A stretch of DNA of 64,000 bases. It comes from Candidatus Heimdallarchaeum aukensis (GTDB taxonomy: Archaea > Asgardarchaeota > Heimdallarchaeia > Heimdallarchaeales > Heimdallarchaeaceae). Location: positions 512,001 to 576,000 of the forward strand of contig CP084166.1 of NCBI GenBank assembly GCA_021513695.1, written 5' to 3'. The notes below the pieces were generated by a model that saw only the letters and a list, made by a program, of their open reading frames with translations, searched no databases and had not been told where the DNA came from. Shown here piece after piece: positions 1 through 64,000 of this stretch. Made by a program: the position numbers and the translations under genes. Within the stretch, counting starts at the first letter, position 1, and each line of letters starts with the position of its first letter.

Positions 1-1541
1 ATCCCCTTGCTCTTAGATTCATAAGTAATTGCAATACGTTAAAGAAAGGAGAAAAAAACATCCTGAATTATGCATTCAATGAAATATATGACAATCTCTC
101 ACCAAAAGAGAAAGAATTGTTATTTTTTCTCTATACATGTCGATATCCAGTGACAACTCAAATGCTTTTAGATAATAACTTTTCTTATGAAACTTTCCAA
201 AGACTCTATAACAAAAGCTTTTGTTTTAAAACAGTTTTAGGTAATGTGCAACTACATTATATCCTTCGCAGCTTCCTTCACAAGCTTTTCTCACATAGTA
301 TATCAGAAAACACGCAAATAGTAACTAACATAAAGATTGCAGAATATTATAGAAAAAATAAAACACCCTTGAACATTATTGCTGCTATATATCATTATTT
401 TCATGCAAAAGAACACGAACAAGCTATAAAGCTAGCGATTCAATATGAGGATCTAATTATCGAAAATGGTTATTCTCAAGAGTTGATAGATATTTTAGAA
501 ACGTTTGAAAAAGATATTATTTTAAAAGAAGATTGGAAGAGTATACTACAACTCAAAGGTAACGCGTATAATGCAATAGGAAAAATAAATTATGCGTTAA
601 ATTTATACTTACAAGTCTTGGAATTATGCAAGAATACAGAAAAACCAGAAATAGAGCTTTTATTGGAAATAGGAAAATTGTATTTGAAAAAAAACGCATT
701 TGATATTGCTTTAGATAAATATATCGAATGTTTAAGAAATGCAAAAGAAAGTGATAATAAAGAGAACATTGCTTATAGTTACTATTATATAGGAAAAACC
801 TACTGGAAAAAAGGAAATCTTAAAAAATCGATTAGATGTTTGAAGAAAGCTCTTAGGTTCAGTAATCAAACCAACAATCTACACCTTAAAGGAAAAATCT
901 ACATGGATTTTGCGATGGTATATTCTCTCAGAGCAATGTGGCAACAAGCAATAAATAGTTCTCTTCTAAGTCTTGAATTATTAGAAAGAACAGGCAATTA
1001 CTATGAGATAAGTAAGGCGTATAATAATATTGGAGTAATCTATTCCTCTAGGGGAGATTATGAGAAAGCAATTTATTACTACGAAAAACAATTAAGATGT
1101 GCAGAGAAATACGACTTTATACGAACAAAAGTTTATGCTTTTTGTAATATTGCATGGGCAATTGCTAATAAAAATAATGTATCTAAACAAGAGTTAGAGA
1201 AAGCAATAGGTTTATGCTCACAAGCTTTTGATATCTCACGACATCTTAAGGATGATAGGATAACAGCAGGTCTCTACACAGCTTATGGTTGCTTATTTGC
1301 AAAAATGCAAAAGTGGGCAAAAGCTATCCATTACTTTAATCATGCAATCAACTACTTAGAAAAAGAGAAGGATATCCTTCTCCTTCCTCGAATATTTTTT
1401 TGGTTTGGAAAAATCTATAAAGAGAAAGGCGATATAGCCAATGCTAAGAAATATTTTAACAGAGCTTATAAATATTATAAAAGAAGAAAAAACCGAATAA
1501 GAATTAAAGAGATTGAAGTTGAATTAGAAACATGTGTTTAG
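1..1541 (+). CDS. TPR-repeat protein, 5'-partial (frame open to the window edge)
   Basis: Hand translation of the frame from nt 3 has no stop (PLALRFISNCNTLKKGEKNILNYAFNEIYDNLSPKEKELLFFLY...) and runs into the 474-aa ORF, so the TTG at 117 is only the ORF-finder start. The body is a run of TPR-like 34-aa units (YYYIGKTYWKKGNLKKSIRCLKKAL; AYNNIGVIYSSRGDYEKAIYYYEKQL; FFWFGKIYKEKGDIANAKKYFNRAY). Confidence 0.7.
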   Translation, partial: PLALRFISNCNTLKKGEKNILNYAFNEIYDNLSPKEKELLFFLYTCRYPVTTQMLLDNNFSYETFQRLYNKSFCFKTVLGNVQLHYILRSFLHKLFSHSISENTQIVTNIKIAEYYRKNKTPLNIIAAIYHYFHAKEHEQAIKLAIQYEDLIIENGYSQELIDILETFEKDIILKEDWKSILQLKGNAYNAIGKINYALNLYLQVLELCKNTEKPEIELLLEIGKLYLKKNAFDIALDKYIECLRNAKESDNKENIAYSYYYIGKTYWKKGNLKKSIRCLKKALRFSNQTNNLHLKGKIYMDFAMVYSLRAMWQQAINSSLLSLELLERTGNYYEISKAYNNIGVIYSSRGDYEKAIYYYEKQLRCAEKYDFIRTKVYAFCNIAWAIANKNNVSKQELEKAIGLCSQAFDISRHLKDDRITAGLYTAYGCLFAKMQKWAKAIHYFNHAINYLEKEKDILLLPRIFFWFGKIYKEKGDIANAKKYFNRAYKYYKRRKNRIRIKEIEVELETCV

Positions 1542-1562
1542 TTTAACTTTTGTAAGTTATTT

Positions 1563-1838
1563 ATGCAATTTTCATTGTTTACTTACACAAACAAGTTGAT
1601 ATTAACAAAAGATAAGCAATTATATTCTCTGTTAAAGAGGACTGGAATACGTAGCGAATATATGGAGCTACCTAAATCAAGAGAAATAGCCAATAAAATT
1701 AAAATAACATACAATCAGTTTTCATATCTTGCTCGAGAATTGTTAGTATTATCTCCTTATTTAATAATAGAAGTAGATAATAAATCAATAGTACTAACAA
1801 TGAATTGGTTTGGACATGAAAAAGAAAAAATGGTATAG
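1563..1838 (+). CDS. hypothetical small protein
   Basis: 91-aa ORF starting 21 nt after the TPR gene stop on the same strand. No motif recognised. Confidence 0.3.
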   Translation: MQFSLFTYTNKLILTKDKQLYSLLKRTGIRSEYMELPKSREIANKIKITYNQFSYLARELLVLSPYLIIEVDNKSIVLTMNWFGHEKEKMV

Positions 1839-1932
1839 AGGAGTAAAACGCTACAACAAAAATTGATGGTAAAGTTAGACATTTGTGTATTAAATGAAAT
1901 AAATATACTTATACAATATGAGCTATTGCGAT

Positions 1933-2301
1933 TTATAATTCTTCTAATTCATATTCTGTAACTTCTTTTTTAAATTCTTCTTCAGTTAATAGTACAACAT
2001 CAAAATCTAAATCTTCTATTTTCATATTAATAACATTGTATGAACTACCAATTTCAATATGAGCTTTAGGAAACCCATACTTGAGATTGGATGCAATCAT
2101 AGGATAAATATTCTTTTTAGGAGGATCTCCTGCAACAGTAAATATGATGTCTAAATCACTCTTATTACGATGATTCCCTCTTCTTCTTGAACCAGCTCTT
2201 GCTATTCCACTAACTCTAAGTCCAGTATTGTTTTTTATGAAATTTCCAATACTTCTCCACAACTTTGCATATCTCTGTTCAAATTCAGGTCTTTCAGCCA
2301 C
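1933..2301 (-). CDS. minimal nucleotidyltransferase (Pol-beta superfamily, MNT-like)
   Basis: Signature G-S-x(n)-D-x-D: ARAGSRRRGNHRNKSDLDIIFTV. The 122-aa size is typical of minimal NTases. No HEPN-like partner lies next to it. Confidence 0.6.
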   Translation of the reverse strand: MAERPEFEQRYAKLWRSIGNFIKNNTGLRVSGIARAGSRRRGNHRNKSDLDIIFTVAGDPPKKNIYPMIASNLKYGFPKAHIEIGSSYNVINMKIEDLDFDVVLLTEEEFKKEVTEYELEEL

Positions 2302-2404
2302 AAGCTAAATTATTACTTAAAATATAAAAACATTTTTTCTTTTTTTCTTTAATTATTCTTAAAAATTTTTATTTTGAATTTCAAATTATTTTTTCAATTT
2401 GAAT

Positions 2405-3415
2405 AAGAGCGTTCAAAAATTAATTTTTATTAATGTGAGGGTTTATGTTGGAATTATGACTTACTTTCAGATCAAGATCCCCACAAAGTAAGAGAATTCA
2501 TAATCATTATGAACCTTTCCTTAAGAAACTGGTGGATGAGAAAACGAGAGAAAGCAAAAAAGGAAGAAAAAGAATAGCAAAAAGATGGGTGATTCTGGCT
2601 TTAGCGATTATTGCTAGAATAGACGGGATAGCTTGGAGGAAGTTAGAAGAAAAGTTGTCTCTATGTGATTTTTTGATAGAAGAGGGGTGGATGAGGAAGA
2701 TTCCTTCTAAATCTACTTTTCATGCTGTATGGAGAGCAACAGAAAGTAAAATCTTAGAGCAGTGGATAATAGATTTAGGGGGAGAAATAGTGAGAAAAAA
2801 AGGGTTGAAAGCTATGGCGGTGGACAGTTCAGGGTTTAAAATCCATCAAGCTTCTGTTTGGCGTTTTCTCAAATGGTCAAGAGGGACACTAAAGAAAACC
2901 TCTAAACTAAACTTCTCTTGAAGATACACCTTATAGCTGGTTTACCCTCCAGAGCTATAGTCTCTCTAGCACATTCTGCTAGTAACACTCACGATAGTAA
3001 AGTCTTCGGTTTGTTATGGCAAAAACTTCCTTCTGCACTCTTAAGACCGCTCTTGAGATTCTATGGTGACTGCGCCCACTGGACAGAAAATATCGTCGGT
3101 CTTCTTAGCCAACATTCCTTTTTTCCTGTTATTCCCCCAAAAAGTAATGCTCGTTATCCCTCTCCTCCTCCCCTTGGACCAATAGTTCAAGCTCATCGTC
3201 TCTACCCTGTTCTCTATCGTTTATCATAATCACCACCCCGAGTATCGTAGTAGTATTGAACACGTCTTTGGTCTCCTCAAACTCTCTCTTCCCCCAATCC
3301 TTGATCGCTTACCCTCTACCATTCTCTCTACTCTTTATAGTTCTCTCCTCTGTTACAACTACCTTTTATTCCTTCGGACCGTTTAGCAGGTGAAAAAGAA
3401 TTTTTGGACATGCTT
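2405..3415 (+). mobile_element. IS5-family-like insertion sequence, copy 1 (decayed)
   Basis: About 1 kb, closely similar by eye to the inverted copy at 50695-51700. Right terminal repeat is AATTTTTGGACATGCTT (3399-3415); the left end is degenerate (AAGAGCGTTCAAAAATT). Flanked by the 7-bp direct repeat TTTGAAT (2398-2404 and 3416-3422). Visibly more G+C-rich than its surroundings. Confidence 0.8.
2456..3386 (+). pseudogene. DDE transposase (IS5/DDE_Tnp_1-like), multiply broken
   Basis: The ATG at 2456 hits TAA after 11 codons (MTYFQIKIPTK*). ORFs 2532-2921 and 2918-3229 then lie in different frames, and the C-terminal HHPEYRSSIEHVFGLLK... lies in a third frame. The motifs AVDSSGF, KIHL..GLPSRA, YGDCAHW and IEHVFGLLK fit the D-D-E layout of IS5-type enzymes. 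Confidence 0.75.
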
Positions 3416-3861
3416 TTTGAATTAAATTTATCAATTCCTTATTGTCAAGAAAATCATTCTTAATGGAAAAAAATCTAAACAATTTTCATAGTTTGTTTCT
3501 CCAGCAATTATATCCTCTTTTAAAGGTTAGTAAAATAAAAAAAGCAATATCGCTTTCTGCACTTTAAAAAGTTTTATTCCACTCCTTATTTTCGAAGAAT
3601 TCAGTCATAATATTCTTAATTTATTCAGTTCTTGTTAAATAAAAAAAACAATAAAAATAGAATCACATCATTTCTTGAAGTTACAACTAACTTTTGGCGC
3701 ATAATAATTATAGATTAAAATACAAAAAGTTTGCTCAGAATTTGGGACTTTGAATGTTAAAATCATTATTCACTCTAGTTCGATTAGACTTTTGTAAAAA
3801 AAACATACAATAATAAAAAAAAATTTATTTTGATTTGAGAAAAATCCAATTCTCGTCTCAA

Positions 3862-5361
3862 TTATATATTTCTCGTTTGCTCAAGTTTACTTCTTTGTTT
3901 CCACAAATTAAGTATTCTTCGCTGTTTTTCTGATATTGTTTCAGTTTTTACTCTTTTTATTGCTCCTATCTTTTCATAAAAAGCATATAGTGCTGCCACT
4001 TTTATTTCCTCATTTTCTTCTATTTTTTCTTTGATTGAAGCTTTTTCTATAAAGTCTGTTGAAACTATTCTTTCTTGGAATTCTTTTGTTTCAAGTATAG
4101 TTTTATGGAAATCTATGTTGGTTGTAATCCCACTAATTGTTAATTCTTTAAAAGCTAACCTTGCTCTTTCTATTGCGTCGTTTCTTGTTTTTCCCCATAC
4201 AATTAGTTTTCCTAAAAGAGAGTCATATTCATTTGACACATTGTAAGATGAAAAAACAAAAGTATCAAATCTTACATGATATATACTTGGAGCTATTAAT
4301 TGTTCAATTTTTCCTGATTTAGGTAAGAAGGTTTTTGGGTCTTCAGCATTTATTCTAAATTCAATTGCACTTCCATTTATTTTTATTTCATCTTGAACAT
4401 AACTTAATTTTAATCCTCCTGCTACTCTGATTTGTTCAACTACAAGATCTATTCCAGTAACCATTTCTGTTACAGGGTGTTCTACTTGAATCCTTGGATT
4501 AACTTCATTGAAATAAATTTGTCCATCTTTGTAAAGAAATTCAGCTGTTCCAGCATTAACATATCCTAGCTCTTTAGCCATCTTACAGACTTTTTCTCCA
4601 AGTTCATTTCTTTCTTGTTCTGTCAAAAATGAAGGCGCTTCTTCTATTAGTTTCTGATGAGAACGCTGAATGCTACATTCTCTATCTCCTAAGTGGATTA
4701 CATTACCATAACTATCTCCAATGAACTGTATCTCTATGTGTCTTGGAGATTCGATGTATTTCTCTATGAAAACAGACTTATTACCAAAAAAGTTCTCTGC
4801 TACAGATTGTGCTCCTAAAAGAGAGATTTCTAAAGTTTCGGGAGAGTTGACTATTTCCATTCCTTTTCCTCCCCCTCCAAAAGCAGCTTTAATAATTATA
4901 GGATAACCTATTTTTTCTGCTACTGTCTTTGCTTCTTCCAGTGTTTCTACATATCCTTTTGAACCTGGAACAACAGGTATTCCTACTTTACTTGCTATGC
5001 TTCTTGCTTTAACTTTGTCTCCTAGAAGGTCTATTACCTCTGGAGAAGGACCAATGAAAACAATCTTGCTTTTTATTACTTTTCTTGCAAATTCTGAGTT
5101 TTCAGAGAGAAAACCATAACCTGGATGTATAGCATCACATTTAGCTTTTTTGGCTATTTTTATTATTTTATCAATGTTAAGATAAGTTTCATTAACTGAA
5201 CCAGAACCAATACAATAAGCTTCATCTGCTAGTTTAACGTGTAATGACTGAGAATCGACTACGGTAAAGATAGCTACAGTTTTGATATTCATAAGTTTAC
5301 AAGCACGAATGATTCTAACAGCTATCTCTCCTCTATTTGCAATAAGTATCTTCTTAAGCAT
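3862..5361 (-). CDS. biotin carboxylase (ATP-grasp) subunit of a biotin-dependent carboxylase (AccC/PycA type)
   Basis: MLKKILIANRGEIAVRIIRA, HPGYGFLSEN, glycine loop GGGGKGM, EVNPRIQVEHPVTE. Start moved to the ATG at 5361 because the 27 upstream residues of the ORF track look like AT-rich read-through. No BCCP or carboxyltransferase gene is adjacent. Confidence 0.9.
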   Translation of the reverse strand: MLKKILIANRGEIAVRIIRACKLMNIKTVAIFTVVDSQSLHVKLADEAYCIGSGSVNETYLNIDKIIKIAKKAKCDAIHPGYGFLSENSEFARKVIKSKIVFIGPSPEVIDLLGDKVKARSIASKVGIPVVPGSKGYVETLEEAKTVAEKIGYPIIIKAAFGGGGKGMEIVNSPETLEISLLGAQSVAENFFGNKSVFIEKYIESPRHIEIQFIGDSYGNVIHLGDRECSIQRSHQKLIEEAPSFLTEQERNELGEKVCKMAKELGYVNAGTAEFLYKDGQIYFNEVNPRIQVEHPVTEMVTGIDLVVEQIRVAGGLKLSYVQDEIKINGSAIEFRINAEDPKTFLPKSGKIEQLIAPSIYHVRFDTFVFSSYNVSNEYDSLLGKLIVWGKTRNDAIERARLAFKELTISGITTNIDFHKTILETKEFQERIVSTDFIEKASIKEKIEENEEIKVAALYAFYEKIGAIKRVKTETISEKQRRILNLWKQRSKLEQTRNI

Positions 5362-5625
5362 GAAAAGTGAATATGCTACACCTTTATTTAAATGAGTTGT
5401 TGTTTTATGAGTAAAAAATATTATAAAAAAATACAATTTCAATTTATTTGAAATTAATTCAACAGAGAAATTCTTACTTGTTACATAGGTTTCTAAATGA
5501 TCTTTAATCTTAATTATAATAACAATAGAAACAATCTAAAGAGAACACTTCCTAAATTAGTAAAGTCAGTAGACAAAAATATTAATAATTAGCAACTAAT
5601 TATCCAATTTAGTTATATTTCCCAA

Positions 5626-6590
5626 GTGTTTGACTTGAATAAAGAGGTTCTATACAATTTTTTTCATTCTCGAATCTTCAGTATCATTCAAGCTTTCTTT
5701 ATTACAATTCTGTGGTCATCTTCTTGGATACTAATAAAAGAAGGACTAGAAGATATTCCACCTATATTCTTTGCGGGAATTAGATATACTATTTCTTCAT
5801 TTATTTTAATCATTTTAGTATTTATTTTCTATAATAAAGAACAAACAAATGTAAAGATTTCCAAAAAATTATGAGGAAAACTAATTATTTATGGATTTAC
5901 TTTTTATACCATCACTCAAGGAGCTCAATTTATTGGAATATATTTTCTTCCAACTATTACAGTAAGCATGGTTTATAGTTTCACTCCTATAATTGTAGTT
6001 CTATTTTCTTACTTGATTTTAAAAGAGAAATCAAGTTTAATTCAGTTACTAATAGTTTTAGCTTCTATTGTTGGAGTAGTTCTCTACTTTAATCCCTTTT
6101 ACCAACAAGAAAGAACAGACTTTTTTACAATTGGTATTATTATAGTTATTTTTGGTGTAATAGCAAACGCCTTAGCAACAATAATTGGTCGAGACATTAA
6201 TAGTTCAAAGCAAATTCCTCCTCTTCTTGTGACATCAATTAGTAAGACTATAGGTTCGATTATTTTACTTATAGTAGCATTAATAATTGAGAATTTGCCC
6301 AAAATATCACTTAAATCTCTATTAATTATTCTTTGGTTAAGTATTGTAAACACAGCATTTGCTTTTACATTATGGAACAAAGTGATGCAAAAGCTAAAAG
6401 CAGTTGAGTTAATAATGATTAACAACTCTATGCTTGCTCAATTGCAATTTTAGCAGTAATATTTCTAGGAGAACGTCATCTAATTATAGAATGGATTGGA
6501 TTAACAATAGTTGGTTTATGCTCTATTTTTATCCAAATATTTAGAAATAATGGGACAAAAGAAGTAATTACAAATAAAAATGAAAATTAA
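5626..6590 (+). pseudogene. EamA/DMT-family transporter, disrupted
   Basis: ORFs 5626-5874 and 5968-6453 share one frame, separated by a single in-frame TGA (5872-5874) within ISKKL*GKLIIYGFTFY. A frameshift near 6423-6432 moves the conserved tail (LYACSIAILAVIFLGERHLIIEWIGLTIVGL...) into another frame that ends at 6590. Confidence 0.7.
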
Positions 6591-6611
6591 AAAAGAAAAA
6601 CTAGAGCTTTT

Positions 6612-7997
6612 TTAATTCTGTGAAGAGATGTTTATACCCTTTGTTTTAATATAAGGAGTTTCTAGATAGCCATTAACTTTTTTGGTTGTTTTACTTAAAG
6701 ACACAATATTTTTCAGTACATCGAAAACATTACCTGCGATAGTCACATTAGTTAAGGGGGTTGTGATCTCACCATTTTTTATAAGTTGAGCACCTTTAGC
6801 TACTCCAGAGAATATACCATTCTCAGATCTTTGAGAGCCAGCAAAGTATTCAAAGACTATACCTTCTTTTATATCTTCTATCATTTCATCGTATTTTGTG
6901 TCTCCTGGTTTAATTACTGGTACATTTGGAAAGATATTATTTGGAGGATTCATAAAACTGCTATTTATAAATCCACGATAAGAATTTCCTGTTGATTGTG
7001 TGTTTGCTTTGTTTGCTGTCTTTATATCAAACAAATGTGTCATCAATACTCCATCTTTAATTATTTCTAGTTCTTTAACTGGTGTTCCTTCGTCATCAAA
7101 AGGTCTAGCGGTAGAGGATTTTCCATCTAATGAATTATCTATAAACGAGAAGCCATCTATCGCTACTTTTTCTCCTATACTATCTTTCCAAAGTGATTGA
7201 TTATGTTGTGTTCTTTCTGCTGATATAGCCATTGCAATAACAATGAATATTGGGCTAAGGACAGCATCAGGTTTGAAAACAACTATGTCTGAATCTATAC
7301 CTTTTAATTTTTCAACATTGACATTTCTAATGGCTCTTTCTACTAATTCTTTACCAAATTGGTAGAAATCAACTTCTTTTGGATCTTTCACACTAAATGA
7401 ATCCGATACAAAAGAACCTACTTTCTCTCCTTCTCTTGCAATTGCAAGAAATGATCCATCAAGGCTATTTCTGATATAGTTTCCTTCTACACCAAGAGAG
7501 TTTGCTATTCCCACATATTCTTCAGAAAGGATGATTCGACTAAGGTCTGTTTTAACGCTTATTGGTGCTTCTTCAAAGGGTAATAGTATCTGTTTAGCAC
7601 TGTCTATTAGTTCTTCAACCGTAAAAGTAGATAATTGTTTTGAAAAAAGTCCTTCGATTGTTGAATAGGAACTGGGAGGAGCAAGAGCTATTCCTTCTTT
7701 TTTAGGTTTGACTTTTAACATCACAATTGCTTGTTCAACTGTTTGCTCTATTGCTTTTTTATCTGCTTTATTAGTATAACTAAATCCTTCTACAGAATCT
7801 AGTAAAACTCTTATTCCAAAACCTAATTCTTGCACTTCTTTCTCATTAGCTATTTCTTTTCCAGAACAAGTAACTTCTAGTTTCTTGTTATCAGAGAAAA
7901 ATACTTCAGCGTCTTTAACTCCTTTCTTTTCAGCATACTCAATAGCATATTGAGCAAGATAATAAGCTTCATCTCTATTGATATTTGATTCACTCAT
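6612..7997 (-). CDS. pmbA: PmbA/TldE-family protein (TldD partner)
   Basis: 461 aa, homologous in length and layout to the adjacent TldD-like gene but without an HExxxH motif. Its start abuts the upstream gene's stop (7997/7998). Confidence 0.8.
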   Translation of the reverse strand: MSESNINRDEAYYLAQYAIEYAEKKGVKDAEVFFSDNKKLEVTCSGKEIANEKEVQELGFGIRVLLDSVEGFSYTNKADKKAIEQTVEQAIVMLKVKPKKEGIALAPPSSYSTIEGLFSKQLSTFTVEELIDSAKQILLPFEEAPISVKTDLSRIILSEEYVGIANSLGVEGNYIRNSLDGSFLAIAREGEKVGSFVSDSFSVKDPKEVDFYQFGKELVERAIRNVNVEKLKGIDSDIVVFKPDAVLSPIFIVIAMAISAERTQHNQSLWKDSIGEKVAIDGFSFIDNSLDGKSSTARPFDDEGTPVKELEIIKDGVLMTHLFDIKTANKANTQSTGNSYRGFINSSFMNPPNNIFPNVPVIKPGDTKYDEMIEDIKEGIVFEYFAGSQRSENGIFSGVAKGAQLIKNGEITTPLTNVTIAGNVFDVLKNIVSLSKTTKKVNGYLETPYIKTKGINISSQN

Positions 7998-9398
7998 TTA
8001 ATTTCCTCCTGCAAGCATTGCTTTAACTGCTATATGTGGACCTCCAGCATCCACTTTGGCCGGTTGAATCTTTCCACAAGAACCTGAACCTAAAGAAATA
8101 ACAAAATCTTTGCCTACGCCTATAATATTGGATAAAACTTCAAAAGCGTTTCCAGTTAAAACAGGTCCCTGGTAAATTTTCTCTGTTATCTCCCCTTTAG
8201 TAATTCTAAAAGCTTCTAATGCTCCAAACATGAATTCTCCACTTGAATCTGCCTGTCCATTTTGTAGAGATTTAAGGTAGTAACCGTCACCTATAGCTTC
8301 TAATAATTCTTCAAAACTCATATCTCCAGATTCGATGTAGGTGTTCCTCATTCTAACAATTGGTTCATCAGCAAATGTGTAAGCTCTTGCGTTTCCTGTA
8401 GGTTCAACACCTAACTTTGTTGCTAGTTCTCTATTAGTCATATACCCTGTCATAACTCCATTGGTAATGATTTTCACTTCTTTTCCTTTTACTCCTTCAT
8501 CATCGAAAGGTAACCATCCTACACCCATCCAGTTAGTGCTTTCTTTAAAAGGAGAATCTACTATAGTTATTCGTTCATCACAAACTTTTTTACCCAACTT
8601 ACCTTGAGTAAAAGAGCCAGCAAGAACTAAGTCAGCTTCAGCAGTGTGTCCTATAGCTTCATGTGCAAGAACACCTACCATCTGATGATCTAATAACAAA
8701 TTATGTGTCCCTGCAGGGGGTAATGTTGCATCTGTTAATTGTGTAGATTTTTCACATGACGATTTAACTAGTTCATCTAGTGGATGTAAATCAAAAAACT
8801 CTGCTCCACAAGTATGAGACCATGATTTATATCCTCCAGCTATTTTCCCTTCTTTTGAAGCAACAGCATAACTAATAACCGTTGGTTTCATGTCTTCCCA
8901 TTCTACTCTTGTTCCTTCGTTAGTGAAAATAATTCTTTTATCAATGACCTCATTATAGCTAATTTGAAGACTTTTGACCGCTGAATAATCATTTTTTAAT
9001 TTTGAAGCTTCTTGTATCATCTTTATTTTTTCTTCAAGTGAAATGTCTAACAAGCTAATTTTCCTCGGTGATACAGCTTTTTCATCGATTATTTCTACTT
9101 CAGCTAATTGTATTTTTTCACTTTTTGAACTTGCAGAGTTTTTAGCTAAAGAAACCGCGTTAGAAACAATTTTTTCTGCATTTTCTTTGCTCAACTTATT
9201 CGTACTAGCAAAAGCCCAACTTCCATCAACTAGAACCCTAATTCCTATTCCATTTCTAGATCCTATGTTAGTGTTAATTTCTCCATTCTTATATACTAAA
9301 TCTGCAGAATATTTGTCTTGAAACCGAGCTTCTACAAATTCTGCTCCTTTTTTTTCTGCATACTCTAGAATATAGTTTAATAGATCTCTTATTTCCAA
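7998..9398 (-). CDS. tldD: TldD-family metalloprotease
   Basis: 466 aa with HEAIGHTAEAD (HExxxH) and a Gly-rich C-terminal region. Paired with the PmbA-like gene, as in known TldD/TldE systems. Confidence 0.85.
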   Translation of the reverse strand: MEIRDLLNYILEYAEKKGAEFVEARFQDKYSADLVYKNGEINTNIGSRNGIGIRVLVDGSWAFASTNKLSKENAEKIVSNAVSLAKNSASSKSEKIQLAEVEIIDEKAVSPRKISLLDISLEEKIKMIQEASKLKNDYSAVKSLQISYNEVIDKRIIFTNEGTRVEWEDMKPTVISYAVASKEGKIAGGYKSWSHTCGAEFFDLHPLDELVKSSCEKSTQLTDATLPPAGTHNLLLDHQMVGVLAHEAIGHTAEADLVLAGSFTQGKLGKKVCDERITIVDSPFKESTNWMGVGWLPFDDEGVKGKEVKIITNGVMTGYMTNRELATKLGVEPTGNARAYTFADEPIVRMRNTYIESGDMSFEELLEAIGDGYYLKSLQNGQADSSGEFMFGALEAFRITKGEITEKIYQGPVLTGNAFEVLSNIIGVGKDFVISLGSGSCGKIQPAKVDAGGPHIAVKAMLAGGN

Positions 9399-9536
9399 TT
9401 AATCACCTTTATTAAATGAACTCTAAATTTAGTACTCTAAACTATTATTAAAACGTATACAAAAAATTAACAGTAGTAATATTTATATTATTTAAACCAA
9501 TAAAGTTCTACTTAGAACATCTTTTAGGGGTTCAAA

Positions 9537-12500
9537 ATGAAAAAGAAAGTATTTTTTATTATTAACATTCTAGTAATTATGTTATTGTTTTCTTCTTCAA
9601 CTTTTACTTTTGCTACAAAGCAAATAGACAAAAATACAGAGATCACTATTACAAGTATTGAAGAGTTTAACTTGAAGGAGAAACAAGTAATTGTAGGAGG
9701 TTACAGAGAGTTCTGCTATGGATGGGTAGGAACTGATGGTTGGGTAAATAGCTACGTCGGATTTGAAGGAATTGGATTAGTAGTGGGAAACTTGGATTTT
9801 TCAACCATTCCACAAATTTACATCGAGAATCTAGATTGGATTTCTCTCTCTACTCATTATTCTGAAGATCCATACGAGTGGAATACTAATCTTGATATTG
9901 ACTTTAGTGAATTAAGTTTTGAAGACGCTCAAAATGCAGCAGATTTAGTAAAAGAAATAATTCAACAATTCCTAATCGTAGAACTTGAGTTTGAAGGTTC
10001 GTACAGTTATGATGAGTGGAGAGGAGAATGGGTAGAAATAATATCATTTAGATATTCAGGACATGCGGACTGGTCAAACATCAAAGAATTGTATGAAGGA
10101 AGTATTCCTAGAGAAAAAGGAGGTATAGCTGAGACAATAGATATTGCAGAAGCTAAAGAATTGAGATTTGAAGGTTGGTATAATAGCTACGAACAAGCAG
10201 TGGTGGGAAGAATCGGTTTTTCATTCGGTTTCCAAAAAACAACTTTAGTCGGTGGACATTCAATAAGTTTGAAAGAGATTTTCCATATCGCAGATTTTGA
10301 AGCTTCATCAGAAGCGAGCAACCCACTAAACATATATGTAGAGTTGCCAGATGTTGAAAATTTAGATATAAGCCCTTGGTATAATGATACCCAACTAATG
10401 ATGTACTTGGAATATCACCCAAATATAGAAGAACCTTGGATCAAAGATTCAGCTTATTCAATCATAATAGATTTAAGTTCTGGAAAATATATAAGCGATT
10501 TTATTGTTTCATTTGACTACACATTTATTCCTTGGGACTTAAGAATACTTGAAGAAGCAGAATATTACATAGATCCAAGAGGATACGATAGCCGATATAT
10601 TGGTTACCAAGGTAGTCTTGCTTCTCTCTCAACAGATGCTTTTGACGAGTCAGTTCTTGAAAACATCTTCAACATTGATTTATGGTACTATGTAAATGCT
10701 TATTCTGTTGCAGAATATGCAAATATAGTTATCGATTTAAGATATACTGGGCCAGGTCCACACAACAATGACACTATAATTAGCTATTTTGAATCAATTC
10801 TTGGTTATACCTTTACTTTTGACGAAGTTACCACAGAATATGTATGGGACTATTATCAACAGCAAGATGTAGAAATAACTAGATATACCTCACATATACA
10901 AAACTTCCCTAAAGCAGATTTTGATAACTTAGTAGCTAATAGTATAGCCTATAAACATTCATCTATGATTAACAGCTCAAATATTCTTCCTGATATTACT
11001 AGATTTCATTGGAAAATAGACTACTTATCTATTTTTGATGATTATAGACACGAAATAGGCTTTTATGATTATAGTTTAGATGAATTTGAAGAATCACCAA
11101 CAAAAGCTTATACTGAAACCAGCGTCCCAAATACATATACCATAGATCTACTAAACAAATTCGGATGGACAACCTTTCCATACTCTTCTGAATCTTCGCA
11201 AATGAAAATAAGATTTGAGTCAACAATCACTGATTTAGATTCAGTGGTTTTTGACCCAGATAAAGGAAATGGATGGGGATATGATTCCTGGTTCTGGTTT
11301 TACTCGTGGAGTAATTATCAATATATCTATTATGATTTCAACTGGTTTACTGAAACTCCATATACAACAGACGATAATGGGAACAAAGTTGATCCTCTAA
11401 CAGGATTGACTATATCATTTGATAATCAATTTGAACCAGATACAATAGATATTGAACCTCCAAACATTAATGGACTACGTTATTATCCTTACCCAGACTT
11501 TTGGGACTGGGATATTTGGAGTTATTCCTATTCTGGATTAAACTTGTTTGGGGTAGATGTTGATGACAATGGATGGTTGTATTATTACGATACAAGTGTA
11601 GGGTATATGGTTCCGAGATTTCCAGGAAGTGGAGTAGATTCTGTAGAAGGAAAATTATTTTACACTGCATTACCTACAGAATTAAGCGGTGTAACTCAAA
11701 ACGTCTCCTTTATTTGGAATACCACTGCTAATCTTTACACAACTTATGTTGATTTCTCAAGTGGAGATTTTGCAGACGGTGAATGGGGTTTTGAAGTGTA
11801 TGCTAATGATTCTTATGGAAACGAGGCATGGATGTATGAGACTATAACTGTTGATAACTATGACGATGCAGAGTATGTAAATCCTGCTTCAGTAGTCTGG
11901 ACATCTACAACTCCAGAAGATGGAGCTACAGTTACTGGTGAGATAACTATAGAAGCAGAAATAACAGATGATGTAGGTGTATTCTTGGCAGTAATTTGGG
12001 CAAACTTTGGAGGATGGTTGTTTGAAGATCCAGACGAAGACGGAATTTATTCTAAAACAATCGATACAACTTACTACGTTGATGGGCCTTTAGAAATAAT
12101 TATAGAAGTATGGGACATGGAAGGACATCATACAGTTGTTTCAAGGACTTTTACAATAGACAATGTTCCTTCTGGAAACCCACCAACAATAACGTTCATT
12201 TATCCAACTGATGGAGAAACAGTAACAGGAACAATTTTGATTCAAGCAGAAGTAATCGATGATATTGGATTAAGATCTGTTACTTTCAGTGTAGATGACA
12301 GAACACCAATGGCTATGAGTTATAACGATGAAACAGGATACTACGAAGTAAGTTATAACACAAATCAGTTAACTAATGGAATGCATACATTCTACATTAC
12401 AGCAGTAGATCAAGACGAAAACGTACATACTGTTACAGCATCGATAGAAATAGAAGTAACAGGAAGCACAGGGACAGGAGAAGGCAATCCTCCAGAATAT

Positions 12501-12947
12501 AAGCTGATAAATGTACCAGTTAATCAAACAGAAGAGGAATTAGCAACACAAATAACTGCTGCAGTAGATGAATCAAAAGCAGTTGTTGATGTGTTTGTAT
12601 GGGAAATTGAAGCAAAAGACGATTATGGTCTTAATCAAATCTCTATTTCTATAGATGACAATCTGTCTGCAATGGAAGGAGCTGATGCAGGACCAGACAC
12701 ATGGAGTACATGGACCTACGAATGGGATAGCACAGAAGTAAAAGACGGAGCTCATTATGCGGTAATAACAATTTCTGATATTGATACAAATCAACATACA
12801 GTAAAAATTGTTATTGGTTTTACAACAAATAACGGAAATGTCGGAGAAAAGAAAACATTCGGAATTGATGGTTTCACCTACTTCTGGACTATTTTAGCAA
12901 TAATACCAATTTCAGTCATTAAAATTTTAAGAAGAAGAAAGCAATAA
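9537..12947 (+). CDS. large secreted cell-surface protein with Ig-like repeats and a C-terminal membrane anchor
   Basis: Signal peptide MKKKVFFIINILVIMLLFSSSTFTFA. Repeated Ig-like units (PEDGATVTGEITIEAEITDDVGV; PTDGETVTGTILIQAEVIDDIGLRSVTFSVDD; VWEIEAKDDYGLNQISISIDD). C-terminal TM plus basic tail FTYFWTILAIIPISVIKILRRRKQ. GGGGT lies just upstream of the ATG. Confidence 0.8.
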   Translation: MKKKVFFIINILVIMLLFSSSTFTFATKQIDKNTEITITSIEEFNLKEKQVIVGGYREFCYGWVGTDGWVNSYVGFEGIGLVVGNLDFSTIPQIYIENLDWISLSTHYSEDPYEWNTNLDIDFSELSFEDAQNAADLVKEIIQQFLIVELEFEGSYSYDEWRGEWVEIISFRYSGHADWSNIKELYEGSIPREKGGIAETIDIAEAKELRFEGWYNSYEQAVVGRIGFSFGFQKTTLVGGHSISLKEIFHIADFEASSEASNPLNIYVELPDVENLDISPWYNDTQLMMYLEYHPNIEEPWIKDSAYSIIIDLSSGKYISDFIVSFDYTFIPWDLRILEEAEYYIDPRGYDSRYIGYQGSLASLSTDAFDESVLENIFNIDLWYYVNAYSVAEYANIVIDLRYTGPGPHNNDTIISYFESILGYTFTFDEVTTEYVWDYYQQQDVEITRYTSHIQNFPKADFDNLVANSIAYKHSSMINSSNILPDITRFHWKIDYLSIFDDYRHEIGFYDYSLDEFEESPTKAYTETSVPNTYTIDLLNKFGWTTFPYSSESSQMKIRFESTITDLDSVVFDPDKGNGWGYDSWFWFYSWSNYQYIYYDFNWFTETPYTTDDNGNKVDPLTGLTISFDNQFEPDTIDIEPPNINGLRYYPYPDFWDWDIWSYSYSGLNLFGVDVDDNGWLYYYDTSVGYMVPRFPGSGVDSVEGKLFYTALPTELSGVTQNVSFIWNTTANLYTTYVDFSSGDFADGEWGFEVYANDSYGNEAWMYETITVDNYDDAEYVNPASVVWTSTTPEDGATVTGEITIEAEITDDVGVFLAVIWANFGGWLFEDPDEDGIYSKTIDTTYYVDGPLEIIIEVWDMEGHHTVVSRTFTIDNVPSGNPPTITFIYPTDGETVTGTILIQAEVIDDIGLRSVTFSVDDRTPMAMSYNDETGYYEVSYNTNQLTNGMHTFYITAVDQDENVHTVTASIEIEVTGSTGTGEGNPPEYKLINVPVNQTEEELATQITAAVDESKAVVDVFVWEIEAKDDYGLNQISISIDDNLSAMEGADAGPDTWSTWTYEWDSTEVKDGAHYAVITISDIDTNQHTVKIVIGFTTNNGNVGEKKTFGIDGFTYFWTILAIIPISVIKILRRRKQ

Positions 12948-12994
12948 TTTTTTCTTTTTTTTTCTTCTTTTTTCTCTTTTTTAAAAGATCTAAC

Positions 12995-14233
12995 CTACAA
13001 AAAATCTTCTAATTTCTTTTGTTTCTTTTTCAATTCATAAATTTTGGATTTGTTCTTATAATAATCGATTGAGTATGCTAGGAATTTTGGAATATAAGAA
13101 AATGCAGAATCTAGGGTGTCTGTGCTAACTATCTGATTTTGCATTGCTTGTCTTGCTCCTTGCCTTACAACCCAGACACCCAAAGGTAATTTATAATTCT
13201 GGTCAATTTCTCTAAAGGTTATCACTTGTGCTTGTCTTCTTATTTTTCGGAGATACTCCGTAACTGCTAATCTTGTAGCATAATATCCTCCAGATACATT
13301 TTTTGCATAAGTTTTTCGACCATTGTATAGTTCATAATCTGAAATACCAATATCCTTTGCACTTGGATTTAAGTAAGCACCCTTATACCAAACTTCAATT
13401 GCTTCAAAACCCCAAAAATCAGGTATTAATATGATATAAAAACGATTTCCAAAAAAGTAACTTGTAAAAACTTGAAATTCGTTGATTGTTGGAAACTTTT
13501 TGATTTCTTCAATATGTGATTTACTCAAAGTGTCATCAACAGCAGTGATACTCCAACGAGTAGGAACAAGTTTCCTATTTTTGCCCAAACCCAACATTCC
13601 TGCAGACATCACTCTAATTAAATTAGAAACAGAAATATTTTCTTTTCCTAAAATTGTAATCGCTTCTGAAGCTTTTAAATCTGTATCGTAATAAGCTTTC
13701 TCTATAGGTTTTAATGGGGTTTGATTCTCTGTAACATCTAGTTTTCTAATAGGAGCTACAGGTCCATGAGGAGCTAAACGAGGATCAATAGTTAGTCGAG
13801 GAATAATACTCCGTTCAAGTTCAACTTCAACATTGATGGGTTTTATACCTAATAACATTTCATGACTTTTCTGAATAATTCTAGATTCAAGAGGTTTCTT
13901 TGCATCAATTTGTGCCTTAGTCCTAATCATAGATAACCTCATCATAATAATTTCTTCTTGTGTTTTATTATTCCACAAATCACTATCATCAACCACAATA
14001 GACGGTTCTTTCGACGGAGTTAAAACTGGACCAGCATTGATTTCAGGATAGTTAAACCTTCCAACAAAAAAAGCAGGAGGAGCATATGCATCTTCAATTC
14101 TATCGATCTTCTTTACTTGAATACTCATCTCATCCATCCATTTTTTCAATAATGGACAAGGAGAAATACCACACAGATTCCTTGAAGTTTTGCATATTAC
14201 ACATAGCTCAAAATCGATATCCTGCTTTTTCAT
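12995..14233 (-). CDS. nreA: NreA-like archaeal DNA-repair protein with C-terminal PIP box
   Basis: N-terminal Cys cluster CVICKTSRNLCGISPCPLLKK followed by PPAFFVGRFNYPEINAGPV, as I recall for the Nre_N/Nre_C families. About 410 aa. The last residues QKKLEDFL fit the PCNA-interacting Qxx(L/I/M)xx(F/Y)(F/L/Y) motif. Confidence 0.7.
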   Translation of the reverse strand: MKKQDIDFELCVICKTSRNLCGISPCPLLKKWMDEMSIQVKKIDRIEDAYAPPAFFVGRFNYPEINAGPVLTPSKEPSIVVDDSDLWNNKTQEEIIMMRLSMIRTKAQIDAKKPLESRIIQKSHEMLLGIKPINVEVELERSIIPRLTIDPRLAPHGPVAPIRKLDVTENQTPLKPIEKAYYDTDLKASEAITILGKENISVSNLIRVMSAGMLGLGKNRKLVPTRWSITAVDDTLSKSHIEEIKKFPTINEFQVFTSYFFGNRFYIILIPDFWGFEAIEVWYKGAYLNPSAKDIGISDYELYNGRKTYAKNVSGGYYATRLAVTEYLRKIRRQAQVITFREIDQNYKLPLGVWVVRQGARQAMQNQIVSTDTLDSAFSYIPKFLAYSIDYYKNKSKIYELKKKQKKLEDFL

Positions 14234-14378
14234 TATATTTATATCTTTTTTTCAATTTTTAAATATTAATAACATTAATTTAATCTTTTTTTTATATAAT
14301 AAACAAATTATCGAAACATATATGTTAGAATTTTTCATAAAATTAATAAATATGAAAAATAATAACATTTCGATAACA

Positions 14379-14840
14379 ATGAAAATTAATTTAATTTCTA
14401 GGAAAAAAAGCTTGATATTTGGGGTTCTATTGGTTTTAGTGATATCTCTTTCATGGGGAGTGAGAGCAGATAGCAACATGAAACTTTCAATTACCACAGC
14501 ATATTACTGTGACATTGATGGAGATGGATTTGAAGATGATATTTATGCAGAAGCAATAGTATTAGCAGATGAAGGATTCAAATTTTACTACATGGAATAC
14601 TCTTTAATTTACCCATCAGGAAATGTTTATTCTGATGATCATACATATTACACCTTTGATAGTGAAACAACTTTTGTTTTCAGATTAACAAATGCTGCTA
14701 CAGAATCAGGATGGTATACATTAGAAATAACTCTATACGTATTAACTGGTGGTGGAATAACAGTTCTTTACGATAGCTTAGAGTTCGATCCCCCTGGTGG
14801 AAGTGGAGATGAACCAATAGGTGGAGGAGTTTCTCCCTAA
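14379..14840 (+). CDS. small secreted protein with DxDxDG-type Ca-binding motif
   Basis: Start moved to the internal ATG (MKINLISRKKSLIFGVLLVLVISLSWGVRA is a signal peptide). The ORF-track start at 14190 overlaps the divergent nreA start. Motif CDIDGDGFEDD. Confidence 0.5.
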   Translation: MKINLISRKKSLIFGVLLVLVISLSWGVRADSNMKLSITTAYYCDIDGDGFEDDIYAEAIVLADEGFKFYYMEYSLIYPSGNVYSDDHTYYTFDSETTFVFRLTNAATESGWYTLEITLYVLTGGGITVLYDSLEFDPPGGSGDEPIGGGVSP

Positions 14841-14874
14841 ATCTTGCTGAAAAAATAGAAGAAAAAAGAAATTA

Positions 14875-14926
14875 AAACTCCTTAGGTTTTAATTTTTATT
14901 TCCGTCGCTCGCCCCCTAAGGAGTTT
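14875..14926 (+). terminator. perfect 12-bp stem-loop followed by a T-rich tract
   Basis: AAACTCCTTAGG (14875-14886) pairs with CCTAAGGAGTTT (14915-14926) across a 28-nt loop containing a G+C-rich patch (CCGTCGCTCGCCC). It lies about 35 nt after the stop at 14840 and is followed by CTTTCTTTTATTTCTTTC. Confidence 0.35.
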
Positions 14927-15024
14927 CTTTCTTTTATTTCTTTCTGATTTAAACTCTACTAGTTACCTATTGTAAAAAATACTTTAATATTTAGTCAGAA
15001 AGAAATAAGGGGCAAAAATAGGAG

Positions 15025-16260
15025 GTGAAAAAAATATATAGAATTCCTTTATTACAAGTAAAAATAATTCATGCATTACAAGATAACCCTTTGGCTTCTT
15101 ATGAAGAGATAGCAAAAAAGGTTAAAATTCCTCTTACCACACTATACAGGAAAATAAGATCACTAGAAGAAAAGAAGATCATTAGAAACACTCTTTCATC
15201 CAAAATAGCTGAAAAAATAGGTTTAACCCGCTATACATTTGAATTTAAGATAAAGTCACTTGAACAGTTTCAACTAATGCAGCTTGCTTTTCATGAGCAT
15301 CCTTTTACTTATCATTATAACAGATTTTACGGAAACCAATTTGGTTTTTATGCTAAATTTGACATTCCTGAAGGAGGAATAAAGTATTTTGAATTATTCT
15401 TAAAAGAATTAATAAATAGAGAAATGTGTGAAAGTTACAACCTATATGCATCTACAGGCCATTGGGTGGATATTCAAGAGCCTATACCAAACACAAAGCT
15501 AAATCCAAAAAGTTTCAACCTTGTTGAATTCTGGGGAAAAAGACAAGAGATGAAAGAAACAAATGGAGAGAAAATTGAGAAAATTGATATAAAAAAATTA
15601 CATCCTATTCAACTTTTAATACTTCGAGATATAAACAGGAATGCTAAGCAGAAACAGAAAGACCTTTTAGAACTTTACAAAAAAGCTTTAGAGAATGAAA
15701 AAGTGAATTCAGAAGAAACAAAAATCATTCCAGAGGCATACAAATCATTCATTGAAGAATTTTTTGAAGGTAGAAGTCATGAAGCAATAATGATGGACTT
15801 TAATCGTAAATATAAATTCGTTTTTGAAAATTTAGTCACTAATTTCAGAATTAACTTTTCTCGTAACTATTTTGAGATATATCCTATGCAAGCTTATGTT
15901 ATTAAAGATATAAGCTCTGAAGAAAGTTTCCAAACTTTAAACTTATTCAAAAAATATAGACCACCTTTCAGAGCAGGTATTGATATATTAAACAGAGGAT
16001 TGTTCATTGCTGTTACTCTCCCACCGTTCTATGCTTCAAGATTCTCATACTTAATATATAGTTCCTATTCTGATTTTAAATTTTATAACATGGACTTCTT
16101 TGGAGAGCATGGTGTGGCTTATCCTTTCTATGTAAATAACTTTGATCCAATAAAAAATGAATGGAAAACAGATAAAAAATGGATAGTAGATGATGTATTT
16201 TCAAGAATTGATGGAAAACTAAACAATGGTAATTATGGTGAAAACAACAATCACCATTAA
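15025..16260 (+). CDS. Lrp/AsnC-type winged-helix regulator with a large uncharacterised C-terminal domain
   Basis: N-terminus LLQVKIIHALQDNPLASYEEIAKKVKIPLTTLYRKIRSLEEKKIIRNT matches the HTH_AsnC pattern. The GTG start directly follows GGAGGTG, so the exact start is uncertain. Confidence 0.6.
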   Translation: MKKIYRIPLLQVKIIHALQDNPLASYEEIAKKVKIPLTTLYRKIRSLEEKKIIRNTLSSKIAEKIGLTRYTFEFKIKSLEQFQLMQLAFHEHPFTYHYNRFYGNQFGFYAKFDIPEGGIKYFELFLKELINREMCESYNLYASTGHWVDIQEPIPNTKLNPKSFNLVEFWGKRQEMKETNGEKIEKIDIKKLHPIQLLILRDINRNAKQKQKDLLELYKKALENEKVNSEETKIIPEAYKSFIEEFFEGRSHEAIMMDFNRKYKFVFENLVTNFRINFSRNYFEIYPMQAYVIKDISSEESFQTLNLFKKYRPPFRAGIDILNRGLFIAVTLPPFYASRFSYLIYSSYSDFKFYNMDFFGEHGVAYPFYVNNFDPIKNEWKTDKKWIVDDVFSRIDGKLNNGNYGENNNHH

Positions 16261-16399
16261 TTTTTTTATTTTGCACCAAAAGTGTATAATAATTGACTAG
16301 ATATCAACAGTAATTCTTCTTAAATACTCAATTGTTTTTTGCAATTTTTTTGTCTTCAAAAATAGAATAGTTTTTGTATTTGAAGAAAAATAATTACTT

Positions 16400-17512
16400 A
16401 TGGTATCGAGTGAGTTAGAATTATACATAAAAATAGCGCAAATAACTCTTATAACATTTATTCTTGCATACTTTATCTACAGAAGAATAAAAGATAAGAT
16501 TACTGGATTTAACTGGTTTATTTTCTTATTCATTTCAGCCTTAACTCAAGGTATTGTTGAAATGATTTTATATGGATTAACATCAAATGGTTCTATTTCA
16601 GAAAATTCTACTCTACAAGAAGTACATATCATTCCTTATGCAGTTGGGTTATTCACCTTATTCTTATATTGCGAACTAATAATGAGAGAAAGACCAAATG
16701 AGATATTATTGAGCTTTATGACTTTACTGATTGGAGCTTATTTAGCAACTTTTTCTCTAGAACTAGCTTTTAACTTAAATACAGATATCCTTCCTAAATA
16801 TCGTTTAAATAGATTAATTTTCAACATTTTCCAATTTTTTGTTCTATTGGAAGCAACACTAATGTTTGCACTGGATGCGAAGAGAGTTGAATATAAGAAA
16901 CTTAGAAGAATTTCTCTTGTTATAGCAATTGCAATAGGTACATCTGCAGTTTTTGCTTTCTTCAAAATATTGGAATACTGGGTTCTTCCTTTTTCCTTTT
17001 ATGGAGCGATACCTTATGGAATTTTATTTGGAGTTTTAGCAATTGAATTTATTGCCAATCCATTCTTTGTTTATTTGCTACCGTCAAGAATAAACAAAGT
17101 TGTAGTCATAGACGATTCTGGAGTTTTACTATTTGCTGTTAGAGTTGGAAAAGAAGAACCTGACATAATCGAAGACACATTACTTTCTGGAACACTTTCT
17201 GCTATGAAATCAGTAATAAAAGAAACAACAGGAACACAAACAGAACTTCAAAAAATAGAGTTCAGAGATAAATATATGATAGTTGCAGAGAATGAAGAAA
17301 AAACAATTTCTACGATTATTATATGCGACAGAGATTCATTTATGCTACAAACAGCAGCAAGACAATTTATCAACGCCTTTGCTAAAGAGTTTAAAGAACA
17401 TTTAGAAAAGTTTGATGGATCAATTGGTAGGTTTGGTGCTGCTACACATCTAGTGCGACGTATCTTTCCTTTTGTTCCACCTAAGGAAATAGTAGAAGTA
17501 AAAGAAAAGTAA
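16400..17512 (+). CDS. 7-TM membrane protein with C-terminal Roadblock/LC7(MglB)/longin-like domain, paralog 1
   Basis: Seven hydrophobic helices by eye. The soluble tail is KVVVIDDSGVLLFAV...DTLLSGTLSAMKSVIKETTG...LQKIEFRDKYMIVAE...ISTIIICDRD...MLQTAARQFINAFAKEF...IFPFVPP. It shares architecture and size with 19373-20479, 25404-26516 and 52633-53757. Confidence 0.6.
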   Translation: MVSSELELYIKIAQITLITFILAYFIYRRIKDKITGFNWFIFLFISALTQGIVEMILYGLTSNGSISENSTLQEVHIIPYAVGLFTLFLYCELIMRERPNEILLSFMTLLIGAYLATFSLELAFNLNTDILPKYRLNRLIFNIFQFFVLLEATLMFALDAKRVEYKKLRRISLVIAIAIGTSAVFAFFKILEYWVLPFSFYGAIPYGILFGVLAIEFIANPFFVYLLPSRINKVVVIDDSGVLLFAVRVGKEEPDIIEDTLLSGTLSAMKSVIKETTGTQTELQKIEFRDKYMIVAENEEKTISTIIICDRDSFMLQTAARQFINAFAKEFKEHLEKFDGSIGRFGAATHLVRRIFPFVPPKEIVEVKEK

Positions 17513-17651
17513 TAAGTTAGGGTTCAATTCTCTTTTTTTTAGTTTCTCTTTTATTTGAATATTAATCAAAAAGTTGGAAGAAAAAAATAAATAGTTGTTT
17601 AAGAAGCTAGAGAATTAGCAAAACTTAATCATTAAAAAATTGTAGATAAAA

Positions 17652-18545
17652 ATGGAGATTGAAGAAAAAGATAAAGTAAAACATGCTAATAAGGATAAAG
17701 AGAATACGATATACGGAGATTTTAGATCTTTAGGTTTCCTATTTCTTTTTACAGTCTTAACGGCAACAATTCTTTCTCTCGTTGATTTTTCTGTCTTAAG
17801 TAATGCAAAATGGCTTTTATCCTTATTGTTTGTTGCAGATCTAATTTTGTTAATATTTATACTACTTGTTCATAGGAATTTTATAACTATAACAGGTTTC
17901 ATAATTACAGAACAATTAAAAGAGATGTTTATTCCAAAGAAAAGAAACAAAGAAAGATTTCTAAAAAAGATTAACAAGTGGAACAGAAAACAAAAATCAT
18001 ATATAAAAGATGCAAAAGAACTTAAAGAATTGATTCCAAAGCTTATTGGATTAACTCTAATTTATTATTTGCTTATTTTCACTATCTTGTTTGATCCCTC
18101 AGCACTAACAGGTTATGGAGCATATTTCACTGTTATGTATTGGGCTTTTATTCTCTTATATGCCTTTGTTTTTCTCTTCATTATGAGATTATTTAATAAA
18201 CATCCCTTAATTTCTGGAGGAATATTTTGGGGTCTAAATGGACTATCTGTTTTTGGTTTAAAAGTACTTAATCCTATTCCTTTGTCTTTATTACTTTATA
18301 TAGCTGGTAAGAAATCATCTGAAATGAATGATGCAATCATTAGCATTATGCAAAAAACATTAATTGCTAAATTTATTTTTGCAGTTTTAAATGTTGTTAG
18401 TGTAATTGGTATAATTGTTTATTCTTTTAGAAACGCAATGAACTTTAACTTTAGTCCAGACTTAATTGTTTTTAAAGAACAATCTGCAGAAGACAACAAG
18501 AAAGAATTTCGTGGAACTGATAACCAAATTAACAAAGAAGAATAG
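17652..18545 (+). CDS. polytopic membrane protein, function unknown
   Basis: 297 aa with multiple long hydrophobic segments and a Lys-rich loop (KKRNKERFLKKINKWNRKQK). Confidence 0.55.
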   Translation: MEIEEKDKVKHANKDKENTIYGDFRSLGFLFLFTVLTATILSLVDFSVLSNAKWLLSLLFVADLILLIFILLVHRNFITITGFIITEQLKEMFIPKKRNKERFLKKINKWNRKQKSYIKDAKELKELIPKLIGLTLIYYLLIFTILFDPSALTGYGAYFTVMYWAFILLYAFVFLFIMRLFNKHPLISGGIFWGLNGLSVFGLKVLNPIPLSLLLYIAGKKSSEMNDAIISIMQKTLIAKFIFAVLNVVSVIGIIVYSFRNAMNFNFSPDLIVFKEQSAEDNKKEFRGTDNQINKEE

Positions 18546-18557
18546 ATATTCGCTAGA

Positions 18558-19320
18558 GGTAGTGTCTAGTTTTCTTCCGACAAAAATATTTGTGGGGACT
18601 CTAATAGTAAGATATGAAAACACAAAAACTATCTACTCTTTTTAAGAGATGCAGAGTCCCCAAAAAGATAATAATAAAAGCGATTTATGAATATATTGGT
18701 TCAAAGAATGGTTTGAGGACAGTAGCATGGAAGAATGGTTTAACGCATCAAACATTATGGTATTGGGTAAAGAAGTTCAGGCTCTTTAGGGAAAGTTTAC
18801 ATAGAGTTGTAGCAGAAAGAGGGGGAATACCAGAGATTATAGTAGTTGATGAAACAGAGATTAAGACCTCTCAAGGCTCAATATATCTGTGGTTCGCGTT
18901 AGATCCTTACAACAAGACTTTACTGGGTTTTAGTATTACTAAAGGACGGAGTAATCTTGAATGTTTACTAACTTTCCGTTATTGGTTCAAATGTTGGGGT
19001 TTTAAGCCCCGTATTGTCGTTACAGATGCAGGGGTATGGTATCCTGTCTTACTTCGTCTCGGTATCAAAATCTCTGTTATCAAAGGTGGTTTACGCTCCT
19101 ATATTGAACGTTTTAATGCCACCCTTAAGAGTTATCATTGGTTTCATTCTATTCTTCACTGTACTTGTCCTATCCGTGCCGTCTATGGCTCTACTCATCT
19201 TTCTGGTTTCCTTACTCTCTTTATGCTCCATTTTAATTTCGTTCGTCCTCATCAGAGCTTGGGACATCCTCCCCTTAGTTCTTTTTTACCTAGGAGGTGG
19301 TATAAAAACTAGACACTACC
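18558..19320 (+). mobile_element. IS6-family-like insertion sequence, intact copy
   Basis: 763 bp. Terminal inverted repeats are GGTAGTGTCTAGTTTT (18558-) and AAAACTAGACACTACC (-19320). Direct repeat of flanking DNA ATTCGCTAGA at 18548-18557 and 19321-19330. Single transposase ORF. Confidence 0.85.
18614..19312 (+). CDS. IS6-type DDE transposase
   Basis: 232 aa with an N-terminal HTH-like region. D-D-E candidates: VVDETEIK, IVVTDAGVWY, SYIERFNATLK. Confidence 0.85.
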   Translation: MKTQKLSTLFKRCRVPKKIIIKAIYEYIGSKNGLRTVAWKNGLTHQTLWYWVKKFRLFRESLHRVVAERGGIPEIIVVDETEIKTSQGSIYLWFALDPYNKTLLGFSITKGRSNLECLLTFRYWFKCWGFKPRIVVTDAGVWYPVLLRLGIKISVIKGGLRSYIERFNATLKSYHWFHSILHCTCPIRAVYGSTHLSGFLTLFMLHFNFVRPHQSLGHPPLSSFLPRRWYKN

Positions 19321-19372
19321 ATTCGCTAGAACTATCAAAGTTTTTAAATAAGTACTTCTTCCTTTTTCTAAT

Positions 19373-20479
19373 ATGGATTTAAATTTTGTAGTTTCACTTA
19401 CTATCGCAATTTTCATGTTTATTTTAGGAATTATTTTCATAGTTCAATCAATAATTAAGAAAAGAACAGCGTACGTTTTTACTTCTTCAATGTTTATAGG
19501 GATGATTGCTTCTCTTATAGAAGTCTTTAGAGTAAGTAAATTACCTAATTTGGATTTTAATTCAAGCGTTTTACTTGTAATTCATTTATCATTTTGGTGC
19601 TTGATGTATCTACTTTCTTTGATTTTCTTCATTCAGCTTGAAAAAGAAAAAATCTTATCCTATATACTTCCAGTCGTCATGATTATTTATGTTCTACACA
19701 TAACTTTCGGGATTTTTTGGATTTACTCTGGTTCTTTTCCTGATCAAGCTCAGTCAACAATAACTATGTTATGGGACTTAACTTACGCTCTCATGGGAAT
19801 ACTCACTTTCTCTTACGGTGCTTATGTCCATTTTAAAACTGGAATAAAAGCACATGAAAAAGAAGGTTATTTGTTAGGAGGAGCACTCATTTTAATAAGT
19901 ATTGGCTTCCTTTTGGGTTTCATTAAAGATTTAGGTGTAAAAGTTGATATTCAAAGTATTCCTGTTGGAGAAGTACTTAAATTAATAGGTATTTTCACCT
20001 TTATTATATTCTACATTGCAAAACCAGATTACATCTTCAGATTACCTTTCCAAATTACTTCAGTTCTTGTATTTAACAGACTTGGAATGTTAATCTATTC
20101 AGCACAATATTTGACTGAAGATGGTGATGAGGAAATAGATCCTGATGATACATCGATGGAGCTAATTACTGCAGCAGTAAATGCATTTTCAACCTTTATG
20201 AAAGAAACAACTGGAAGCGAAGAACCTCTAAAAAGAGTAAAAACAGGAGATAAACTTCTGATAGTAGAACAAGGAGATAAATGTTCTATAGCAATAATCT
20301 CTACCTCTTCTAGTTATTTCATGATACAAAGCATGAGGAAAGTAATTAAGGAACTAGAAAAGAGATATGAAAAAGAACTAGAACTTGATTATACTGACTC
20401 TACCTTTTTCAATGAAGTACCGAAACTTATTTCCTACTCTTTTCCATTCTTGGGAATACCAAAAAAAGAATTGTATTAA
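19373..20479 (+). CDS. 7-TM membrane protein with C-terminal Roadblock/longin-like domain, paralog 2
   Basis: Seven hydrophobic helices by eye. Tail: SVLVFNRLGMLIYSAQ...MELITAAVNAFSTFMKETTG...LKRVKTGDKLLIVEQGDKCSIAIISTSSS..MIQSMRKVIKELEKRYE...SFPFLGIP. Confidence 0.6.
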   Translation: MDLNFVVSLTIAIFMFILGIIFIVQSIIKKRTAYVFTSSMFIGMIASLIEVFRVSKLPNLDFNSSVLLVIHLSFWCLMYLLSLIFFIQLEKEKILSYILPVVMIIYVLHITFGIFWIYSGSFPDQAQSTITMLWDLTYALMGILTFSYGAYVHFKTGIKAHEKEGYLLGGALILISIGFLLGFIKDLGVKVDIQSIPVGEVLKLIGIFTFIIFYIAKPDYIFRLPFQITSVLVFNRLGMLIYSAQYLTEDGDEEIDPDDTSMELITAAVNAFSTFMKETTGSEEPLKRVKTGDKLLIVEQGDKCSIAIISTSSSYFMIQSMRKVIKELEKRYEKELELDYTDSTFFNEVPKLISYSFPFLGIPKKELY

Positions 20480-20495
20480 AAAAAATCTTTTTTTT

Positions 20496-21617
20496 CTATT
20501 CTTCTTCTTTTTCAAAAGGAAAGACATAATTTAGTTTAAGATCATCGCGTAAAAAGATTAGGTCTCGAGCAATACTATCATTAATTGGTACACCATGCTC
20601 TCTTACTCTCTTTTCTGCTTCGTATTCTTTTTCTCCAGCAGTATAAATTCTTGATTCACCAGGAGCTTTTTTAGAGTTCCTGAGCTCTCTACATATCGAA
20701 CCAGAAATCTTTTTGAAAATATTTACATCAATAAAATGTTCTACGTTTATCGCAATAAAGAAATGACCAATCATAAAGTGCCTAAAAGAACCATCTTCGT
20801 TCAACCCACTTAAATCCTTTAGGAATTTTCCGTTCTGTAAAGCTGAAGATAATATCTCTACAACAGTAGAATAACCATACCCTTTATGTCCAGATAATTC
20901 TTCTCCCTTTCCTCCAAGAGGTAAAAGTGCAGCCTTTCCATTCACAAAATCAGAGATGAGCTGCTCAGCATCAGTTCTATACTCTCCAGTTTCAGTGTCT
21001 ATTACACAACCTAAAGGAAGATCTTTATTTTCCCGAGCATAAACTTCAACTTTTCCTCTTTGAATAATAGATGTAGCACAATCCAAAACAAAAGGAAAAG
21101 CTTCATCAGTAGGTATACCAAAAGTCAAAGGATTAGTGCCTAACATAGGCTCAACACCAAAAGTAGGTGCAACAGCAGGACGAGCATTTGTACCAGTAAT
21201 CCCTATACAGTTCTCTTTTACAGCCATAAGAGCATAATAACCAGCAATACCATAATGAGTACCATTACGAACAACAACCATACCTATACCAAACTTCTTA
21301 GCCTTAGAAATAGCAAGCTCCATAGCTTTATAGGAAATATAATGACCATTACCATGATGGGCATCAATAACAGCAATAGCATCTTTATCTTTAACAATTT
21401 CATATTTGCTAATAAGATGTTGCTTTCTCTTAATACGGTCATAATAATATTTTAATCGCTGAACACCATGACTTGTTATCCCGCGAAGATCTGACTCAAT
21501 TAAAACATCAGCACTAACTTGAGCTTCCTCAACAGGATAACCCAAAGAAACAAAAACATCTCGAATAAAATCATGCAATAAATCAACTGAAACATATTTC
21601 TGATTGGAATCTGTCAT
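20496..21617 (-). CDS. Ldh_2-family (malate/L-lactate/sulfolactate-type) 2-hydroxyacid dehydrogenase
   Basis: N-terminus VSADVLIESDLRGITSHGVQRLKYYYDRIK and HYGIAGYY; about 370 aa, typical of the family. Confidence 0.8.
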   Translation of the reverse strand: MTDSNQKYVSVDLLHDFIRDVFVSLGYPVEEAQVSADVLIESDLRGITSHGVQRLKYYYDRIKRKQHLISKYEIVKDKDAIAVIDAHHGNGHYISYKAMELAISKAKKFGIGMVVVRNGTHYGIAGYYALMAVKENCIGITGTNARPAVAPTFGVEPMLGTNPLTFGIPTDEAFPFVLDCATSIIQRGKVEVYARENKDLPLGCVIDTETGEYRTDAEQLISDFVNGKAALLPLGGKGEELSGHKGYGYSTVVEILSSALQNGKFLKDLSGLNEDGSFRHFMIGHFFIAINVEHFIDVNIFKKISGSICRELRNSKKAPGESRIYTAGEKEYEAEKRVREHGVPINDSIARDLIFLRDDLKLNYVFPFEKEEE

Positions 21618-21959
21618 CTCATTCTTAACTTAAAATTAGTCAATATAAATATTGTTTAAAATAGAAAAAAAATAAAAGAAATTCAAAAAATAAATTTCCA
21701 AAAAAAATTATCTGTATTATCTTTACATTGCTAAATTAAATATAAAATATCCATACAAATAGTTTTTTAGATACTACAACAGAATATCGCATTTATTATC
21801 ATTTATAAAGAAGTAGCATTTTTAAAGAAATTTTTTTTTTGTTTTTTTTTGAAGCATACTGTTTTGCAAAAAAATGTAGAAAATGATAAATAAATCTTTG
21901 AAACAACTAAATAAAAAACTTGAAACATAACAATTAACATTTACTTTTTTGAGAAAAAG

Positions 21960-22523
21960 TTATGATTTTTTCATTTCAAGCTGATTTACCAACCATGTAA
22001 ATGCTTCGTTTACTCCTGTTCCGTTTATTGCACTGCAGTCAAACACTGCAAAAGTTCTATCTTTCATTTCTAAATGTAGTCCTAGCAATTGTATTAGCAT
22101 TGGTGCTTGTATTGATTCTGGTAGATCTTGTTTATTTGCTATTATCAGGCAAGGTATTTTTTCTAAATACGGATTGTTAAATACATGAACTTTTAATATA
22201 TCTCTCGCTTCTGGCAATCTTTCTATATCTGCTGCATCTATTACAAATATTACTGCTGAACTTCCTGGGTAATGCACTTCCCATAGAAATCTGAACTGTT
22301 TTTGTCCTGCTACATCTACTATAGTAATATTCCAATCTGCAAAGTTTACTGTATCTATGTTTTGTCCTATTGTTGGTACTGTATCTTGAAAGTCTCCTGT
22401 GTTTACATATTTCATTAATGTAGTCTTACCTGCTGAATCTAAGCCTAAAACGATAATTTTAGCCTTTTTTTCTGATTTAAGTTTTTTCCTTAACCAAGAA
22501 GAAAACGATAGTTTAGAGCTCAT
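21960..22523 (-). CDS. Arf/Arl-like small GTPase
   Basis: KIIVLGLDSAGKTTL (P-loop in the Arf form GLDxAGKTT), VPTIGQNIDTV, DVAGQ, LWEVHY, ANKQDLP, SAINGTGVNEAFTWLVNQL. N-terminal basic amphipathic segment MSSKLSFSSWLRKKLKSEKK without Gly2. Confidence 0.9.
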   Translation of the reverse strand: MSSKLSFSSWLRKKLKSEKKAKIIVLGLDSAGKTTLMKYVNTGDFQDTVPTIGQNIDTVNFADWNITIVDVAGQKQFRFLWEVHYPGSSAVIFVIDAADIERLPEARDILKVHVFNNPYLEKIPCLIIANKQDLPESIQAPMLIQLLGLHLEMKDRTFAVFDCSAINGTGVNEAFTWLVNQLEMKKS

Positions 22524-22615
22524 TGTGTATTATTTCTTTATTCTAATTACCCATTAATAAAAATTGTCTAAGTCTTCAACAATAAAAAAAGAAAGTGATA
22601 AATCTTAAAAAAAAA

Positions 22616-24808
22616 TTATTGGTGTTTCTTTGCTAATTCTATTAGTTCAGGAAAGTCCATTCCTAGTTCTTTTAATTTTTCTATAGTAGGTACACCGTTT
22701 TCTGTCCATCCTCTTCTTTCATATACAGCTTTTTTCAACTTTTCATACCTTTCTTCTCTGTATTTTCTTATTGCGGCCATCTTTTCTTCTACTGTCATGT
22801 TTGTTGGATCTACACCTACTTTTTCTTTTAGTTCTTTAAGGTAGTATTTGTCTTCTCTGGACAGGTATTCTTCTTTTGTTACTGGACCCATAGCTCTAAA
22901 GGGTATAGTGTCTAATTCTTTGTAAGTTACACCTTCTGGAATGAAAAGTAAATTCATTACTCTTTGGAAGTTATAGACTCTTTCACTCATTTTAATATAT
23001 TCTCTAGAATCTATATTATTACCTGTTACACTATTGAAGTATTGGACATAATTTAGAACGTGTTCTGGCACTTTTGCAGGGTCGGCTAGATCTTCAGGAA
23101 CAGTCATTCCATGCTTTTCTATCTTTCCTTCTGCAAATTCTTTATTATCTTCTGGAACAATATCGTTCCAAGGTAACTTACATAGACCTAATAGTCCAAA
23201 GGAAGTTCTCCACATTGGGAACCACCATAGAGCTTCTGCTTTTTGTTCGAAAGTGGGCATAAAGTTATGCACCATGTCTAGAAAGATTAACCATGCTTCA
23301 TCGTGCTGTGGTCCCTTGAGTGTAAGACCATATCCTCCTTGTTGTGCAAGTGACTCTTTTGTCATATATTCGCTAAATTCTAGACCTTTAGATTCCATTC
23401 CTATATCGTCCAAAAGTTTGGCTTCTTCCTCACTCAAGTTAAACTCTTTCTTGAAGTACTCTTTCATGTATCTAATTCCTTTACCGAATATTTTACCGAA
23501 CCCATCTCCTTTTGCTACTTGGTGAATAACTTCCATTGCTCCTTCAAAATTGCCCCAAGAGAGATCTATTCCTCCAGTTCTTTCTTTGTTTAATATTCCG
23601 TATTCGTAGCACTCCATACAGAAGGCCATACCTGTTCCTACACTAATAGTATCTAAACCATAGTTATCACAATAGAAATTAACTTCAATAACATGGTCTG
23701 GGTCCCACATGTACCAGTTAGAACCTACTCCAGCAGCTGTTTCATATTCTGGACCGTCGACAGTTACTTTTTGACCTTTGTATGGTCCAGTTTTACATTC
23801 AAAACTACTCACACCATGAGTACATCCTACTGTACATCCTTTCCAACATGGGTCTGGTCCTTTTTCAAATCTCTTATAATAAGCTTCTTTACCTATTTTT
23901 TCTGCTTGTGGGTCAGAACCAAATTTGAAGTTCTTTGTTGGTAAAAGGTCAAAATCATTCATTATTGGAATCAAATGTATAGTTCCAATATTTCTCATAT
24001 CGTTTTGCTTTGGATCGAGTTCAGTTATTTCTTTACTGTGTCTCTTGGCTACTTCTTTCTCTGCTTCAGGATTAGCAGGATTGTTAGATTTGACGTTAAC
24101 ATTGCTTTTTCTTACAACTAGAGCTTTTATTTTCTTATTTCTAAATACAGTTCCTGTTCCTCCTCTTCCGGCTTGTTTATATCTTACATATCCTCTTTTA
24201 CCGTCAAACCAACTGAAATTTAAGCAACCCATATAAGCATTTTCTGCTCCAGGACCTGCAGATACAACAGAAATATTTCTTTTATCTTTTTCATCTACTG
24301 CATATCTCTCAGTAAGTATTTTTCCTATCTGAAAAGTTTCTGAAGGTAAATCTTCTGCTTCTTCGATGATTATTTTTCCATTATCTCCATCAATAAAAAT
24401 GACTAATTCTTTTTCTGCTTTACCTTGAATGGCCATAGCATCGAAACCTGCAAATTTGAGAAAAGGACCAAAATATCCTCCAACGTTTGAATCAACCAAA
24501 ATACCAGTTAATGGAGAAATGGCTGTTACAATACTTTTACCTGAACCAGGATAGTTGGTTGTTCCACCTAATGGTCCAGAAGCTATACAAAGAACATTAT
24601 CTGGGTCATCCCATTTTACTTTTTTGTCTTTAGGAATATATTTCCAAGTTAGCCAAAGATCAAATCCCCTTCCACCTATGAATTTTTCTTTCATTTCTTC
24701 TGTAACATCTTCTATTTTTGCTTCTAACGTTTCTAAATTAATGTACAATGTTTTGTTAGCATATCCTTTATCTATTACTGGAACTTCATAATTTATCTCT
24801 TTAATCAT
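22616..24808 (-). CDS. aor: tungsten-type aldehyde:ferredoxin oxidoreductase family protein
   Basis: GGRGFDLWL, GPEYETAAGVGSNW, GLDTISVGTGMAFCMECYE, and Cys ligand region CWKGCTVGCTH. At 730 aa it has a C-terminal extension relative to the roughly 600-aa members I recall. Confidence 0.9.
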   Translation of the reverse strand: MIKEINYEVPVIDKGYANKTLYINLETLEAKIEDVTEEMKEKFIGGRGFDLWLTWKYIPKDKKVKWDDPDNVLCIASGPLGGTTNYPGSGKSIVTAISPLTGILVDSNVGGYFGPFLKFAGFDAMAIQGKAEKELVIFIDGDNGKIIIEEAEDLPSETFQIGKILTERYAVDEKDKRNISVVSAGPGAENAYMGCLNFSWFDGKRGYVRYKQAGRGGTGTVFRNKKIKALVVRKSNVNVKSNNPANPEAEKEVAKRHSKEITELDPKQNDMRNIGTIHLIPIMNDFDLLPTKNFKFGSDPQAEKIGKEAYYKRFEKGPDPCWKGCTVGCTHGVSSFECKTGPYKGQKVTVDGPEYETAAGVGSNWYMWDPDHVIEVNFYCDNYGLDTISVGTGMAFCMECYEYGILNKERTGGIDLSWGNFEGAMEVIHQVAKGDGFGKIFGKGIRYMKEYFKKEFNLSEEEAKLLDDIGMESKGLEFSEYMTKESLAQQGGYGLTLKGPQHDEAWLIFLDMVHNFMPTFEQKAEALWWFPMWRTSFGLLGLCKLPWNDIVPEDNKEFAEGKIEKHGMTVPEDLADPAKVPEHVLNYVQYFNSVTGNNIDSREYIKMSERVYNFQRVMNLLFIPEGVTYKELDTIPFRAMGPVTKEEYLSREDKYYLKELKEKVGVDPTNMTVEEKMAAIRKYREERYEKLKKAVYERRGWTENGVPTIEKLKELGMDFPELIELAKKHQ

Positions 24809-24928
24809 ATTAATACACCCGAGAATATCGTTATAAATACGAAAAAAATCAACTATATAATTTTAACTCTATCTCGTCAAGTATTAAAGAAAACTAACTT
24901 TTTCTTTTAACTAAAAAGAAAGTTAACT

Positions 24929-25348
24929 TTACGAAGAATTATCAATCTTAAATTTATTAGCATTTTTGGGTTCGTGTCCAGCTTCAAAAGATTGTATCTC
25001 AAGAGTATATCTGTCAGGATCATTAAAGAAGATGTTATAAATTTGATATTTTTCGTACATACTAGGCTCTTTAGTTAGATTGACACCTTTCTCTTTAAGG
25101 TATTTCGCCCAAAGATTCACTTCATCTGGTGTTTCAACAACTAATGTTAAACATGTTTTCTCAGGATTTGAAATTTCTTCACTTGTTTCACAGAATCCCC
25201 AGTAACCATTTGAACCTATGTTATAAATTATACAGTTTGTCTGCTCTAAGGCAACTTCAAGTTCTAATAGACCAGAATAGAACTTTTTATTTTCTTCTAA
25301 ATTTTTTGTTTTCAAAAAGGTAATAGGATAAATAATTTTTGGAAGCAT
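24929..25348 (-). CDS. glyoxalase/VOC-superfamily protein
   Basis: 139 aa; TFLKTKNLEENKKFYSGLLELEV ... FNDPDRYTLEIQ fits the paired beta-alpha-beta-beta-beta pattern. Confidence 0.55.
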   Translation of the reverse strand: MLPKIIYPITFLKTKNLEENKKFYSGLLELEVALEQTNCIIYNIGSNGYWGFCETSEEISNPEKTCLTLVVETPDEVNLWAKYLKEKGVNLTKEPSMYEKYQIYNIFFNDPDRYTLEIQSFEAGHEPKNANKFKIDNSS

Positions 25349-25403
25349 ATATTAAATAAGTTATTCTTCTTTTAAAAATTTCTTGAGAATGTATGGATTT
25401 TTT

Positions 25404-26516
25404 TCAAACTCCAACTGTTAGTTTTGATTCATCTACAAATGGGAAGTACAATGGAATGTATTTCACTGCATCATCGAAAACAGAGGCATCTCCGCTAAAA
25501 CATACAATCTGCTCTCTAAACATTGAATTAAACTTGTTTACAAAATGTTCAAGTGAAGTGTCAAATATCCTTACCCTTCTATCAACTATTAACACTCCGA
25601 TAATATCATCTTTCTCTTTGGTTATCATGACTCTATCTTTTAGTTCAACACATTTTAATAACTGATAGGATGAATTGGTTACTTCAGAAATAAAATGAGC
25701 AAAAGCGTTAATCATTCCCCCAATTAACAAACCCTCTGATTCTTTTTTAGAATAGTTTGAAGCAGAGAAAAGAGTTGTTCCATTTTTATTAATTATTAAG
25801 AAGTTAAAAATCTCTGCAGAAGTGAATAAGACAAATTTAGGGTCAATTAAATAAATGACCAAAGTTACACCGAGAGCTAACCCAAAACCTATAGCACCAT
25901 ATGTTTCTAAAGGAACTACATGTTCCAAAAATTCCAAAATAGCCACTATAAAAGCTATAAAGAAGCTTATCCATAATAGTAATGTATGATATTGAGCTTT
26001 TTTACCTACACTCTTAACAAAGGTAAAAGTTATTCCTACTAAACATACTGTAACAACATATAGTTGAAAAAAATCTAAAAACCAAATATATAAACAGTCA
26101 TTCTTTGTTGGAACCTTCAAATTCGTAGAGATCGGGGGTAAATCAAAGAAAATATTTATCAAATAAGTAACAAATAAAGAAAAAATAATAATGTAACCTG
26201 CTTGAACTACTCTACGATCCCAAGCGTTGAAGTTACTAAAATGTATTAAAATATATAGAAATACAAGAGCATAAGGAATAATCTCTAAAGAAGGTAAATA
26301 ACTATTTTCTAAATATGCCCACTGATAACCTGCTACACGGGCAAAATAGAAAAAGAATTCTACTACACTTTGTATAATCGCCAGAATTAATGCAGCAATT
26401 AAATTTTTATAACCTTGAACTTTGTTTACTGTGCTCCGATAAGAAAAAACACCTAACATAATCAAAATAATAACAACTTGAAATAGTTTGAATATCGCTT
26501 GGCTTAGAGTTTCCAA
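25404..26516 (-). CDS. 7-TM membrane protein with C-terminal Roadblock/longin-like domain, paralog 3
   Basis: Seven hydrophobic helices by eye. Tail: FNFLIINKNGTTLFSAS...GLLIGGMINAFAHFISEVTN..LLKCVELKDRVMITKEKDDIIGVLIVDRR..FDTSLEHFVNKFNSMF...YFPFVDE. Confidence 0.6.
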   Translation of the reverse strand: METLSQAIFKLFQVVIILIMLGVFSYRSTVNKVQGYKNLIAALILAIIQSVVEFFFYFARVAGYQWAYLENSYLPSLEIIPYALVFLYILIHFSNFNAWDRRVVQAGYIIIFSLFVTYLINIFFDLPPISTNLKVPTKNDCLYIWFLDFFQLYVVTVCLVGITFTFVKSVGKKAQYHTLLLWISFFIAFIVAILEFLEHVVPLETYGAIGFGLALGVTLVIYLIDPKFVLFTSAEIFNFLIINKNGTTLFSASNYSKKESEGLLIGGMINAFAHFISEVTNSSYQLLKCVELKDRVMITKEKDDIIGVLIVDRRVRIFDTSLEHFVNKFNSMFREQIVCFSGDASVFDDAVKYIPLYFPFVDESKLTVGV

Positions 26517-26647
26517 AGTAAATCAATTAATTGATTATATTTCTATTATATTAAATTTATGTAAAAATGCCAAAGTTACATTTTAGAAAAGATATTGAAA
26601 AAATATACTAAAACTTCTTGAATTACATATTTTTCTTTAATGAGATA

Positions 26648-26935
26648 TCATCCCCCTGCAACAAAAGGAAGTATCGATATTTCAGTTTTATCTTCAGTTA
26701 CTAGATAAGTTGACAGCTCTTCATGATGAATAGTTTTGCTATTTATCATTATATTATAAAAAGAATGTAGCTTTTTATTTGTAAATAGGAGTCCATCAAG
26801 CTCTGGATACGTCTTAGTTAAAAATTCTATTGCTTCTAAAACAGTTATTTCCTTATCTTCTAATTCAATTTCGACTTCTGCTTTATTTCCTAAAGTAGAC
26901 CTTAACTGACCAAACAAGCGAAAAATAACTCTCAT
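26648..26935 (-). CDS. MoaD/ThiS-type beta-grasp (ubiquitin-like) protein ending in Gly-Gly
   Basis: 95 aa. MoaD-like start MRVIFRLFGQLRSTLG and C-terminus ...ILPFVAGG directly followed by the stop. Confidence 0.7.
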   Translation of the reverse strand: MRVIFRLFGQLRSTLGNKAEVEIELEDKEITVLEAIEFLTKTYPELDGLLFTNKKLHSFYNIMINSKTIHHEELSTYLVTEDKTEISILPFVAGG

Positions 26936-27000
26936 TCTTTTTCCTCTGATAAGATAAAGTAGATTAAAAGAATAAAATTGTTATGTTTTGTCAATTCTTT

Positions 27001-27561
27001 TTATATAGAATTTACCTCAAAGAATTTGACTATATTTTCTATAAGAGTAATAAAAGCTCTTTCTACATTTTCTCCTGTTTTAGCTGAAGTTTCTATATAA
27101 GGTACTTCGAATCCACTCCAATTACTTAGGCTTTTGGCATAATCTGCAGCATATTCATATGGTACTGCATTAGGAGTTGAATCACGAAGATCAGATTTGT
27201 TTCCAATTAAAAGCATAGGAACAATCTTATTTTTGTTATTCTTGATTAACTCATGAATCCAATTAGGTAATAATTCATATGTTTCAGGTCTTGAAATGTC
27301 AAAAACTAGCAAAGCACCTGAAGTTCCTCGATAATATACTTCTCTCACTGCAGAAAAACGTTGTTGTCCTGCTAAATCCCATATCTGTAGAGTATACTCA
27401 ATATTATTTAGTAGCATTTTCTTTACTGCAAAGTCTGCACCTACTGTCATGGCATATCCTGATTCAAAAGTTTCTCCTAAATATCGACGTCTTAACGATG
27501 TTTTACCTACTGCTCCTTCACCAAGCAATGAAACTTTAAAGATTCTCTGCACTTTTTTCAT
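27001..27561 (-). CDS. Rab/Ras-like small GTPase
   Basis: LLGEGAVGKTSL (P-loop), WDLAGQQRF, YYRGTSGALLVFDIS, GNKSDL, ETSAKTGENVERAF. No C-terminal Cys (ends FFEVNSI). Confidence 0.9.
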   Translation of the reverse strand: MKKVQRIFKVSLLGEGAVGKTSLRRRYLGETFESGYAMTVGADFAVKKMLLNNIEYTLQIWDLAGQQRFSAVREVYYRGTSGALLVFDISRPETYELLPNWIHELIKNNKNKIVPMLLIGNKSDLRDSTPNAVPYEYAADYAKSLSNWSGFEVPYIETSAKTGENVERAFITLIENIVKFFEVNSI

Positions 27562-27717
27562 CTCTCTCTATTTCTAAAGAACTCATGCACAACATATTAT
27601 TAAATTATTTGTTTACTTGCAATGTCTACTATTTAAGAAAATTATTTTTTAGAAAAACTCTTAGTGCATTTTACCTTTTAATTAGCTTTTTATAGTTCTT
27701 TAACTACTAATAACAAG

Positions 27718-29088
27718 ATGAGTGAAGAAACAGTTGTTATTCAAAATCCTTTACTAGTGTGTAAGTACATTAAAAAATTTACTCATTATCCAGAATTTGA
27801 TAGAATTTTAATAGATAATTTAGATTGGAAAAGAGAAGATATTATTGGAATCTCCATTATTCCTATTGTAGATACTGTTCCATCAGGCAAAAATGCAATC
27901 TTTAGAATATTTATTTCAAACATGGGAGAAACAACACAAAAGGTAAAAGTTCATGTTCGTACTTTTGGTTATTTAAGCAAAAAAGAAAAGTTAAATAGAA
28001 GCCAAATAGCATTTAAAAAATTAATTATCAACAACAATGAAGTATGGTATAGAGATGTTATCATACCAAGTGATATAAAATTAGGTAAAAACTTTTTCCA
28101 GCTTGTCGTTAAATATAAAGTAAACAAAAAGAAAAGAATAATCTATGAAATTAAAGAATATACAGAGATTATGCCTTTAGATCATATAAAACAGATTGCC
28201 AGACAAAACTTTTTAGGACTTGCCCAAAAGCCCTACATTGATCCTTCTTCAATAAGTTATTGGATATATTGCTCTCTTTTTGGTTCTAGAAATTATTCAA
28301 AAGAACCAACTTTCATTTATATAACTAAATGGATTGTTTTTCTTCTAAGTATTTCTACTATTGGTGCTTACTTCACTTTACCTTTACCTGAAATAGTTCT
28401 TTATATCAGTTCAGGAGGAGCTTTGCTTTCTTTCCTAACCTTTTTTACTGATTTAGATAGACATACAGTCCGTGAGATACATGATTTAGGTTTAACTGAA
28501 TTAAAAAGAAAAGCCTTCATAGATAACATCCCGAAAAAAACCGAATGGCTTAAGTTATTCACTCTGAAAAGTGATTATTTCTATTTCATTGAAGAAGAAT
28601 CAACTTTTGCATGGAAAACTAGTACAGATAATTCATTTAAACCAGTTATTTATTCTTTAAATCAAGTTTTAGATACACAATTAAGTATAAAAGAAGGAAC
28701 AAAAGAAGAGGAAGAAAGAATAATTGAAGAAATAATAACTAATAGGAAAATAGAAAAAATTAAAACAAAAACAAAAACGAAAGAAGAAGTAGAAGAACAC
28801 GAAGGTATTGTTTTTGAAGAAGATTTGTCCATAAGTTTTGATGCAAAGATGCAAATACTTGATAGTATAACTTCATATACTGTACCTAGCAAAGCAATTG
28901 AATTAGAAGATAGTTTTGAACTTCCTGTAGAAATAATAAAAACAGAAACATTCATAGAACCTGATTCTGTAGCTTTTGATGTTTTAGATAAACCTTTTAC
29001 AACTGATTTAGAACCAATAATTACAGACAGTGAAAGTATAGACTCTAAAGGTTCACTGAAATTCAAGAAAACAAACATAGATGTATAA
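27718..29088 (+). CDS. membrane protein with N-terminal beta-rich domain and acidic C-terminal tail, function unknown
   Basis: 456 aa, divergent from the Rab-like gene. Two adjacent hydrophobic helices (WIVFLLSISTIGAYFTLPLPEIVLYISSGGALLSFLTFF). Glu/Lys-rich tail. Confidence 0.5.
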   Translation: MSEETVVIQNPLLVCKYIKKFTHYPEFDRILIDNLDWKREDIIGISIIPIVDTVPSGKNAIFRIFISNMGETTQKVKVHVRTFGYLSKKEKLNRSQIAFKKLIINNNEVWYRDVIIPSDIKLGKNFFQLVVKYKVNKKKRIIYEIKEYTEIMPLDHIKQIARQNFLGLAQKPYIDPSSISYWIYCSLFGSRNYSKEPTFIYITKWIVFLLSISTIGAYFTLPLPEIVLYISSGGALLSFLTFFTDLDRHTVREIHDLGLTELKRKAFIDNIPKKTEWLKLFTLKSDYFYFIEEESTFAWKTSTDNSFKPVIYSLNQVLDTQLSIKEGTKEEEERIIEEIITNRKIEKIKTKTKTKEEVEEHEGIVFEEDLSISFDAKMQILDSITSYTVPSKAIELEDSFELPVEIIKTETFIEPDSVAFDVLDKPFTTDLEPIITDSESIDSKGSLKFKKTNIDV

Positions 29089-29181
29089 ATAAAGTGAATA
29101 AAATAGATATGAAAAAATTAAACTGTAATAACTAAATTTGTTTTAAACAATAAATAGAAAAACTTTATCAATATACGTAAT

Positions 29182-29943
29182 TTGGTCGATTCAATGATTA
29201 CTGGAACACATCCTTCAACTATTGCCGAAGAAGATTATTTTTCATTTATTGGTATTTTTCTTTCAGTTCCGTTTTTTATTGCTTATTTTGTAAATGAGAT
29301 GATTCTAGCTTTATTCAGACTCACAAAATACGAAAGAGAGATTGGAACACCTGTTACTGCCCCTTATCCTACTTGGAGAATGATTAATGCTGTTATTTAT
29401 GCAGTAGCAATTATTATTTTAGCTCTTCAAGTTTTAAGTTGGAGTGTAACCTATCGAAGATATGAATTCAGAAAACTTGCAAAAAGAACTGTTTTTGCTT
29501 TTCTTATTACAGCTATTTTTGTAATTATTTTTGAGTACTTACAGATTTCAATGCCTGTTCAACCTAGAGATCAATCAGATATTACTGTGCCATTTTTCAC
29601 TTTAGTAGGCTTTCATTTGTGGTCTTTTGTTAGTTTTAAACAAGTTATAGAGCATTTAGGAAAACATTACAAAACTAGAGTAGGTGATTCTATATTTTAC
29701 ATTCTCTTTGCAAGCTATCCATTCATTAAATTTGGATTACCCATAATATTATTGATATTTGTCAGTTTGGCAATGTCTCCTTATGCTTTTATTCTCTATT
29801 CTGAAATAACAATGGCATACCTAGTCGGTTTCATTTCAATTGCTCTTGGTGTTGTTCTTATAAATGATGTTGTTAAAATTGGAAGAGCGCAAGATCATTA
29901 TTTTTTCACAAAAGAGAGCACCGAAAACAAAAAAGAGGATTAA
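29182..29943 (+). CDS. polytopic membrane protein, function unknown
   Basis: 253-aa ORF with several hydrophobic helices. The track start is TTG; an in-frame ATG at 29194 is an alternative start. Confidence 0.5.
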   Translation: MVDSMITGTHPSTIAEEDYFSFIGIFLSVPFFIAYFVNEMILALFRLTKYEREIGTPVTAPYPTWRMINAVIYAVAIIILALQVLSWSVTYRRYEFRKLAKRTVFAFLITAIFVIIFEYLQISMPVQPRDQSDITVPFFTLVGFHLWSFVSFKQVIEHLGKHYKTRVGDSIFYILFASYPFIKFGLPIILLIFVSLAMSPYAFILYSEITMAYLVGFISIALGVVLINDVVKIGRAQDHYFFTKESTENKKED

Positions 29944-30584
29944 CTTTTTTTCTCTTTTTTATCTTTAATTTTGTAGTATAAGATTTCTAGTCCAGGTTTG
30001 ACTATAAATACAATTACAAGAACACTAACTCCAATCCCAATGATTATAAAAAGTATTTTTAACAAATCGCTATTATCTTGCAGAGGATCAGAAATATATT
30101 GTTCAGTTTCGTGATTTATTGCAATTTTTATTTTTTCTTCAAGAGTTGAAGCGTAGGTAAATCCTTCAAATATGGCTACTATATAATTATAATCATCTAA
30201 AATTATTATAAATGGAACAATTCTTATCTTGTAATCTACGACTGTTTTATTAGTTACATACCCCATTATCCAGTTTTCAGAAAGATTATTTTCTTTTTTA
30301 TAATCTAAAAGTTGTTCATTTGTTTTGTTGAATTTTGCAGATAGACCGAAGATTGTAATGTTATACCTCTCTTCTACTTCTTTTATTTCATCTATTTCAA
30401 GATGACAATTTGGGCAAGTAGGAAGATAGACAAAAACTATTTTTATACCTGAATAATAAGTAACATCATCATTTTCTCCTTCTGTGTTTATAAAAGATAT
30501 ACTAACATTACTAGCATTGGCAAATAAAGAACTTAATGAAATTACTATTATGAACACTGATAGGAAATGAATTATTTTTCTCAT
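29940..30584 (-). CDS. extracytoplasmic thioredoxin-fold protein (CxxC), membrane anchored
   Basis: Signal peptide MRKIIHFLSVFIIVISLSSLFANA, active-site-like VYLPTCPNCHLE, and C-terminal TM ILFIIIGIGVSVLVIVFIV plus a Lys-rich tail. Confidence 0.6.
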   Translation of the reverse strand: MRKIIHFLSVFIIVISLSSLFANASNVSISFINTEGENDDVTYYSGIKIVFVYLPTCPNCHLEIDEIKEVEERYNITIFGLSAKFNKTNEQLLDYKKENNLSENWIMGYVTNKTVVDYKIRIVPFIIILDDYNYIVAIFEGFTYASTLEEKIKIAINHETEQYISDPLQDNSDLLKILFIIIGIGVSVLVIVFIVKPGLEILYYKIKDKKEKKS

Positions 30585-30708
30585 TACACTTAATCACAAT
30601 AGAGCACTTTTAAATCTCATTATTGATTAATATTAAGTGAAATTCTTTTTTCATTTTATTAAAAAAAAGTTTTTAATTCAGAACAAACAATAACAATTTG
30701 AAGAGAGA

Positions 30709-32706
30709 TTGACACTACAAGATTCTGACTTTGATATTCCAGAAGAATTTTCTTCTTATAACAAGTTTTTAATGGAAAACAAGAAAATCATTTTACCTAA
30801 AATAAAAGAATGGATGAAAAAAGGAAAAACTTTTTTCCAATCATTGGTCTATGCATGTGATGAGATAGGTTCAGAGCTACCTACTCCAGATGTGTTAAAA
30901 CCCACTTTCTTAGAAATAGCTATAATTGGATATTTCCTTTTAGATGAATATGAAAAAGTATTGAAAATAGAGACTATAAGCGATAATTTTCTTTCAAACT
31001 ACTTTAAATATAAATCTGCTTGGTTATTAGGTCACAAGAAAGCACAAGCTTACCTAGCTGATCTTGTACCGTCATTAATGGAGTTAAAAAAGCAAAATAA
31101 AGAGATTTACGAAATCTGTAACAATATAATCTCTCTTGAGGTAAGTTTCATCTCTTCTAACAAAGAAAATATATTAAAACATGCTGCACAGTTCAAGCAA
31201 GATCTTTTTGATAAATCACTTATCACTACTTTTCCTCTTTTGGCTATCGAAATTGCAGGAGATTTAGCTTACAGAGAATACAGAACTGGAGATCCTGCTT
31301 TCTCTGGTTGGCTTGAAATCTATAAAGAATTAGTAGAAGCTTTTAACATGGATTCTAGGAGATTAGACTGCTACACCATTTTAGGTGGTCTTTACAGGTA
31401 CAAGGGATATTTAGAAGATGCAGAAGAATATTACAAAAGAGCTATGGAATTATCAGAAAAAATAGGAAACGAAAAAGCATACAACGAAATAATAGCAAAG
31501 ATAGCGGATTTTGAACACACTAGAGGAAACTTTGACGTTGCTTTAAAACTCTGTCTGGATGTCATTCAAAAAACTGAAGGAAAAGGAGAGATTAACAAGT
31601 CAATTTACATAAATTTAGGCGAAATCTTAATTAAACAACAAAAGTACGAAGAAGCAGTAAAATATCTGAAAAAATTAGAGAACGATGAGTCTCAAGAAAC
31701 AGCTATAATTAACATTCTCCACGGTTATGCCTTAACTAAATTAGATGAAAAAGAATTATATAATAGTGGAATCAAATTACTGGAAAAGGGAGGAGCTTTA
31801 AGCGAGAAAACAGGAAATAGAAGATTTTTGACAATTTATTACTATTACAGAGGAAGAGCTCATTTAGACAGTTATGACTTGTCTTCAGCTATAAAGAACT
31901 TTGAAATGTGTTATAATACAGCAATAAATACAGAGTTTCAATATGTTCTTTTTTCTCAAATCTACTTGGCAGTAGCTTATCTTCACCGTTTCAAAGTTTC
32001 TCAACAAGATGCAGATCTTACTCAATCAAAACATTATGTTGCAAATGTAATCACGATATGTAAAGAGCAAAACTTACCTATTTTGGCTAACATTCTACTT
32101 CTACAAGGTCAAATTCTAATGGTTTTAGAGGAGTATATTGATGCAAAGCATATTTTAGAACAAGCAGTGATTGAAGCAGAAAAAGTTGAACTTGACTGGA
32201 CAAAAGAAAAAGCTGAACAGTATCTAGAACTATTGTACTCTAATGAACGAATTAAAAACCAAATTCTGATAAATGAAATAACTGAACTAATTGATAATAT
32301 TGCCAAGTTTTCTTTCCAGAAAAATATTGAGTATTTACCTCATTTTTACTTCTTAATGCTTATGTATAAAGGAAATGAATTAATTACTAAAAGTTTTGAC
32401 AAAGAATTTGAAGAGAAAAGTCACTTAGTTAAAGATTTGGTTCATGCAGTAGCTAGCTTCGATGAATATGAGGGTATAAGAAGCATAAATTTTGAAGGAA
32501 TAACGTTAATAATAGAAAAAGTAAGAAATATTACAGCAATACTTGCTAGTGATTCAGATAGTTTTAATGCTAGAATAAAAATAATTGAAATATTAAAAAA
32601 CTTGCAAAAATACCTCCAATCAATTGTAACAGAAGAAGATGAGATATTCATTACTATATTAAAAGATAAAGCACTGAGAATAATAGAAAAAACTTTTGAA
32701 ACCTAA
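30709..32706 (+). CDS. TPR-repeat protein with C-terminal Roadblock/longin-like domain
   Basis: TPR units (ILGGLYRYKGYLEDAEEYYKRAMEL; YINLGEILIKQQKYEEAVKYLKKL). Tail: HFYFLMLMYKGNELITKSF...HLVKDLVHAVASFDEYEGIRSINFEGITLIIEKVRNITAILASDSD..NARIKIIEILKNLQ. TTG start in the track; the first ATG is at 30772. Confidence 0.6.
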   Translation: MTLQDSDFDIPEEFSSYNKFLMENKKIILPKIKEWMKKGKTFFQSLVYACDEIGSELPTPDVLKPTFLEIAIIGYFLLDEYEKVLKIETISDNFLSNYFKYKSAWLLGHKKAQAYLADLVPSLMELKKQNKEIYEICNNIISLEVSFISSNKENILKHAAQFKQDLFDKSLITTFPLLAIEIAGDLAYREYRTGDPAFSGWLEIYKELVEAFNMDSRRLDCYTILGGLYRYKGYLEDAEEYYKRAMELSEKIGNEKAYNEIIAKIADFEHTRGNFDVALKLCLDVIQKTEGKGEINKSIYINLGEILIKQQKYEEAVKYLKKLENDESQETAIINILHGYALTKLDEKELYNSGIKLLEKGGALSEKTGNRRFLTIYYYYRGRAHLDSYDLSSAIKNFEMCYNTAINTEFQYVLFSQIYLAVAYLHRFKVSQQDADLTQSKHYVANVITICKEQNLPILANILLLQGQILMVLEEYIDAKHILEQAVIEAEKVELDWTKEKAEQYLELLYSNERIKNQILINEITELIDNIAKFSFQKNIEYLPHFYFLMLMYKGNELITKSFDKEFEEKSHLVKDLVHAVASFDEYEGIRSINFEGITLIIEKVRNITAILASDSDSFNARIKIIEILKNLQKYLQSIVTEEDEIFITILKDKALRIIEKTFET

Positions 32707-32725
32707 AAAAAGAAAGAAAAAGAAT

Positions 32726-33670
32726 CTATAATTTAGGTAAGATCTCTTTTGAGAAAAGTTTCATTTGTTCAATTTCTTGGTTTCCTGGAAACATAAAAAT
32801 AAAATGACTAACACCTAATTTTTTGTAATCTTTGATTTTTGTAGTTATTTCTTCAATTGTTCCGTGCATTGCTCCTTCATATCTCTTCTCAAGTTCTTCT
32901 AAAGTAAATCCTCTTTTTTCAGCTATTTCTCTCCAAGCTTTAATCTTTTCTTCTTCGCTTTCATAAATCCTGGTCCAGATACCATAACTTCTTAGTAGAG
33001 AATCTGGTTTTCTATCATTTTTTTCACAAAGTTCATCTAACAAATTCATTTTCTCTTCAAAAACTTCAAGAGGATAAGCCCAAGCTAAATTTATTCCATC
33101 AGCATATTTAGAAGCAAGTGTAAGCATCTTGATTTTGGCATACATTGTACCTACCCAAATTTTCATTGGATTTTGAACAGGTTTGGGAAAAGAAATAGCA
33201 TCTTTTAACTGATAATACTTACCTTCAAAAGTAGCCTTGTCTTCAGCCCATAACTTTCTAATTACTTGAATCGCTTCTTCAAGCATTCCTAATCTATCTT
33301 TTACACTGGGAAAAGGAATACCATAGGCTGAATACTCTAACTCTTTCCACCCTGCACCATATCCGAAGTCTATTCTACCATTAGAATAATTATCTAATGA
33401 AGCAATTTGTTTAGCAAGAACTGAAGGATAACGATAATTGTTACACAATACTAATGAACCAATTCTTAACTTTGTTGTATATGAAACTGCAGCCATCATT
33501 GCAACTATACACTCTTGACTTTCCAGATTTGTTGCATCTGCATTTAACATAAAATGATCAGAAAACCAAGCGTGAGTGAAACCCAATTTTTCTGCATTTT
33601 GTACTATATATTTTATTTGATCAAAAGAATAGCCAAATTGTGGTTCAATTTGTATTCCATAGTATGACAT
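32726..33670 (-). CDS. luciferase-like (LLM-class, probably F420-dependent) oxidoreductase
   Basis: MSYYGIQIEPQFGYS...AEKLGFTHAWFSDHFM...GRIDFGYGAGW pattern; 314 aa. Confidence 0.8.
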   Translation of the reverse strand: MSYYGIQIEPQFGYSFDQIKYIVQNAEKLGFTHAWFSDHFMLNADATNLESQECIVAMMAAVSYTTKLRIGSLVLCNNYRYPSVLAKQIASLDNYSNGRIDFGYGAGWKELEYSAYGIPFPSVKDRLGMLEEAIQVIRKLWAEDKATFEGKYYQLKDAISFPKPVQNPMKIWVGTMYAKIKMLTLASKYADGINLAWAYPLEVFEEKMNLLDELCEKNDRKPDSLLRSYGIWTRIYESEEEKIKAWREIAEKRGFTLEELEKRYEGAMHGTIEEITTKIKDYKKLGVSHFIFMFPGNQEIEQMKLFSKEILPKL

Positions 33671-33828
33671 AACTGTATTTGTTTTTTTAATTAAATAAAG
33701 GTTATTGTTCCCAAATTTTCAATTTTGGCTTGATTCAATTTTGTATAGGAACAATATTGATAGAACAGTTTATCTTTTCTTCAAATAATAAGGAAGCATT
33801 AAAATATAAGTTCAGAAAAAAAGTAATT

Positions 33829-34242
33829 ATGCAAGAGTCTGCACTTTTTCGATATTTTGACCAATTTGAAAGAACGGACTTGCTATTCATCAATTTCGCA
33901 TTTCTGATTATAATTATCCCAGGACTAATTTTCGGATTGTTAAGTAAAATCATTTGGATGTTTTATGTAGCTTTAGTTGTACTTTTTTTCTTTGTTTGTT
34001 GGAATTGTCTTTACTTCTACATAAAATTCAAACTAAACAAACAAGAAAAAGAACTGCTTAAGACTATTCCAAGTTTTCCTCAACTCGACTTCTGTGATTA
34101 TTGTGGTAAATCATTAGAAAATTCAGCTCCTGCAGTGATTGATAATAATCTAATCATTATTTGCCCTCATTGTGGAAAAGAAAATATTGTTAAATCAGAG
34201 GAAGAAATTGAACAAATAAACAATGAACAAGCAGATTCATAA
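33829..34242 (+). CDS. small membrane protein with C-terminal zinc ribbon
   Basis: Start moved to the ATG at 33829 (MQESALFRYF). Two hydrophobic helices, then CDYCGKSLE...ICPHCGKEN. Its stop lies 17 nt before the next gene. Confidence 0.55.
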   Translation: MQESALFRYFDQFERTDLLFINFAFLIIIIPGLIFGLLSKIIWMFYVALVVLFFFVCWNCLYFYIKFKLNKQEKELLKTIPSFPQLDFCDYCGKSLENSAPAVIDNNLIIICPHCGKENIVKSEEEIEQINNEQADS

Positions 34243-34259
34243 TTTAAGGAGATAAAAAA

Positions 34260-35960
34260 ATGAAAAAAAAAGCGAAAATACTTTTTTTACTAATTGTTTT
34301 CTCAAACTTAGTTTTTGTTTTGGTAACAAATACAAAAAACATTAATGCATTAAAAGAGCCTATTACTAGTGATTCTAATGAATTTCGAGCGTATAGTTTT
34401 GCTGTTCCTTACATGTACACTGATGTTACGATAAAGAAAGATGGCTCGATAGATATTTCTTATACCATTAACTTTACAAATTTTATTTTTGGAAATACTA
34501 TTGACATTATAGATATTGGTTTTCCTAATAAACATTACAATCTTAAAAGTGTTCAAGCTTGGATAGATGGTTATGAGATTACTGATATAAGGGAGAGTGA
34601 ATACATTAGTATAGGAGTAGAGATACATTTAGGTAGTCATTCTATTTTACCTGGTGAGAGCGCTGTATTGGTAGTTAAAGGGAATAATCCTAAAATGGTT
34701 TTTAAAGACGATACCAAAAAAAATTTTGCTAGTTGTGTTTTCAGGCAAACTTGGTTTAGTTCACAATTTGCTTTTGGAGAAACTGAAAGAAGAGTGAGAT
34801 TTTATTTTCCTGAAGATTTAACTGATATGAATGAAGTAGAAAAAAGAGTTTCGGACACTAGTGTAAATTTCACTAGGGAAGCAGATTACGTCGAGTTTAG
34901 CAAAACCAGTACTCCCTATGATAATGATTTTTATGTGGGTGTAGGAATACCTTCTAACTATGTTGATAAAATGTATAGGGAGTTTTGGGTTTATAGATTT
35001 GATGAACTTGTTGCTCAAGCATTGTTTTTCCTTTTCTTCTTTGGATTCTTTGGGATATTTTTCTATGTTTTTTGTATTTATCCCCTAAAAGAAAGAAAAA
35101 GATATCTCCCTCCAACTATAAAGTCGACAGGAGGAGCTGTAAGAATGGGTTTGAAACCTTCCGAAGCAGCTATTATCTTAGAAAAACCTCTTACTCTTGT
35201 AGCTTCTTTAGTTATTTACGAAATGATGTCAGAAGGATTGATTACTGTTAAACAAAAAGAACCCTTAAGATTTAAAGTTGAGATATCTACTAAAGAGAAA
35301 TCCAAATTACCTACTTACCAGAAGCATATTATTAATGGAATTAAGAAAAGAGAAAAATCAGACTTAAAATGGGAAAAGGGAAGTGTTTCTGGTGCTCGAC
35401 CACACGATCCTTTTGACCAAGATTACATAAGAAAAGCGCTTTTATCCTTAATTAGAGAAACAACTATGAAAATGAAAGGGTATAACCTGAAGAAAACAAA
35501 GAAGTACTATAATGAATTAATAGAAAGAGCTTGGCAAGACATGAAAAAAGAAAGACCAGAACTAGAAAATGCTTTCCTATGGATAATGATAGATGAAGAT
35601 TATGACGACAGAATGAAAGATCATTATCATGACTATTATTACCCTTCATGGTATGTTTATCATTATCATACCCATTATTATGGTAGAAATAGAGGAAGAG
35701 GAAGAGATAGGATAACTGGTAGAGAATTAAGAAAATCTGGTTTTAGAAGAACAAAGATAACAGATAGGGGACAGATAATCCCTGGAACAGATTTCAAGCG
35801 AATACAAAAAAATATTGTTAGAAGCCCAAGAAAATTACTTTCGTCAGTAAAATCAAAGACCAGACCTGTTTCTAGCAGCTCGGGAAGAAGTGGAGGGGGA
35901 GGAGGAGGTTGTGCTTGTGCTTGTGCTTGCGCTTGCGCTTGTGCCGGAGGAGGACGATAA
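34260..35960 (+). CDS. DUF2207-like membrane protein with C-terminal GGGGGG-(Cys-Ala)6-GGGR tail
   Basis: AGGAG SD. Signal peptide MKKKAKILFLLIVFSNLVFVLV, ectodomain with YTDVTIKKDGSIDISYTINF, one TM (ALFFLFFFGFFGIFFYVFCIY), PP..GLKPSEAAIILEKP..LVIYEMMSEGLITV. His/Tyr block HYHDYYYPSWYVYHYHTHYY and RG-rich block. Tail SSSSGRSGGGGGGCACACACACACAGGGR. Confidence 0.75.
   Translation: MKKKAKILFLLIVFSNLVFVLVTNTKNINALKEPITSDSNEFRAYSFAVPYMYTDVTIKKDGSIDISYTINFTNFIFGNTIDIIDIGFPNKHYNLKSVQAWIDGYEITDIRESEYISIGVEIHLGSHSILPGESAVLVVKGNNPKMVFKDDTKKNFASCVFRQTWFSSQFAFGETERRVRFYFPEDLTDMNEVEKRVSDTSVNFTREADYVEFSKTSTPYDNDFYVGVGIPSNYVDKMYREFWVYRFDELVAQALFFLFFFGFFGIFFYVFCIYPLKERKRYLPPTIKSTGGAVRMGLKPSEAAIILEKPLTLVASLVIYEMMSEGLITVKQKEPLRFKVEISTKEKSKLPTYQKHIINGIKKREKSDLKWEKGSVSGARPHDPFDQDYIRKALLSLIRETTMKMKGYNLKKTKKYYNELIERAWQDMKKERPELENAFLWIMIDEDYDDRMKDHYHDYYYPSWYVYHYHTHYYGRNRGRGRDRITGRELRKSGFRRTKITDRGQIIPGTDFKRIQKNIVRSPRKLLSSVKSKTRPVSSSSGRSGGGGGGCACACACACACAGGGR
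35910..35945 (+). repeat. hexanucleotide coding repeat (TGY GCN)x6 encoding (Cys-Ala)6
   Basis: TGTGCT TGTGCT TGTGCT TGCGCT TGCGCT TGTGCC, in frame with 34260-35960. Confidence 0.95.
35946..35954 (+). promoter_or_regulatory. Shine-Dalgarno-like GGAGGAGGA for the radical SAM gene, embedded in the terminal Gly codons of the upstream gene
   Basis: GGA GGA GGA CGA TAA A ATG: 7 nt separate the purine run from the ATG at 35962. Confidence 0.5.
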
Positions 35961-35961
35961 A

Positions 35962-37284
35962 ATGCCAAAAGAAGAAAAAGAAGAACAGAAAAAGATGTTT
36001 CACCTAAGAAACGAAGAAACCTTTACTAGAATGCATTTAAGGAAAGAAAAGAAAGGACAAGGAATACTAATAGTTAACGCCAACAGAATCTTTCACCTAA
36101 ATAAAACAGCAACTCAATTCGTTGAATACATAATAGAAGGAAAAAAAGATGAAGAAATAATAAGAAAAATGGTTAACAAATACAATGTTCACGAATCACA
36201 AATAAGAACAGATCTAATGAATCTGAAGATCGCAATAGAAGATATAGTAAATAAACCAGATATTGACCCGGTACAAGAACTGTTTGACGAAGATATGGAA
36301 ATGGAGAGAATGATTTTTTCAGCTCCATTGAGAATGGACTTGGCTATAACTTACAAATGCAATAACAAATGTGTCAAATGCTACGTTGAAGAAAAAAGAG
36401 AAATAAAAGAATTAACAACAGAAGAATGGAAAAAAGTCTTAGATAAACTGTGGGATATAGGTATTCCCCACGTAACATTTACTGGAGGAGAACCCACAAC
36501 AAGAAAAGATTTAGTGAAACTAGTAGAATACGCAGAAGATATAGGCATAGTAACGGGACTAATAACCAACGGAAGAAACCTGAAAGACAAAAAGTTAGTA
36601 GAAGAACTAGTAGCAGCAGGAATAGATCATTTCCAAATAACAATAGAAAGCCATATACCAGAAGTACATGATAAATTAACAGGAGTAAAAGGATCGTGGG
36701 AAGAAACAGTAGAAGGAATAAAAAACGTTGTACCTACACCAGTGTTTATTATGACAAACACAACTCTAGTTCCAGAAAACATAAAAGAAATAGATAAAAC
36801 AATAGAATTTTTAGCTAAGTTGGGAATAGACCACTTCGCAGCAAACGGAATAATAAAAGCTGGAGGAGGAAAAGATGACTCACTAGACTTAACAGTAGAA
36901 GAACTAAACAAAACACTAGATACAATAATGAAGAAAGCTGAAGAAATGAAAATGAGATTTCTATGGTACTCACCAACAAGATATTGTGAATTTAACCCAG
37001 TAAAGAAAGGACTAGGAGTAAAACAATGTACAGCAGGAAATATAGCAATGGCAATAGAACCAGATGGACAAGTAATACCATGCCAAAGCTACTTTGAACC
37101 ACTAGGAAACATATTAACTACTCCATGGAAAAAAATATGGAACCATAAAACAACAAAAAGAATAAGAAAAAGAAAATACTTGCCCCAAGAATGCAAAGGC
37201 TGCCCAGAAAAAGAAATATGCGGAGGAGGATGCCCTCTAAATTATCAAGCGCCAATAACTGTTTGCAGAGACGCTCTTTCGTAA
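35962..37284 (+). CDS. radical SAM / SPASM-domain peptide-modifying enzyme with N-terminal PqqD-like (RRE) domain
   Basis: PqqD-like ILIVNANRIFHLNKTATQFVEYIIEGKKDEEIIRKMVNKYNV...DLMNLKIAIEDI; CNNKCVKC (Cx3Cx2C); FTGGEP. SPASM pattern C-x12-G-x4-C (CTAGNIAMAIEPDGQVIPC), CKGCPEKEICGGGC (Cx2Cx5Cx3C) and a final Cys. Start moved from the ORF-track 35890 to the SD-preceded ATG at 35962. Confidence 0.9.
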   Translation: MPKEEKEEQKKMFHLRNEETFTRMHLRKEKKGQGILIVNANRIFHLNKTATQFVEYIIEGKKDEEIIRKMVNKYNVHESQIRTDLMNLKIAIEDIVNKPDIDPVQELFDEDMEMERMIFSAPLRMDLAITYKCNNKCVKCYVEEKREIKELTTEEWKKVLDKLWDIGIPHVTFTGGEPTTRKDLVKLVEYAEDIGIVTGLITNGRNLKDKKLVEELVAAGIDHFQITIESHIPEVHDKLTGVKGSWEETVEGIKNVVPTPVFIMTNTTLVPENIKEIDKTIEFLAKLGIDHFAANGIIKAGGGKDDSLDLTVEELNKTLDTIMKKAEEMKMRFLWYSPTRYCEFNPVKKGLGVKQCTAGNIAMAIEPDGQVIPCQSYFEPLGNILTTPWKKIWNHKTTKRIRKRKYLPQECKGCPEKEICGGGCPLNYQAPITVCRDALS

Positions 37285-37346
37285 TCTTAACAATATCAAA
37301 AAAAATAAAAAAGTATTTTTTACCATTTTTAATAGGATAAGTAAAA

Positions 37347-37639
37347 TTACATCTTTTTTCCTTTTCCTGTTTTTTCCCATTCACTAAACTTATCTATTAG
37401 TTCGTCAATAGCATGTGTTATCTCTTCAGTGATTTTTTCAACAATAATTAATTTGTCATCTTCAATTCGAATAGACAAAATAGAACCGAGTTCAACCAAC
37501 CATAATTCAAGTTCATTAAGATCTTCAAAACCTAATTTTTCCTGTAAAGTAATTAAAGGTATTTTAGAATTATTAGATAGGACTTTGAATAATTTTTAGC
37601 TCTTTCTATTTCAATATCGCGAGAATCAAAATAGTTCAT
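37347..37639 (-). pseudogene. orphan duplicated 3' fragment of the 40618-43875 gene
   Basis: About 290 bp, near-identical by eye to 40618-40910. It translates to [15 protein letters not shown], loses frame, and ends ...KFSEWEKTGKGKKM*. Its ATG overlaps the TGA of 37636-40335 (ATGA). Confidence 0.8.
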
Positions 37640-40335
37640 TTTTTCTTCCCCTTTCCTTTACGTTCCCACTCACTGAACTGTTTGAGTAAATCATCAATAG
37701 CTGTAGTCATATCTTCAGAAACAAATTCGCCCTCAAATTGTAAGTCAAAGATTACTTCGTCTCTTTCGATTCTATTCGGTACATCCTTTGAATAGATGTA
37801 TAACCATAATTTCATAATCTCTATATCTTCAAAATCTAATAATGGAGAAAGCTTATTTAGACTTATTTTGTCGTAAACTAAACTAATTTTCTTAAGACGG
37901 TCAAGTATTTTATTATTAGTTTTTTTATCATTAATTATTTTTGTTAATTCAGACAATGTTCTATTATCTTCATCCAGTATATCTTTAACTATCGTTACTT
38001 TCTTTGTTGCAAAATCAAAAACTTCTGACCAATTATGTGCAAAAGATGGAAATAGTTTCTTAATTGTAGAAAAAGTATCACCTTTAAAAGAGATTATATA
38101 ATTTAAGAATGATAGCAATTTTTTATAACTAGCTATTATAGGCTTAAACTCTTGATCAGACCACTTTTCAATGAGTTTAGTTAACATTTCTTTTTTGAAA
38201 CTTTGTAAATTTGTAAAATTAATAAGATCAACTAAATAATTTATTTTACTGAGAACGGTATTATTTACGAAATAATCTAATTGATCATATGTTTTGTTTA
38301 ATTGTTCTCTTTCTATTTTTCTTAATTTTCTCTTATTTGAGCTGATAAAAAGGTAATCTTTAAGAAATAGTTTCAATTTTTCAAGATATTTTATAATCTC
38401 CTCAATTGAACTAATAAATAATAGTAAGGAAGAAGTGTTTATGAAAATCTTATCAAATTCTTCATTTAATTTAGTTTGCATATTTATTATCCCTGAGAAA
38501 TTTTCTCTTATCCTTAACCTTATTTTGTGTTCATAAACAAAAAAAAGAGGTAGGATAACAGATATAAGAAGTATAAGAGAAAAACATATTTTTTCAATTG
38601 GTTTAAGATAAATACTCTTTTTTAAAGGATTTTTACCATTTTCTATTTCCCAACCATCGAACAAACCGTCATCATCAGTATCAGAATCTAAAGGGTCAGT
38701 TCCAGCTAGATACTCTTCCAAATTAGTTAAACCATCTCCGTCCAGATCTTCTGATGAATCATATAACAAAGGGTTTAATGAATTACATAGTTCCCATCCA
38801 TCAGGTATGCCATCATCATCAGTATCGGGATCATTAGGGTCAGTTCCAGCTTGATATTCTTCTAAATTAGTTAAACTGTCTTTATCTTTGTCAACATAAG
38901 TGTCATTACTCAAAGGATTCAATAAAAATTCTACTTCCCAACTATCAGGTATGCCATCATCATCAGTATCAGAATCTAAAGGGTCAGTAGAATGCAAGGT
39001 CACTTCTTGAAAATCAGATAAGCCATCATCGTCAGTGTCTGAATCTAAAGGGTCAGTACTGTAAATAGTCACTTCTTGAAAATCAGAAAAGCCATCATCG
39101 TCAGTGTCTGAATCTAAAGGGTCAGTACTGTAAATAGTCACTTCATCTCCATCGTTCAAGCTATCATCGTCAGTGTCTGAATCTAAAGGGTCAGTACTGT
39201 AAATAGTCACTTCATCTCCATCGTTCAAGCTATCATCGTCAGTGTCAGAATCCAAAGGGTCAGTAGAATTCTGATACTCTTCTAAATTAGTTAATCCATC
39301 GCTATCTGGGTCTTCTGCAGAATCATCGATAGTAGTGTTTAAACCATTATTTTCTTCCCATTTGTCAAGCATATTATCTTGGTCTAAGTCTACATGCATG
39401 GGATAAGGATCAAAATTGTTAGCTGAACCATCTATAGGATATGGTCCTGTTCCACTCCAGTCATACCAATAGTTACCTGTTGTACCAGAATAAAATTTAT
39501 TGTATGTCCCATAATCACATGCTTGAGAAGAACCACCTAGATTATTTTTTATTAAGAAGTTTTTTACAAATATTTCATTTTTAGAGCTCTCATTTAGATA
39601 TATACCATAAGAATAACTATTTATTATAATATTGGAAGTAAAAGTATTTTTGTTAGAAACATCAAAGAGAATACCATAATTACTACTATTTACAACAGTA
39701 TTTGAAATAAAAGAATTGTTAGAACTACAAGAAAAAAATATGCCATCATAATAACTATTTGTTATAGTATTGGAAGTAAAAGTATTATTAAAACTAGAAT
39801 GAAGAGACATACCATAATTACTACATATCACAGAGTTGAAGGTAAAAGTATTATTGTTACTACAATAGAGGAAAATACCTACATTATAGCTATTTATAGT
39901 ATTATTAAATACAGTTATTGTTCCATCTGCAACAGAATAAATATAAATACCATAAAATGAACTTGAACCGCCCCCTTCAAGATAACAATCTCGAATAAGA
40001 ATATACTTTGTTGTCCCAGATATCTTTATACCATGAGATGTAGAGTCAGTTATACTATAGTTTTCAATGACATAAGGGTTATCTTTTGTCCCAGAACCAG
40101 GAAAAACAGTAAGATCATCATCAGACTCAATAAGAATAGGCGAATGAACTGTATAAACTTTTTTTACAGCTCTAGTTTCATTTGAATTTACACTAGACAT
40201 TGAATCTATTGTTATTTGATTAGATTGTAGAACCATATTTTCCTCTATTTGAGTCGAAAGGTAAACAAAGAAAACTGTAGTTGTTATTAATATTAGTACT
40301 AAACTTAATTGTATATAAGTTGCTATTCTTTTCAT
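37636..40335 (-). CDS. giant type-I membrane protein A: beta-helix (PbH1/NosD-like) + TSP3-type Ca-binding repeats + TM + cytoplasmic coiled coil + conserved C-terminal module
   Basis: Signal/anchor [26 protein letters not shown]. PbH1-like units ([19 protein letters not shown]...), [17 protein letters not shown], repeated [34 protein letters not shown], then about 330 aa Lys/Glu-rich helical sequence ending [21 protein letters not shown]. Confidence 0.8.
38948..39268 (-). repeat. tandem 69-bp (23-aa) coding repeats, TSP3-like
   Basis: Units [23 protein letters not shown] x2 are almost identical at the DNA level. They are followed by [46 protein letters not shown] and a partial fifth unit. 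Confidence 0.9.
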
Positions 40336-40617
40336 TTTTCAACCCTAGATACTCTAACTCTAAAGTAAATGCTTATTGAACATTTTCAAGATTTTAAATT
40401 TGAGTCACTTAATATTAAACAAAATACTAATTAACTTTTTCTACTAAACTTTGATTAATGTATAATCTGCACACATTAGGATGAAAGAAACTAAACTGTT
40501 TTTAGAGAAAAAATTCAAAATAAATGAACCACATTCAGTTATAACTAAAAAAATTCAGTGATTTTAATTAATATGTATGCTTCACAAAAACAACATGAGA
40601 TTTTCAACATTCTTTTT

Positions 40618-43600
40618 TCATTCTTTTTTACCTTTTCCTGTTTTTTCCCATTCACTAAATTTATCTATTAGTTCGTCAATAGCATGTGTTATCTCTTCAG
40701 TGATTTTTTCAACAATAATTAATTTGTCATCTTCAATTCGAATAGACAAAAAAGAGCCAAGCTCAACCAACCATAATTCAAGTTCATTAAGATCTTCAAA
40801 ACCTAATTTTTCTTGTAAAGTGAATAAAGGTATTTCAGAAGTAGTGGATAAAACCTTGAAGAATTCTTTAGCTCTTTCTATTTCAACATCTCGAGAATCA
40901 AAATAGTTTATTTTTTCTTCTATTTTTTCTTTTAATTCATTGTATTGTTCTATTCCATTGCTGGATAGCTCTCCTACTGTCTCTGTGTTCATAACCCTAC
41001 TATAATTTTCTTTCCAGTTAGCTAATTTTTCGTCAAACTCTTTAAAATATAACTCACTTTCTGTTATTTTTCCTTTTAGAGAATACACAAACAGATTATC
41101 TATTTCTTTTCTTAGCTCTTCTCCTTTTTTATCTAACAATATTAAAGGATAAAGATAAATAAGATCTCGAACTTCTTGTCTCTTATTTTCTATTTCTTGT
41201 AATTCCTCTAACAAGTCTTTTCTTTCTTCATTGGTTATTTGTTTAGAAAGAATTTCAAGTTTAGATTGAAAAAAATCACGAAAACCATCTGTTATCTCTA
41301 ATAACTTTTTTACTTTCTCGTAGTTAATATTAATGTTTAAGTCTTGTTGATTAATTATTTCTTTCTCTATTTCTAAAAATTCATCAAAGGTTTGTTTTTT
41401 GTGTATCTTAATTTGATTAATGTACGCATTTAATTCTTCTTTTGAAATTTGCTCATCAATATTTTTGATTTCATAGATCTTGGAAGAAAGCAAAGCATTT
41501 CGTATATCTATTTTTTCTATCTCTTTGGCATAGATTAAGTACTCATTACTTAATTCTTTGAATTCAAAAAAGACTTTAGCTATCCTTTTATTATAGTTAT
41601 CAAGATCAATTTTTTTATAATCGTTCTTTTGCACATAGCTATTGATCTGTTGCAAATCAGAGAGCAGTTGTTGCTTCTTTTCTAATATTTTATTCAACAA
41701 TAAGATATATTCATCTGTAATTTTTCTTTCTAATTCAGTCTTAATTTGTGATAACTTTTCTATAAAATCATTAATCTCCCTTTTCACTTTTTCAAATTCA
41801 ATAATATTTTTCTTTCCAATTATAACCTTAAATAAATTAAACTTTGAGCGATAAGAACCAATAATATTATCTAATTGTTTAGCACTATTAACCCATTCTT
41901 TAAAATTATCAGGTGAATATGATTGAAGAAGATATTCATCTATTTTTTCCTTAAATTTATTAAATTCCAAAAATTGTTTATTATATTCGTTCTTCAGTTG
42001 GATGATTTTTTCTCTCTGTTTTTTCTTAATTAATAAAATAGTTGTTGTTACGCTTCCTATTACCAAAAAACTCAATAGACAGGAAAGCACAATTTTAATT
42101 TTTTTTGCTCGAGGATTGCTTAATTTATTTAATGGATCACTTCCATAAATGATTATTTCATCATAATCATTAAATTTGTCATCATCTGTGTCATTTTTTG
42201 TTGGATCTGTGTGGTAAGCATATATTTCTTCATAATCAGATAAACCATCTCCATCAGTGTCAGAATCTATGGGATCAGTTAAGAAAACTATAACTTCTTG
42301 ATAATCAGTTAAACCGTCGCTATCTGAGTCTTTCTTATAAGGAAAAGAATGAAATATTTTAACTTCTTCATAATCACTTAATTTATCATCATCAAAATCC
42401 CCATCTCTTATACATCCTCCAAAAATAACTTCATCATAATCATTAAGACCATCACCATCAGTGTCATTGAAATTAGGATTAGCCATCCACTGATATTCTT
42501 CTAAATTTGATAAGCCATCTCCATCAGAATCGGCCTTGGAGTCATCTAAATTATAGACAATTTCCCAAGCATCTTCCATTCCATCAGAATCAGAATCATT
42601 CTCGACAGATGCAACTCGCCTAGGAAAGATATCTCCAATTTTATTTCCATAAATAGAATAAAAATTGGTAGTACCATCCCAATCTTCCCATAAATTGCCA
42701 ACTAGTAAAGTAGGAGAATACCAGTAAGTGTTAGTGCCATAATCTTCATTATTATCTTGAATCTTCAAAAAAGAATTATTGAAGACTATGTTATAATCTC
42801 CTCTTTCACCAATCCTTACTCCCCCTAAACCTGTTCCACAAAAAAGGTTATTATAAATCAAACTGTTACTTACTTCGAAACCATAACTAATAGCAAAATT
42901 AGTTGAATTATAGATATTGTTATTACTAATAACAACGTTATTACATCTTTCTAAATATAATCCATCTGATGTTGCTCCATTTATCAAATTATCAGAGATT
43001 ACAATTTCACTATTACCACTTGACCATAGGCATGAAGCCCAATCATTAGTTGTTTTTTCTAAATTATTGTAAAAGATTTTTATTTTTTTATTATCTCTAA
43101 CTCCAATGCTTCCTGCTCCATTAGTTATACATGTGTTTTTTATAATTGTAACATTTGAAGATTCAGAAACTAAAATACCAAAACCAGAGTTATTGGCAGA
43201 ATAATTATTTTTTATCAAGCTATCTCCAGATTGATGTACCAACACGCCATATTGATTATAAAGAAGAGTACAATTCTCAACTATTACACCACCTGCTCTA
43301 GTTTCAGAAGAAATCCCAACTTCATAACCTTGAATAAAACAATTCCTAATTATTACGAAAGAACTAACATAACGAATAACAATACCACAAGAATTTTCTA
43401 AATACTCAGTATCACCAGTTGAAACTTCATAGTTCTCAATTATATAAGGGTCTGCTTCAGTTCCTGAACCAGGAAACCCAAACTTTACAAAGTCTTCTTC
43501 ACTATTGATTTCTATCGGTGAATGAACAATATAACGTGTTTCTTTAGCATTGTTTCTTTCGGCAATTGCTTTTTGACAAGAACTACCATGGTTTATTTGT

Positions 43601-43875
43601 CTGTAGCTTGAAGTTAAATTATGCTTATCAATTGAGCGATAATTATCATATTCTTTTCCATTCTCTGTTTTATTGTTATTAAATTTAGAAGCCTTTTCAT
43701 CTACATAATTATCTATTAGGTGAAAAGTTGGAGTAAGAAAAAGAAAAATAACTAAAGAAACAATAATTCTTTTATAGTTTGGAAATATATTGTTTAATAT
43801 TTTCATTTCTAGAACAAGTATATACATTACAATAAAAAAATAAAAGTTTTTCTTCACTATTTCTTTTCTTTTCAT
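40618..43875 (-). CDS. giant type-I membrane protein B (same architecture as A, longer coiled coil)
   Basis: N-terminal anchor, beta-helix units (NNSGFGILVSESSNVTIIKNTCITN...), TSP3-like DSDGDGLSNLEE / DTDGDGLNDYDE / DSDTDGDGLSDYEE, TM IVLSCLLSFLVIGSVTTTILLI, and about 480 aa coiled coil ending AIDELIDKFSEWEKTGKGKKE. Confidence 0.8.
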   Translation of the reverse strand: MKRKEIVKKNFYFFIVMYILVLEMKILNNIFPNYKRIIVSLVIFLFLTPTFHLIDNYVDEKASKFNNNKTENGKEYDNYRSIDKHNLTSSYRQINHGSSCQKAIAERNNAKETRYIVHSPIEINSEEDFVKFGFPGSGTEADPYIIENYEVSTGDTEYLENSCGIVIRYVSSFVIIRNCFIQGYEVGISSETRAGGVIVENCTLLYNQYGVLVHQSGDSLIKNNYSANNSGFGILVSESSNVTIIKNTCITNGAGSIGVRDNKKIKIFYNNLEKTTNDWASCLWSSGNSEIVISDNLINGATSDGLYLERCNNVVISNNNIYNSTNFAISYGFEVSNSLIYNNLFCGTGLGGVRIGERGDYNIVFNNSFLKIQDNNEDYGTNTYWYSPTLLVGNLWEDWDGTTNFYSIYGNKIGDIFPRRVASVENDSDSDGMEDAWEIVYNLDDSKADSDGDGLSNLEEYQWMANPNFNDTDGDGLNDYDEVIFGGCIRDGDFDDDKLSDYEEVKIFHSFPYKKDSDSDGLTDYQEVIVFLTDPIDSDTDGDGLSDYEEIYAYHTDPTKNDTDDDKFNDYDEIIIYGSDPLNKLSNPRAKKIKIVLSCLLSFLVIGSVTTTILLIKKKQREKIIQLKNEYNKQFLEFNKFKEKIDEYLLQSYSPDNFKEWVNSAKQLDNIIGSYRSKFNLFKVIIGKKNIIEFEKVKREINDFIEKLSQIKTELERKITDEYILLLNKILEKKQQLLSDLQQINSYVQKNDYKKIDLDNYNKRIAKVFFEFKELSNEYLIYAKEIEKIDIRNALLSSKIYEIKNIDEQISKEELNAYINQIKIHKKQTFDEFLEIEKEIINQQDLNININYEKVKKLLEITDGFRDFFQSKLEILSKQITNEERKDLLEELQEIENKRQEVRDLIYLYPLILLDKKGEELRKEIDNLFVYSLKGKITESELYFKEFDEKLANWKENYSRVMNTETVGELSSNGIEQYNELKEKIEEKINYFDSRDVEIERAKEFFKVLSTTSEIPLFTLQEKLGFEDLNELELWLVELGSFLSIRIEDDKLIIVEKITEEITHAIDELIDKFSEWEKTGKGKKE

Positions 43876-44044
43876 TATTTCATTTTAAAGTAGTTTATTT
43901 ATCAAGTTCAACTTGCATAAAAGAATACAAATAAAACTAATACGAAAAATCGATGAAAAACATAAGATTCACAGAATGGATAAAATAAGACAGAAAAAAA
44001 ATATAATATTTCATATTTTTTTCTAAAAACTAAAATTAGTGAAA

Positions 44045-46010
44045 TTACTTCTTTTTCCCCTTTCCTGTACGCTCCCACTCACTAAACTGTTTAAGCAGAT
44101 CATCTATAGCTTCAGTCATATCTTCTGCCACGAACTCACCCTCAAGTTGTATATCGAACATTACTTCTTCTCCTTCTATCTGATTTGGTAAATCTTTAGA
44201 ATAAGCATATAACCATAGTTTCAAGACCTCTTTGTCTTCAAAGTCTAACAAAGGAGAAAGCTTGGTTAAACTTATTTTATTATAAACAGAACTAACTTTC
44301 TTAAGTCTTTCAAGTCTCATATTATTATTCTCACTATCATTAAATATTTTAGCTAACTCACCTAATAATTGTTCATTTTGTTCTAATAGTTCTTGGACAA
44401 TAACCAATTTTTCAGTAGCTAAATCTTTAATATCAGACCAGAAAGAGTCAGAAGAAGCAAATTTAGTAAAAGCTTTATGATCAATAAAAGCTACAATGTA
44501 ATTTAGGGTTGATAATATCTCTTCATAGCTGATAATTAGAGGTTTGAACTCCTTATCAGACCAATTATAGACAATGTTAGTTAACATTTCTTTAGTGTAA
44601 TCAAACAAATTTTTATAATCAATAAATTCAATTAATGAAACTACTTTATCATGAAGAGAGGAGCTGATAAAAGAGGTTATTTTTTCAAAAATCTTGTTAA
44701 ATTGTTCTTGTTTATTAGTTTTTAATCTTTTGCTGTTAGAATGAACAAAAATTAACTTTTCAAGAAGATTACCTAACTTTTCAAAATAGTCTTTTATCTC
44801 CTCTGCAGAAGAAACGAAAGAAATTAATGAAGAAATTTCTGTAAAAGTTTCCTTATACTTTCCATCTAATTCAGATTGTAAATGAATTACTTTTTCAAAT
44901 TTTTCCTTTACTTTTATTCGCATTATTAATACATGAATGGAGAATGTTACAAGAATAACAAATATAGGAAGTATAGCAAAATAACCTATTTTTTCTACTT
45001 GAGACAAATAAATATTCTTTTTTACAGGATTTTTTCCATTTTCTACTTCCCAACCGTCAAGCATACCATCTCCATCAGTGTCATTGTCCAAGGGGTCAGT
45101 AGAATAGATATGAACTTCTTGACCATCAGTCAGTCCATCTCCGTCACTGTCACTGTCCAAGGGGTCGGTATTGTAAGTATTTATCTCTTCATAGTCATCA
45201 AGTCCATCGTCGTCTGTGTCATTATCTATGGGGTTAGTACCTATTTGATACTCTTCTAAATTGGTCAAACCATCATTATCAAAATCCTCTGTAGAGTCAT
45301 CAATATTTGTGTCCAAGCCATTATCTTCTTCCCATTTGACGGGTATATTATCCTGGTCTAGATCCACATACATAGGATAAGGATCAAAGTTATTAGCGGA
45401 ACCATCTATTGGATATACTCCTGTTCCATTCCAGTCATACCAATAGTTCCCTGTTGACCCAGAATAAAACTTATTGTTTGTTCCCTCATCATACGCTTGT
45501 GAAGAACCACCTAAATTATTTTTAATTATGATGTTTTCCATAAAACTATTATTAGAGTATAACGGAGTCTTATACCATAAGAATTACTATTAGCTATAGT
45601 TTTAGAGCTAAAAATATTGTAAGAACTATTAAGAATATATACACCAATATAGCTACTGTTTGCTATGGTGTTAGAGGTAAAAATGTTATAAAAACTATAG
45701 CCTAGTTATATATTGTAGATACCACCATTTGTTATAATATTATTTATAAAAATATTATTAGAACTAGAACCGAGACTAATACAACACCAATCATTATTTA
45801 TAATTGTATTAAAAATAAAGTTGTTATTAGAACTATAACCTATTCGTATACCGTAATAACTAACAGTAATATTATTGAAAAAGAATGTGTTATTAGAGCT
45901 ATATTGAAGATTTATACCACTGGTAATTATATTTGTTATTTTATTAGAAATAAATGTATTATTAAAACTAGTTTCAATCCAAATACCATAATTCTTATTA
46001 TTTCTTTAGT
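44045..46010 (-). pseudogene. paralog C of the giant membrane protein family, 5' (beta-helix) part decayed
   Basis: ORF 44045-45541 starts inside the conserved [25 protein letters not shown] segment. DNA from 45542 to about 46010 still resembles the PbH1-repeat region of A (39600-39900) but contains stops and frameshifts, and no signal peptide remains. Confidence 0.75.
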
Positions 46011-47054
46011 ACCAACAATAAGTTGACCGATTTCTATAGGTTAAAATTATAGAAGTCCATACTATCATTGTCGTGTTTCCAACACAAAGTTTTTACGATA
46101 ATTCGGAAGTACTATATTTCTTATAAAAAAATATAAAGTTGCAAAAAAACAAATTTACAAATTTTCCAACTACAACCATTATTCAATGTTAATGTTTTGA
46201 ATTCAATAATTATTCTCCTCTGTTGCCTTTTTTGGTTTATTGCAATCTTCTTTGTTGTTCTTTATTTCCTCTTCAAAGGTTGTTTAATAATTTGTTTAGA
46301 GTTAATCTAATTTCTGAACGAGTTTTATTATCAGGAATAAGAAAAGAGACTTTTACTCCATTACTTTTATTATAAAACATATCTGCTACTTCACGTAAAT
46401 TATTCTTAATTTCAATTAATTCCTCAGGAATTGGACTACTTTTAGGCAATTGTTCTACTTTTGCTTGATAAATGTCAAATAATACCGAATACAATATTTC
46501 GGTAGTAAAATAATATTTTTCATAATGAGAGTTTTTCCAATCCTCTTCTTTTAGATTTTTTTCTTTTATATGTTTGATTCCTTTATATTTTTTCCCACTC
46601 GCTAGCTCTTCAAGATAATAATGAGATTTTGCATGTTTTAAATACTTACCCTTGATAGGTGATTCTTTTTTAAATTCAGTAACATCAAGATGAAACGAGT
46701 ACGTAACTTTTTTCTCTGTATCATACTTTATAGGCCTTTCTAATAAAGAATAAAATATTACAAAAATTAATTTCGCTAATAATTTTGTATCACAGTCATT
46801 CTCATTTATTTCCTGTTCTATTCGCTCAAAAACTCCAAATCTTTCTAGTAGATAGATTTTATCTTCATTATTGAACAAAAATGTAACTAATTCTAAAATT
46901 ATATACTCTTTGTCATCACTATCAGAAGAAAAAGTGAAAAGATCTTTAAACTCATCAAAAACCTTTAGACGAAAGAGATAATCAAGATCACTGTTCTTAG
47001 CTGCGTATTTAACTGTTTCAAAGTAAAACATATTTATTATCACAAAACCAACAA

Positions 47055-48065
47055 TGTTCACTCAATAGACCTGGGTTACACTTTTGGGTACTAGAGAAAC
47101 ATAGGGGTGATTCATAAATTTTTCTCCAGGAGTAAGGAGGTTAAGAGACTGGTGAGGACGGCTAAAATTGTAGTATGAGCGGTAGAAGGAGAGGTCGGAG
47201 TTACAGTAGGTTAGTCCTAGTCTTTTCATCTCACGGATAATGGTTCCATGTAGTCTTTCTACTTTTCCACATGTTTCGGGGTGAAAAACTCTAGATCTTA
47301 TGTGCTTTATTCCCTCTGTTTGACACCAACGGGAGAAGGTACTTGTTCCCCCTCTAACGGAGTAGAATAGTGCTCCATTGTCTGTGAGAATAGACTCGGG
47401 GTATCCATATTTTTCTACTGCTTCTTCTAACAGACTTATTATCTGCTCTTTTTTCGGTGCGAAAGGGTGGAGTTTAGCTCCCAGGCAGAATCGTGAGTGG
47501 TCGTCTATTAGAGTTATGAGATAAAGGTGTTGTCCTTGTTCTTCTACCCAGAAAGGTCCTTTCACATCTATCTGCCAGAGTTCGTTAGGGGATGAGCGCT
47601 CAAAACTCTTGTATTGAGTAATGTTTCTCTTTTTTCTATTACTCCACAGAGGAAGACCTAACTCCCCTATTACTTTAACTACTGTGTTTCGCGATAGTGC
47701 TCTTCCTTCTTTCTTCAACAGATAAACTATCTTCTCCACGTTCATTCCTTGCTTTACTCTTAACTCCCTTATCCTCTCTCTTAACTCCTCATTCACTTTC
47801 CTGTGTATAGTTTTAGGTCTAGATGATCTATCCTTCCACCATTCTCCTTCAGGGTTCTCCTTAAACCTTTTCAACCACTTATATACAAACTTCCTACTCA
47901 CCATATACCTGTGAGCTACCTCTTTTATCTTCTCTCCTTCCAAAGCTTTTTTAACCACAATCTTTCTTAGTCTCTCTAGGTTACGTTTGGGTTTGTTCAT
48001 AATTCGTCACTTACCCTCGTAACCCACTTTCTATTTATTTGTTACCAACGTGGGTAGAGTAAACA
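47055..48065 (-). mobile_element. IS481/IS3-like (rve integrase-type) insertion sequence
   Basis: 1011 bp between the 16-bp direct repeats. Imperfect terminal repeats TGTTCACTC.../TGTTTACTC... One ORF. Visibly more G+C-rich than host DNA. Confidence 0.8.
47062..48000 (-). CDS. DDE transposase, rve (integrase core) type
   Basis: 312 aa with an N-terminal HTH (KEVAHRYMVSRKFVYKWLKRF). LWQIDVKGPF (D), ESILTDNGALF (D), CGKVERLHGTI (E), YNFSRPHQSL. Confidence 0.85.
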   Translation of the reverse strand: MNKPKRNLERLRKIVVKKALEGEKIKEVAHRYMVSRKFVYKWLKRFKENPEGEWWKDRSSRPKTIHRKVNEELRERIRELRVKQGMNVEKIVYLLKKEGRALSRNTVVKVIGELGLPLWSNRKKRNITQYKSFERSSPNELWQIDVKGPFWVEEQGQHLYLITLIDDHSRFCLGAKLHPFAPKKEQIISLLEEAVEKYGYPESILTDNGALFYSVRGGTSTFSRWCQTEGIKHIRSRVFHPETCGKVERLHGTIIREMKRLGLTYCNSDLSFYRSYYNFSRPHQSLNLLTPGEKFMNHPYVSLVPKSVTQVY

Positions 48066-48875
48066 ATCACAAAACCAACAAAGAAAGAAATAATAAATAT
48101 TAAAAAAATTGTTTCACCATCTGCAAAATTGGTGATAAAAGCATAACTGATACAAAATATCAAACTAAGAATATTTATTCCAATTTTGTAGTCATCTCCT
48201 AAAATCTGTAAATCTAAAGGTTTGTTTGCTACTTCCAAGTCTGAAACCTTGAAAAAACTTTGTAACAAAATAATGAAATATAACACATATACACCATTAT
48301 AAAACCAAGCAAACTTTGTTATTTTACTGGAACTTGCTCCTATTACAGCAGTAATATATTTTGGATCAAGAAATGATAAGAAAAAAGGAATTGCTATAAA
48401 AAATAACGAAAGGGGAAAATAATAGATTAAGATTAAAGCTCTATTATAAAGCGATATTTTTGATTTAACAATGCTATACGAAAGAAGATAGTTTTTTATT
48501 TTCTTTAGATATTCTCCGTCAATATTATTTTCTCTTTGCTCTCTTGTTTCAATATCCTTCTTAATCTCATTAATAGTTTTTTTAGTTGATACCAAGTATT
48601 TTACAATTCTTATTAAGAAAACAATTAAAAGTAAGGTCACAACCAAATTGATAATAAAAAATGTAGTAATTAAAAATGTAGAAAAACTCTTTTGAGACGC
48701 GAAAATGGAATACTTTATGCTGAAGAAAGAATTGACTAAAAAAGCAGTAAAAAGAATAACTACGATATTAGTGACTATATATGGTTTTATCTTTAAATAG
48801 TACCTTTCTAACAAGGTACTATACATAAATAATTTTCTCGCTTAATTATTTTTAAACTTTTAGTGATTAAAAATC

Positions 48876-49651
48876 GGTAGTGTCTAGTTTTCTTCCGACA
48901 AAAATATTTGTGGGGACTCTAATAGTACGATATGAACATTCAAAAACTATCTACTCTTTTTAAGAGATGCAGAGTCCCCAAAAAGATAATAATAAAAGCT
49001 ATTTATGAATATATTGGTTCAAAGAATGGTTTGAGGACATAGCATTGAAGAATGGTTTAACACACCAAACATTATGGTATTGGGTAAAGAAGTTCAGGCT
49101 CTTTAGGGAAAGTTTACATAGAATTGTAGCAGAGAGAGGGGAATACCTGAGATTATAGTAGTAGATGAAACAGAGATTAAGACCTCTCAAGGCTCAATGT
49201 ATCTGTGGTTCGCATTAGATCCTTCCTTACAACAAGACTTTACTGGGTTTTAGTATTACTAAGGGACGGAGTAATCTTGAATGTTTACTAACTTTCCGTT
49301 ATTGGTTCTGGTTCAAATGTTGGTATGGGGTTTTAAGCCTCGTATTGTCGTTACAGATGCAGGGGTATGGTATCCTGTCTTACTTCGTCTCGGTATCAAA
49401 ATCTCCGTTATCAAAGGTGGTTTACGCTCCTATATTGAACTTTTTAATGCCACCCTTAAGAGTTATCGTTGGTTTCATTCTATTCTCCACTGCACTTGTC
49501 CTATCCGTGCTGTCTATGGCTCTACTCATCTTTCTGGTTTCCTTACTCTCTTTATGTTCTATTATAATTTTATTCGTCCTCATCAGAGTTTAGGACATCC
49601 TCCCCTTAGTTCCTTTTTACCTAGGAGGCGGTATAAAAACTAGACACTACC
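48876..49651 (+). mobile_element. IS6-family-like insertion sequence, decayed copy
   Basis: Same termini as 18558-19320 (GGTAGTGTCTAGTTTT ... AAAACTAGACACTACC). Flanking direct repeat TTAAAAATC (48867-48875 and 49652-49660). The transposase frame is broken by stops and indels; only a 120-aa C-terminal ORF (49281-49643) survives. Confidence 0.8.
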
Positions 49652-50694
49652 TTAAAAATCAACATTAATGCTTGTAAATAGAGAAAAAAAGAAAAAATAT
49701 GTAAGTCGTCATTTATTGTTTCTTTCTTGCCATTAATTGTGTAGAAATACAAATAAAGAAAATAAGTAATATGTATATGTTTAGAAAAGAAGTTTTCGCA
49801 GTATCATCTCCATAATTGTTTATTCCTAAATAGTTTTCATTCTTCCATCCAGCTAAAGTCGCCCAAAACCACCAAGCAGAATAAGCTTTAAGATTAGCAT
49901 TTAAAGGTTGGGAATGAGCTGAAGCACAATTATACCATTCTATTCCTTCTTCATGTTTATTTTGCCATTCAATAGCCCAATTACCTGAATGTGTTCCATT
50001 ATTCCAACTACAATCATCACTTACATTTTTGTCTCCATAATAGTTTCCATCGGGATCATAAGATTCTATATCTGCAAAGTCATATAGTACTTTATTATTC
50101 TCTTTGCAGAATTCTCTTATTTGCTCGTTCCTTTGATGTAAGTTTCCTTCTAAACCTGTTCCATCAGTGTGACCAGTCATATAGACAAAAATCACGTCAG
50201 GAAACTCTTGTTCGAGAATACTCATAGGTGTTAGATAGTGGTTAACTAGTTCTTCTTCCGACATCCAGCTCAGTTGACCACACCAACTCCACATTATGAC
50301 ATTCACATCTTTATTGTTCATATCTTGTAAAAAGGCTCTTGTAGCATTAGACCATTGAGAATAACCTGCATCAGCTGCTTGACTTGGATCAGGAGCATAG
50401 CTTGCTATAGTATTATCTTCTAGAAAAGAGGAATTGTAAGAAAAGAGTCCTTGAGTTCCTCCATTTGCTTCCTTAAAGGAAGGCAAATCAGACATACCTG
50501 TAATAATTTGCGAACCGTGACTGGTGTGCTGATAAGCTATGTGCAATTTATTCTTTGCTTCAATAATTGCTTCATCTGGAATTTGGTTCAATCTAACTAG
50601 ATTAGCTATTGAATGATCAGCTATTATTTGTGCAGTGTTTGTACTGCCAGAAACAAAATTTCCAGTTCTAACAATAAATGGAAGCAAATTAATA

Positions 50695-51700
50695 AAGCAT
50701 GTCCAAAAATTCTTTTTCACCAACTATACAGTCCGAAGGAGTAAAAGGTAGTTGTAACAGAGGAGAGAACTATAAAGAGTAGAAAGAATGGTGGAGGGTA
50801 AGTGATCAAGGATTGGGGGAAGAGAGAGTTTGAGGAGACCAAAGACGTGTTCAATACTACTACGATACTCGGGGTGATGATTATGGCGATAGAGACCAGG
50901 GTAGAGACGATGAGCTTGAACTATTGATCCGAGAGGAGGAGAGGGATAACGAGCATTACTTTTTGGGGGAATAACAGGGAAAAAGGAATGTTGTCTAAGA
51001 AGACCGACGATATTTTCTGTCCAGTTGGCACAGTCTCCATAAAATCTCAAGAGCGGTCTCAAGAGTGCAGAAGGAAGTTTCTGCCATAGTAAACCGAAGA
51101 CTTTACTATCGTGAGTGTTACTAGCAGAATGAGCTAAAGAGATTATAGCTCTGGAGGGTAAACCAACTATAAGGTGTATCTTCCAGAAAAGTTTAGTTTG
51201 GAGGTTTTCTTTAGTCCTCCTCTTGCCCACTTGAGAAAACGCCAAACAGAAGCTTGACGGATTTTAAACCCTGAACTATCCACCGCCATAGCTTTCAACC
51301 CTTTTTTTTTCACTATTTCCCCACCTAAGTTTATTATCCACCGCTCTAAAATTTTACTTTCTGTCGCTCTCCACACTGCATGAAAAGTAGATTTGGAAGG
51401 AATCTTCTTCATCCACCCCTCTTCTATCAAAAAATCGCATAGAGACAACTTTTCCTCTAACTTCCTCCAAGCAATTCCTTCTATTCTAGCAATGATCGCT
51501 AAAGCCAGTATCACCCACCTTTCTGCTATTCTTTTTCTCCCTCTCTTACTTTCTCTCGGTTCCTCTTTCACCAGTTTCTTAAGGAAAGGTTCATTAATGA
51601 TTATGAATTCTCTTGCTTTGTGGAGGTCTATGATCTGAAAGAAACTCATACTTCCGACATAAACCCCCACATTAATAAAAATTAATTTTTGGACATGCTT
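50695..51700 (-). mobile_element. IS5-family-like insertion sequence, copy 2
   Basis: Perfect 17-bp terminal inverted repeats AAGCATGTCCAAAAATT (50695-50711) and AATTTTTGGACATGCTT (51684-51700). I found no flanking direct repeat. Confidence 0.85.
50724..51670 (-). CDS. IS5-type DDE transposase in two overlapping frames (orfA 51167-51670, orfB 50724-51245; a -1 shift is needed)
   Basis: orfA ends ...AVDSSGFKIRQASVWRFLKWARGGLKKTSKLNFSGRYTL*. orfB carries KIHLIVGLPSRA...NTHDS...YGDCANW...IEHVFGLLK to the natural end. It has fewer lesions than copy 1. Confidence 0.7.
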
Positions 51701-51865
51701 GAATAATTAAAATAAAATTCAAGAAAAAATAAAATTTTTTTGAAAACATCCATTTCACTCCTAAATTAAATAATATTAACCAAGAAACTATTTTAGTATT
51801 TCTAGTAAAAATCTAGCTGATTGATAAGTATTTTTAGCAGAAATACTAAGCTTATCGGTGACTTA

Positions 51866-52603
51866 TTTGGTAAAAGTAACAGTTATTAACGGTAGCCCTC
51901 GAAAACAGAAGGGTTATACTGGTTTTTTTTATTCTCAAACCTTTTATTAACGGAATGAAAAAGGCAGGAGGAACAGTAAATGTTTATTATCCTTCAGAGA
52001 TGAAAATCAAACCTTGTATTGGCAATTTAGACTGTTGGGAAAGTGGAAATAAAGAATGTATTATAAACGATGAAATGCAAAAGATGTATACAATCTTAAG
52101 AGAAACAGATATTCTAGCATTAGCTTCACCAGTTTATATTCCTTTACCATCCAAGATGCAGATATTTTAACCGTTTATGCGCTCTTCTTAACCATGAAAC
52201 ATAATTCATAGAAGGTTGTACTAGAGTATCTTTTCGTGAAAATGTAAAAATTTCTAAAATATTGGGTCTAATAACTGGTGGTTGGTGGGAAATAGAAAAC
52301 CTTGATACGGTACTAACTATTTTTAAGGAATTTGCAAATATAGCAAGCGTTAAATTTGTTGGTGCAATCCTTCGTCCTCATACTTGGTTATTAAAAGAAA
52401 ATATACAGAAAAACAAAGAGATTTTGAATAAGATTGAATCTTTAGGTAAACAAGTGATTAAAAGTGGACAGATGGATAAAAGAGATTTAGATTTTGTTAG
52501 CCAACCTCTAACAACAGAGCCTGAATTAAGAAAAATGTTGAATAAAATACATTCTCAAATTTCTTCATTATTATTGAGAGAAAAAAGCAAAAGCAAAGAA
52601 TAG
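51866..52603 (+). pseudogene. NADPH-dependent FMN reductase / iron-sulfur flavoprotein-like gene, multiply frameshifted
   Basis: LVKVTVINGSPRKQKGYTGFF then a frame change in a T8 run (51914-51921) to ILKPFINGMKKAGGTVNVYY...ILALASPVYIPLPSKMQ. A further frameshift and an in-frame TAA lie before ...ILGLITGGWWEIENLD (ORF 52262-52603). Confidence 0.65.
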
Positions 52604-52632
52604 CAAAAAAAGAGGATTATAGAAGAGAGAAA

Positions 52633-53757
52633 CTAAATTATCAATACTCGTTTAAGATTTTGCTCAACTATTTTTTTGAGTAATTTTTCTGAAGTTTCAT
52701 CGAAATTTACAAATCCAGGGTCAATTTTTGAAGCCAGAACAGGATTTTCTTGTAATTCTCTTAAAAGCACATTTAATACAGTCTCTAAAGTTTTATCAAA
52801 TCTTTCTCCAAAAACATATGCTTGGAGAAATCCTGTGGCTGTCGTTCCTATAACTTTGTCTTTGTAAACGACAGTATTGAGTTCAGATTTTCTTTCCATT
52901 ATTTCTTCTAAAGCTTTGGTTACACCAGAGATTAAACCAGAGGTTAAATCTATAGAAACTTCTTTATTAATTTCTTCTTTATCAGAAGTAAAATCATTAT
53001 AATAAACAGGTAATCCACTATCAGTGGTAATCAACAATTGATTTATCTTAGCATTAGATATCATTATATTAAAAGGATCTATTAACAGGGTTATAGACCA
53101 AATAAACCATCCTGCAGCCATTAGAAAAGGTCGTATCGCTCTGAGTATATAACTACTAGAAAAAACTGCAAAAATAACCCAGATAATTATGATGATAAAT
53201 CCAACCACTTGCACAAATAACTGCTTTTTAATGTCTGGATCTTCTGTTCTAAAAAGCTTTGTTGAAATAGGAAGAATAAAAGAAACAATGAAAAAAAGTA
53301 ACATAGGAGCTGTAAGAGCAGGTATCCATATACTATACTTCGCAGTCCAAGCGCCAAGAGTTTCAGAATAACTCAATTCAGTAAAATCAGGTAAAATAAA
53401 AGCTAAAAATAATGCTCCGCCCAAAAAACTAACGATGTTAACAACGGGATGTAGACGATTTGTTTTGAAGTAGATAAAGGAGTAAAAAACGAGAATCATA
53501 CCAAGAATTAATAGACAGTTAAAAAATGACCAAATGGATGAAATTAAGTAAAAGTTATCAAAAATCACCAAGTTTTTAGTAAAAAAGGATGTTATGAACC
53601 GACCTACAGAATCAAATGCCCAAAAAACATAACTCATTCCCAGTAGAAAATGAGAAAGAAAATGTGTTTGTTTGTATGTCTTAAATAAAATAAAACTGCT
53701 TGTAATGAAAGTCAGTTGTTCAAACAAAAATAATCCTATCGAGTAATAAGAAATCAT
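52633..53757 (-). CDS. 7-TM membrane protein with C-terminal Roadblock/longin-like domain, paralog 4
   Basis: Seven hydrophobic helices by eye. Tail: NQLLITTDSGLPVYYNDF...SIDLTSGLISGVTKALEEIM...LNTVVYKDKVIGTTATGFLQAYVFGERF..TLETVLNVLLRELQ. Confidence 0.55.
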   Translation of the reverse strand: MISYYSIGLFLFEQLTFITSSFILFKTYKQTHFLSHFLLGMSYVFWAFDSVGRFITSFFTKNLVIFDNFYLISSIWSFFNCLLILGMILVFYSFIYFKTNRLHPVVNIVSFLGGALFLAFILPDFTELSYSETLGAWTAKYSIWIPALTAPMLLFFIVSFILPISTKLFRTEDPDIKKQLFVQVVGFIIIIIWVIFAVFSSSYILRAIRPFLMAAGWFIWSITLLIDPFNIMISNAKINQLLITTDSGLPVYYNDFTSDKEEINKEVSIDLTSGLISGVTKALEEIMERKSELNTVVYKDKVIGTTATGFLQAYVFGERFDKTLETVLNVLLRELQENPVLASKIDPGFVNFDETSEKLLKKIVEQNLKRVLII

Positions 53758-53948
53758 GTTTAAAAAAACGAGAACTAAAATTTAAATATGTCGAAGAACT
53801 TTTGAGTAATTCTGATAGAAAAGAAAGTTTTGCTTATTGAAATTATCTTGTTCTCTATCGTGTAAACATCAGCTTGAATAGCGTAGTAATTTTAACATGT
53901 TTTTGGTTTGGTCTCTTCAATCTCTTTCTTCTCCCATTATTATTTGTC

Positions 53949-54272
53949 TTACTTCCACTGTTTCTTGGGTCGGATTTTAAGAAGATTGAACCCCATCTGG
54001 TCTTCCTTTTGTTTATGAATACTTATCCAACTCTTATTTCTAGATGTAAGTTTCTTGATGTCTTCTTTCGTTTGTTCATTGATTACAGAAAAAAAGGAAA
54101 GAACAGCTTGGGTAAGATCTTGCTCCTTCTCATGAATTTTCAAATTAATAGTCATTATTTTTTTGCTAAGTTCAAATAACAAAACCTTCCCTTTTTTTAT
54201 GTCATAATAGTCATATACAATTGTTTTAATAGTTTTCAGATTATCAAAAGATGATTGAAGTGTTTGATACAT
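53949..54272 (-). CDS. hypothetical protein, possible partner of the adjacent nucleotidyltransferase
   Basis: 107-aa ORF starting 11 nt after the MNT-like gene's stop, on the same strand. The only HEPN-like element is a loose R-x7-H (SRNKSWISIH), which does not fit the canonical Rx4-6H. Confidence 0.3.
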   Translation of the reverse strand: MYQTLQSSFDNLKTIKTIVYDYYDIKKGKVLLFELSKKIMTINLKIHEKEQDLTQAVLSFFSVINEQTKEDIKKLTSRNKSWISIHKQKEDQMGFNLLKIRPKKQWK

Positions 54273-54283
54273 CCATGTTTTGC

Positions 54284-54640
54284 TTAGAGAAAAATTCGAT
54301 CGTAGATCTTCTCCGTACAGTAGTTTATTATGTTGGAAAAAATGATAAAAAAAGGTGCTGAAGTACTGTTAGAGAGAGTATGTATTTGTTCCATACTAAT
54401 AATTTTAATATCCAATTTATGCTGTAGAGAGAGATTACGAAACGAATCTTTAATATCAGTGTATATACGATCCTGAGAAGCTTTTTTCGAAATAACTAAC
54501 AGGTCAATATCGCTGGTTTCAGAAAAAGTTCCACTAGCATAGGATCCTCCCAGCAAAACGGAAACGATTTTTGAGCGAGAAGGAAGTTTTTCAATTTGAT
54601 TAGTAATTATTTTGATAAGTTCATCTTGTAGCTTTGCCAT
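54284..54640 (-). CDS. minimal nucleotidyltransferase (MNT-like)
   Basis: LLGGSYASGTFSETSDIDLLVI (GS...DxD signature); 118 aa. Confidence 0.65.
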   Translation of the reverse strand: MAKLQDELIKIITNQIEKLPSRSKIVSVLLGGSYASGTFSETSDIDLLVISKKASQDRIYTDIKDSFRNLSLQHKLDIKIISMEQIHTLSNSTSAPFFIIFSNIINYCTEKIYDRIFL

Positions 54641-54646
54641 AATCTT

Positions 54647-56077
54647 TCATCCTTTTTTGGAAAAAAGAAGATAATGTAGACACATCAGTTGTTCAACTAA
54701 TGATAGCGATCTAGTTAGAGAAGAGCAAAAAAGAACACTATATTGAAATTTAATATATGAACAATCCTTGTCTGGATTTATATATAGGGAGAATTTAGTG
54801 TTTGCTGTTTCATTTTCAAAGAGATCAGTTAAAAGTGTTCGATTGTAGTAAATCTTTGTATTTTGTCTATCAACAATCTCATTCTCATCCCACGGAGTAG
54901 CCATCCAACAGTAATGAAGGTATTCATCACCCAGTTTAATTACTGGAATATATTCATCAATATCTGGGGAGGAAGTTAGTTGACGTTCCACATAGCTCTT
55001 ACCATCATATAAACCCATGAAGAGATCATAATCATCAGAAGAGGTTAATTCTTTCTTTGTGTAAATAAAAATATACGAATTATCTTTGCAAGCAATCATA
55101 GATCTATCATAAAATCTTAATCTTTGGTCAAATTCTTTTATTACTTTTGTTTCAAAATAAGAAGCGTTGAATAATCGTGTTCTGAGTATTTTACCACTAT
55201 TAGAAAACAGACCAGGATCGTAGGAAAAAATATCACAATATTCATCTGTGAGGAACAAAGCAATTGGTAGATAATTATTTTCTGCTGTACCCAAAGAATA
55301 TAATTTCCAGCCTTCCACCTTCCATTTTACGGCAAGCAAGGGATAAGAAGAGTCGTAATCTAAATGATTTTCCCACAAAATAAAGACATTTTCACCTCTT
55401 TCCTTAAAATCGCCAGGATCATAGGTGGAATACGACCTTACTTCAGGGAATGTATTATTAAGAAAGAACCATGAATGATTTTTTTCTCGATAAATAGCGG
55501 GTATAGTGCCTTTTTCTTCAATATAACGATATAAATAGGCCATGGATAAGTTTCCTTCATCATTGTAGTACCAATTAAGTAATGATAACATAGTATCCAT
55601 ACGTAAATGAACGGGAAGTTCACGAAATGGCTCATATATTTCCCAAGCTCTTGTTCCTCTCAATTCCATAACTGAACTTCTGTAATCAAAAAATGAGTCA
55701 CGATAATAAAGATAGGTTATTGGTTTGTTTTGTACATTTAAAATAATGTTAACCTCAAGAAAGTCTAGAAATGTAGTTTTTATAATTGGAAAATAATCAA
55801 AATAAGATTCTTTTAGATTTAATTGGCCATAAACCGCACCAGGACAACTATTATTTGCACTTGTAATAACAAAGTGAATGTAACTATCATTTTCAACAAC
55901 AAAATCAGTGTAAGTTCCATTTGCAAATAAGTAATTAGGATACAGATAGGAATGTGTCTTTTTACCATCTGAATTATTGTTCGGTGGTTTAGGATAAAGA
56001 ATAACAATAAAAGAAATAGTTAGTCCTATAATGATTAAACTGGTTATAGCTATTCCAATTATTATTTTTTTCTTCAT
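54647..56077 (-). CDS. N-terminally anchored extracytoplasmic protein, function unknown
   Basis: MKKKIIIGIAITSLIIIGLTISFIVIL anchor, SD AAAGGTGAAAAAGG upstream; 476 aa rich in Tyr, Asn and Trp. Confidence 0.6.
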   Translation of the reverse strand: MKKKIIIGIAITSLIIIGLTISFIVILYPKPPNNNSDGKKTHSYLYPNYLFANGTYTDFVVENDSYIHFVITSANNSCPGAVYGQLNLKESYFDYFPIIKTTFLDFLEVNIILNVQNKPITYLYYRDSFFDYRSSVMELRGTRAWEIYEPFRELPVHLRMDTMLSLLNWYYNDEGNLSMAYLYRYIEEKGTIPAIYREKNHSWFFLNNTFPEVRSYSTYDPGDFKERGENVFILWENHLDYDSSYPLLAVKWKVEGWKLYSLGTAENNYLPIALFLTDEYCDIFSYDPGLFSNSGKILRTRLFNASYFETKVIKEFDQRLRFYDRSMIACKDNSYIFIYTKKELTSSDDYDLFMGLYDGKSYVERQLTSSPDIDEYIPVIKLGDEYLHYCWMATPWDENEIVDRQNTKIYYNRTLLTDLFENETANTKFSLYINPDKDCSYIKFQYSVLFCSSLTRSLSLVEQLMCLHYLLFSKKG

Positions 56078-56092
56078 CCTTTTTCACCTTTT

Positions 56093-56557
56093 TTACGATA
56101 AATTACATAAGTACTCTATTAAGTCTTCGACATCTATACATCCGTACCCTACTCTATAGGAATAATAAGTAGAATAAGTGCCTAGGTTATTTATTGGTTC
56201 TCCAACTTTATCCCAGTGTAGTTAATAATAGGAACCGATATTTCTACCACTAGGATCATTCTCGCATGAATAATCAAGACATGCTCCGAAATCTTGATAC
56301 GTTAAAGGATGAGCAGGATCAAGATGATAGTGCATACGTGAAGCTAAATAAGCAGTTACAGCTACTTGAGGTGCAGACATGCTGGTTCCAGTAGCAATAA
56401 TATTTTCCACCACTCCATCATTATCCAAATCGCTCTTCATTTCCACTTTAAATGATGGAGATACACAATCAACAGTCGCTTCACTCAACCCATGATCTTG
56501 CCAAAACAGACTACCAACATACGCACCATCAGTGTTTGGAGAATAGGTGAAAGACAT
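56093..56557 (-). pseudogene. subtilisin-like (S8) serine protease, C-terminal remnant
   Basis: Contains the catalytic-Ser motif ATGTSMSAPQVAVTAY but no Asp/His regions upstream. An in-frame TAA at 56222-56224 is followed by a still-open, family-like tail (...YRVGYGCIDVEDLIEYL). Confidence 0.65.
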
Positions 56558-56562
56558 TCTAC

Positions 56563-57276
56563 ATGTTTCATGACTTTCAAGTTCAAGATGGTATTAACCT
56601 TTACAATTCCAATGGTTTTATTATAAAAAATAATACCATTTCCTATGGCGGGTATGGACTATTTGTATCTGAATCTTCACACGGGGTATATACTAATAAT
56701 ACTTGTATAGAAAATAGCAAATATGGTGTTTATATAAAATATGGATACAACATTTCTATCAATGAAAACAACTGCAGCGCTAATGATCAAGGTATAAATC
56801 TTTACAACTCTTCTACAATTTATATCCACAATAATAGCATAAGTAAAAACACTATTGGACTGACTTTTGATCTCTCTAATCATTCAATCATCACTTTTAA
56901 TTCATTTGAGAAGAATGAACAATATGCAATAATTATGGATTCTTCATCTTCTTCTAATCTCATCCATCATAATACGTTTATTGACAACAACTTGCAAGGA
57001 ACATCTCAAGCTTGTGATAATGGTCATAATAATACTTGGTATGACCAATCAACAAAAACTGGTAATTATTGGTCTGATAGAAAAGGGATAGGAAAATATT
57101 ACATAGATGGTAATAGTAAATCGTATGATAAATACCCCCTAAAAAATCTCCCTCAACAATGTGCTGAAAAAACTTCTATTGATTTTCTCATCATTCTGAT
57201 CTCTTTTCTCTCTACAGTTATTTTGTCTTATGTCATAAGAAACAAGTATGCATTCAGACAATTACGATTTAGATAG
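56563..57276 (+). CDS. beta-helix (PbH1) protein fragment with C-terminal TM, N-terminally truncated relative of the giant family
   Basis: PbH1 units (NNTISYGGYGLFVSESSHGVYTNNTCIEN...), NNLQGTSQACDNGHNNTWYDQSTKTGNYWSD..GKYYIDG as in A and C, and TM FLIILISFLSTVILSYVI. No signal peptide; the frame opens only at 56551. Confidence 0.5.
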   Translation: MFHDFQVQDGINLYNSNGFIIKNNTISYGGYGLFVSESSHGVYTNNTCIENSKYGVYIKYGYNISINENNCSANDQGINLYNSSTIYIHNNSISKNTIGLTFDLSNHSIITFNSFEKNEQYAIIMDSSSSSNLIHHNTFIDNNLQGTSQACDNGHNNTWYDQSTKTGNYWSDRKGIGKYYIDGNSKSYDKYPLKNLPQQCAEKTSIDFLIILISFLSTVILSYVIRNKYAFRQLRFR

Positions 57277-57279
57277 GTT

Positions 57280-57567
57280 TTATCCATCAGCTAATCCAAT
57301 CACTTCTCCTCTCTTAGTGAGATAAACATCAATTTCCGCTGCTTTTTTTGCTATAACATAGTCAATAGGTAGTATATCAAATCTAGATAAGTCCTGCTCA
57401 GCTTCCTCAAGTTTATTTGAAAATATAGCTGGCTTGTTACTATAAAGATAGTATATACCGCGTAAATATTCTTGGGCAGTAATCACAGATATGGCTTTAT
57501 AGCTTGGCCCCCTATCAATTTGCTTTGCTTTTTCTAAAGCATTTGGAACAGAGTTTGATACATATAT
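57280..57567 (-). pseudogene. PIN-domain (VapC-like) toxin gene, body fragment
   Basis: Hand translation: IYVSNSVPNALEKAKQIDRGPSYKAISVITAQEYLRG...FDILPIDYVIAKKAAEIDVYLTKRGEVIGLADG*. It lacks the N-terminal Asp-containing strand and the last roughly 25-30 aa. Confidence 0.65.
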
Positions 57568-57588
57568 ATGATTAAGAATATGATTAAG

Positions 57589-57840
57589 ATGGCGAAGAAT
57601 ATAGCAGTCTCTGATGAACTCTACAAATTGCTGAAACGGTTAAAACGTCCTGGTGAAAGTTTTACTGATGTGATTTTAAGATCAATAAAACATTCAACCT
57701 CTATAATGGATATTGCAGGTAAAAAAACAATACCCCTAGAAGAGTGGGAAAAACTCAAAAAATTATTTGAAGCGAAAGAAATAGAGGATTACAAGTGTAA
57801 AAGAGATTTGCTTGAGAAGGCTAATAATGTATCTTATTGA
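57589..57840 (+). CDS. vapB: VapB-type antitoxin (archaeal PF02697/DUF217-like pattern)
   Basis: MAKNIAVSDELYKLLKRLKRPGESFTDVILRSI matches the family pattern I recall (M.K.I.ISDE.Y..L..LK....SFS.VI..L). The start is placed at the third in-frame ATG. Confidence 0.65.
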   Translation: MAKNIAVSDELYKLLKRLKRPGESFTDVILRSIKHSTSIMDIAGKKTIPLEEWEKLKKLFEAKEIEDYKCKRDLLEKANNVSY

Positions 57841-57877
57841 CACAGATTTTATAATATATATTCATATGTATTATTAA
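57827..57877 (+). pseudogene. first codons of the PIN (VapC) gene, separated from its body
   Basis: The ATG overlaps the vapB end by 14 nt, as in TA operons. MYLIDTDFIIY is the PIN N-terminal strand with the catalytic Asp; it then reads IHMYY*. Confidence 0.6.
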
Positions 57878-57916
57878 AAATTTCCTAATCACATGCTCCA
57901 AAAAAAATAAAGAATG

Positions 57917-58981
57917 TTAATTATCATAGAATCGTAAATAGAAATAACTGCTAGGATCACCATCTTCAAGTACAGGAACAGAAGTGTAGGCATCAACATA
58001 ATCTTTTATTGTGTCAAAAACATTTTCTAAGTCAAGGTCAAAATTTATCCATTCACAACTGGAGCTATCCCAGTATTGTTTTATAAAATAACCTGTAAGA
58101 GCTCCATGGTAGTTGCTTCCATCCGGCATATAATTAAAGAATTTAGCTTGAGTAGTTTCATTGTATCTACACGCTGCAATCATAAGTACATTCTCTGAGG
58201 CTTGAATAGACATTATTTCATTCATTCCTCCAGAAAAGCATGAATCAATAAAAACAAGTAATTTTGATTCATAAGTCGTAGTTGAATCAGAACAAGCAAA
58301 TTTATCAAAAAGTATCTTTAAATTATAGTCATAAAGAAATTCATCTATTCCATAAGCTTGAACACTATGCTCTTCTTCATTATAACTATATCCATGCCCC
58401 GAGTAAATAAAGAATATTAAGTCATTTGGATCAGAATTTTCAACAACATTAGCTGTAACATCGTAAATATTTTGTAGTGTTGCTTGATGATAATCAAAGT
58501 TAAAGATACCACCTCCAGGACCTGATGTGTCAGGTAAATCAAAAAGACTTTCTCGATTTACAGATTCTTCGTGGCCAAGTAGGTGAACATTCATAGAAAA
58601 AGAAACAATATCATAAGTTTCTGGTTGTTGATCAAATAATTCAAAAAGAGCTGAAGCCCACATACACCATAAAATTGCATCTTCCCACGCACCAGCACAA
58701 TATTGTCCAGTTTGATCTTGACCAATACCGATAATAATAAACTCTGCCTTAATTTTATTGTCAGTGCCACTAGGATAGTCTATTACTGGAATAGTTGGTC
58801 CATTAACTCCTCCCCCATCACCGGTACCAGGATCAAGTTCAAAACCTTTTGTCAATAAGACTTCTTGAAAGAGTGTATTATTTATACTAGAACATAGTAA
58901 TGTCGATAAAATAAATAACGTAATAAAAATATTTTTATTAATTTTATTCACAGACCTATTAAAAAAATAACAACATCCCAT
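57917..58981 (-). CDS. extracytoplasmic caspase-like (clan CD) cysteine peptidase
   Basis: N-terminal anchor IFITLFILSTLLCSS. His/Cys dyad contexts LIFFIYSGHGYS and LLVFIDSCFSGGM. Confidence 0.65.
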   Translation of the reverse strand: MGCCYFFNRSVNKINKNIFITLFILSTLLCSSINNTLFQEVLLTKGFELDPGTGDGGGVNGPTIPVIDYPSGTDNKIKAEFIIIGIGQDQTGQYCAGAWEDAILWCMWASALFELFDQQPETYDIVSFSMNVHLLGHEESVNRESLFDLPDTSGPGGGIFNFDYHQATLQNIYDVTANVVENSDPNDLIFFIYSGHGYSYNEEEHSVQAYGIDEFLYDYNLKILFDKFACSDSTTTYESKLLVFIDSCFSGGMNEIMSIQASENVLMIAACRYNETTQAKFFNYMPDGSNYHGALTGYFIKQYWDSSSCEWINFDLDLENVFDTIKDYVDAYTSVPVLEDGDPSSYFYLRFYDN

Positions 58982-59042
58982 ATTTAAATATTTCGGATAA
59001 TAGGAAACAATATTTATTAATGTCTATAAAGCACATACCATA

Positions 59043-61805
59043 ATGTTGATAGTAAAACAGTATAGAACCAAAATAGTTTTTATTATTGTAGTCTATTCTT
59101 TATTTATTAGTTCAAGCGTTAATTTATCTCAAGAAAAGATATATGCCTATGAAGTTCAAAAAGATCATAATAATCTAAAAAAAATTGAACAGAATAGCAG
59201 TTTTTCTATTTATAATAGTTCTAAATACAGAGTATTATGGAAATTAACCATTCCATCACCATATTATGGAGATATTTCATTTATTGATTTAACAGATGAT
59301 AATAAACTAGATTTACTAATTGGAAAGCCTGATGAAGGATTATATGCTATAAATGGATTTAATGGTTCTATTATTTGGACAAAAAATTACTCTTCCAATA
59401 GTTGGTGGTTTCCTTATGTCAAGTGTTATGGAGCAAATTTTTTGGACATTGACTCTGATAATGAACTTGAGATCATTTTTAGTGTTGCTAATAATCGTAC
59501 TATTAATGCTTTAGAAAAAAATTCTACAGATATTTGGTCATATTATTGTAATGATGGTAATGGTAATACTGTTTTGGTTGATACAAACAATGATGGTTAT
59601 AAAGAACTTCTTTTTGGTTTTTCTGGAGGAATAAAAACTCTTTCTCCTTTTAACAGAACTGTTCTGTGGAGCTATGAAAACGATCTTCTTTCTTCTGGAG
59701 AATCATATCTGACTATAGCAGATTTAAACAACGATGGATTTGATGATGTAATTGATGCTTCATCTTTTGGTAATCTGATTGCAATTAATGGAAAAACACA
59801 TACACTTCTATGGGAAAGAACTTTACCTAAAAAAAATAAAGATAAAGAATTAAGACATCTTTCTAGGCCTGTTGCTGGAGATATGGACGGAGATGGTCAA
59901 TTAGAAGTGTTTGTAAGTGCAGGAAAAGAATATAAGAATATTTTTTTCACACTTGATGGAAAAACAGGAAAAACAATTTGGAAGGTTGAAGGAGAAAAAT
60001 TTAGTCGTGACACAGTTCTTGGAGATTTAAATGGAGATAATATTTTAGATATCGTTTCAACAACTACTGATGGTAAAATAATTGTGCTTGATGGTTTAAA
60101 AGGAAAAACTTTATGGACATTTCAATTTGGCAAATCATTGAACAATCCAGATAGCTATGGATTACCTCTTTCTTGCCCTGTTTTAGGTGACCTTAATAAT
60201 GATAACAGATTAGATGTTTTAATAGGCTCATGTGATGGTAAATATTATATCCTTGACGGATTAACAGGTAACCCTTTGTTTATTTTTGACAATCCTTCAA
60301 TATCTGAAGGACATAGAAAAACAGTAGATATTATTGATACAGGTGCTATCGTAGATTTAGACGGAGACGGAGAAAATGAAGTTGTTCTTGTCTGGACAGG
60401 TTTAGGTGTCTACGCTTACGATTTTGAGGAGGAATTAGCAGGAAAAAGAATTTTCTGGGGGACAAAGAGAGGAAATTCTTTGCAATGGGGAAATGCTTTA
60501 GCATTAGATCAAGATAATGACAGATTATCAGATTACAGTGAAAAATTATTTGGGACAGATAAAACGAATCCTGATACTGATGGAGATGGATTACCTGATG
60601 GTTATGAACTCAGTTACTTAAATACATCACCAACTCTATATGATACTGATAATAATGGAATTAGCGATGGTGAAGAAGACTTTGATGGTGACGGATTATT
60701 AAATGAACAAGAATTTAGACGCTTTACTGACCCATTTATATTTGATTCTGATTTTGATGGAATAAGAGATAAGCTTGACCTTTTTCCTTATTTAAATGAC
60801 TATATCGTTTATTCTAAAATTCTTGGAATTGTTTCTTTGTTTAGTTTTTCATTGTATAGTTACAAAAACTACAGGAAAAAAGGTTTAGTTTATCGAATTA
60901 TAAACTACGCTTACCTTAAAACAAAAAGGTTCCTTAAAAAATGTAAAAACTTTTTTAAAAAAACATCAGACGAAGTATTCTACTTTCTTCTCGTCAATAA
61001 AGGGTTAACAATAGCAAAAACCATTCTTGCCTTTATTCTTTCTAATATACTAATTATTCCTTTTTTCATTCCAGCTTGGAGAGAAAGAATGTATCTTAAG
61101 AATACTGAAGCACATATCACAATTTCTGATACAGGATTCCATAATATGGGATACATTGATCATTCGGGAGAATGTGTAGGAAAATACTGGCTTAGAACAG
61201 AAGATGGAGTATTCTATGCAATAAGTGGATATAAAGGAAACTTACCATACGGAGATTTCTATATTCGTGGTGAAGGATTTACTTATGATTCTGGAGATTT
61301 GGGGTTGAACTATCTTTTTGAAATGTCTCCTGAAGATGTGAAAGAAATAAAAGCAGCTCTTAGAAGACCTTGGTTATTGTTACTAGGATTAGTAGCTGTA
61401 AGCTTAGTGTTTTACTTAACATTCTACATTCTACAAAAGCTCATAAGCAAAATAACAGAACAGTCGTTTAAAGGAACACCATTTGAAGAGATGATTGCCA
61501 GTTTCCTCGAAGAAGTAAAGAAAATTACTTTTAGGAAACAGGAAAGTTTTGCAATGCAAGGATTATGGTTTGATCTAATAGAATACTACTGGGACAAAGG
61601 GTTAAGTAAATACGTCGACATTGATAAAAAACAATTAGTTCAGAGTAAAGGAGCACAAAAATATTTCATCAAAGACGATATTCAAGTTAAAGATGTTATT
61701 ATATACCTTGTTCTGTCTGATCCAGAAGCTCAAAAGACTAAGTTACCTATCATCATCAGGACCAATAGATTAAAAAAATCTAAACTGGAAAAAATAGATA
61801 ATTAA
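59043..61805 (+). CDS. integrin-alpha-like FG-GAP/beta-propeller protein with TSP3-type repeats, TM segments and a cytoplasmic domain
   Basis: Signal peptide. About 8 repeats with DxDxDG-type loops (DLNNDGFDDV, GDMDGDGQLEV, GDLNGDNILDI, GDLNNDNRLDV, VDLDGDGENEV), each followed by G..(I/L)W. Then DQDNDRLSDY, NPDTDGDGLPDGYE, YDTDNNGISDGEEDFDGDGLLNEQE. Hydrophobic helices after residue 590. Confidence 0.75.
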   Translation: MLIVKQYRTKIVFIIVVYSLFISSSVNLSQEKIYAYEVQKDHNNLKKIEQNSSFSIYNSSKYRVLWKLTIPSPYYGDISFIDLTDDNKLDLLIGKPDEGLYAINGFNGSIIWTKNYSSNSWWFPYVKCYGANFLDIDSDNELEIIFSVANNRTINALEKNSTDIWSYYCNDGNGNTVLVDTNNDGYKELLFGFSGGIKTLSPFNRTVLWSYENDLLSSGESYLTIADLNNDGFDDVIDASSFGNLIAINGKTHTLLWERTLPKKNKDKELRHLSRPVAGDMDGDGQLEVFVSAGKEYKNIFFTLDGKTGKTIWKVEGEKFSRDTVLGDLNGDNILDIVSTTTDGKIIVLDGLKGKTLWTFQFGKSLNNPDSYGLPLSCPVLGDLNNDNRLDVLIGSCDGKYYILDGLTGNPLFIFDNPSISEGHRKTVDIIDTGAIVDLDGDGENEVVLVWTGLGVYAYDFEEELAGKRIFWGTKRGNSLQWGNALALDQDNDRLSDYSEKLFGTDKTNPDTDGDGLPDGYELSYLNTSPTLYDTDNNGISDGEEDFDGDGLLNEQEFRRFTDPFIFDSDFDGIRDKLDLFPYLNDYIVYSKILGIVSLFSFSLYSYKNYRKKGLVYRIINYAYLKTKRFLKKCKNFFKKTSDEVFYFLLVNKGLTIAKTILAFILSNILIIPFFIPAWRERMYLKNTEAHITISDTGFHNMGYIDHSGECVGKYWLRTEDGVFYAISGYKGNLPYGDFYIRGEGFTYDSGDLGLNYLFEMSPEDVKEIKAALRRPWLLLLGLVAVSLVFYLTFYILQKLISKITEQSFKGTPFEEMIASFLEEVKKITFRKQESFAMQGLWFDLIEYYWDKGLSKYVDIDKKQLVQSKGAQKYFIKDDIQVKDVIIYLVLSDPEAQKTKLPIIIRTNRLKKSKLEKIDN

Positions 61806-61816
61806 TAAAGCATTTT

Positions 61817-62299
61817 TTATTTTGTTCGTAGTAATCTTGAAAGATGATAACCACAGCTTACAGGTAGTATTGGATGCTTTTTTCCGCTGATTGATATTGA
61901 AATATTTTTTATTATTTTTATTTCAGAATAATGACGCCAACCTTTACTTAAAACAAGAGGGTAGTATGATTTCTTAATATTTTTTGAACAATATTCTTCA
62001 ACTATAGTTTTTACTACTTTTGAACCATTTTCTAGTTTTTCAATGACTTCTTTAGCTTTTGCACTTTTGTTTTTCAATTCAGCAATTATAATATACAAAC
62101 AATGATTAGTCTCAACAATAATAATACAATCTGATGATTTTTCCTTAATTAACGAGTCCCCATCTAATATTATATATTCTTTATCAATATCAATTTTTAG
62201 TTCACAGTTTCTTTCATAACATTTCTTTCTTGAATAGTCCGAATAAAATTGGCTAACAGTTTGAAAAAAAGTCATAGAAAATCCCATTGAAATAATCAT
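61817..62299 (-). CDS. hypothetical protein, possible PD-(D/E)xK nuclease fold
   Basis: 160 aa. SSDCIIIVETNHCLYIIIAELKNKS offers a D ... E-x-K arrangement on alternating strands. This is weak, from motif only. Confidence 0.3.
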   Translation of the reverse strand: MIISMGFSMTFFQTVSQFYSDYSRKKCYERNCELKIDIDKEYIILDGDSLIKEKSSDCIIIVETNHCLYIIIAELKNKSAKAKEVIEKLENGSKVVKTIVEEYCSKNIKKSYYPLVLSKGWRHYSEIKIIKNISISISGKKHPILPVSCGYHLSRLLRTK

Positions 62300-62967
62300 T
62301 CTAGTTCTTTTTTTAGTTTAAAAATTTCTTCATGGTATCTCTTTTCCTTTTCTTACTGATATTAATAGAGTTATTATAAGCTATAAACAAAACTGTTATA
62401 ATAAAAGATTATTAGAAATTATAAAATTAATGTGAGTACAAAGTTGTTTTCATTATCAAAACATACTCGAAAAACGCTTAAATTTGACACCTATTACAAT
62501 TATTAAAACAATACCAAAAAATGAGATTGTCCCAATCACATACGAAGGATACATTTATTCCCATATAGAATGACTGCTTTCCCCATAGATCCAATTTTAA
62601 ACACTACTTTTATTATCGTTTAAACTTGGGATATTCTGATTCTAGTGCATATTCTTATGCAAGATATAAAGCATAGTACTAACATAAAGACCAAATTTCT
62701 CTGAAAAATGATTAATGCAAATATATTTGGTTGCTATATTAGTAAAATAACAATACCACAAAGATGTTTTTTAATTAAAGATTGAAGAAACAGGTAGAGT
62801 ACAATGAATCTTGTACTAAATAAGGTCAAATTAACACCTGTTATTCATCCTTTACAAAAAGGACAATCCTGTTCGTTAACAAATCTATAACTATATGTCA
62901 AAAATGATATATAGATGTTTAAAATAATGAATATTTGATAGAAAAGTATGTATTTTGTTGATAAAAA

Positions 62968-64000
62968 ATGAGCAATAATAAACATACTACAATCGCATTA
63001 ATAATAGTCATATTGTCATTAGCTCTTGTTTTTATTAAACCAACAGGAGCTGGTTGGGTAGAATGGGAAGGGAAAGTGTATAATGAATGGAATAATGGAG
63101 TAAGTGGAGCAATAGTAAAACTAAAACAGAATAATGTTGTTGTTAAAACAACAACCACAGATAGTAATGGGGAATATTCTCTCATATACTATACTTCTAG
63201 CTATGCTACATACAAAATTACAGTGACTAAGGAGGATTATAATAGTCAAACAAAGACTGTTCCCAAGACTTCCCTTGGAGAACCCTGGGTTGTAGATTTT
63301 AATATTCGCTATGTTATGAAATATGCTGTGATCGTGGGAATAGAAGATTATGCTTATCTTAATGATTTACAGTATACAGAAAATGATGCAGATGCTTGGT
63401 ACGACTTCTTATGTGATACATCTTTAGATTTCGATGAAGTGGATCTATATAAAGGTAGTAATGCATATGAATCCGCCATCAAAAACGCTTTAGAAAATAT
63501 GGTAAATATAGCTGATAAAGGTGACATTATTGCATTTATTTTCTCAGGGCATGGTTATAAAAAAAGTAGTACTGAACATGCCCTTTCTATGTGGGATGCT
63601 GATGGTAATGGTAACACAGGTTACTTATATGATTCAGAACTAGCAACTATTTTAACTAGTTCAGAAGCTGAAAGAATATTTCTATTTTTTGACTGTTGTT
63701 ACAGCTATGGAATGCAAGAGGAGTTGGCAGAGATAGGAAGCAAAGATCATATCCTTCTTACTAGTTCTTGTGATAAAAATGAAATTTCCTATTATGACAA
63801 AGCAAATGAAAAGAGTTGTTGGACGCAAAGTTTTTTAGTAGAATCATGGATTAATAATAATGAGCCAGAAGATCCTGTAATAGATGTTTTCAACGATGCA
63901 ATAATTTATTTCAGAGCCCATATAACTAATGGAGATGATTATTACTCAACGGATCAGAATCCGCAATTGTGGAACCCTTATGGAAACAATTTTCGATTAA
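62968..64000 (+). CDS. secreted protein with CarboxypepD_reg-like domain and caspase-like (clan CD) peptidase domain, 3'-partial
   Basis: Not in the ORF track because it runs off the window. The ATG at 62968 gives MSNNKHTTIALIIVILSLALVFIKPTGA (signal). GKVYNEWNNGVSGAIVKLKQNNVVVKTTTTDSNGEYSL, then YAVIVGIEDY...IIAFIFSGHGYK...IFLFFDCCYSYGM. Confidence 0.7.
   Translation, partial: MSNNKHTTIALIIVILSLALVFIKPTGAGWVEWEGKVYNEWNNGVSGAIVKLKQNNVVVKTTTTDSNGEYSLIYYTSSYATYKITVTKEDYNSQTKTVPKTSLGEPWVVDFNIRYVMKYAVIVGIEDYAYLNDLQYTENDADAWYDFLCDTSLDFDEVDLYKGSNAYESAIKNALENMVNIADKGDIIAFIFSGHGYKKSSTEHALSMWDADGNGNTGYLYDSELATILTSSEAERIFLFFDCCYSYGMQEELAEIGSKDHILLTSSCDKNEISYYDKANEKSCWTQSFLVESWINNNEPEDPVIDVFNDAIIYFRAHITNGDDYYSTDQNPQLWNPYGNNFRL

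Follow-up and report, generated by a model that had tools for sequence, protein, structure and literature searches.

A predicted seven-helix longin-domain protein encoded between a Rab-like and an Arf-like GTPase in a Heimdallarchaeal genome

A protein modelled as a seven-helix (7TM) membrane bundle with a C-terminal longin domain is encoded between a Rab-like and an Arf-like small GTPase in the 64-kb stretch of Candidatus Heimdallarchaeum aukensis DNA analysed here (the window), and the flanking GTPases provide a testable, unproven lead on how Asgard GTPases reach membranes. The locus is a conserved yet rearranging neighbourhood built of four blocks: a probable bicistron of the Rab-like GTPase and a MoaD/ThiS-like protein; the 370-aa protein with its modelled GPCR-like 7TM and longin parts, one of three such paralogs in the neighbourhood; the redox enzymes VOC, AOR and Ldh_2; and the Arf-like GTPase, which probably has transcription of its own. 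From the gene models, domain identities, fold class, predicted topology and gene-order distribution we infer a physical or functional coupling in which the 7TM-longin protein would act as a membrane-embedded sensor or anchor, and its longin domain would serve as the membrane docking site of a small GTPase and possibly promote nucleotide exchange, as in TRAPP, Mon1-Ccz1, Fuzzy-Inturned and SRα-SRβ. Taken as a whole, this explanation is tentative, possible rather than probable.

All six minus-strand ORFs of the cluster have been found at precisely the coordinates given in the initial annotation, and its GTPase, beta-grasp, VOC, AOR and Arf identities are each supported by Pfam matches. The Rab-like GTPase (27001-27561, 186 aa, Pfam Ras 2.3e-46) is followed by the β-grasp protein (26648-26935), the 7TM-longin gene (25404-26516), a VOC/glyoxalase-fold protein (24929-25348, 139 aa, Pfam Glyoxalase 1.1e-7), an aldehyde:ferredoxin oxidoreductase of the tungstopterin enzyme family (AOR, 22616-24808, 730 aa, Pfam AFOR_N 9e-52 and AFOR_C 2e-94) and the Arf-like GTPase (21960-22523, 187 aa, Pfam Arf 1.3e-47). 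The spacers of 65, 131, 55, 120 and 92 nt all lie inside the range of 55-131 nt noted before. The initial description is largely borne out, in ORFs, spacers and the absence of lipid anchors; the assignment of the membrane protein to the Roadblock family is not confirmed. An Ldh_2-family 2-hydroxyacid dehydrogenase (20496-21617, minus strand, Pfam Ldh_2 2.6e-114; NCBIfam L-sulfolactate dehydrogenase 1e-73, below cutoff) is a conserved part of the wider neighbourhood, being present in the related loci L001, L013, L016, L035 and L036. As neither ~200 kb of Heimdall flanks (anchor gene aside) nor the remaining 58 kb of the window yielded a further small GTPase, the occurrence of two within 5.6 kb is modestly above chance by a post hoc estimate.

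The Rab-like protein most closely matches, among PDB sequences, the Thorarchaeota Rab 7ezb (1e-38), its closest solved relative, followed by Rab1, Rab7 and Rab11, and is 97% identical to its counterpart in Ca. H. endolithica PR6. It stops right after helix α5 with the C-terminus FFEVNSI and has no hypervariable tail; the missing C-terminal Cys pointed out earlier holds for the whole group, as the last 10 residues are free of Cys in all 26 Rab-like orthologs and all 58 Thor-type relatives. Since all orthologs lack tail or Cys, an intrinsic membrane anchor is not evident from the protein's sequence. The Arf-like protein, with Arf1 and Arf2 as best PDB matches (4e-35), begins with MSSKLSFSSWLRKKLKSEKK and likewise bears out its description as basic and amphipathic at the N-terminus and devoid of Gly2: the helix predicted at residues ~3-20 (22464-22517, minus strand) reaches an 11-mer hydrophobic moment of 0.55 at a net charge of +4 to +6, and the motif is kept in both other orthologs found (L001, L013). 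The absence of lipid anchors is therefore real, and it has been known as a general property of Asgard GTPases since 2016 (PMC4917890; PMC11914678). Some Asgard Arfs bind membranes in a GTP-dependent manner by means of an amphipathic helix alone (PMC11914678), and therefore the Arf-like protein, having a conserved one of its own, would not need a membrane partner and is more probably bound through this helix. The tail-less Rab-like protein would be the best local candidate client of the longin domain.

The 370-aa membrane protein has no sequence match in Pfam, NCBIfam or the PDB, and its description relies on structure models. These place seven TM helices in residues 1-230 (25827-26516) and a soluble domain in residues 236-357 (25446-25811) with the β1β2α1β3β4β5α2α3 order of a longin domain. 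GPCRs are the nearest structural match of the helix bundle, in a full-length model built from a 6-sequence alignment (pLDDT 76) by AF2, which may prefer GPCR-like packing for any 7TM protein. The positive-inside rule, applied to 72 homologs, predicts an N-out/C-in topology with the longin domain facing the cytoplasm. The longin fold is related to the Roadblock fold, so that the label "7TM-Roadblock" of the initial annotation appears right for the 7TM part and at the superfold level and, judged by the models, wrong at the family level. Against membership in the Roadblock family proper, the modelled domain lacks the N-terminal Roadblock helix and carries two C-terminal longin helices, and Pfam Robl_LC7 matches just one of 72 family members (E 0.068). 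Four of the 72 weakly match Pfam 7TMR-DISM_7TM.

The modelled topology and the single Robl_LC7 match make it quite improbable that the domain is a Roadblock/MglB-type GAP stimulating the GTP hydrolysis of the Ras-superfamily GTPases next to it, a reading suggested by the relatedness of the folds and by the established Roadblock-domain GAP of MglA/MglB (PMC9481161). The catalytic Gln, moreover, is retained in the sequences of both GTPases (DLAGQ, DVAGQ), unlike in MglA-type GTPases. An MglB-style GAP assay is not the best-motivated test because the domain is modelled as longin, not Roadblock; in eukaryotes this fold serves as a platform for docking small GTPases or for GEF activity, and docking or GEF activity would, by analogy, be the closer precedent.

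Named members of the 7TM-longin family all come from Asgard archaea, and a literature search has not found a 7TM-anchored longin or Roadblock protein, though the family may be listed without comment in asCOG tables. Four paralogs lie in the window, consistent with the earlier numbering of the present one (orthogroup A) as paralog 3. The orthogroup B protein (19373-20479, plus strand; blastp and profile matches) has an ortholog in L001 (16435-17523, 52% identity); the orthogroup C protein (16400-17512, plus strand) is 28% identical to the orthogroup A protein (E 3e-27) and has orthologs in L001, L016, L035 and L036; the orthogroup D protein (52633-53757, minus strand) has orthologs in other genomes that adjoin a GH3-family gene, with no GTPase beside them. 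In both the window and L001, three paralogs and the two GTPases lie together within a neighbourhood of 11 kb, and the same gene set is dispersed across ~13 kb on contig BPTO01000040.1 (L013/L035).

Sequence signals in the spacers divide the cluster into probable transcription units. The 65-nt Rab-ThiS spacer (26936-27000, minus strand) contains no T-run of at least 5 and has AGAGGA 6-8 nt before the ATG, and is probably an intra-operon junction. In the ThiS-7TM spacer, T6 and T5 runs precede an AT-rich block, TACATAAATTTAATATAA-AGAAAT (26539-26563, minus strand), a candidate BRE/TATA promoter that lies 24-48 nt ahead of the TTG start codon of the 7TM gene. The window, PR6 and L002 share this block letter for letter, and differ by indels and substitutions in the remainder of the spacer. 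The conserved TATA-like block and the T-runs suggest that the 7TM gene is transcribed apart from Rab-ThiS. The 92-nt AOR-Arf spacer (22524-22615, minus strand) opens with a T9 run, with T7 and T5 runs after it, and would be the strongest archaeal terminator-like signal of the cluster, at a GC content of 30% at which T-runs are common.

The Rab-ThiS-7TM order is found in the window, PR6 (L017), L002, L001 (48% 7TM identity) and L014 (33% 7TM and 65% Rab identity); the Rab tree places L014 outside the remaining Heimdall loci, so that two Heimdall lineages that are not sisters have the adjacency. In ~20 other Heimdallarchaeota genomes, Rab is followed instead by a split TPP decarboxylase (ComD/ComE-like) and then ThiS, with no 7TM gene within 6 kb downstream in the six of these that have the full 6-kb flank. 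Group A orthologs in L013 and L016 have no adjoining Rab-ThiS, and none of 57 Thor/Hermod-type Rab loci carries a 7TM or ThiS gene.

Inherited synteny without functional GTPase coupling, in related Heimdallarchaeaceae genomes that are still partly collinear, is a serious possibility, if short of an even chance; the 7TM-longin protein would then sense or signal something else, e.g., by reporting a metabolite to the redox enzymes beside it, or would pair with partners, GTPases included, that are encoded elsewhere. The whole ~20 kb is collinear among the window, PR6 and L001, including upstream TPR, p214, p253 and p456, and gene order becomes a mosaic in more distant relatives. VOC and AOR, rather than a GTPase, are the most constant group A neighbours: VOC adjoins the orthologs in L013, L014 and L017 but not those in L001 and L016, AOR lies downstream in the window, L001, L013, L016 and L017, and one or both follow group A in 6/7 loci having downstream sequence, a higher frequency than that of Rab-ThiS in front of it. 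No GTPase lies within ~6 kb of the three orthogroups sampled outside the supercluster (D, P0150, P0050), and the candidate promoter of the 7TM gene adds to this side. Against it stands the survival of Rab-ThiS-7TM in the L014 lineage, at a divergence before which archaeal gene order without selection has usually decayed, and the grouping of three paralogs with two GTPases in several genomes. To our knowledge, longin domains have small-GTPase or SNARE partners in almost all characterised cases, which also argues for coupling. MK-D1 GTPases generally lie outside operons with their regulators (Tran et al., PMC10933270), a finding in line with inherited synteny; because of it, synteny is weak evidence either way.

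The 95-aa β-grasp protein is of the ThiS/MoaD/SAMP type (Pfam ThiS 3.9e-10, above cutoff; NCBIfam SAMP1 8e-13 and MoaD_arch 5e-11, both below), with the ThiS/MoaD protein 4n6e_B and a SAMP1 homolog as PDB matches. It ends in PFVAGG, and a PF[VI][AS]GG tail is present in 21/21 orthologs. Enzymes of the AOR family require a pterin cofactor, and the Gly-Gly protein could be a sulfur carrier for the AOR tungstopterin or another thio-cofactor, in a metabolic module in which Ldh_2, the ComD/ComE-like decarboxylase of sister genomes and AOR would lead from 2-hydroxyacid via 2-oxoacid and aldehyde to acid, and GTPases and 7TM proteins would be bystanders or regulators. Ldh_2 and AOR do recur in the neighbourhood, Ldh_2 resembles L-sulfolactate dehydrogenase, and the ThiS-like gene of the ~20 genomes directly follows sulfopyruvate/phosphonopyruvate-decarboxylase-like α and β subunits (1e-34, 8e-38). 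We nevertheless regard this module as unlikely: the NCBIfam equivalog scores are all below cutoff and do not fix the substrates, the scanned ORFs of the window include no gene for MoaE, MoeB or an E1-like protein, the decarboxylase is missing from the window's cluster, and the presence of a Rab-like gene upstream of the ThiS-like gene in every Heimdall locus examined is left unexplained.

Recruitment through an integral-membrane partner encoded between the GTPases, as originally proposed, remains plausible for the Rab-like protein, favoured by the predicted cytoplasmic longin fold and the recurring Rab adjacency; the Arf-like protein's own helix and the different gene order in ~20 genomes count against it. 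Two membrane routes of non-lipidated GTPases are known. Insertion of an amphipathic helix, as in Sar1 and Asgard Arfs (PMC11914678), matches the N-terminus of the Arf-like protein, which is known from its sequence, whereas the membrane-binding Asgard Arfs were tested experimentally. Recruitment of Rag GTPases by Ragulator resembles the route suggested for the Rab-like protein and differs from a 7TM-longin anchor in using Roadblock domains and lipidated LAMTOR1 rather than TM helices. With the eukaryotic longin platforms (TRAPP Bet5/Trs23, Mon1-Ccz1, Fuzzy-Inturned, SRα SRX-SRβ) the sequence identity is 10-16%, and GEF activity, dimer partner and GTPase contact would carry over by analogy. Among prokaryotic 7TM receptors that carry a cytoplasmic output domain, the 7TMR-DISM class, with E. 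coli DgcT and CdgI, both called GPCR-like in PMC10760455, shares the predicted GPCR-like seven-helix bundle, N-out/C-in, followed by one cytoplasmic domain; the 7TM-longin output is longin, not a GGDEF, histidine-kinase or cyclase module, and there is no extracellular DISMED-type sensor domain. Within Asgard archaea, Roadblock and longin structures have been reported from MK-D1 (PMC10933270), and a conserved operon of a Roadblock-superfamily (LAMTOR1-like), a Rab-like and a DENN protein serves as precedent (bioRxiv 10.1101/2020.10.19.343400). The window's protein shares with these systems the organism group, the superfold and the idea of regulating an expanded small-GTPase repertoire; those described either are soluble or occur as fusions with GTPase, TRAPPC3 or two-component domains, whereas the protein modelled here is 7TM-anchored.

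Six co-directional open reading frames (ORFs) on the minus strand of this Heimdallarchaeum-type genome form the cluster, at exactly the positions reported in the initial annotation. Pfam has provided identities for five of them, namely a Rab/Ras-type GTPase (27001-27561; Ras, 2.3e-46), a ThiS-family β-grasp protein with the C-terminus PFVAGG (26648-26935; ThiS, 3.9e-10), a VOC/glyoxalase protein (24929-25348), an aldehyde:ferredoxin oxidoreductase (AOR, 22616-24808) and an Arf-type GTPase (21960-22523). The exception is the 370-aa product of 25404-26516, which has found no sequence match in Pfam, NCBIfam or a PDB phmmer search and has been characterized by structure models. The window carries four paralogs, this protein included, and the copies sort into four orthogroups: A (25404-26516), B (19373-20479), C (16400-17512) and D (52633-53757).

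The full-length AF2 model of the 370-aa protein (pLDDT 76, pTM 0.69) shows seven transmembrane (TM) helices, a number with which hydropathy agrees, and a C-terminal α/β domain. Modelled alone with 48 homologs, this domain has reached a pLDDT of 91.4 and a pTM of 0.86, and its elements follow the order β1-β2-α1-β3-β4-β5-α2-α3, which is the longin topology. The Roadblock label that the domain had initially received has to be replaced accordingly, as the Roadblock arrangement (α-β-β-α-β-β-β, with the N-terminal helix packed on the sheet) is not found in the model. The closest structural neighbours are longins, and the longin-type proteins named beside the model are VAMP7, CCZ1, TRAPPC4, MON1 and δ-COP. 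The Robl_LC7 profile (PF03259) has failed to match the window protein and has hit one of 72 family members, at an E-value of 0.068. Among the longin-type profiles, Intu_longin_1 reaches E 0.013 in the window protein (16 bits, below the cutoff of 23.7), Fuz_longin_1 matches 8 of the 72 members (best 1.4e-4) and Sybindin two, while in the β1-β2 region the family profile itself picks up TRAPPC1 and Trs23 (E 0.016-0.05). These faint sequence matches would agree, weakly, with the longin fold. A strict Roadblock version, in which the domain acts as a GAP, is the least likely of the readings considered here, and we regard it as very improbable.

The orientation of the protein has been derived from the distribution of positive charges across the 72 homologs. 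Mean K+R counts are 3.6, 1.3 and 2.5 in loops 1, 3 and 5, and 0.1, 0.5, 1.0 and 0.6 in the N-terminus and loops 2, 4 and 6, so that the positive-inside rule predicts an N-out, C-in arrangement with a cytoplasmic longin domain. The helices of the seven-TM model pack in the manner of GPCRs; sequence identity to GPCRs is 5-14%, and a likeness in fold is not enough to establish homology. The 7TMR-DISM_7TM profile matches four of the 72 members (best E 1e-3) and leaves the window protein unmatched. A wrongly chosen TTG start, and hence a six-TM protein, has been considered and rejected, because residues 1-19 align with Met-starting orthologs and their codons are conserved in three genomes.

In an exhaustive profile search, 2,306 representative clusters have matched at E≤1e-3 and 636 of them at ≤1e-10. 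Most are full-length proteins of 350-390 aa, and all named members are annotated only as "hypothetical protein". Nine of the ten members that carry an organism name are Asgard archaeal (Heimdallarchaeaceae, Heimdallarchaeota, Kariarchaeaceae, Hodarchaeota, Promethearchaeota, "Asgard group"). Bacterial occurrence of the family has been rejected, since the one member labelled Zixibacteria has its gene context in common with Heimdall contigs and is probably mis-binned. In contig BPTO01000040.1 (locus L013, 5382-6463), an additional tandem 7TM-longin copy is divided between two ORFs, one of 241 aa with the TM part and one of 120 aa with the longin part; it is either a pseudogene caused by a frameshift or a copy that is split by nature.

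Both GTPases of the cluster are devoid of the lipid anchors used by their eukaryotic counterparts, as the initial annotation had correctly stated, and this has been confirmed on their own sequences and on orthologs. The Rab-like protein contains the motifs GEGAVGKT, DLAGQ, NKSD and SAK of a Ras-type G domain, which is closest to Rab proteins (PDB: Thor-Rab, 1e-38; Rab1, Rab7 and Rab11, ~1e-33). It ends with KFFEVNSI at residue 186, directly after the G domain, lacking both a hypervariable tail and a prenylatable Cys; a Cys within the last 10 residues is found in none of 26 orthologs and in none of 58 more distant Thor-type relatives. For the Arf-like protein, the Arf profile (Pfam, 1.3e-47) spans positions 2-173 of 174, and the nearest solved structures are Arf1 and Arf2 (4e-35 in the PDB search). 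Residue 2 is Ser instead of Gly in all three orthologs, which removes the N-myristoylation site. The basic amphipathic N-terminus (FSSWLRKKLKS, μH 0.55, net charge +4) is kept in both other orthologs found (L001 and L013). Missing Gly2 is typical of Asgard Arfs, and GTP-dependent, myristate-free membrane binding through such a helix was shown in 2025 for some of them (PMC11914678). Asgard GTPases without prenylation or myristoylation signals have been discussed since 2016 (PMC4917890), and the missing anchors of both proteins are thus an already known Asgard property. When the Arf-like protein was used as query in a metagenome scan, only one locus was recovered, 1 kb long and with 30% identity.

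The β-grasp protein of the cluster belongs to the ThiS family (40.6 bits against a Pfam cutoff of 22.5), and all 21 orthologs carry the terminal GG, two of them as GGM. The NCBIfam models SAMP1 (48.7 bits, cutoff 60) and MoaD_arch (42.9 bits, cutoff 49.5) both remain below their cutoffs. Among the neighbouring ORFs scanned, no MoaE or E1-like gene has been detected.

Conservation of the gene order has been followed through related loci, for which six 7TM-longin orthogroups have been sampled. The window, Ca. H. endolithica PR6 (CP084167.1) and L002 share Rab-ThiS-A(-VOC-AOR-Arf) at 88-100% 7TM identity; in PR6 the Rab-like protein is 97% identical and the gene order is the same. At lower 7TM identity, L001 (48%) has Rab-ThiS-A-AOR-Arf, and L014 (33%, Rab 65%) has Rab-ThiS-A-VOC with unrelated genes beyond. 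In L013 (38-39%) the split tandem copy is followed by A-VOC-AOR-Arf, with Rab and ThiS 11 kb off beside paralog C, and L016 (34-35%) retains A-AOR only. On a crude Rab tree L014 falls outside the other Heimdall loci, and the arrangement Rab-ThiS-A is therefore present in two non-sister lineages. In a further ~20 Heimdallarchaeota genomes, whose Rab-like proteins are 72-77% identical, the order is Rab, split TPP decarboxylase, ThiS-like, and the six of these loci with full flanks contain no 7TM gene within 6 kb. Neither a 7TM nor a ThiS gene occurs at any of 57 Thor/Hermod/Prometh-type loci. The Rab-like/7TM adjacency, which the initial annotation had put up for comparison across Asgard genomes, holds in the two Heimdall lineages and does not extend to the six decarboxylase-type loci with full flanks or to the Thor/Hermod/Prometh-type loci. 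On the Arf side, adjacency is known from three loci only. Taken over all loci, the Rab-like and ThiS-like genes make up the robust pair, and group A has its robust partners in VOC and AOR. Across Heimdallarchaeaceae, a supercluster of looser composition recurs, which comprises Rab, ThiS, the three paralogs A-C, VOC, AOR, Arf and a 2-hydroxyacid dehydrogenase family gene (Ldh_2, 20496-21617); three orthogroups sampled outside it (D, P0150 and P0050) have no GTPase neighbours.

This pattern bears on two readings to which we give equal weight, both of them short of an even chance. In the first, the 7TM-longin protein would be a membrane sensor or anchor whose cytoplasmic longin domain docks, and perhaps activates, a small GTPase; the tail-less Rab-like protein would be the best local candidate client, and the Arf-like protein would reach the membrane by its own helix. 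The recurrence of Rab-ThiS-A in two lineages sits with this proposal. In the second, the synteny would simply be inherited and the 7TM-longin protein would not be coupled to the local GTPases, a possibility with which the three sampled orthogroups without GTPase neighbours would be in line. A compatible metabolic reading, which would join the MoaD-like protein, AOR, Ldh_2 and the decarboxylase, appears unlikely to us. With regard to the initial annotation, the docking proposal retains the core idea of an integral-membrane partner, but the biochemistry now expected is that of a longin-type platform for docking or GEF activity in place of an MglB-type GAP.

The spacers of the cluster measure 65, 131, 55, 120 and 92 nt, in agreement with the 55-131 nt noted initially. 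The Rab-ThiS spacer is the only junction without T-runs and with a motif of the SD type, AGAGGA, just before the ATG. T6 and T5 runs lie between ThiS and the 7TM gene. The same spacer contains, 24-48 nt before the TTG start, a TATA-like, AT-rich block of 25 nt whose sequence is shared without change by three genomes, in contrast to the variable remainder of the spacer; judged from its sequence, this block is a candidate promoter. The AOR-Arf spacer opens with T9, followed by T7. Likely transcription units, as predicted from these signals, are Rab-ThiS, 7TM(-VOC), AOR and Arf.

The kinds of components assembled here are already known, including Asgard Rab-like and Arf-like GTPases, longin and Roadblock proteins, and 7TM receptors of prokaryotes that carry output domains. 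The literature searched has yielded no description of a large Asgard family that fuses a GPCR-like 7TM region to a longin domain; the family may still be listed in the asCOG tables. How the many lipid-free Asgard small GTPases are targeted and regulated has been a standing question since 2016 (PMC4917890), and pairing GTPases with regulators from genome layout has been reported to be difficult (PMC10933270). The locus offers a clonable trio: a Rab-like protein without a tail, an integral-membrane protein whose longin domain faces the cytoplasm, and an Arf-like protein equipped with a helix of its own. Should the longin domain bind or activate one of these GTPases, receptor-anchored GTPase recruitment would exist in the closest archaeal relatives of eukaryotes, with implications for how longin-based GEFs and the coupling of 7TM receptors to GTPases arose. 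If it does not bind, the family would still constitute an uncharacterised class of Asgard 7TM receptors with a new output domain. The boldest version, which we consider quite unlikely, is that Asgard archaea, or at least the Heimdall group, have a large set of GPCR-like seven-helix receptors in which a built-in cytoplasmic longin domain would itself dock and activate small GTPases of Rab-like or Arf-like type. It would represent a receptor-coupled GTPase switch of prokaryotic origin, native to Asgard archaea, that unites two eukaryotic principles in one polypeptide, the 7TM receptor as exchange factor and the longin domain as GEF platform, and it would give lipid-free Asgard GTPases the membrane address that they lack.

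Several further observations concern the related loci. In the decarboxylase-type loci (L018-L039) the Rab, decarboxylase and ThiS genes are tightly spaced and co-directional (e.g., L024, 5995-8014), and the decarboxylase subunits resemble the α and β subunits of sulfopyruvate/phosphonopyruvate decarboxylase (1e-34 and 8e-38). These loci associate a small GTPase with a metabolic enzyme and a β-grasp protein in ~20 Heimdallarchaeota genomes. In at least four distinct types of Heimdall contigs (L003-L012), the orthogroup D gene and a GH3-family (acyl-acid amido synthetase-like) gene invariably converge; the member labelled Zixibacteria belongs to this orthogroup. Two VOC-similar ORFs ~1.2 kb apart in PR6 (L017, 8216-10149) suggest that its VOC gene is disrupted or duplicated relative to the window. 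In most Thorarchaeota-type loci (among L040-L096), the Rab-like relative is followed at 1.2-3 kb by another Rab-like gene in convergent orientation, and the two have the look of a conserved pair of GTPases.

Upstream of the Rab-like gene, the window encodes a 456-aa protein whose central part holds two TM helices (27718-29088, plus), a 253-aa multi-TM protein (29182-29943, plus) and a 214-aa thioredoxin-like protein with CPNC (29940-30584, minus). These membrane or secreted proteins accompany the Rab-like gene in Heimdall loci with enough upstream flank, and for the 456-aa protein a weak precomputed match to Presenilin is recorded in the L001 ortholog. A 665-aa TPR protein (30709-32706, plus) occupies a conserved position, three genes upstream of the Rab-like one; by eye, the ~135 residues at its C-terminus follow the order β-β-α-β-β-β-α and are possibly longin/Roadblock-like. 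A further longin domain has not been accepted there, given an hhalign Prob of 19% against the longin profile of the 7TM family. Near-identical repeated ORFs (18614-19312 and 49281-49643; 2532-3229 and 50724-51670; 89-93% aa identity), one pair with an rve integrase core, are insertion-sequence copies, one of which lies between paralogs C and B. A radical SAM/SPASM protein of the RiPP-maturase type (35890-37284, plus) contains a PqqD-like domain and adjoins an unannotated 566-aa secreted protein. Large secreted repeat proteins at 37636-45541 (minus), 56563-57276 (plus) and 59043-61805 (plus) are mutually similar (35-73% identity in segments), which suggests an expanding surface-protein family.

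What the first reader, a model, noticed from the sequence alone, without database searches (positions are those of the whole stretch)
33829..37284. Zn-ribbon membrane protein -> DUF2207-like protein with a G6-(Cys-Ala)6-G3R tail -> PqqD/radical-SAM/SPASM enzyme: candidate protein-tail maturation system
Seen: three same-strand genes with 17-nt and 1-nt spacers (33829-34242, 34260-35960, 35962-37284). The last gene has the full hallmark set of a RiPP-type maturase. It has a PqqD-like N-terminal segment of about 70 aa, CNNKCVKC (Cx3Cx2C) and FTGGEP. It also has a complete SPASM pattern (C-x12-G-x4-C, CKGCPEKEICGGGC = Cx2Cx5Cx3C, and a final Cys). I see no short precursor ORF nearby. The only Cys-rich element is the extreme C-terminus of the upstream 566-aa membrane protein: SSSSGRS-GGGGGG-CACACACACACA-GGGR-stop. 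The GGAGGAGGA codons of the terminal GGG double as the Shine-Dalgarno of the rSAM gene, whose ATG begins 1 nt after the stop, so tail and enzyme are translationally coupled. The body of the 566-aa protein looks DUF2207-like: signal peptide, beta-rich ectodomain, one TM, and a GLKPSEAAIILEKP...LVIYEMMSEGLITV motif. Family members I recall end in a plain Gly-rich tail, not a Cys-Ala repeat. Immediately before the tail are an unusual His/Tyr block (HYHDYYYPSWYVYHYHTHYY) and an RG-rich block. Inference: the enzyme modifies the Cys-Ala tail of a full-length membrane protein (thioether cross-links, Cys oxidation or similar) rather than a leader-peptide RiPP. I do not recognise this pairing as a described system.
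Basis: partly seen in the sequence, partly recalled or inferred. Interest (0 to 1): 0.9.

Follow-up and report, generated by a model that had tools for sequence, protein, structure and literature searches.

The report
Cysteine-alanine tail and its radical-SAM partner
A membrane protein of an Asgard archaeon ends in an invariant run of alternating cysteines and alanines and is encoded immediately before a radical-SAM enzyme; the same pairing is conserved in hundreds of anaerobic bacteria and archaea and I found no description of it, so it probably marks an unknown protein modification.

Summary
The window (Ca. Heimdallarchaeum aukensis) carries three same-strand genes: a small two-TM zinc-ribbon protein, a 566-aa membrane protein ending GGGGGG-(CA)6-GGGR, and a PqqD/radical-SAM/SPASM enzyme starting 1 nt after the stop.

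The pairing is conserved, not a local oddity:
- All 22 full-length homologues, and 133 of 145 profile-search representatives, end in (CA)n[G(CA)n]GGGR. The other 12 are fragments.
- A tail-pattern scan hit only this family, across Chloroflexota, Planctomycetota, Acidobacteriota, Methanomassiliicoccales, Thermoplasmatota and Asgard archaea.
- 75 of 80 informative loci have the enzyme immediately downstream. One tail subtype has it immediately upstream.
- Conversely, 70 of 78 informative loci chosen by enzyme homology have the tail gene just upstream.
- The fuller cassette is Zn-ribbon protein, tail protein, rSAM, often an inactive rSAM paralogue, and a methyltransferase.

No Pfam, NCBIfam or PADLOC family covers it, and text searches found no paper.

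Best reading: the enzyme modifies the cytosolic tail of the intact membrane protein, most likely with thioether cross-links. That chemistry is inferred, not shown. The DUF2207 label is only weakly supported. The ectodomain has an Ost1/M1-peptidase-like fold.

Verdict: a new variant of radical-SAM maturation, of high interest.

The parts
33829..34242 (+). Gene 1: small membrane protein with two predicted TM helices and a C-terminal CxxC-x17-CxxC zinc ribbon (137 aa; 170 aa if the TTG at 33730 is used). It is the probable counterpart of the Zn-ribbon protein found upstream of the tail gene in 63 other loci.
   Evidence: One search gives the ORF. One search gives weak Zn-ribbon Pfam hits. Searches show a ~125-aa 2-TM + Zn-ribbon family upstream of tail genes in 63 loci. 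Searches show that family matching the window ribbon only weakly (12.5 bits), but in the same position and with the same architecture.
34260..35960 (+). Gene 2: the 566-aa tail-bearing membrane protein. Signal/anchor helix aa 2-31, beta-sandwich ectodomain aa 45-240, TM helix aa 247-277, cytosolic helical domain aa 295-470.
   Evidence: ORF. AF2 model (mean pLDDT 77.6; both folded domains about 90). Fold matches. Family size (1109 representatives at E <= 1e-3).
35622..35681 (+). Aromatic His/Tyr/Trp block HYHDYYYPSWYVYHYHTHYY (aa 455-474). It contains the nearly invariant P462 and W464.
   Evidence: Read from the sequence. Conservation from the alignment.
35835..35870 (+). Candidate recognition motif for the enzyme's PqqD/RRE domain: LLSSVKSKTRPV (aa 526-537). 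It aligns with the family consensus F-T-x-x-V-T-x-x-T-N-P-x-P, about 15-25 residues before the Cys repeats.
   Evidence: C-terminal alignment of 122 family members: F 70%, T 76%, P 82%, P 72%. Its role as an RRE site is inferred, not tested.
35892..35960 (+). Gly6 linker, (Cys-Ala)6, Gly-Gly-Gly-Arg and the stop codon (aa 545-566). The Cys-Ala array is 35910-35945. The GGAGGAGGA of the GGG codons (35946-35954) is the Shine-Dalgarno-like site for gene 3.
   Evidence: for the sequence and the repeat. Columns C553-R566 are invariant. Tail statistics. Coupling. The segment is predicted disordered (pLDDT < 35).
35962..37284 (+). Gene 3: the PqqD(RRE)/radical-SAM/SPASM enzyme (440 aa, identical to UJG41272.1). 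PqqD is aa 38-86 (36073-36219). The CxxxCxxC Cys are C133/C137/C140 (36358-36381). The SPASM Cys are C342, C356, C374, C411, C414, C420, C424 and C435 (to 37266).
   Evidence: The cluster Cys C133, C137, C140, C356, C374, C411, C414, C420 and C424 are invariant; C342 and C435 are conserved in at least 90% of sequences.

Best explanation
Genes 1-3 are the minimal form of a widespread, undescribed cassette. A dedicated RRE-radical-SAM-SPASM enzyme matures the cytosolic C-terminal tail, Gly-rich linker-(Cys-Ala)n-GGGR, of an intact single-pass membrane protein.

Proposed sequence of events:
1. The membrane protein inserts with its Ost1/M1-peptidase-like beta-sandwich outside. Its helical domain and disordered tail lie in the cytoplasm.
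2. The enzyme is translated by coupling from the same mRNA.
3. The enzyme's PqqD-like domain binds the conserved F-T-x-x-V-T-x-x-T-(N/R)-P motif just upstream of the tail. This motif would serve as an internal 'leader'.
4. 5'-deoxyadenosyl-radical chemistry then modifies the alternating Cys/Ala core. The most likely outcome is several Cys-S-to-carbon (Ala C-alpha or C-beta) thioether cross-links, as in sactipeptides and ranthipeptides.
5. The result would be a rigid, thiol-poor (or redox/metal-active) appendage that stays on the membrane protein.

In most other genomes an inactive rSAM paralogue (probably a second tail-binding scaffold) and a UbiE-like methyltransferase take part. The small Zn-ribbon membrane protein is a constant fourth partner of unknown role.

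Shown: the conserved tail, the conserved gene pairing in both gene orders, the coupling, the domain content and the cytosolic topology (by the positive-inside rule).
Inferred: that the tail is the substrate (my estimate about 0.8) and that the chemistry is thioether formation (about 0.4).
For: 1. The tail is invariant while the body diverges. All 22 full-length homologues (28-47% identity) end in (CA)n[G(CA)n]GGGR, and 14 of the 38 invariant alignment columns are the tail. Of the best 145 representatives in a 1.84-billion-protein profile search, 133 carry it and the other 12 are fragments. Synonymous sites are saturated: 125 DNA variants among 126.
2. Pairing, from tail to enzyme. A scan of GTDB species genomes for the tail's codons hit only this family. 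In 75 of 80 loci with enough downstream flank an rSAM/SPASM gene follows directly on the same strand. In the tail subtype (CA)2-3-G-(CA)4-GGGR the enzyme plus its paralogue lie directly upstream instead.
3. Pairing, from enzyme to tail. Of 80 metagenome loci chosen only by enzyme homology (43-68% identity), 70 of the 78 informative ones have an alternating-Cys-tail ORF ending just upstream. Bathyarchaeia orthologues pair with a diverged tail, CVCACANCACACACVSCACACAHGGAR.
4. Coupling. The start codon overlaps or abuts the tail's stop in 30 of 67 loci.
5. The enzyme looks competent. CxxxCxxC is present in 80 of 80 and Cx2Cx5Cx3C in 78 of 80. The PqqD domain is above the Pfam cutoff.
6. The nearest solved relative is the thioether-forming SkfB (6efn, 8e-25), followed by PqqE and SuiB.
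7. Topology. There is an N-terminal anchor, then KERKRY directly after TM 247-277, and the tail is disordered. A cytosolic enzyme could therefore reach it.
8. One representative (P0271) fuses the paralogue to the tail protein.
9. The cassette recurs as Zn-ribbon protein - tail protein - rSAM - (PAS) - rSAM2 - methyltransferase.
Against: - There is no biochemical evidence of any modification. Gene adjacency shows a functional link, not an enzyme-substrate relation.
- Sequence similarity does not place the enzyme in any thioether-forming clade. The NCBIfam scores for PqqE (153 bits), NirJ2, AhbD, GeoRSP and SkfB (114 bits) are all similar and all far below their cutoffs.
- Eight SPASM-region Cys suggest fully ligated auxiliary clusters, which is not diagnostic of thioether synthases.
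- A second nearly invariant element, the aromatic Y-x-P-x-W block, could be the real target.
- About 10% of orthologous enzymes (8 of 78) have a methyltransferase but no tail gene within 5 kb.
- A few tail genes lack an adjacent enzyme (L012, L035, L088).
- The window lacks the methyltransferase and the paralogue that most cassettes have.
Confidence: 0.6

Rival explanations
1. The tail is the enzyme's substrate, but the chemistry is not thioether formation. Possibilities include radical epimerisation of alternate residues to give a D/L pattern, oxidation of Cys to formylglycine or a dehydro residue, or C-/S-methylation together with the cassette methyltransferase.
For: The enzyme belongs to no characterised clade. 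rSAM/SPASM enzymes are known to do all of these reactions (established knowledge; reviews PMC5682303 and PMC8326336 are listed but were not opened). A methyltransferase is a cassette member in 63 loci. A strictly alternating sequence is what an every-second-residue chemistry would need.
Against: The anSME recognition motif C-x-(P/A)-x-R is absent: the tail reads C-A-C-A...C-A-G-G-G-R. The window and other single-block-tail archaeal loci work without the methyltransferase nearby. The closest solved relative is a thioether synthase.
Confidence: 0.22
2. The tail is a metal-, Fe-S- or polysulfide-binding (or redox) module that works unmodified. The rSAM enzyme and the methyltransferase act on something else, a small molecule or the aromatic block, within the same pathway. 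The adjacency would then reflect a shared process rather than an enzyme-substrate pair.
For: Six to ten thiols at i, i+2 spacing would line one face of an extended strand, a plausible metal-thiolate site (inference). The Zn-ribbon partner and the His/Tyr-rich block also suggest metal handling. The Y-x-P-x-W motif is conserved. rSAM + methyltransferase pairs exist without a tail gene nearby.
Against: The enzyme carries a peptide-recognition (PqqD/RRE) domain. The pairing holds in both gene orders and is often translationally coupled. A conserved motif lies at leader-like distance from the Cys core. A pseudo-rSAM-tail protein fusion exists. The invariance of the Ala positions and of GGGR is hard to explain by metal binding alone.
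Confidence: 0.12
3. The membrane protein is a scaffold. The tail is modified and then cleaved off to release a small Cys-derived product, either a cofactor or a secreted peptide, as with PQQ, mycofactocin or C-terminal scaffold-peptide pathways.
For: The best NCBIfam score is to PqqE and there is also a hit to the mycofactocin maturase. Both act on residues in the C-terminal part of a precursor that are later excised (established knowledge). The Gly-rich linker could be a cleavage site.
Against: No protease or exporter recurs in the cassette. The scaffold is a large, well-conserved two-domain membrane protein with an ectodomain, which would be wasteful for a single-turnover precursor. The tail is on the cytosolic side.
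Confidence: 0.08
4. The Cys-Ala run is a chance low-complexity or microsatellite product, or a DNA/RNA-level element (for example one that only provides a ribosome-binding site), with no function as a peptide.
For: It is encoded by a 6-nt tandem repeat, and the GGG codons do form an SD-like site.
Against: The peptide is invariant across phyla while its codons vary freely. Zero matches are expected by chance in the window. Spacing to the enzyme's start codon varies from -4 to 86 nt, so the SD role is not general.
Confidence: 0.01

Closest known systems
Sactipeptide/ranthipeptide maturases with an RRE, e.g. SkfB (PDB 6efn), AlbA, CteB, PapB
   Same: N-terminal PqqD-like RRE, a CxxxCxxC radical-SAM core, a SPASM domain with two auxiliary-cluster Cys sets, and a Cys-rich target encoded immediately next to the enzyme. 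SkfB is the best solved-structure match (8e-25).
   Different: Those enzymes act on short leader-core peptides that are cleaved and exported. Here the core is the last ~20 residues of a ~550-aa membrane protein, with no leader cleavage or export genes. All NCBIfam scores are far below the family cutoffs (SkfB 114 vs 300, AlbA 81 vs 850, PapB 73 vs 340).
PqqE/PqqD (PQQ biosynthesis) and MftC (mycofactocin)
   Same: Highest NCBIfam score (PqqE 153 bits). An RRE-dependent rSAM/SPASM enzyme acting within the C-terminal part of its substrate.
   Different: The score is well under the cutoff (381). The Glu/Tyr or Val-Tyr target is absent. There are no PqqB/C/F or MftB/D/E genes. The substrate is a membrane protein.
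QhpD-QhpC and anSME-sulfatase: rSAM/SPASM enzymes that modify proteins rather than RiPP precursors (from established knowledge, not tested here)
   Same: Precedent for an rSAM/SPASM enzyme cross-linking or oxidising Cys in a protein that keeps the modification as part of its function.
   Different: QhpC is a small soluble subunit with Cys-Asp/Glu links. anSME needs C-x-(P/A)-x-R, which the tail lacks. Neither target is a repeat tail on a membrane protein.
Repeat-peptide rSAM systems curated by Haft: ACGX-repeat, CXXX-repeat, SCIFF and GG-Bacteroidales with a 'pseudo-rSAM' partner
   Same: A Cys-containing short-period repeat as the presumed target. An active rSAM occurs alongside a paralogue lacking the cluster Cys. 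TIGR04347 pseudo-SAM/SPASM is among the hits.
   Different: rSAM_ACGX scores 79 bits against a cutoff of 400. The targets there are free peptides. No NCBIfam model hits the tail protein at all.
DUF2207 membrane proteins (Pfam PF09972/PF20990)
   Same: Overall plan of signal peptide, beta-rich ectodomain, TM, cytosolic segment and Gly-rich C-terminus. A weak DUF2207_C match (E = 1e-4 for homologue P0003). UniRef labels the Ornatilinea homologue 'DUF2207 domain-containing'.
   Different: Below the Pfam gathering score in every member tested (13-23 bits vs 33). The Cys-Ala tail and the rSAM partner are specific to this family.
Ost1/ribophorin I and the N-terminal domain of M1 aminopeptidases (fold level only)
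   Different: About 10% identity and no Pfam Ribophorin_I hit. It has a single ectodomain rather than Ost1's larger luminal part. The Asgard OST1 described in PMC11417166 is a different protein.

Membership tests
RRE-dependent radical-SAM/SPASM peptide maturases (RiPP-type) | CxxxCxxC radical-SAM cluster motif and a SAM-binding GGE motif | tested here: met
   CNNKCVKC and FTGGEP are present. Radical_SAM E = 1e-28. The motif is present in 80 of 80 cassette orthologues.
RRE-dependent radical-SAM/SPASM peptide maturases (RiPP-type) | SPASM domain with the Cys set for two auxiliary Fe-S clusters | tested here: met
   SPASM E = 1e-11. C356, C374, C411, C414, C420 and C424 are invariant; C342 and C435 are conserved in at least 90%.
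RRE-dependent radical-SAM/SPASM peptide maturases (RiPP-type) | PqqD-like RiPP recognition element | tested here: met
   Pfam PqqD aa 38-86, 26.7 bits against a cutoff of 23.4. NCBI names the protein 'PqqD family peptide modification chaperone'.
RRE-dependent radical-SAM/SPASM peptide maturases (RiPP-type) | Short precursor peptide (leader + core) encoded nearby | tested here: not met
   There is no Cys-rich short ORF in the window cluster. No recurrent ORF family of 90 aa or more other than the known cassette members appears across loci; ORFs under 60 aa were not searched in the other loci. The only Cys-rich element is the C-terminus of the ~550-aa protein.
RRE-dependent radical-SAM/SPASM peptide maturases (RiPP-type) | Demonstrated enzyme-dependent modification of the target | not testable with these tools
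   This needs anaerobic co-expression or in-vitro reconstitution followed by MS.
Named NCBIfam rSAM/SPASM equivalogs (PqqE, NirJ2, AhbD, GeoRSP, SkfB, MftC, ScmE, ACGX, PapB, AlbA and others) | Whole-protein score at or above the curated cutoff | tested here: not met
   The best is PqqE at 152.7 bits against 381. All 87 hits are below their cutoffs. The same holds for the bacterial orthologue.
DUF2207 (Pfam) | Score at or above the Pfam gathering threshold for DUF2207 N- or C-terminal models | tested here: not met
   DUF2207_C scores 13.3 bits (window), 22.6 bits (P0003) and 13.1 bits (P0009) against a cutoff of 33. There is no hit for four other members tested: P0147, P0013, P0022 and the L028 protein. 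There is no N-terminal model hit.
DUF2207 (Pfam) | Architecture: signal peptide, ectodomain, TM, cytosolic region, Gly-rich C-terminus | tested here: inconclusive
   The architecture is compatible, but it is shared with unrelated families. No profile-profile comparison with a DUF2207 alignment was possible.
Ost1/ribophorin I | Sequence-family membership (Pfam Ribophorin_I) | tested here: not met
   [not shown]
anSME-type formylglycine generation | Target motif C/S-x-P/A-x-R | tested here: not met
   The tail reads ...C-A-C-A-G-G-G-R. No Cys has P/A at +2 together with R at +4.
Anti-phage defence systems (PADLOC) | Specific match of cassette proteins to a defence-system model | tested here: not met
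   The only similarity is generic radical-SAM-core similarity to viperin models (67 bits). Genes 1 and 2 have no hits.

The most novel reading that the evidence does not exclude
The cassette builds a previously unknown protein-anchored structure on the cytosolic tail of an Ost1-fold membrane receptor. This could be, for example, a ladder of lanthionine/sactionine-like thioethers, or a thiolate-based redox or metal cofactor. It would be a new class of protein-derived cofactor or post-translational modification, shared by Chloroflexota, Planctomycetota, Methanomassiliicoccales, Bathyarchaeia and Asgard archaea. The intact membrane protein, not a released peptide, would be the functional end product.
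Probability: 0.25. Interest if true: 0.9.

Novelty: new variant of a known kind. Interest (0 to 1): 0.8.

Why it matters
RRE-radical-SAM-SPASM enzymes are best known for tailoring short, exported peptides. Here one is hard-wired to the last ~20 residues of a conserved membrane protein. The target sequence has stayed unchanged across bacterial and archaeal phyla, which implies a specific and important chemistry.

- The protein family is large: at least 1100 clusters at 50% identity.
- It is absent from Pfam, NCBIfam and the searchable literature.
- At least one cultured carrier exists (Ornatilinea apprima), so the question can be tested directly by mass spectrometry.

The answer would add a new substrate class for radical-SAM maturases, and possibly a new cross-link or cofactor. 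It would also give a first functional handle on a DUF2207-like, Ost1-fold membrane protein family common in anaerobic sediment microbes.

Tried and rejected
- **Family libraries.** Pfam, NCBIfam and PADLOC scans of all cassette proteins gave no specific family for any of them.
- **Literature.** Six full-text searches found nothing on this tail or cassette: Cys-Ala + SPASM; DUF2207; CACACA + radical SAM; Asgard + SPASM + RiPP; CACACACA + C-terminus; SPASM + RRE + membrane protein. These are word matches only and miss subscription journals.
- **Ost1 orthology.** I considered that the protein might be the Asgard ribophorin I/Ost1 orthologue. I rejected this: the similarity is fold-level only, and the published MK-D1 OST1 is a different, larger protein.
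- **Missing cassette members.** The window was searched for the methyltransferase, PAS protein and pseudo-rSAM. None is present in the 64 kb.
- **Other conserved neighbours.** Clustering of neighbour ORFs of 90 aa or more found no protease, transporter or recurrent extra ORF family. The remaining recurrent ORF clusters were alternative-frame shadows of the core genes or lineage synteny.
- **Selenocysteine in the tail.** A single in-frame TGA occurs at a Cys position (L126). It is not seen in any other locus.
- **Tail blocks versus paralogue.** Single-block tails have no pseudo-rSAM in 0 of 8 loci; two-block tails have one in 40 of 60. This is suggestive but confounded by phylogeny, so I did not use it.
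- **Docking model.** An enzyme-tail model could not be made, because no multimer tool is available and chimeric sequences are not accepted.

Full report
**1. Observation**

The three ORFs are exactly as described: 33829-34242, 34260-35960 and 35962-37284, all on the + strand, with spacers of 17 nt and 1 nt.

The 566-aa product ends SSSSGRS-GGGGGG-(CA)6-GGGR. The terminal GGAGGAGGA-CGA-TAA-A-ATG puts an SD-like GGAGG just before the next start codon.

Gene 3 carries these domains and motifs:
- PqqD, aa 38-86, above the Pfam cutoff.
- Radical_SAM, E = 1e-28, with CNNKCVKC and FTGGEP.
- SPASM, E = 1e-11, with CKGCPEKEICGGGC.

The (TGYGCN)6 array is unique in the window; 0 are expected by chance. 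No Cys-rich short ORF lies nearby.

Exact-sequence look-up identifies the enzyme as UJG41272.1 of Candidatus Heimdallarchaeum aukensis. It is annotated only as 'PqqD family peptide modification chaperone'.

**2. The tail is a conserved peptide, not low complexity**

- A homology search with the 566-aa protein returned 26 proteins from Heimdall-, Hod- and Promethearchaeota and from unnamed metagenome bins. Every full-length one (28-47% identity) ends in (CA)n GGGR or (CA)n G (CA)n GGGR.
- In the alignment, 14 of the 38 invariant columns are the tail.
- A profile search of 1.84 billion representatives found 1109 family members at E <= 1e-3. Of the best 145 new ones, 133 have the tail and the other 12 are truncated fragments.
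- Across 126 genomes the last ten codons are 125 different DNA strings encoding one peptide. Selection therefore acts on the amino acids.

**3. Pairing with the enzyme, tested in both directions**

*(a) Starting from the tail.*
- I scanned one genome per GTDB species for the back-translated tail.
- All but two very short, end-truncated tail ORFs (L041, L107) matched the 566-aa protein by phmmer.
- Most loci are Anaerolineae/Chloroflexota. Others are Planctomycetota, Acidobacteriota, Aminicenantes, Hydrogenedentes, Zixibacteria, Sabulitectum, Methanomassiliicoccales, Thermoplasmatota, and Heimdall-, Hod- and Promethearchaeota. The cultured Ornatilinea apprima P3M-1 is among them.
- For tail types (CA)3-5 G (CA)3 GGGR and (CA)5-6 GGGR, 75 of 80 loci with at least 1400 nt downstream have an rSAM/SPASM gene directly downstream on the same strand.
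- In the subtype (CA)2-3 G (CA)4 GGGR the enzyme and a paralogue lie directly upstream wherever upstream sequence is available.

*(b) Starting from the enzyme.*
- 80 metagenome loci were picked only by homology to the enzyme (43-68% identity). Of the 78 informative ones, 70 have an alternating-Cys-tail ORF ending just upstream.
- In one of these an IS200-like gene is inserted between the two genes.
- Eight have the enzyme, and five of those also the methyltransferase, but no tail gene within 5 kb.

*Bathyarchaeia.* Two orthologues (~50% identity) follow a Zn-ribbon gene and a 535-aa homologue ending CVCACA-N-CACACACV-S-CACACA-HGGAR.

*Coupling.* The enzyme's start overlaps or abuts the tail's stop in 30 of 67 loci, and 16 of these are ATGA overlaps.

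**4. The full cassette**

Clustering all neighbouring ORFs gave four recurrent families besides the tail protein:
- The active enzyme.
- A ~385-aa paralogue that keeps a PqqD-like N-terminus but has lost both CxxxCxxC and the SPASM Cys.
- A UbiE/BioC-like methyltransferase, in 63 loci.
- A ~125-aa protein with two TM helices and a Zn ribbon, upstream of the tail gene in 63 loci.

A small PAS-like protein occurs in 18 loci.

The canonical order is Zn-ribbon protein - tail protein - rSAM - (PAS) - rSAM2 - methyltransferase.

Window gene 1 has the same architecture and position as the Zn-ribbon family and matches it weakly. The window lacks rSAM2, PAS and the methyltransferase, as do other archaeal loci with single-block tails.

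No protease or transporter recurs.

**5. The tail protein itself**

The AF2 model has mean pLDDT 77.6. It shows:
- an N-terminal anchor;
- a confident beta-sandwich ectodomain (aa 45-240);
- one TM helix (aa 247-277) followed by KERKRY;
- a confident cytosolic helical domain (aa 295-470);
- the aromatic block;
- a disordered C-terminus.

By the positive-inside rule the tail is cytosolic, so the enzyme could reach it. This is an inference.

Fold comparisons:

This is fold-level similarity only. The published Asgard OST1 is a different protein.

DUF2207_C matches stay below the Pfam threshold, so 'DUF2207-like' is at best a distant relationship.

A conserved motif, F-T-x-x-V-T-x-x-T-N-P-x-P, lies 15-25 residues before the Cys core. 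That is the position where an RRE-binding leader element would lie.

**6. Mechanism**

I propose that the enzyme matures the tail in situ:
1. The RRE binds the upstream motif.
2. Radical chemistry acts on the Cys/Ala core.
3. The product stays on the membrane protein.

Thioether cross-linking is the most likely chemistry, for three reasons. The target is Cys-rich. The enzyme has the RRE-rSAM-SPASM build of sactisynthases and ranthisynthases. Its best solved relative is SkfB.

The enzyme belongs to no curated clade, so the chemistry is open. Rivals are:
- other radical chemistry on the tail;
- an unmodified metal/Fe-S-binding tail, with the enzyme acting elsewhere, for example on the conserved Y-x-P-x-W block;
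- a scaffold whose tail is cleaved off as a small product.

A purely DNA-level or chance origin is excluded.

**7. Comparison with known systems, and novelty**

The system works like an RRE-dependent rSAM/SPASM maturation system and meets that family's enzyme-side criteria. It fails the 'short precursor peptide' criterion. It reaches no NCBIfam equivalog cutoff, and the tail protein hits no NCBIfam model.

The nearest analogies are:
- SkfB-type thioether synthases;
- PqqE and MftC;
- protein-modifying QhpD and anSME (from established knowledge);
- Haft's repeat-peptide systems with pseudo-rSAM partners.

Six literature searches found no description, within the limits of word matching on open-access text.

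I rate it a new variant of a known kind, widespread and experimentally tractable, with interest 0.8.

Noticed in passing
L126 5916-5999 (Bathyarchaeia complete genome CP070659.1): The tail gene has an in-frame TGA exactly where related tails have a Cys codon: ...RCVCA-TGA-ASCACACACVSCACACAGGGAR-stop. The frame is otherwise intact and the rSAM ATG lies 1 nt after the final stop. This could be selenocysteine, a recent nonsense mutation or a sequencing error. It is the only such case among 208 loci.
   Followed up: partly
[not shown]
   Followed up: partly
L132, L141, L157, L158, L164, L184, L187, L202: These loci have orthologous rSAM/SPASM genes (650-700 bits to the cassette profile) with the methyltransferase right after them in 5 cases, but no tail protein or Zn-ribbon gene within 5 kb. 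The tail gene may be elsewhere in those genomes, or the substrate may be different.
   Followed up: partly
P0271 (948 aa) and L025 3-3461: The catalytically dead rSAM paralogue appears fused N-terminally to a tail protein. This may be a Rosetta-stone hint of physical association, but it could also be a read-through gene call in GC-rich DNA.
   Followed up: no
P0186, P0192, P0204, P0211, P0225: These family members (766-838 aa) have a tandemly duplicated ectodomain before the TM helix and keep the normal tail.
   Followed up: no
L191 1-710: An IS200/IS605-like transposase ORF is inserted between the tail's stop codon and the rSAM gene.
   Followed up: no
L098 1-3479; L060: Two tail-bearing paralogues lie in tandem in the same locus.
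   Followed up: no
window 37347-37499 (-): A 50-aa ORF just downstream of the cluster is 50% identical to the C-terminal 44 residues of the adjacent 899-aa protein (...FSEWEKTGKGKK; E = 5e-11). It is probably a duplicated gene remnant.
   Followed up: partly
window 37636-40335 (-): A convergent 899-aa protein combines a NosD/right-handed beta-helix domain, a run of bacterial TSP3 (DxDxDGxxD-type) repeats, a TM segment and a long cytosolic region. No link to the cassette was seen in other loci.
   Followed up: no
L005/L006 368-1753: A selenocysteine synthase gene (SelA) lies about 4 kb upstream of one bacterial cassette. This is probably coincidental.
   Followed up: no

Follow-up and report, generated by a model that had tools for sequence, protein, structure and literature searches.

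Radical SAM/SPASM maturases are a main source of new peptide chemistry, and almost all of the known ones act on short secreted precursors. The sacti- and ranthipeptide synthases (SkfB, AlbA, StsB, CteB, PapB) combine a PqqD-like RRE, a CxxxCxxC core and an eight-Cys SPASM domain, and the substrate gene, which carries a regularly spaced multi-Cys motif, is adjacent to that of the enzyme. Their substrates are leader-core peptides of 30-100 aa; regularly spaced multi-Cys motifs are carried, for instance, by the freyrasin or SCIFF-type precursors. In the QhpD/QhpC, PqqE/PqqD and MftC/MftB systems a radical SAM/SPASM enzyme also modifies a ribosomal polypeptide, and the modified part belongs to a protein or to a cofactor precursor; MftA is modified at its extreme C-terminus. 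As regards membrane proteins, those of the DUF2207 type (PF09972, PF20990; e.g. SMU.243 of S. mutans) possess an extracellular N-terminal domain, one or more transmembrane (TM) segments and an intracellular C-terminal part with a Gly/Ser-rich end (PMC10457818). The function of DUF2207 is unknown, and only stress-tolerance phenotypes have been reported (PMC10457818).

The window, i.e. the whole 64-kb stretch of DNA analysed here, carries a locus which resembles these systems in some respects and differs from them in others (coordinates are those of the window, and all features lie on the + strand unless stated otherwise). The gene at 34260..35960, supported by its ORF, its homologues, an AF2 model and hydropathy, encodes a membrane protein of 566 aa with the C-terminus SSSSGRSGGGGGG-CACACACACACA-GGGR. 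One nucleotide past its stop codon begins the gene (35962..37284) of a 440-aa enzyme, in which Pfam, Cys motifs and orthologues identify an RRE(PqqD-like)-radical SAM-SPASM architecture, and which is a putative maturase of the tail. The initial annotation, made from the sequence alone, described the tail and overlooked this gene. The cluster motif, the SPASM domain, the RRE and an adjacent cognate gene with a conserved core, which characterise the RRE-dependent radical SAM maturases, are all present at the locus; a short leader-core precursor accompanied by a protease and/or export is not. Unlike in the sacti- and ranthipeptide systems, the candidate substrate is the tail of an integral membrane protein of ~550 aa, and the possible acceptors are only Ala, Gly or Arg, thioether bonds being merely inferred. 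The putative modification would concern the extreme C-terminus, as in MftA, but the QhpD, PqqE and MftC systems have no counterpart of the (CA)nGGGR target, and neither this tail nor an obligate radical SAM neighbour has been described for the DUF2207 proteins. No relevant description of the motif or of the system was found in the literature searched.

The Cys-Ala array (35910..35945) reads TGT GCT TGT GCT TGT GCT TGC GCT TGC GCT TGT GCC and encodes a perfect (CA)6 peptide in frame with the ORF 34260..35960; Tandem Repeats Finder gave a period of 6, 6.0 copies and 93% matches. It is preceded by a GGGGGG spacer (35892..35909), the length of which differs among close relatives (G6 here, G7 in the relative L130), and followed by the GGGR C-terminus with the TAA stop codon (35946..35960). 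The array opens with 18 nt of perfect (TGTGCT)3, and the variation within it is confined to third codon positions, as the initial annotation had stated. Across all six reading frames of the window there is no other (CA)≥2 run. The pattern (TGYGCN)6 has one exact match there, and when up to 3 mismatches were allowed, 0 matches were obtained in 100 dinucleotide-preserving shuffles.

The perfect (TGTGCT)3 start and the different unit numbers of the lineages (5 vs 6) would be compatible with a neutral, slippage-born hexanucleotide microsatellite at the 3' end of the gene. This explanation can practically be ruled out, since the amino acids are conserved across two domains of life while the synonymous divergence is saturated, and no comparable match is expected by chance. 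Homologues with 28-47% whole-protein identity share the ending (CA)n[G(CA)m]GGGR without exception. The genomes that contributed the 131 distinct tail DNAs range from 31 to 59% GC, and these DNAs make use of every codon for Cys (2), Ala (4), Gly (4) and Arg (6). In L130 (87.6% nucleotide identity) the (CA)6 array is kept at equal length; 6 of its 36 nt are changed, all of them synonymously. Thus the tail peptide is under selection, because it is invariant at 28-47% identity, every synonymous codon is used and the changes in L130 are only synonymous. The claim of the initial annotation that the peptide is selected and is not a young slippage product therefore held. The comparison of repeat number and third positions in relatives, which it had proposed, revealed synonymous changes and in-frame units. 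The in-frame variation in unit number, which it had considered possible, does occur among lineages, as (CA)5, (CA)6 and (CA)3-5-G-(CA)3-4, and L130 has the same number as the window. Frameshifted tails, which it would have taken as a refuting sign if frequent in close relatives, were seen only in MAG assemblies and are likely assembly errors.

The tail is the sole contiguous invariant block in the family alignment, where the mean column identity is 34%. Its last part, CACACAGGGR, is the C-terminal end of all 22 full-length homologues from the homology search and also terminates 121 of 145 family representatives. The tail is among the strictest conserved short motifs, although identity elsewhere in the protein falls to ~30%. 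The number of Cys per tail is 5-10 with strict C-x-C spacing. Between the cysteines Ala is nearly fixed: it occupies nearly all of the ~875 array positions sampled, with occasional Val, rare Tyr or Asp and one Val-containing subfamily. That Ala is conserved besides Cys suggests a role for the intervening residue too, as would be expected of an enzyme substrate. The residues preceding the first Cys vary across the tails (GG, HS, SS, RS). Further upstream, the consensus of 150 family C-termini and alignment columns 740-770 define a pre-tail segment, SVKSKTRPV in the window (35841..35867). Its counterpart in the family is the motif f..vt..TNP.P, located 11-20 residues (median 16) ahead of the first Cys. 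This segment may be the recognition sequence for the RRE domain, which is an inference.

A DNA-pattern scan detected at least 119 tail loci. Their carriers include Anaerolineae, Methanomassiliicoccales, Planctomycetota, Acidobacteriota, Hydrogenedentes and Heimdall-, Hod- and Promethearchaeota, among others, and the family as a whole ranges over Asgard archaea, Bathyarchaeia, Methanomassiliicoccales, more than 10 bacterial phyla and many candidate phyla. It is mostly bacterial. The possibility of an Asgard-specific feature was rejected, since most carriers are Anaerolineae. For the tail protein 1109 representative clusters were obtained at E≤1e-3, and the products of the tail genes are membrane proteins of ~480-770 aa. 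Homologues of this family were found at 122 of ~130 loci, i.e. for every tail gene long enough to be assessed, and therefore the idea that the tail is a portable tag on unrelated proteins was likewise discarded. Short stand-alone precursors with the tail were also considered and rejected, because the short ORFs proved to be truncations at locus edges or frameshifts.

The 566-aa protein consists of an N-terminal signal or anchor helix, a beta-sandwich ectodomain, a TM helix, a cytoplasmic helical domain, an aromatic-rich segment, a basic Gly/Ser linker and the (CA)6GGGR tail. The first helix comprises residues 3-26 (34266..34337; hydropathy, AF2 helix 2-31) and the TM helix residues 248-277 (35001..35090; hydropathy, K/R counts, AF2 helix 247-277). 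The basic stretch ERKRYLPP right after the TM helix assigns the C-terminal half to the cytoplasm. AF2 and hydropathy thus predict a single-pass protein with the N-terminus outside and the C-terminus inside, and in homologues with extra insertions the number of TM segments is odd. The tail is predicted to be disordered in the AF2 model, in support of the disordered, Gly-flanked tail that the initial annotation had presumed. Being predicted both cytoplasmic and disordered, it would be within the reach of a cytoplasmic Fe-S enzyme.

Pfam and NCBIfam scans of the 566-aa protein yielded no family above threshold. The extracellular beta-sandwich (residues ~51-231, 34410..34952) has a fold like that of Ost1/ribophorin I, a subunit of the eukaryotic oligosaccharyltransferase, which also has a luminal beta-sandwich, a single TM helix and a cytoplasmic helical domain. 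However, there is no Pfam Ribophorin_I match, Ost1 lacks a Cys-Ala tail, and STT3/AglB is absent from the conserved neighbours. The N-domains of M1 aminopeptidases score almost equally well, indicating that the ectodomain fold is widespread. The cytoplasmic winged-helix-like and helical domain (residues ~300-477, 35157..35690) closes in the Tyr/His/Trp-rich stretch YHDYYYPSWYVYHYHTHYY and is remotely similar to DUF2207_C. For the protein of the window this match reaches 13.3 bits against a gathering threshold of 33; 5 of 24 members match, the best with an E value of 9.9e-5. The N-terminal DUF2207 model gave no match, and no Pfam family was hit at E≤0.01. In overall layout, as judged from the AF2 model and hydropathy, the protein agrees with the DUF2207 proteins, including the Gly/Ser-rich stretch of the intracellular part.

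The domain architecture of the enzyme is clear. The RRE (residues 38-86, 36073-36219) matches PF05402 with 26.7 bits (cut-off 23.4), the radical SAM core (residues 129-284, 36346-36813) matches PF04055 with 100.6 bits and the SPASM domain (residues 356-415, 37027-37206) PF13186 with 45.4 bits. The orthologue of Ornatilinea reaches 22.9 bits with PF05402, just below the cut-off. The cluster motif CxxxCxxC, CNNKCVKC in the window, is kept in 73 of 73 high-scoring orthologues and the SPASM motif Cx2Cx5Cx3C in 71 of 73; in the window enzyme the eight C-terminal Cys are those of CKGCPEKEICGGGC and four further ones. Orthologues from different phyla are 47-51% identical, and several sources annotate them as 'PqqD family peptide modification chaperone'.

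Among solved structures the closest is SkfB (E 8e-25), with PqqE second, and SuiB and CteB are also among the nearest. The best NCBIfam matches include SkfB, StsB, WgkB, MftC, AlbA and PapB, all of them under the cut-off. The enzyme stays far below the equivalog cut-offs of SkfB (113.9 of 300 bits), StsB (107.1 of 625), AlbA (81 of 850) and PapB (72.7 of 340), and this also applies to PqqE, the top NCBIfam match (153 bits, cut-off 381), and to MftC (cut-off 265). PqqE, NirJ and AhbD carry out C-C bond formation and tetrapyrrole chemistry. Since the scores of the enzyme with these three models are at least equal to those with the thioether-synthase models, the type of the reaction remains open.

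Another conceivable reaction is that of a peptide epimerase like YydG or PoyD, which would convert Ala or Val to the D-form and create a tail of L-Cys and D-Ala with the thiols on one face. Such residues are the targets of YydG, a radical SAM/SPASM enzyme, and of the proteusin epimerases, which can yield alternating D/L peptides. The strict alternation with Ala or Val at the non-Cys position would agree with this, and a mass-neutral change would suit a tail that remains on the protein. However, no YydG- or PoyD-type family is present among the best 25 NCBIfam matches, the nearest relatives are crosslinking enzymes, and epimerisation does not need invariant cysteines. The proposal rests solely on analogy, and we regard it as very improbable.

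The pairing of the tail gene with the radical SAM gene is conserved across two domains of life. Of 120 tail genes, 93 have an orthologue of the enzyme no more than 200 bp away and 5 others have one at a distance of up to 3 kb; only 3 lack it despite at least 1.5 kb being visible on both sides. The pairing was observed at loci reached by homology as well as at those found by the pattern, and when the search was started from the enzyme, the tail gene was directly upstream in both cases obtained (L132 of Eremiobacterota and L131 of Bathyarchaeota). The Gly codons GGA GGA GGA of the tail (35946-35954) form a GGAGG run resembling a Shine-Dalgarno sequence 7 nt upstream of the radical SAM ATG; such a role of these codons is possible and is inferred from the sequence alone.

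Only four gene families recur at the loci, namely a small zinc-ribbon membrane protein, the tail protein, the radical SAM enzyme and a class I methyltransferase; in many non-Asgard cassettes the enzyme is accompanied by a Cys-less paralogue. In the window the cassette opens with 33730..34242 (ORF, Pfam, hydropathy), the gene of a small membrane protein that has two hydrophobic segments and, at the C-terminus, a zinc ribbon of the CxxC...CxxC type. It shows weak Pfam matches to zinc-ribbon, DZR and DUF7575 families, and its true start may be an internal ATG. This family was found at 38 of the pattern-found loci, and in L001, L007, L009, L067, L130 and L132 an equivalent of ~120-135 aa immediately precedes the tail gene. 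The methyltransferase adjoins the cassette in most lineages; none was detected in the 64-kb window by phmmer and Pfam scans of the neighbouring ORFs. Its similarity is that of a generic class I enzyme, with a weak match (46.6 bits) to LahSB, the C-terminal methyltransferase of lanthipeptides, and it is uninformative about the chemistry. No quinone, amine-dehydrogenase or mycofactocin genes are present in the cassette, no protease or transporter/exporter family is recurrent across the 119 loci, and Pfam/NCBIfam scans of the window and of the Ornatilinea and Eremiobacterota cassettes brought up no specific family.

These data also bear on the idea of a true RiPP, in which the last ~20 residues would be cleaved off, e.g. 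after the Gly run, and released, the 540-aa membrane protein being a giant leader or scaffold. Enzymes of the RRE-radical SAM type normally work on precursors that are cleaved later, and the Gly-rich stretch before the array resembles the double-glycine cleavage sites of leaders. The lack of a conserved protease or exporter and the variable residues ahead of the first Cys speak against it; moreover, the ectodomain and the cytoplasmic domain both show good conservation and predicted folding, features that one would not expect in a leader that is discarded. This alternative seems highly unlikely.

A further alternative is that the tail is a metal- or Fe-S-cluster-binding array on the cytoplasmic membrane face, similar to a metallothionein or a scaffold, without any covalent modification. 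The radical SAM enzyme would then be a partner, which may receive or donate a cluster or act on another molecule held by the tail. Alternating Cys-x-Cys is a classic metal-binding pattern, and 5-10 invariant Cys in C-x-C spacing, flexible Gly flanks and predicted disorder are features typical of thiolate ligand arrays such as the metallothioneins. In addition, the named carriers all belong to anaerobe-rich lineages, where free thiolates are stable, and the small partner protein has a zinc ribbon. On the other hand, x is normally free in metal-binding C-x-C motifs and is Ala nearly throughout here, the array is an appendage of 12-20 residues on a large membrane protein, and it is coupled to an enzyme which has an RRE and resembles the maturases that crosslink peptides. 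The invariant GGGR and the conserved methyltransferase are also left unexplained. The ligand function suggested in the initial annotation thus appears unlikely and cannot be excluded. The other option given there, a multi-site modification substrate, is favoured by the conserved RRE-radical SAM-SPASM neighbour.

The reading we prefer, with moderate confidence, is that (CA)6 and GGGR form a multi-site substrate ('core') of the downstream radical SAM/SPASM enzyme, tethered to a protein and facing the cytoplasm. The two genes would be co-transcribed and translationally coupled through the stop codon, the 1-nt gap, the ATG and the Shine-Dalgarno-like run in the Gly codons. The disordered tail would hang from the membrane protein into the cytoplasm, and the PqqD-like RRE would dock on the C-terminal region, possibly at the f..vt..TNP.P motif (SVKSKTRPV) upstream of the first Cys. 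The radical SAM core would then carry out repeated H-atom abstractions over the length of the array, with one site of Cys-centred chemistry per Cys-Ala unit. By analogy with the sacti- and ranthipeptide synthases, the closest characterised relatives, the most likely product would be a thioether between Cys-S and an Ala (or Gly) carbon. In most lineages the adjacent class I SAM methyltransferase may subsequently methylate the product, which would not occur in the window, and the modified tail would remain attached to the protein. It is an inference that the enzyme acts on the tail at all, and the same holds for the kind of reaction, the part played by the methyltransferase and what the system does in the cell.

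Several points weaken this reading. The link between enzyme and tail rests on gene adjacency, which is circumstantial, and there is no experimental link. A membrane protein of ~550 aa would be an unusual substrate for RRE-dependent maturases, the window is without the methyltransferase that accompanies the cassette elsewhere, and the three tail genes with no radical SAM gene in their visible flanks have to be accounted for.

A bolder reading would be an unprecedented modification, either a ladder of Cys-derived crosslinks or a backbone of alternating D/L residues, methylated and tethered to the cytoplasmic tail of a membrane protein of the ribophorin-I/DUF2207-like kind, which would thereby possess an integral module for redox reactions, metal binding or signalling. 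Such a system would have to be old or mobile enough to occur in Asgard archaea, methanogens and more than 10 bacterial phyla of anaerobes. The balance of the evidence is tilted slightly against it. One example of the crosslinks in question is a bond between Cys-S and an Ala carbon, by which radical chemistry would give lanthionine- or sactionine-like bridges joining adjacent residues.

What is new here, beside the conservation of the tail, is that a maturase-type enzyme is tied to a large membrane protein, and specifically to its C-terminal tail. The cassette offers a first lead to what DUF2207-like membrane proteins do. If the reaction is ordinary thioether formation, the tail represents a new class of substrate; if not, the chemistry itself is new.

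Some minor observations concern the reading frames. A longer radical SAM ORF starting at GTG 35890 and overlapping the tail was rejected in favour of ATG 35962, because the relatives have an ATG a few nucleotides past the stop codon of the tail gene; gene callers place the start of some orthologues further upstream. The antisense ORF at 35678-35968 exists and is unsupported as a gene, the sense ORF having hundreds of homologues, and its designation as an artefact in the initial annotation is reasonable. Only one tail, in a Bathyarchaeota genome, contains an in-frame TGA, for which selenocysteine was considered. For enzymology, (CA)n would be a clean, minimal and repetitive substrate; the candidate substrate peptide from the tail region is SVKSKTRPVSSSSGRSGGGGGG(CA)6GGGR, and one cultured host of the cassette is Ornatilinea apprima P3M-1.

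The stretch 35910-35945 had been described in the initial annotation as a (Cys-Ala)6 repeat, perfect in the peptide and variable in the DNA only at synonymous positions, and this description was found to be correct as written. It reads TGT GCT TGT GCT TGT GCT TGC GCT TGC GCT TGT GCC, in frame, at the 3' end of the ORF 34260..35960 (+), the 566-amino-acid product of which (the tail protein) terminates in ...SSSSGRSGGGGGG-CACACACACACA-GGGR. Tandem Repeats Finder gave a period-6 array of 6.0 copies. No other Cys-Ala run is present in any frame of the window (30.8% GC), and none of 100 shuffles matched the degenerate array pattern, even when 3 mismatches were tolerated.

The further claim, that the peptide is under selection, was strongly supported. 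Together, 131 different tail DNAs, whose genomes span 31-59% GC, use all 2 Cys, 4 Ala, 4 Gly and 6 Arg codons, and the peptide is unchanged despite this full synonymous usage. The last ten codons were set by the search pattern, while the rest of the array was unconstrained; there, a single Tyr was found in about 875 positions. A close relative's locus (L130) with 87.6% nucleotide identity to the window over 4.6 kb also encodes (CA)6GGGR; its array differs at six nucleotides, each time synonymously, and its Gly spacer by one residue. The unit number changes between lineages in frame only, from (CA)6 in the window clade to (CA)5 in the sister clade, the arrangement elsewhere being (CA)3-5-G-(CA)3-4, in agreement with what the initial annotation had expected of a selected peptide. 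Out-of-frame heterogeneity or loss of the tail in relatives, which would have spoken for a neutral microsatellite, was not seen, and that reading is refuted. The tail is conserved and selected at the peptide level, Ala being fixed along with Cys. The alternating Cys residues could also suggest a metal or cluster ligand array; we regard this as unlikely.

Homology search with the tail protein yielded 26 proteins with 28-47% identity, the majority of them from MAGs of Heimdall-, Hod- and Promethearchaeota; the closest homologue (P0001) is 86% identical, yet it is a partial protein without the C-terminus. Every full-length homologue ends with (CA)n[G(CA)m]GGGR, and C553-R566 is the sole contiguous invariant block of the alignment; no other part of the protein is as well conserved as the tail. 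Profile searching among 1.84 billion representatives retrieved 1109 clusters at E<=1e-3, of which 377 passed E<=1e-30. The end CACACAGGGR was present in 121 of the 145 top representatives, the remainder being fragments or variants. When GTDB contigs, one genome per species, were scanned with the back-translated pattern of CACACAGGGR and a stop, at least 119 loci were obtained. Anaerolineae/Chloroflexota account for the majority; among the other carriers are Methanomassiliicoccales, other Thermoplasmatota, Planctomycetota, Acidobacteriota/Aminicenantes, Hydrogenedentes, Asgard lineages, Fermentibacterota (Sabulitectum, Hyd24-12), Zixibacteria, Coatesbacteria, Clostridia and Polyangiaceae, with Ornatilinea apprima P3M-1 as the one cultured organism. 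Since every tail-bearing ORF of assessable length is homologous to the window protein, and the short ones are truncations at a locus edge or MAG frameshifts, the tail is a feature of one family. Its interpretation as a portable tag or as a stand-alone precursor was rejected on these grounds.

Some members depart from this form. In a divergent subfamily (P0273, P0278, P0282, P0284, P0286, P0289, P0290) the tail is built of three blocks, C[AV]C[AV]C[AV]-S-CACACACV-S-CACACA-GGG[AV][RGK], with Val partly in place of Ala, Ser instead of Gly as separator and up to 10 Cys. Upstream of the Bathyarchaeota enzyme orthologue (L131, about 4916-4990, CP070659.1) the tail gene reads ...ARCVCA[TGA]ASCACACACVSCACACAGGGAR and a stop, the in-frame TGA standing where subfamily relatives such as P0284 have Cys. 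Selenocysteine, a nonsense mutation and a sequencing error are all possible explanations; none of the other loci examined shows such a codon. Tandem tail-bearing paralogues followed by a methyltransferase were seen in L010 (966-2684 and 2715-4589, both ending with CACACAGCACACACAGGGR) and L102 (3-1514 and 1533-3482). In four MAG loci (L054, L059, L096, L110; three of them with 'MFD' isolate labels) a frameshift near the Gly run splits the tail from the gene body, which probably reflects homopolymer assembly errors and not genuine truncation.

The tail-gene stop TAA (35958-35960) is separated by 1 nt from the ATG (35962) of a 440-amino-acid protein (35962..37284, +). The tail Gly codons GGA GGA GGA (35946-35954) contain a GGAGG stretch that resembles a Shine-Dalgarno sequence, 7 nt ahead of this ATG, and among the 131 tails GGA is used more often than any other codon for the last Gly. 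Judged from sequence alone, these codons probably double as the ribosome-binding site of the second gene, which suggests translational coupling of the two. A radical SAM/SPASM gene adjoins the tail gene, mostly overlapping or within a few nt, in 6 of the 7 loci reached via tail-protein homologues; at the remaining one (L010) the radical SAM gene has no SPASM domain called and is found just beyond the methyltransferase. Among the 120 tail genes of the pattern-derived loci, 93 have an orthologue of the enzyme within 200 bp and 5 more within 3 kb. The remaining 22 lack one, and all but 3 of these are truncated on one side by the locus boundary. Searches starting from the enzyme found the tail gene directly upstream of both the Eremiobacterota and the Bathyarchaeota orthologue. 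The pairing thus extends over two domains, archaea and bacteria. The enzyme is the better conserved partner, with 47-51% cross-phylum identity vs about 30% for the tail protein.

The 440-amino-acid enzyme of the window combines a radical SAM core (CNNKCVKC) with a PqqD-like RRE domain and a full SPASM domain, the latter with eight Cys in canonical spacing. It reached no NCBIfam equivalog (release of June 2026), the top match being PqqE with 153 bits vs a cut-off of 381, and it scored far under the cut-offs of NirJ2, AhbD, GeoRSP, SkfB, WgkB, StsB, MftC, AlbA and PapB. The nearest solved structures by sequence are SkfB (E 8e-25), a sactionine thioether synthase, then PqqE, BlsE, SuiB, GDGT-MAS and CteB. 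From these data it belongs to the RRE-dependent peptide-maturase branch of the rSAM/SPASM superfamily, to no described family. Epimerisation of Ala, giving L/D alternation, is a further possibility, which we consider very unlikely.

No family was assigned to the tail protein in Pfam or NCBIfam scans. Its layout was drawn from an AlphaFold2 model (pLDDT 77.6) together with hydropathy and the positive-inside rule: an N-terminal signal or anchor helix, a well predicted beta-sandwich ectodomain (residues ~51-231), a single TM helix (248-277) followed by ERKRYLPP, a cytoplasmic winged-helix-like and helical domain, a Tyr/His/Trp-rich segment, YHDYYYPSWYVYHYHTHYY (35622-35678, residues 455-473), about 80 residues ahead of the tail, a basic Gly/Ser linker, and the tail (pLDDT ~30). 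By this layout the tail is predicted to be cytoplasmic and disordered, within reach of an oxygen-sensitive Fe-S enzyme. The family resembles DUF2207 in architecture, with sub-threshold DUF2207_C matches in the cytoplasmic domain of 5/24 members, and ribophorin-I in the ectodomain fold. It fails the sequence-level membership test for both, and is best described by these two likenesses without being assigned to either. The Y-x-P-x-W-Y core of the Tyr/His/Trp-rich segment is near-invariant (P462, W464), and the segment may be a further place where redox or crosslink chemistry occurs.

Our model, held with moderate confidence, is that the tail is a substrate of the adjacent enzyme, the action of which on the tail is inferred: a protein-tethered, multi-site substrate of a neighbouring maturase. 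The RRE would dock on the C-terminal region, where a moderately conserved f..vt..TNP.P motif (SVKSKTRPV in the window) lies 11-20 residues (median 16) ahead of the first Cys, and the enzyme would act iteratively along the array, on a single Cys-Ala unit each time. Cys-centred chemistry is inferred, with a thioether to the neighbouring Ala or Gly carbon as the leading candidate; that thioethers are the specific product is a tentative proposal, which may well fail. A methyltransferase may act afterwards, and the product would remain on the protein. A cleaved RiPP is also conceivable; clustering all ORFs from 119 loci against each other revealed no recurrent protease or exporter, and we hold this reading very improbable.

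The same clustering found only four recurrent families: the tail protein (102 loci), the radical SAM enzyme (93), a class I SAM methyltransferase (53) and a small zinc-ribbon membrane protein (38), which in the window (33730-34242) has two hydrophobic segments and lies upstream of the tail gene. Many non-Asgard cassettes, mostly of Anaerolineae, contain a second radical SAM paralogue (2118-3278 in the O. apprima locus L067, and 42 other loci), which keeps the PqqD-like N-terminus. Since both CxxxCxxC and the SPASM Cys are missing in 43 of 49 cases (median 2 Cys), it is taken as a pseudo-enzyme partner. An RRE-rSAM/SPASM enzyme next to a Cys-rich substrate is an already known type of system; the large membrane protein as substrate, the (CA)n core, the absence of processing genes, the Cys-less paralogue, the methyltransferase and the distribution over archaea and bacteria are new. 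Pfam, NCBIfam and the searchable literature gave no name for the tail, its protein family or the enzyme subfamily, and the string CACACAGGGR was absent from the literature searched.

An F420-dependent luciferase-like oxidoreductase (32726-33670, -; TIGR03560-like, 204 bits vs a cut-off of 231) precedes the cassette, with a TPR protein further out; this synteny is restricted to Heimdall relatives (L001, L130), and both genes are outside the cross-phylum cassette. The methyltransferase adjoins the enzyme in other Heimdallarchaeota (L037, L063) and was not found in the 64-kb window. Its position directly downstream is occupied here by three consecutive large proteins (899, 1085 and 498 aa; 37636-45541, -) with NosD/right-handed beta-helix domains and bacterial thrombospondin type 3 (TSP3, DxDxDxD) repeats, which are surface proteins, and an IS-type transposase with HTH and rve integrase core lies at 47062-48000 (-). 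The IS element and the surface-protein genes may mark a rearrangement which parted the methyltransferase from the cassette.

Follow-up and report, generated by a model that had tools for sequence, protein, structure and literature searches.

The explanation that we favour, with moderate confidence in it as a whole, is that three neighbouring genes in Candidatus Heimdallarchaeum aukensis (here A, B and C) encode single-pass surface proteins of a tandemly duplicated, Heimdallarchaeum-specific family, with a PCI-like docking or oligomerisation tail at the inner end. The genes lie within the 64,000-nucleotide stretch of contig CP084166.1 that was analysed (the window), and features are on its minus strand unless marked otherwise. 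Gene A (37636..40335) is an intact ORF of 899 aa with a signal or anchor sequence, a beta-helix, TSP3 repeats, a transmembrane helix (TM), a short helical domain and the PCI-like tail; a JGI metagenome contig encodes an identical protein. Gene B (40618..43875) is likewise intact, has an A-like architecture with a helical domain of the long class, and measures 1085 aa as the longest ORF. The true start of B is probably Met24 (43806), since the alignments of both H. endolithica orthologs (E1 and E7) begin at B residue 24. Gene C (44045..45541) is an N-terminally truncated ORF of 498 aa comprising a beta-helix cap, TSP3 repeats, a TM, a short helical domain and the tail. It is a 100% match of an NCBI protein from Ca. 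Heimdallarchaeum aukensis, and neither hydropathy nor translation revealed a signal sequence in the ORF. Pairwise protein comparison linked A with B (E 2e-59, with 35% identity in the ectodomain and a separate tail match of 42%) and A with C (E 2e-137, 51-73% identity). The three are paralogs, each combining TSP3 repeats and one TM with an all-alpha region and a conserved tail of roughly 90-95 aa. The initial annotation had described three minus-strand genes of one architecture, and the ORFs, Pfam domains and pairwise matches agree with it; the ORFs and a three-frame translation of the remnant upstream of C also bear out its view that A and B are intact and that C has a decayed ectodomain. However, it had called the proteins giant, and at these sizes they are large rather than giant.

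An N-terminal hydrophobic segment is present in A and B. In A this segment (aa 8-26, 40258..40314) follows MKR, has a Kyte-Doolittle peak of 2.26 with 2 Lys/Arg before it and 0 after, and may be either a signal peptide or a signal anchor. Pfam matched NosD/Beta_helix and TSP3_bac in both A and B and only TSP3_bac in C; the matches in A were NosD (4e-17), Beta_helix (9e-17), TSP3_bac (2e-20) and a Binary_toxB calcium-binding domain. The NosD/PbH1 right-handed beta-helix of A (aa 99-295, 39451..40041) includes a GNYWYDW cap motif, and tandem repeat finder detected a 69-nt periodicity, equal to one 23-aa coil, in its DNA at 39600-39852. Next come TSP3-type DxDxDGxxDxxE calcium-binding repeats (aa ~316-572, 38620..39390), identified by the TSP3_bac and Binary_toxB models, where the same program found a 69-nt tandem array of 4.7 copies, 90% matching (38944-39265). 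The beta-helix is probably glycan- or surface-binding, and it would be carried outside the cell on a stalk of thrombospondin-type-3 repeats. Hydropathy gave one internal TM per protein, at aa 583-601 of A (38533..38589, peak 2.73), aa 595-613 of B (42037..42093) and aa 188-206 of C (44924..44980).

The initial annotation placed the C-terminal region inside the cell, and two features favour this predicted cytoplasmic location, namely the positive-inside rule, applied across the family, and the co-occurrence of domains of cytoplasmic type. In the 15-residue flanks of the last TM before the tail module, Lys/Arg averaged 1.0 on the N side versus 3.9 on the C side, with a C-side excess in 57 of 67 family proteins, although the flanks of A alone (5 versus 4) are not decisive. 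The module also occurs in TM-less fusions with 4Fe-4S, TPR plus zinc-ribbon, and HEAT proteins, and in one carrier (P0111) it sits between a TM and a RING-like finger. No Pfam or NCBIfam model, whether of a curated family or of S-layer type, covers the A, B or C proteins. Given this result and the inside topology, neither an external position of the C-terminal region nor an identity as ordinary S-layer proteins was found.

Between TM and tail lies an all-alpha domain that occurs in the family in two length classes, a short one of about 195 aa and a long one of 267-376 aa. The TM-to-tail span is 197 aa in A (aa 602-798, 37942..38532; short class by AF2 helices and segment lengths), 376 aa in B (aa 614-989, 40909..42036; long helices) and 191 aa in C, not the 330-480 aa estimated earlier, and the description of this region as Lys/Glu-rich clearly fits B alone (K 14%, E 14.6%, compared with K 13.8% and E 8.1% in A). 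AF2 monomer modelling of the A inner region, from a shallow alignment of 8 sequences, produced a compact helical bundle plus a winged helix (pLDDT 82.6, pTM 0.73), with helices at residues 2-30, 36-65, 72-103, 106-122, 130-149, 152-160 and 162-201 of the modelled fragment. The model of B, from 6 sequences, was only moderate (pLDDT 71.4, pTM 0.48); it contains predicted helices of 61 and 84 residues and, at this lower confidence, resembles three-helix bundles. The initial annotation had instead proposed a long coiled coil, which as a probably dimeric rod would mechanically link the adhesin with a structure in the cytoplasm, for instance a cytoskeletal filament. A wholly alpha-helical inner region, the long helices and Lys/Glu content of B, and a good heptad pattern along a single stretch of about 30-40 aa in each of A and B are consistent with such a rod. 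However, a home-made score found strong heptad residues at 38 of 298 positions in A, 28 of 472 in B and 0 of 292 in C, versus 120 of 120 in tropomyosin (myoglobin, the other control, gave 0), and the A model is a back-folded compact monomer with helices of 9-40 aa and loops between them. The linker is also the least conserved part, with a median identity of 26% among nine paralogs against 37% for the ectodomain and 50% for the tail, and its length ranges from 191 to 376 aa; conservation sits in the winged-helix tail and not in the helices. With so little continuous heptad register the long coiled coil does not hold up, and we regard the rod as unlikely, while outside-in coupling as an idea is plausible.

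The best conserved segment is therefore the tail, which the initial annotation had recognised as about 90 conserved residues present in A, B and C while missing its PCI-like nature. The module (A, aa 799-899, 37639..37941; B, aa 990-1085, 40621..40908; C, 44048..44350) comprises about 95 aa and consists of a winged helix, an acidic amphipathic helix (I-D-x-L-L-x-x-F-x-x-W-E) and a G-x-G-K-K end, which reads GKGKKK in A. Four independent lines of evidence, each weak, point to a PCI-like winged-helix module. Pfam searches with eight tails returned weak matches to PCI in five, to Paf67 in three and to CSN8_PSD8_EIF3K in three; A, B and C themselves all fall below the Pfam PCI threshold, the best being C with 13.4 bits against a cut-off of 22. 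Among 101 full-length carriers, 13 matched PF01399 at E<=1e-3 (best 1.4e-7). A profile of 55 tails compared with PDB sequences gave the eIF3a PCI domain as its best match (E 0.008), with eIF3L and a plant lid PCI subunit lower. Foldseek against the PDB returned lid, CSN or eIF3 PCI subunits for about 30 of the best 32 matches, over alignments of 225-430 columns (mostly 280-430), at E values of only 0.009-0.1 and TM-scores of about 0.2.

Nucleic-acid binding is a classic function of the winged-helix fold, and RNA contacts are known for some PCI winged helices (eIF3, PCID2/Thp1). Together with the basic extreme end (GKGKKK; family net charge +1.8), this would suit membrane-tethered regulators whose winged helix binds DNA or RNA, either attached or after proteolytic release, and so links surface sensing to gene expression. 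Such a role is very improbable in our judgement, as the family has an acidic winged-helix core (net charge -3.4) and an acidic helix after it (-4.5), the putative recognition helix (L-E-x-W-L-x-x-L) is of hydrophobic and acidic rather than basic or polar character, and no DNA-binding HTH family appeared among the matches listed for the tails at E<=10. By the acidity of these two elements, the winged helix is not DNA-binding in character.

A search of 1.84 billion proteins found the module in 158 cluster representatives (E<=1e-3), all of the named ones from Heimdallarchaeota, Heimdallarchaeum, Gerdarchaeota or 'Asgard group'. The N-terminal parts of the carriers are varied and unrelated to one another; partner domains include TSP3 (15 carriers), beta-helix (10), LRR (8), TPR, zinc ribbons and HEAT, and some carriers pair the module with RING-like fingers. 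Locus-tag prefixes (INQ03_*, GF308_*) indicate at least three different carriers in single MAGs. The module is a promiscuous C-terminal unit common to more than 150 Heimdallarchaeial protein clusters. Its position, at most 12 aa from the free C-terminus in 136 of 154 proteins, and one Lys of the G-K end that at least 90% of the aligned tails retain raise the possibility of a recognition tag, in which the winged helix and the invariant G-K-(K) end would be recognised in the cytoplasm by a system for sorting, quality control or modification. This might involve a ubiquitin-like/ESCRT pathway or retrieval of the dilysine type, and the tag would set the localisation or turnover of many membrane proteins. 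The K-x-K-x-x ends of A, B and C formally fit the eukaryotic dilysine pattern, and the RING-like fingers are in keeping with such a system. Winged-helix contacts also occur in ESCRT-II/ESCRT-III and CdvA/CdvB, and a PCI-like domain has been reported on membrane kinases of archaeal ESCRT loci (PMC10936438). Nevertheless, the ends of many carriers (G-K-I, G-K-V, G-K-I-E or similar) do not fit the dilysine pattern, and within this window the surroundings of the cluster contain no ESCRT, ubiquitin or coat gene, so that we consider the tag a doubtful alternative.

The family turns over fast by tandem duplication, illegitimate recombination, repeat expansion and IS activity. An orphan, frameshifted 3' end of a B-type gene, carrying the tail module (37353..37654), matches B residues 984-1084 with a change of frame (92.5% amino acid identity over 1005-1084) and is about 93% identical to B at the DNA level with a 1-nt deletion; tblastn and DNA alignment thus agree with its earlier reading as a 3' fragment of B. 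The orphan is joined exactly at the A stop codon, with an 11-nt microhomology (GAAGAAAAAAT). Upstream of C, tblastn with A residues 153-247 and three-frame translation located a decayed beta-helix remnant (45545..46010) in which PbH1 coils are still readable, with an in-frame stop and a frameshift relative to the C ORF and without a signal sequence. A truncated relative (56563..57276, plus strand), which had also been noticed, has a NosD beta-helix (Pfam 9e-24), a GNYW cap, a C-terminal TM and a short basic end, and lacks both a signal sequence and a PCI-like tail. An IS element of about 1 kb with an HTH and a transposase (Pfam rve; 47054..48074) lies near the decayed end of C, and blastn aligned it at 87-88% over about 1020 nt with two places inside the paralog cluster of the sister species H. 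endolithica. There, the syntenic locus holds seven full-length paralogs and IS copies beside the same radical SAM gene, which, with the pseudogenised C and the orphan fragment, supports the tandem birth-and-death evolution proposed in the initial annotation.

Pseudogenisation and copy-number change are typical of contingency surface genes, and the NosD beta-helix and TSP3 modules of which the ectodomain is built are common on prokaryotic surfaces, the TSP3 part giving matches below threshold to Myxococcus CglD and MtsD. As each PCI signal is weak on its own, these could be ordinary fast-evolving adhesins or glycan-binding proteins whose cytoplasmic part only anchors or stabilises them, the PCI likeness being convergent or functionally meaningless. 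We think this improbable: the 300-470 residues of the inner part exceed what a simple anchor requires, such an anchor would not keep the tail more conserved than the ectodomain, and the same tail stands behind unrelated domains in the 158 clusters, including some proteins without a TM. Under the favoured explanation, the inner end would repeat the PCI-subunit layout of a helical domain, a PCI-like winged helix and a C-terminal helix, and the module would act as a cytoplasmic protein-protein docking or oligomerisation unit, by which the surface proteins would bind one another, further carriers or a shared partner. PCI subunits assemble by means of their winged-helix edges and bundled C-terminal helices, and these proteins would do likewise. 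By this analogy, docking or oligomerisation on the inner membrane face is likely; we know of no MPN-domain partner or PCI-type complex in archaea.

Among known systems, the eukaryotic type I adhesion receptors (integrins, cadherins) offer a functional analogy only, namely a calcium-binding adhesive ectodomain, a single TM and a partner-recruiting cytoplasmic region; no part is homologous, and signalling or cytoskeletal coupling in A, B and C is hypothetical. Prokaryotic NosD/PbH1 and TSP3 surface proteins such as the Myxococcus adhesins CglD and MtsD share ectodomain modules and presumed calcium dependence, although the TSP3 matches to these models are far under the cut-offs (49 versus 400 bits). 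To our knowledge, in neither of them does a cytoplasmic domain of 300-470 aa follow a TM, and CglD, unlike A, B and C, is a lipoprotein according to its NCBIfam description. DDRGK1/UFBP1, the ER-membrane adaptor of the UFM1 ligase, has an N-terminal anchor without an extracellular domain, and its winged helix acts by pairing with UFL1 in a eukaryotic system; the Pfam search reported no DDRGK-type match for A, B or C. The euryarchaeal ESCRT-locus membrane-associated Ser/Thr kinases, like Asgard Vps28-C proteins, are reported to have a small C-terminal PCI-like winged helix, proposed to serve in oligomerisation or winged-helix contacts (Makarova et al. 2024, PMC10936438). Compared by description, these kinases and A, B and C are alike as archaeal membrane proteins with a cytoplasmic PCI-like winged helix; however, the kinases carry a kinase and Ig repeats N-terminally instead of a beta-helix and TSP3 repeats, the taxa differ, and the locus in this window has no ESCRT gene neighbourhood. 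The PCI subunits of the 26S proteasome lid, the COP9 signalosome and eIF3 (PF01399; CSN7, Rpn5, Rpn12, eIF3a) differ in several respects: A, B and C are membrane-anchored with a large extracellular domain, their module is archaeal and restricted among named carriers to Heimdallarchaeia, their sequence similarity is under the Pfam threshold, and their helices form a bundle of hairpins, not a clear TPR-like solenoid. We also know of no described PCI counterpart of the I-D-x-L-L-x-x-F-x-x-W-E...G-K-K end. Nevertheless, these subunits provide the best sequence-profile matches for the module in PDB and Pfam and share the order of parts (helical domain, alpha-beta-alpha-alpha-beta-beta winged helix, C-terminal helix), and just as several of them occur in one complex, several different module carriers occur in one genome.

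We examined the three tandem minus-strand paralogs A, B and C, and an ORF check found them where the initial annotation had placed them: A at 37636-40335 (899 aa), B at 40618-43875 (1085 aa, its start codon probably being Met24) and C at 44045-45541 (498 aa). The earlier description of the proteins as giant does not hold. By BLASTP, A and B match at E 2e-59, with 35% identity in the ectodomain and a separate match of 42% over the last 77 residues, and A and C match at E 2e-137 with 51-73% identity. Pfam matches to NosD, Beta_helix and TSP3_bac were obtained for A and B, and to TSP3_bac alone for C. The TSP3 repeat (PF18884, with the calcium-binding motif DxDxDGxxDxxE), taken as present where a repeated motif scored >25 bits, reached 73.1 bits in A, 70.1 in B and 71.4 in C. 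NosD/PbH1 coils (PF05048 and PF13229), for which the gathering score had to be exceeded, scored 62.7 and 61.6 bits in A and 65.6 and 55.9 bits in B; the C ORF matched neither model, since its beta-helix survives as out-of-frame remnants only. The ectodomains thus defined resemble those of NosD/TSP3 surface proteins, which are common. NCBIfam returned sub-threshold TSP3 and beta-helix matches only, and no whole-protein family for A, B or C. It had been considered that the family might prove to be ordinary S-layer-associated proteins, but no S-layer or C-terminal sorting-signal model was among their Pfam and NCBIfam matches.

The part of each protein that follows the transmembrane segment had been described as a long, Lys/Glu-rich coiled coil of 330-480 aa. 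The stretch between the transmembrane segment and the conserved C-terminal tail is in fact 191-376 aa, and of the three proteins B alone is markedly enriched in Lys and Glu. With a simple heptad heuristic of our own making, which scored tropomyosin at 120/120, GCN4 at 32/33 and myoglobin at 0, strong heptad residues numbered only 38/298 in A, 28/472 in B and 0/292 in C, and a continuous heptad register across most of the helical region was found in none of the three. In an AlphaFold2 (AF2) model, A residues 602-899 fold compactly (pLDDT 82.6, pTM 0.73): eight helices, each 9-40 residues long, lead into a beta-alpha-alpha-beta-beta unit, which one more helix follows. The ~190-376 aa ahead of that unit's winged helix are all-alpha in the models of both A and B, and the helical region of B gave generic three-helix-bundle matches only in structure comparison. 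We do not read this region as a long coiled coil; a mechanical coiled-coil rod is a rival, and improbable, reading of it.

Four agreeing lines, weak one by one, indicate that the tail is a PCI-like winged-helix module. In the AF2 model of A the elements (numbered in the modelled fragment) are H203-219, E222-224, H225-231, H237-246, E253-256 and E259-262, and the B model has them in the same order; this is the alpha-beta-alpha-alpha-beta-beta order of PCI winged helices. The Pfam PCI model (PF01399) matched neither A nor B and gave 13.4 bits (E 0.09) with C, under its gathering score of 22 bits; for this reason we use the name PCI-like and do not claim confirmed membership of the PCI family. 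The same model matched at E<=1e-3 in 13/101 full-length relatives (best 1.4e-7), and when tails alone were searched, weak PCI matches appeared in 5/8, with Paf67 in 3 and CSN8_PSD8_EIF3K in 3. A profile of 55 tails compared with all PDB sequences placed the eIF3a PCI domain at the top (E 0.008), with eIF3L and a plant lid subunit lower. Among the best 32 Foldseek matches in the PDB, ~30 were PCI subunits of the lid, CSN or eIF3 that covered most of the query, at weak E-values of 0.009-0.1 and TM-scores of ~0.2, mostly with 280-430 columns aligned to Rpn, CSN and eIF3 subunits. Both the core of the winged helix and the helix after it are acidic, and the short end is basic. A nucleic-acid-binding regulator, which a winged helix might otherwise bring to mind, is unlikely because the winged helix is acidic.

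Word-indexed homolog searches found only 4 proteins with the inner region of A, 4 with that of B and 3 with the 55-tail alignment, so that an exhaustive profile search was needed to reveal the family. That search, over 1.84 billion representatives, found the module in 158 clusters at E<=1e-3. Its end lies <=12 residues from the C-terminus in 136/154; a rival, less probable reading of such a segment would be a tag at the C-terminus that is recognised in sorting or turnover, and in some carriers a RING-like finger stands behind the module. The N-terminal parts of the carriers are unrelated to one another and include TSP3 (15 carriers), beta-helix (10) and LRR (8), besides TPR, double zinc ribbon, HEAT and multi-pass membrane domains. 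All carriers with a source name come from Heimdallarchaeota, Heimdallarchaeum, Gerdarchaeota or an unclassified Asgard archaeon; a narrow-alignment search for related loci gave only two from H. endolithica, and the taxonomy therefore rests on source names, which cover ~20 clusters. Judging from locus-tag prefixes, several carriers occur in single MAGs. Within the window, the module is confined to A, B, C and the orphan fragment beside A. Two PCI-like modules, adjacent or nearly so, were seen in the Heimdallarchaeial relatives P0037, P0039, P0075, P0079 and P0083. Stand-alone modules of 90-110 aa were also seen (P0019, P0020, P0040, P0052 and more), and these could be soluble partners.

The initial annotation placed the inner region in the cytoplasm, and prediction supports this. 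Hydropathy gives one internal transmembrane segment per protein (A 583-601, B 595-613, C 188-206) and a hydrophobic N-terminal segment in A and B, a type I arrangement (N-out, C-in) with an N-terminal signal or anchor and one further transmembrane segment. The flanks of A's own segment are ambiguous (5 vs 4 Lys/Arg). Across 67 carriers with a transmembrane segment ahead of the module, the 15-residue flank holds 3.9 Lys/Arg on the module side vs 1.0 on the other, and the module side is the richer in 57/67. The module is also found on proteins with no transmembrane segment at all (4Fe-4S, TPR plus zinc-ribbon, HEAT), and the relative P0111 runs TSP3, transmembrane segment, module, RING-like finger. 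The ectodomain families of A, B and C are typical extracellular modules, and together with the flank charges and the cytoplasmic-type domains on the module side they support the predicted topology. In this AT-rich genome the density of N-glycosylation sequons did not distinguish the outer part from the inner one, and it was dropped as evidence on topology.

A functionally inert anchor is an improbable rival reading of the cytoplasmic part. When paralogs are compared, conservation is highest in the tail (median identity 50%), the ectodomain reaching 37% and the linker between transmembrane segment and tail 26%. By analogy with the assembly of PCI subunits, we favor a module that would act as a cytoplasmic docking or oligomerisation unit, joining surface proteins to one another, to other carriers or to a common partner. 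The ectodomain would then be a calcium-stiffened stalk carrying a glycan- or surface-binding beta-helix. A link to ESCRT was set aside, the window being without ESCRT or ubiquitin genes.

The proposal that the family evolves by birth and death is well supported. C is identical to an NCBI protein of Candidatus Heimdallarchaeum aukensis that is encoded on a 3.08-Mb contig. Searching the window with A, B and C by tblastn recovered the orphan fragment (37353-37654, 92.5% identical to B residues 1005-1084, with a frame change), the beta-helix remnants of C (out of frame, 45565-45993) and the beta-helix relative at 56563-57276 on the plus strand, which scored 84.5 bits in the NosD/beta-helix test. 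At the DNA level, the orphan copy is ~93% identical to the 3' end of B and has a 1-nt deletion, and it starts exactly at the stop codon of A, at the 11-nt microhomology GAAGAAAAAAT. Ahead of the start codon of C, a stop and a frameshift break up the PbH1 coils, and a signal sequence is lacking. In the sister species H. endolithica (CP084167.1, ~607-637 kb), seven full-length paralogs of 852-1155 aa all have the same tail and adjoin orthologs of the radical SAM and 566-aa membrane protein genes that flank the window cluster. They are interspersed with two copies, one truncated, of the ~1-kb IS found at window 47054-48074 (HTH and rve transposase, 312 aa), to which these copies are 87-88% identical. 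In A, the TSP3 region contains a 69-nt tandem array (38944-39265, 4.7 copies, 90% matches) encoding near-identical 23-aa TSP3 units, which points to recent repeat expansion. The H. endolithica paralogs and IS copies, together with this array, support the birth-and-death reading. A JGI metagenome contig also holds A, with its neighbours unchanged. Window 46006-46136 is 82% identical to H. endolithica intergenic DNA directly downstream of paralog E3 (locus L002, 8291-8427), which suggests that another family gene once lay upstream of C and has since been deleted. A DDE transposase fragment, separate from the rve IS, lies at 50724-51245. How surface proteins arise and are lost in an Asgard genome is also visible in this cluster, through gene duplication, fusion at a microhomology, IS activity and the expansion of repeats.

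Several neighbouring genes are of note in their own right. The 566-aa membrane protein (34260-35960, plus strand) ends in ...SSSSGRSGGGGGGCACACACACACAGGGR, and its gene is overlapped by that of a radical SAM/SPASM enzyme with a PqqD-like N-terminal domain (35890-37284, plus strand); H. endolithica has kept both genes and the terminal Cys-Ala repeat (locus L003, 11906-14909), and the enzyme and membrane protein look like a maturase and its Cys-Ala-repeat substrate. A 920-aa protein (59043-61805, plus strand) combines a signal or anchor, an FG-GAP (integrin-alpha-like) beta-propeller, TSP3 repeats and several hydrophobic segments in its C-terminal part, and has the TSP3 stalk in common with A, B and C without the PCI-like tail. 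Between it and the beta-helix relative lies a 354-aa caspase-like Peptidase_C14/C13 protein (57917-58981, minus strand). A TPR protein at 117-1541 (plus strand) matches Pfam RPN7, a 26S proteasome subunit, at 33.7 bits (cut-off 29.6); the A5 profile found no PCI-like tail in it, and the match is probably TPR similarity only. A 263-aa protein (48035-48826, minus strand) has a sub-threshold Tetraspanin match (E 0.0047, 17 bits vs a cut-off of 32). No tRNA and no Rfam family was found in the window.

Heimdallarchaeia are the archaea placed closest to eukaryotes, and PCI scaffolds, which organise the proteasome lid, COP9 signalosome and eIF3, count as a hallmark of eukaryotes. PCI complexes, which also contain MPN subunits, are put together through the edges of winged helices and a bundle of C-terminal helices; of such assembly here, the several carriers per MAG are an indirect hint. 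We raise, as a speculation that we consider rather improbable, that Heimdallarchaeia use this assembly principle (winged-helix edge contacts plus a C-terminal-helix bundle) at the inner membrane face, where hetero-oligomeric platforms would bring together dozens of different proteins (surface receptors, multi-pass membrane proteins, and soluble ones with TPR, HEAT or zinc-finger domains); in that case, the scaffold shared by the proteasome lid, COP9 signalosome and eIF3 would have in the module a relative among prokaryotes, or possibly its forerunner. The finding itself is a lineage-restricted, highly promiscuous PCI-like module at the predicted cytoplasmic end of many Heimdallarchaeial membrane proteins. 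It provides a testable handle on how surface proteins are organised on the inside of these cells and is relevant to the origin of the PCI assembly principle, and the tail profile annotates the C-terminus of >150 clusters of "hypothetical" proteins.

Our literature search found no description of the A/B/C family or its module, the sole related remark concerning PCI-like domains in other archaeal proteins. The constituent domains are known; their combination, and a Heimdallarchaeia-wide PCI-like C-terminal module on membrane proteins, appear to be new. Among known systems, the nearest are PCI subunits, DDRGK1, and the PCI-like domains to which Makarova et al. 2024 (PMC10936438) drew attention on different membrane proteins of archaea.
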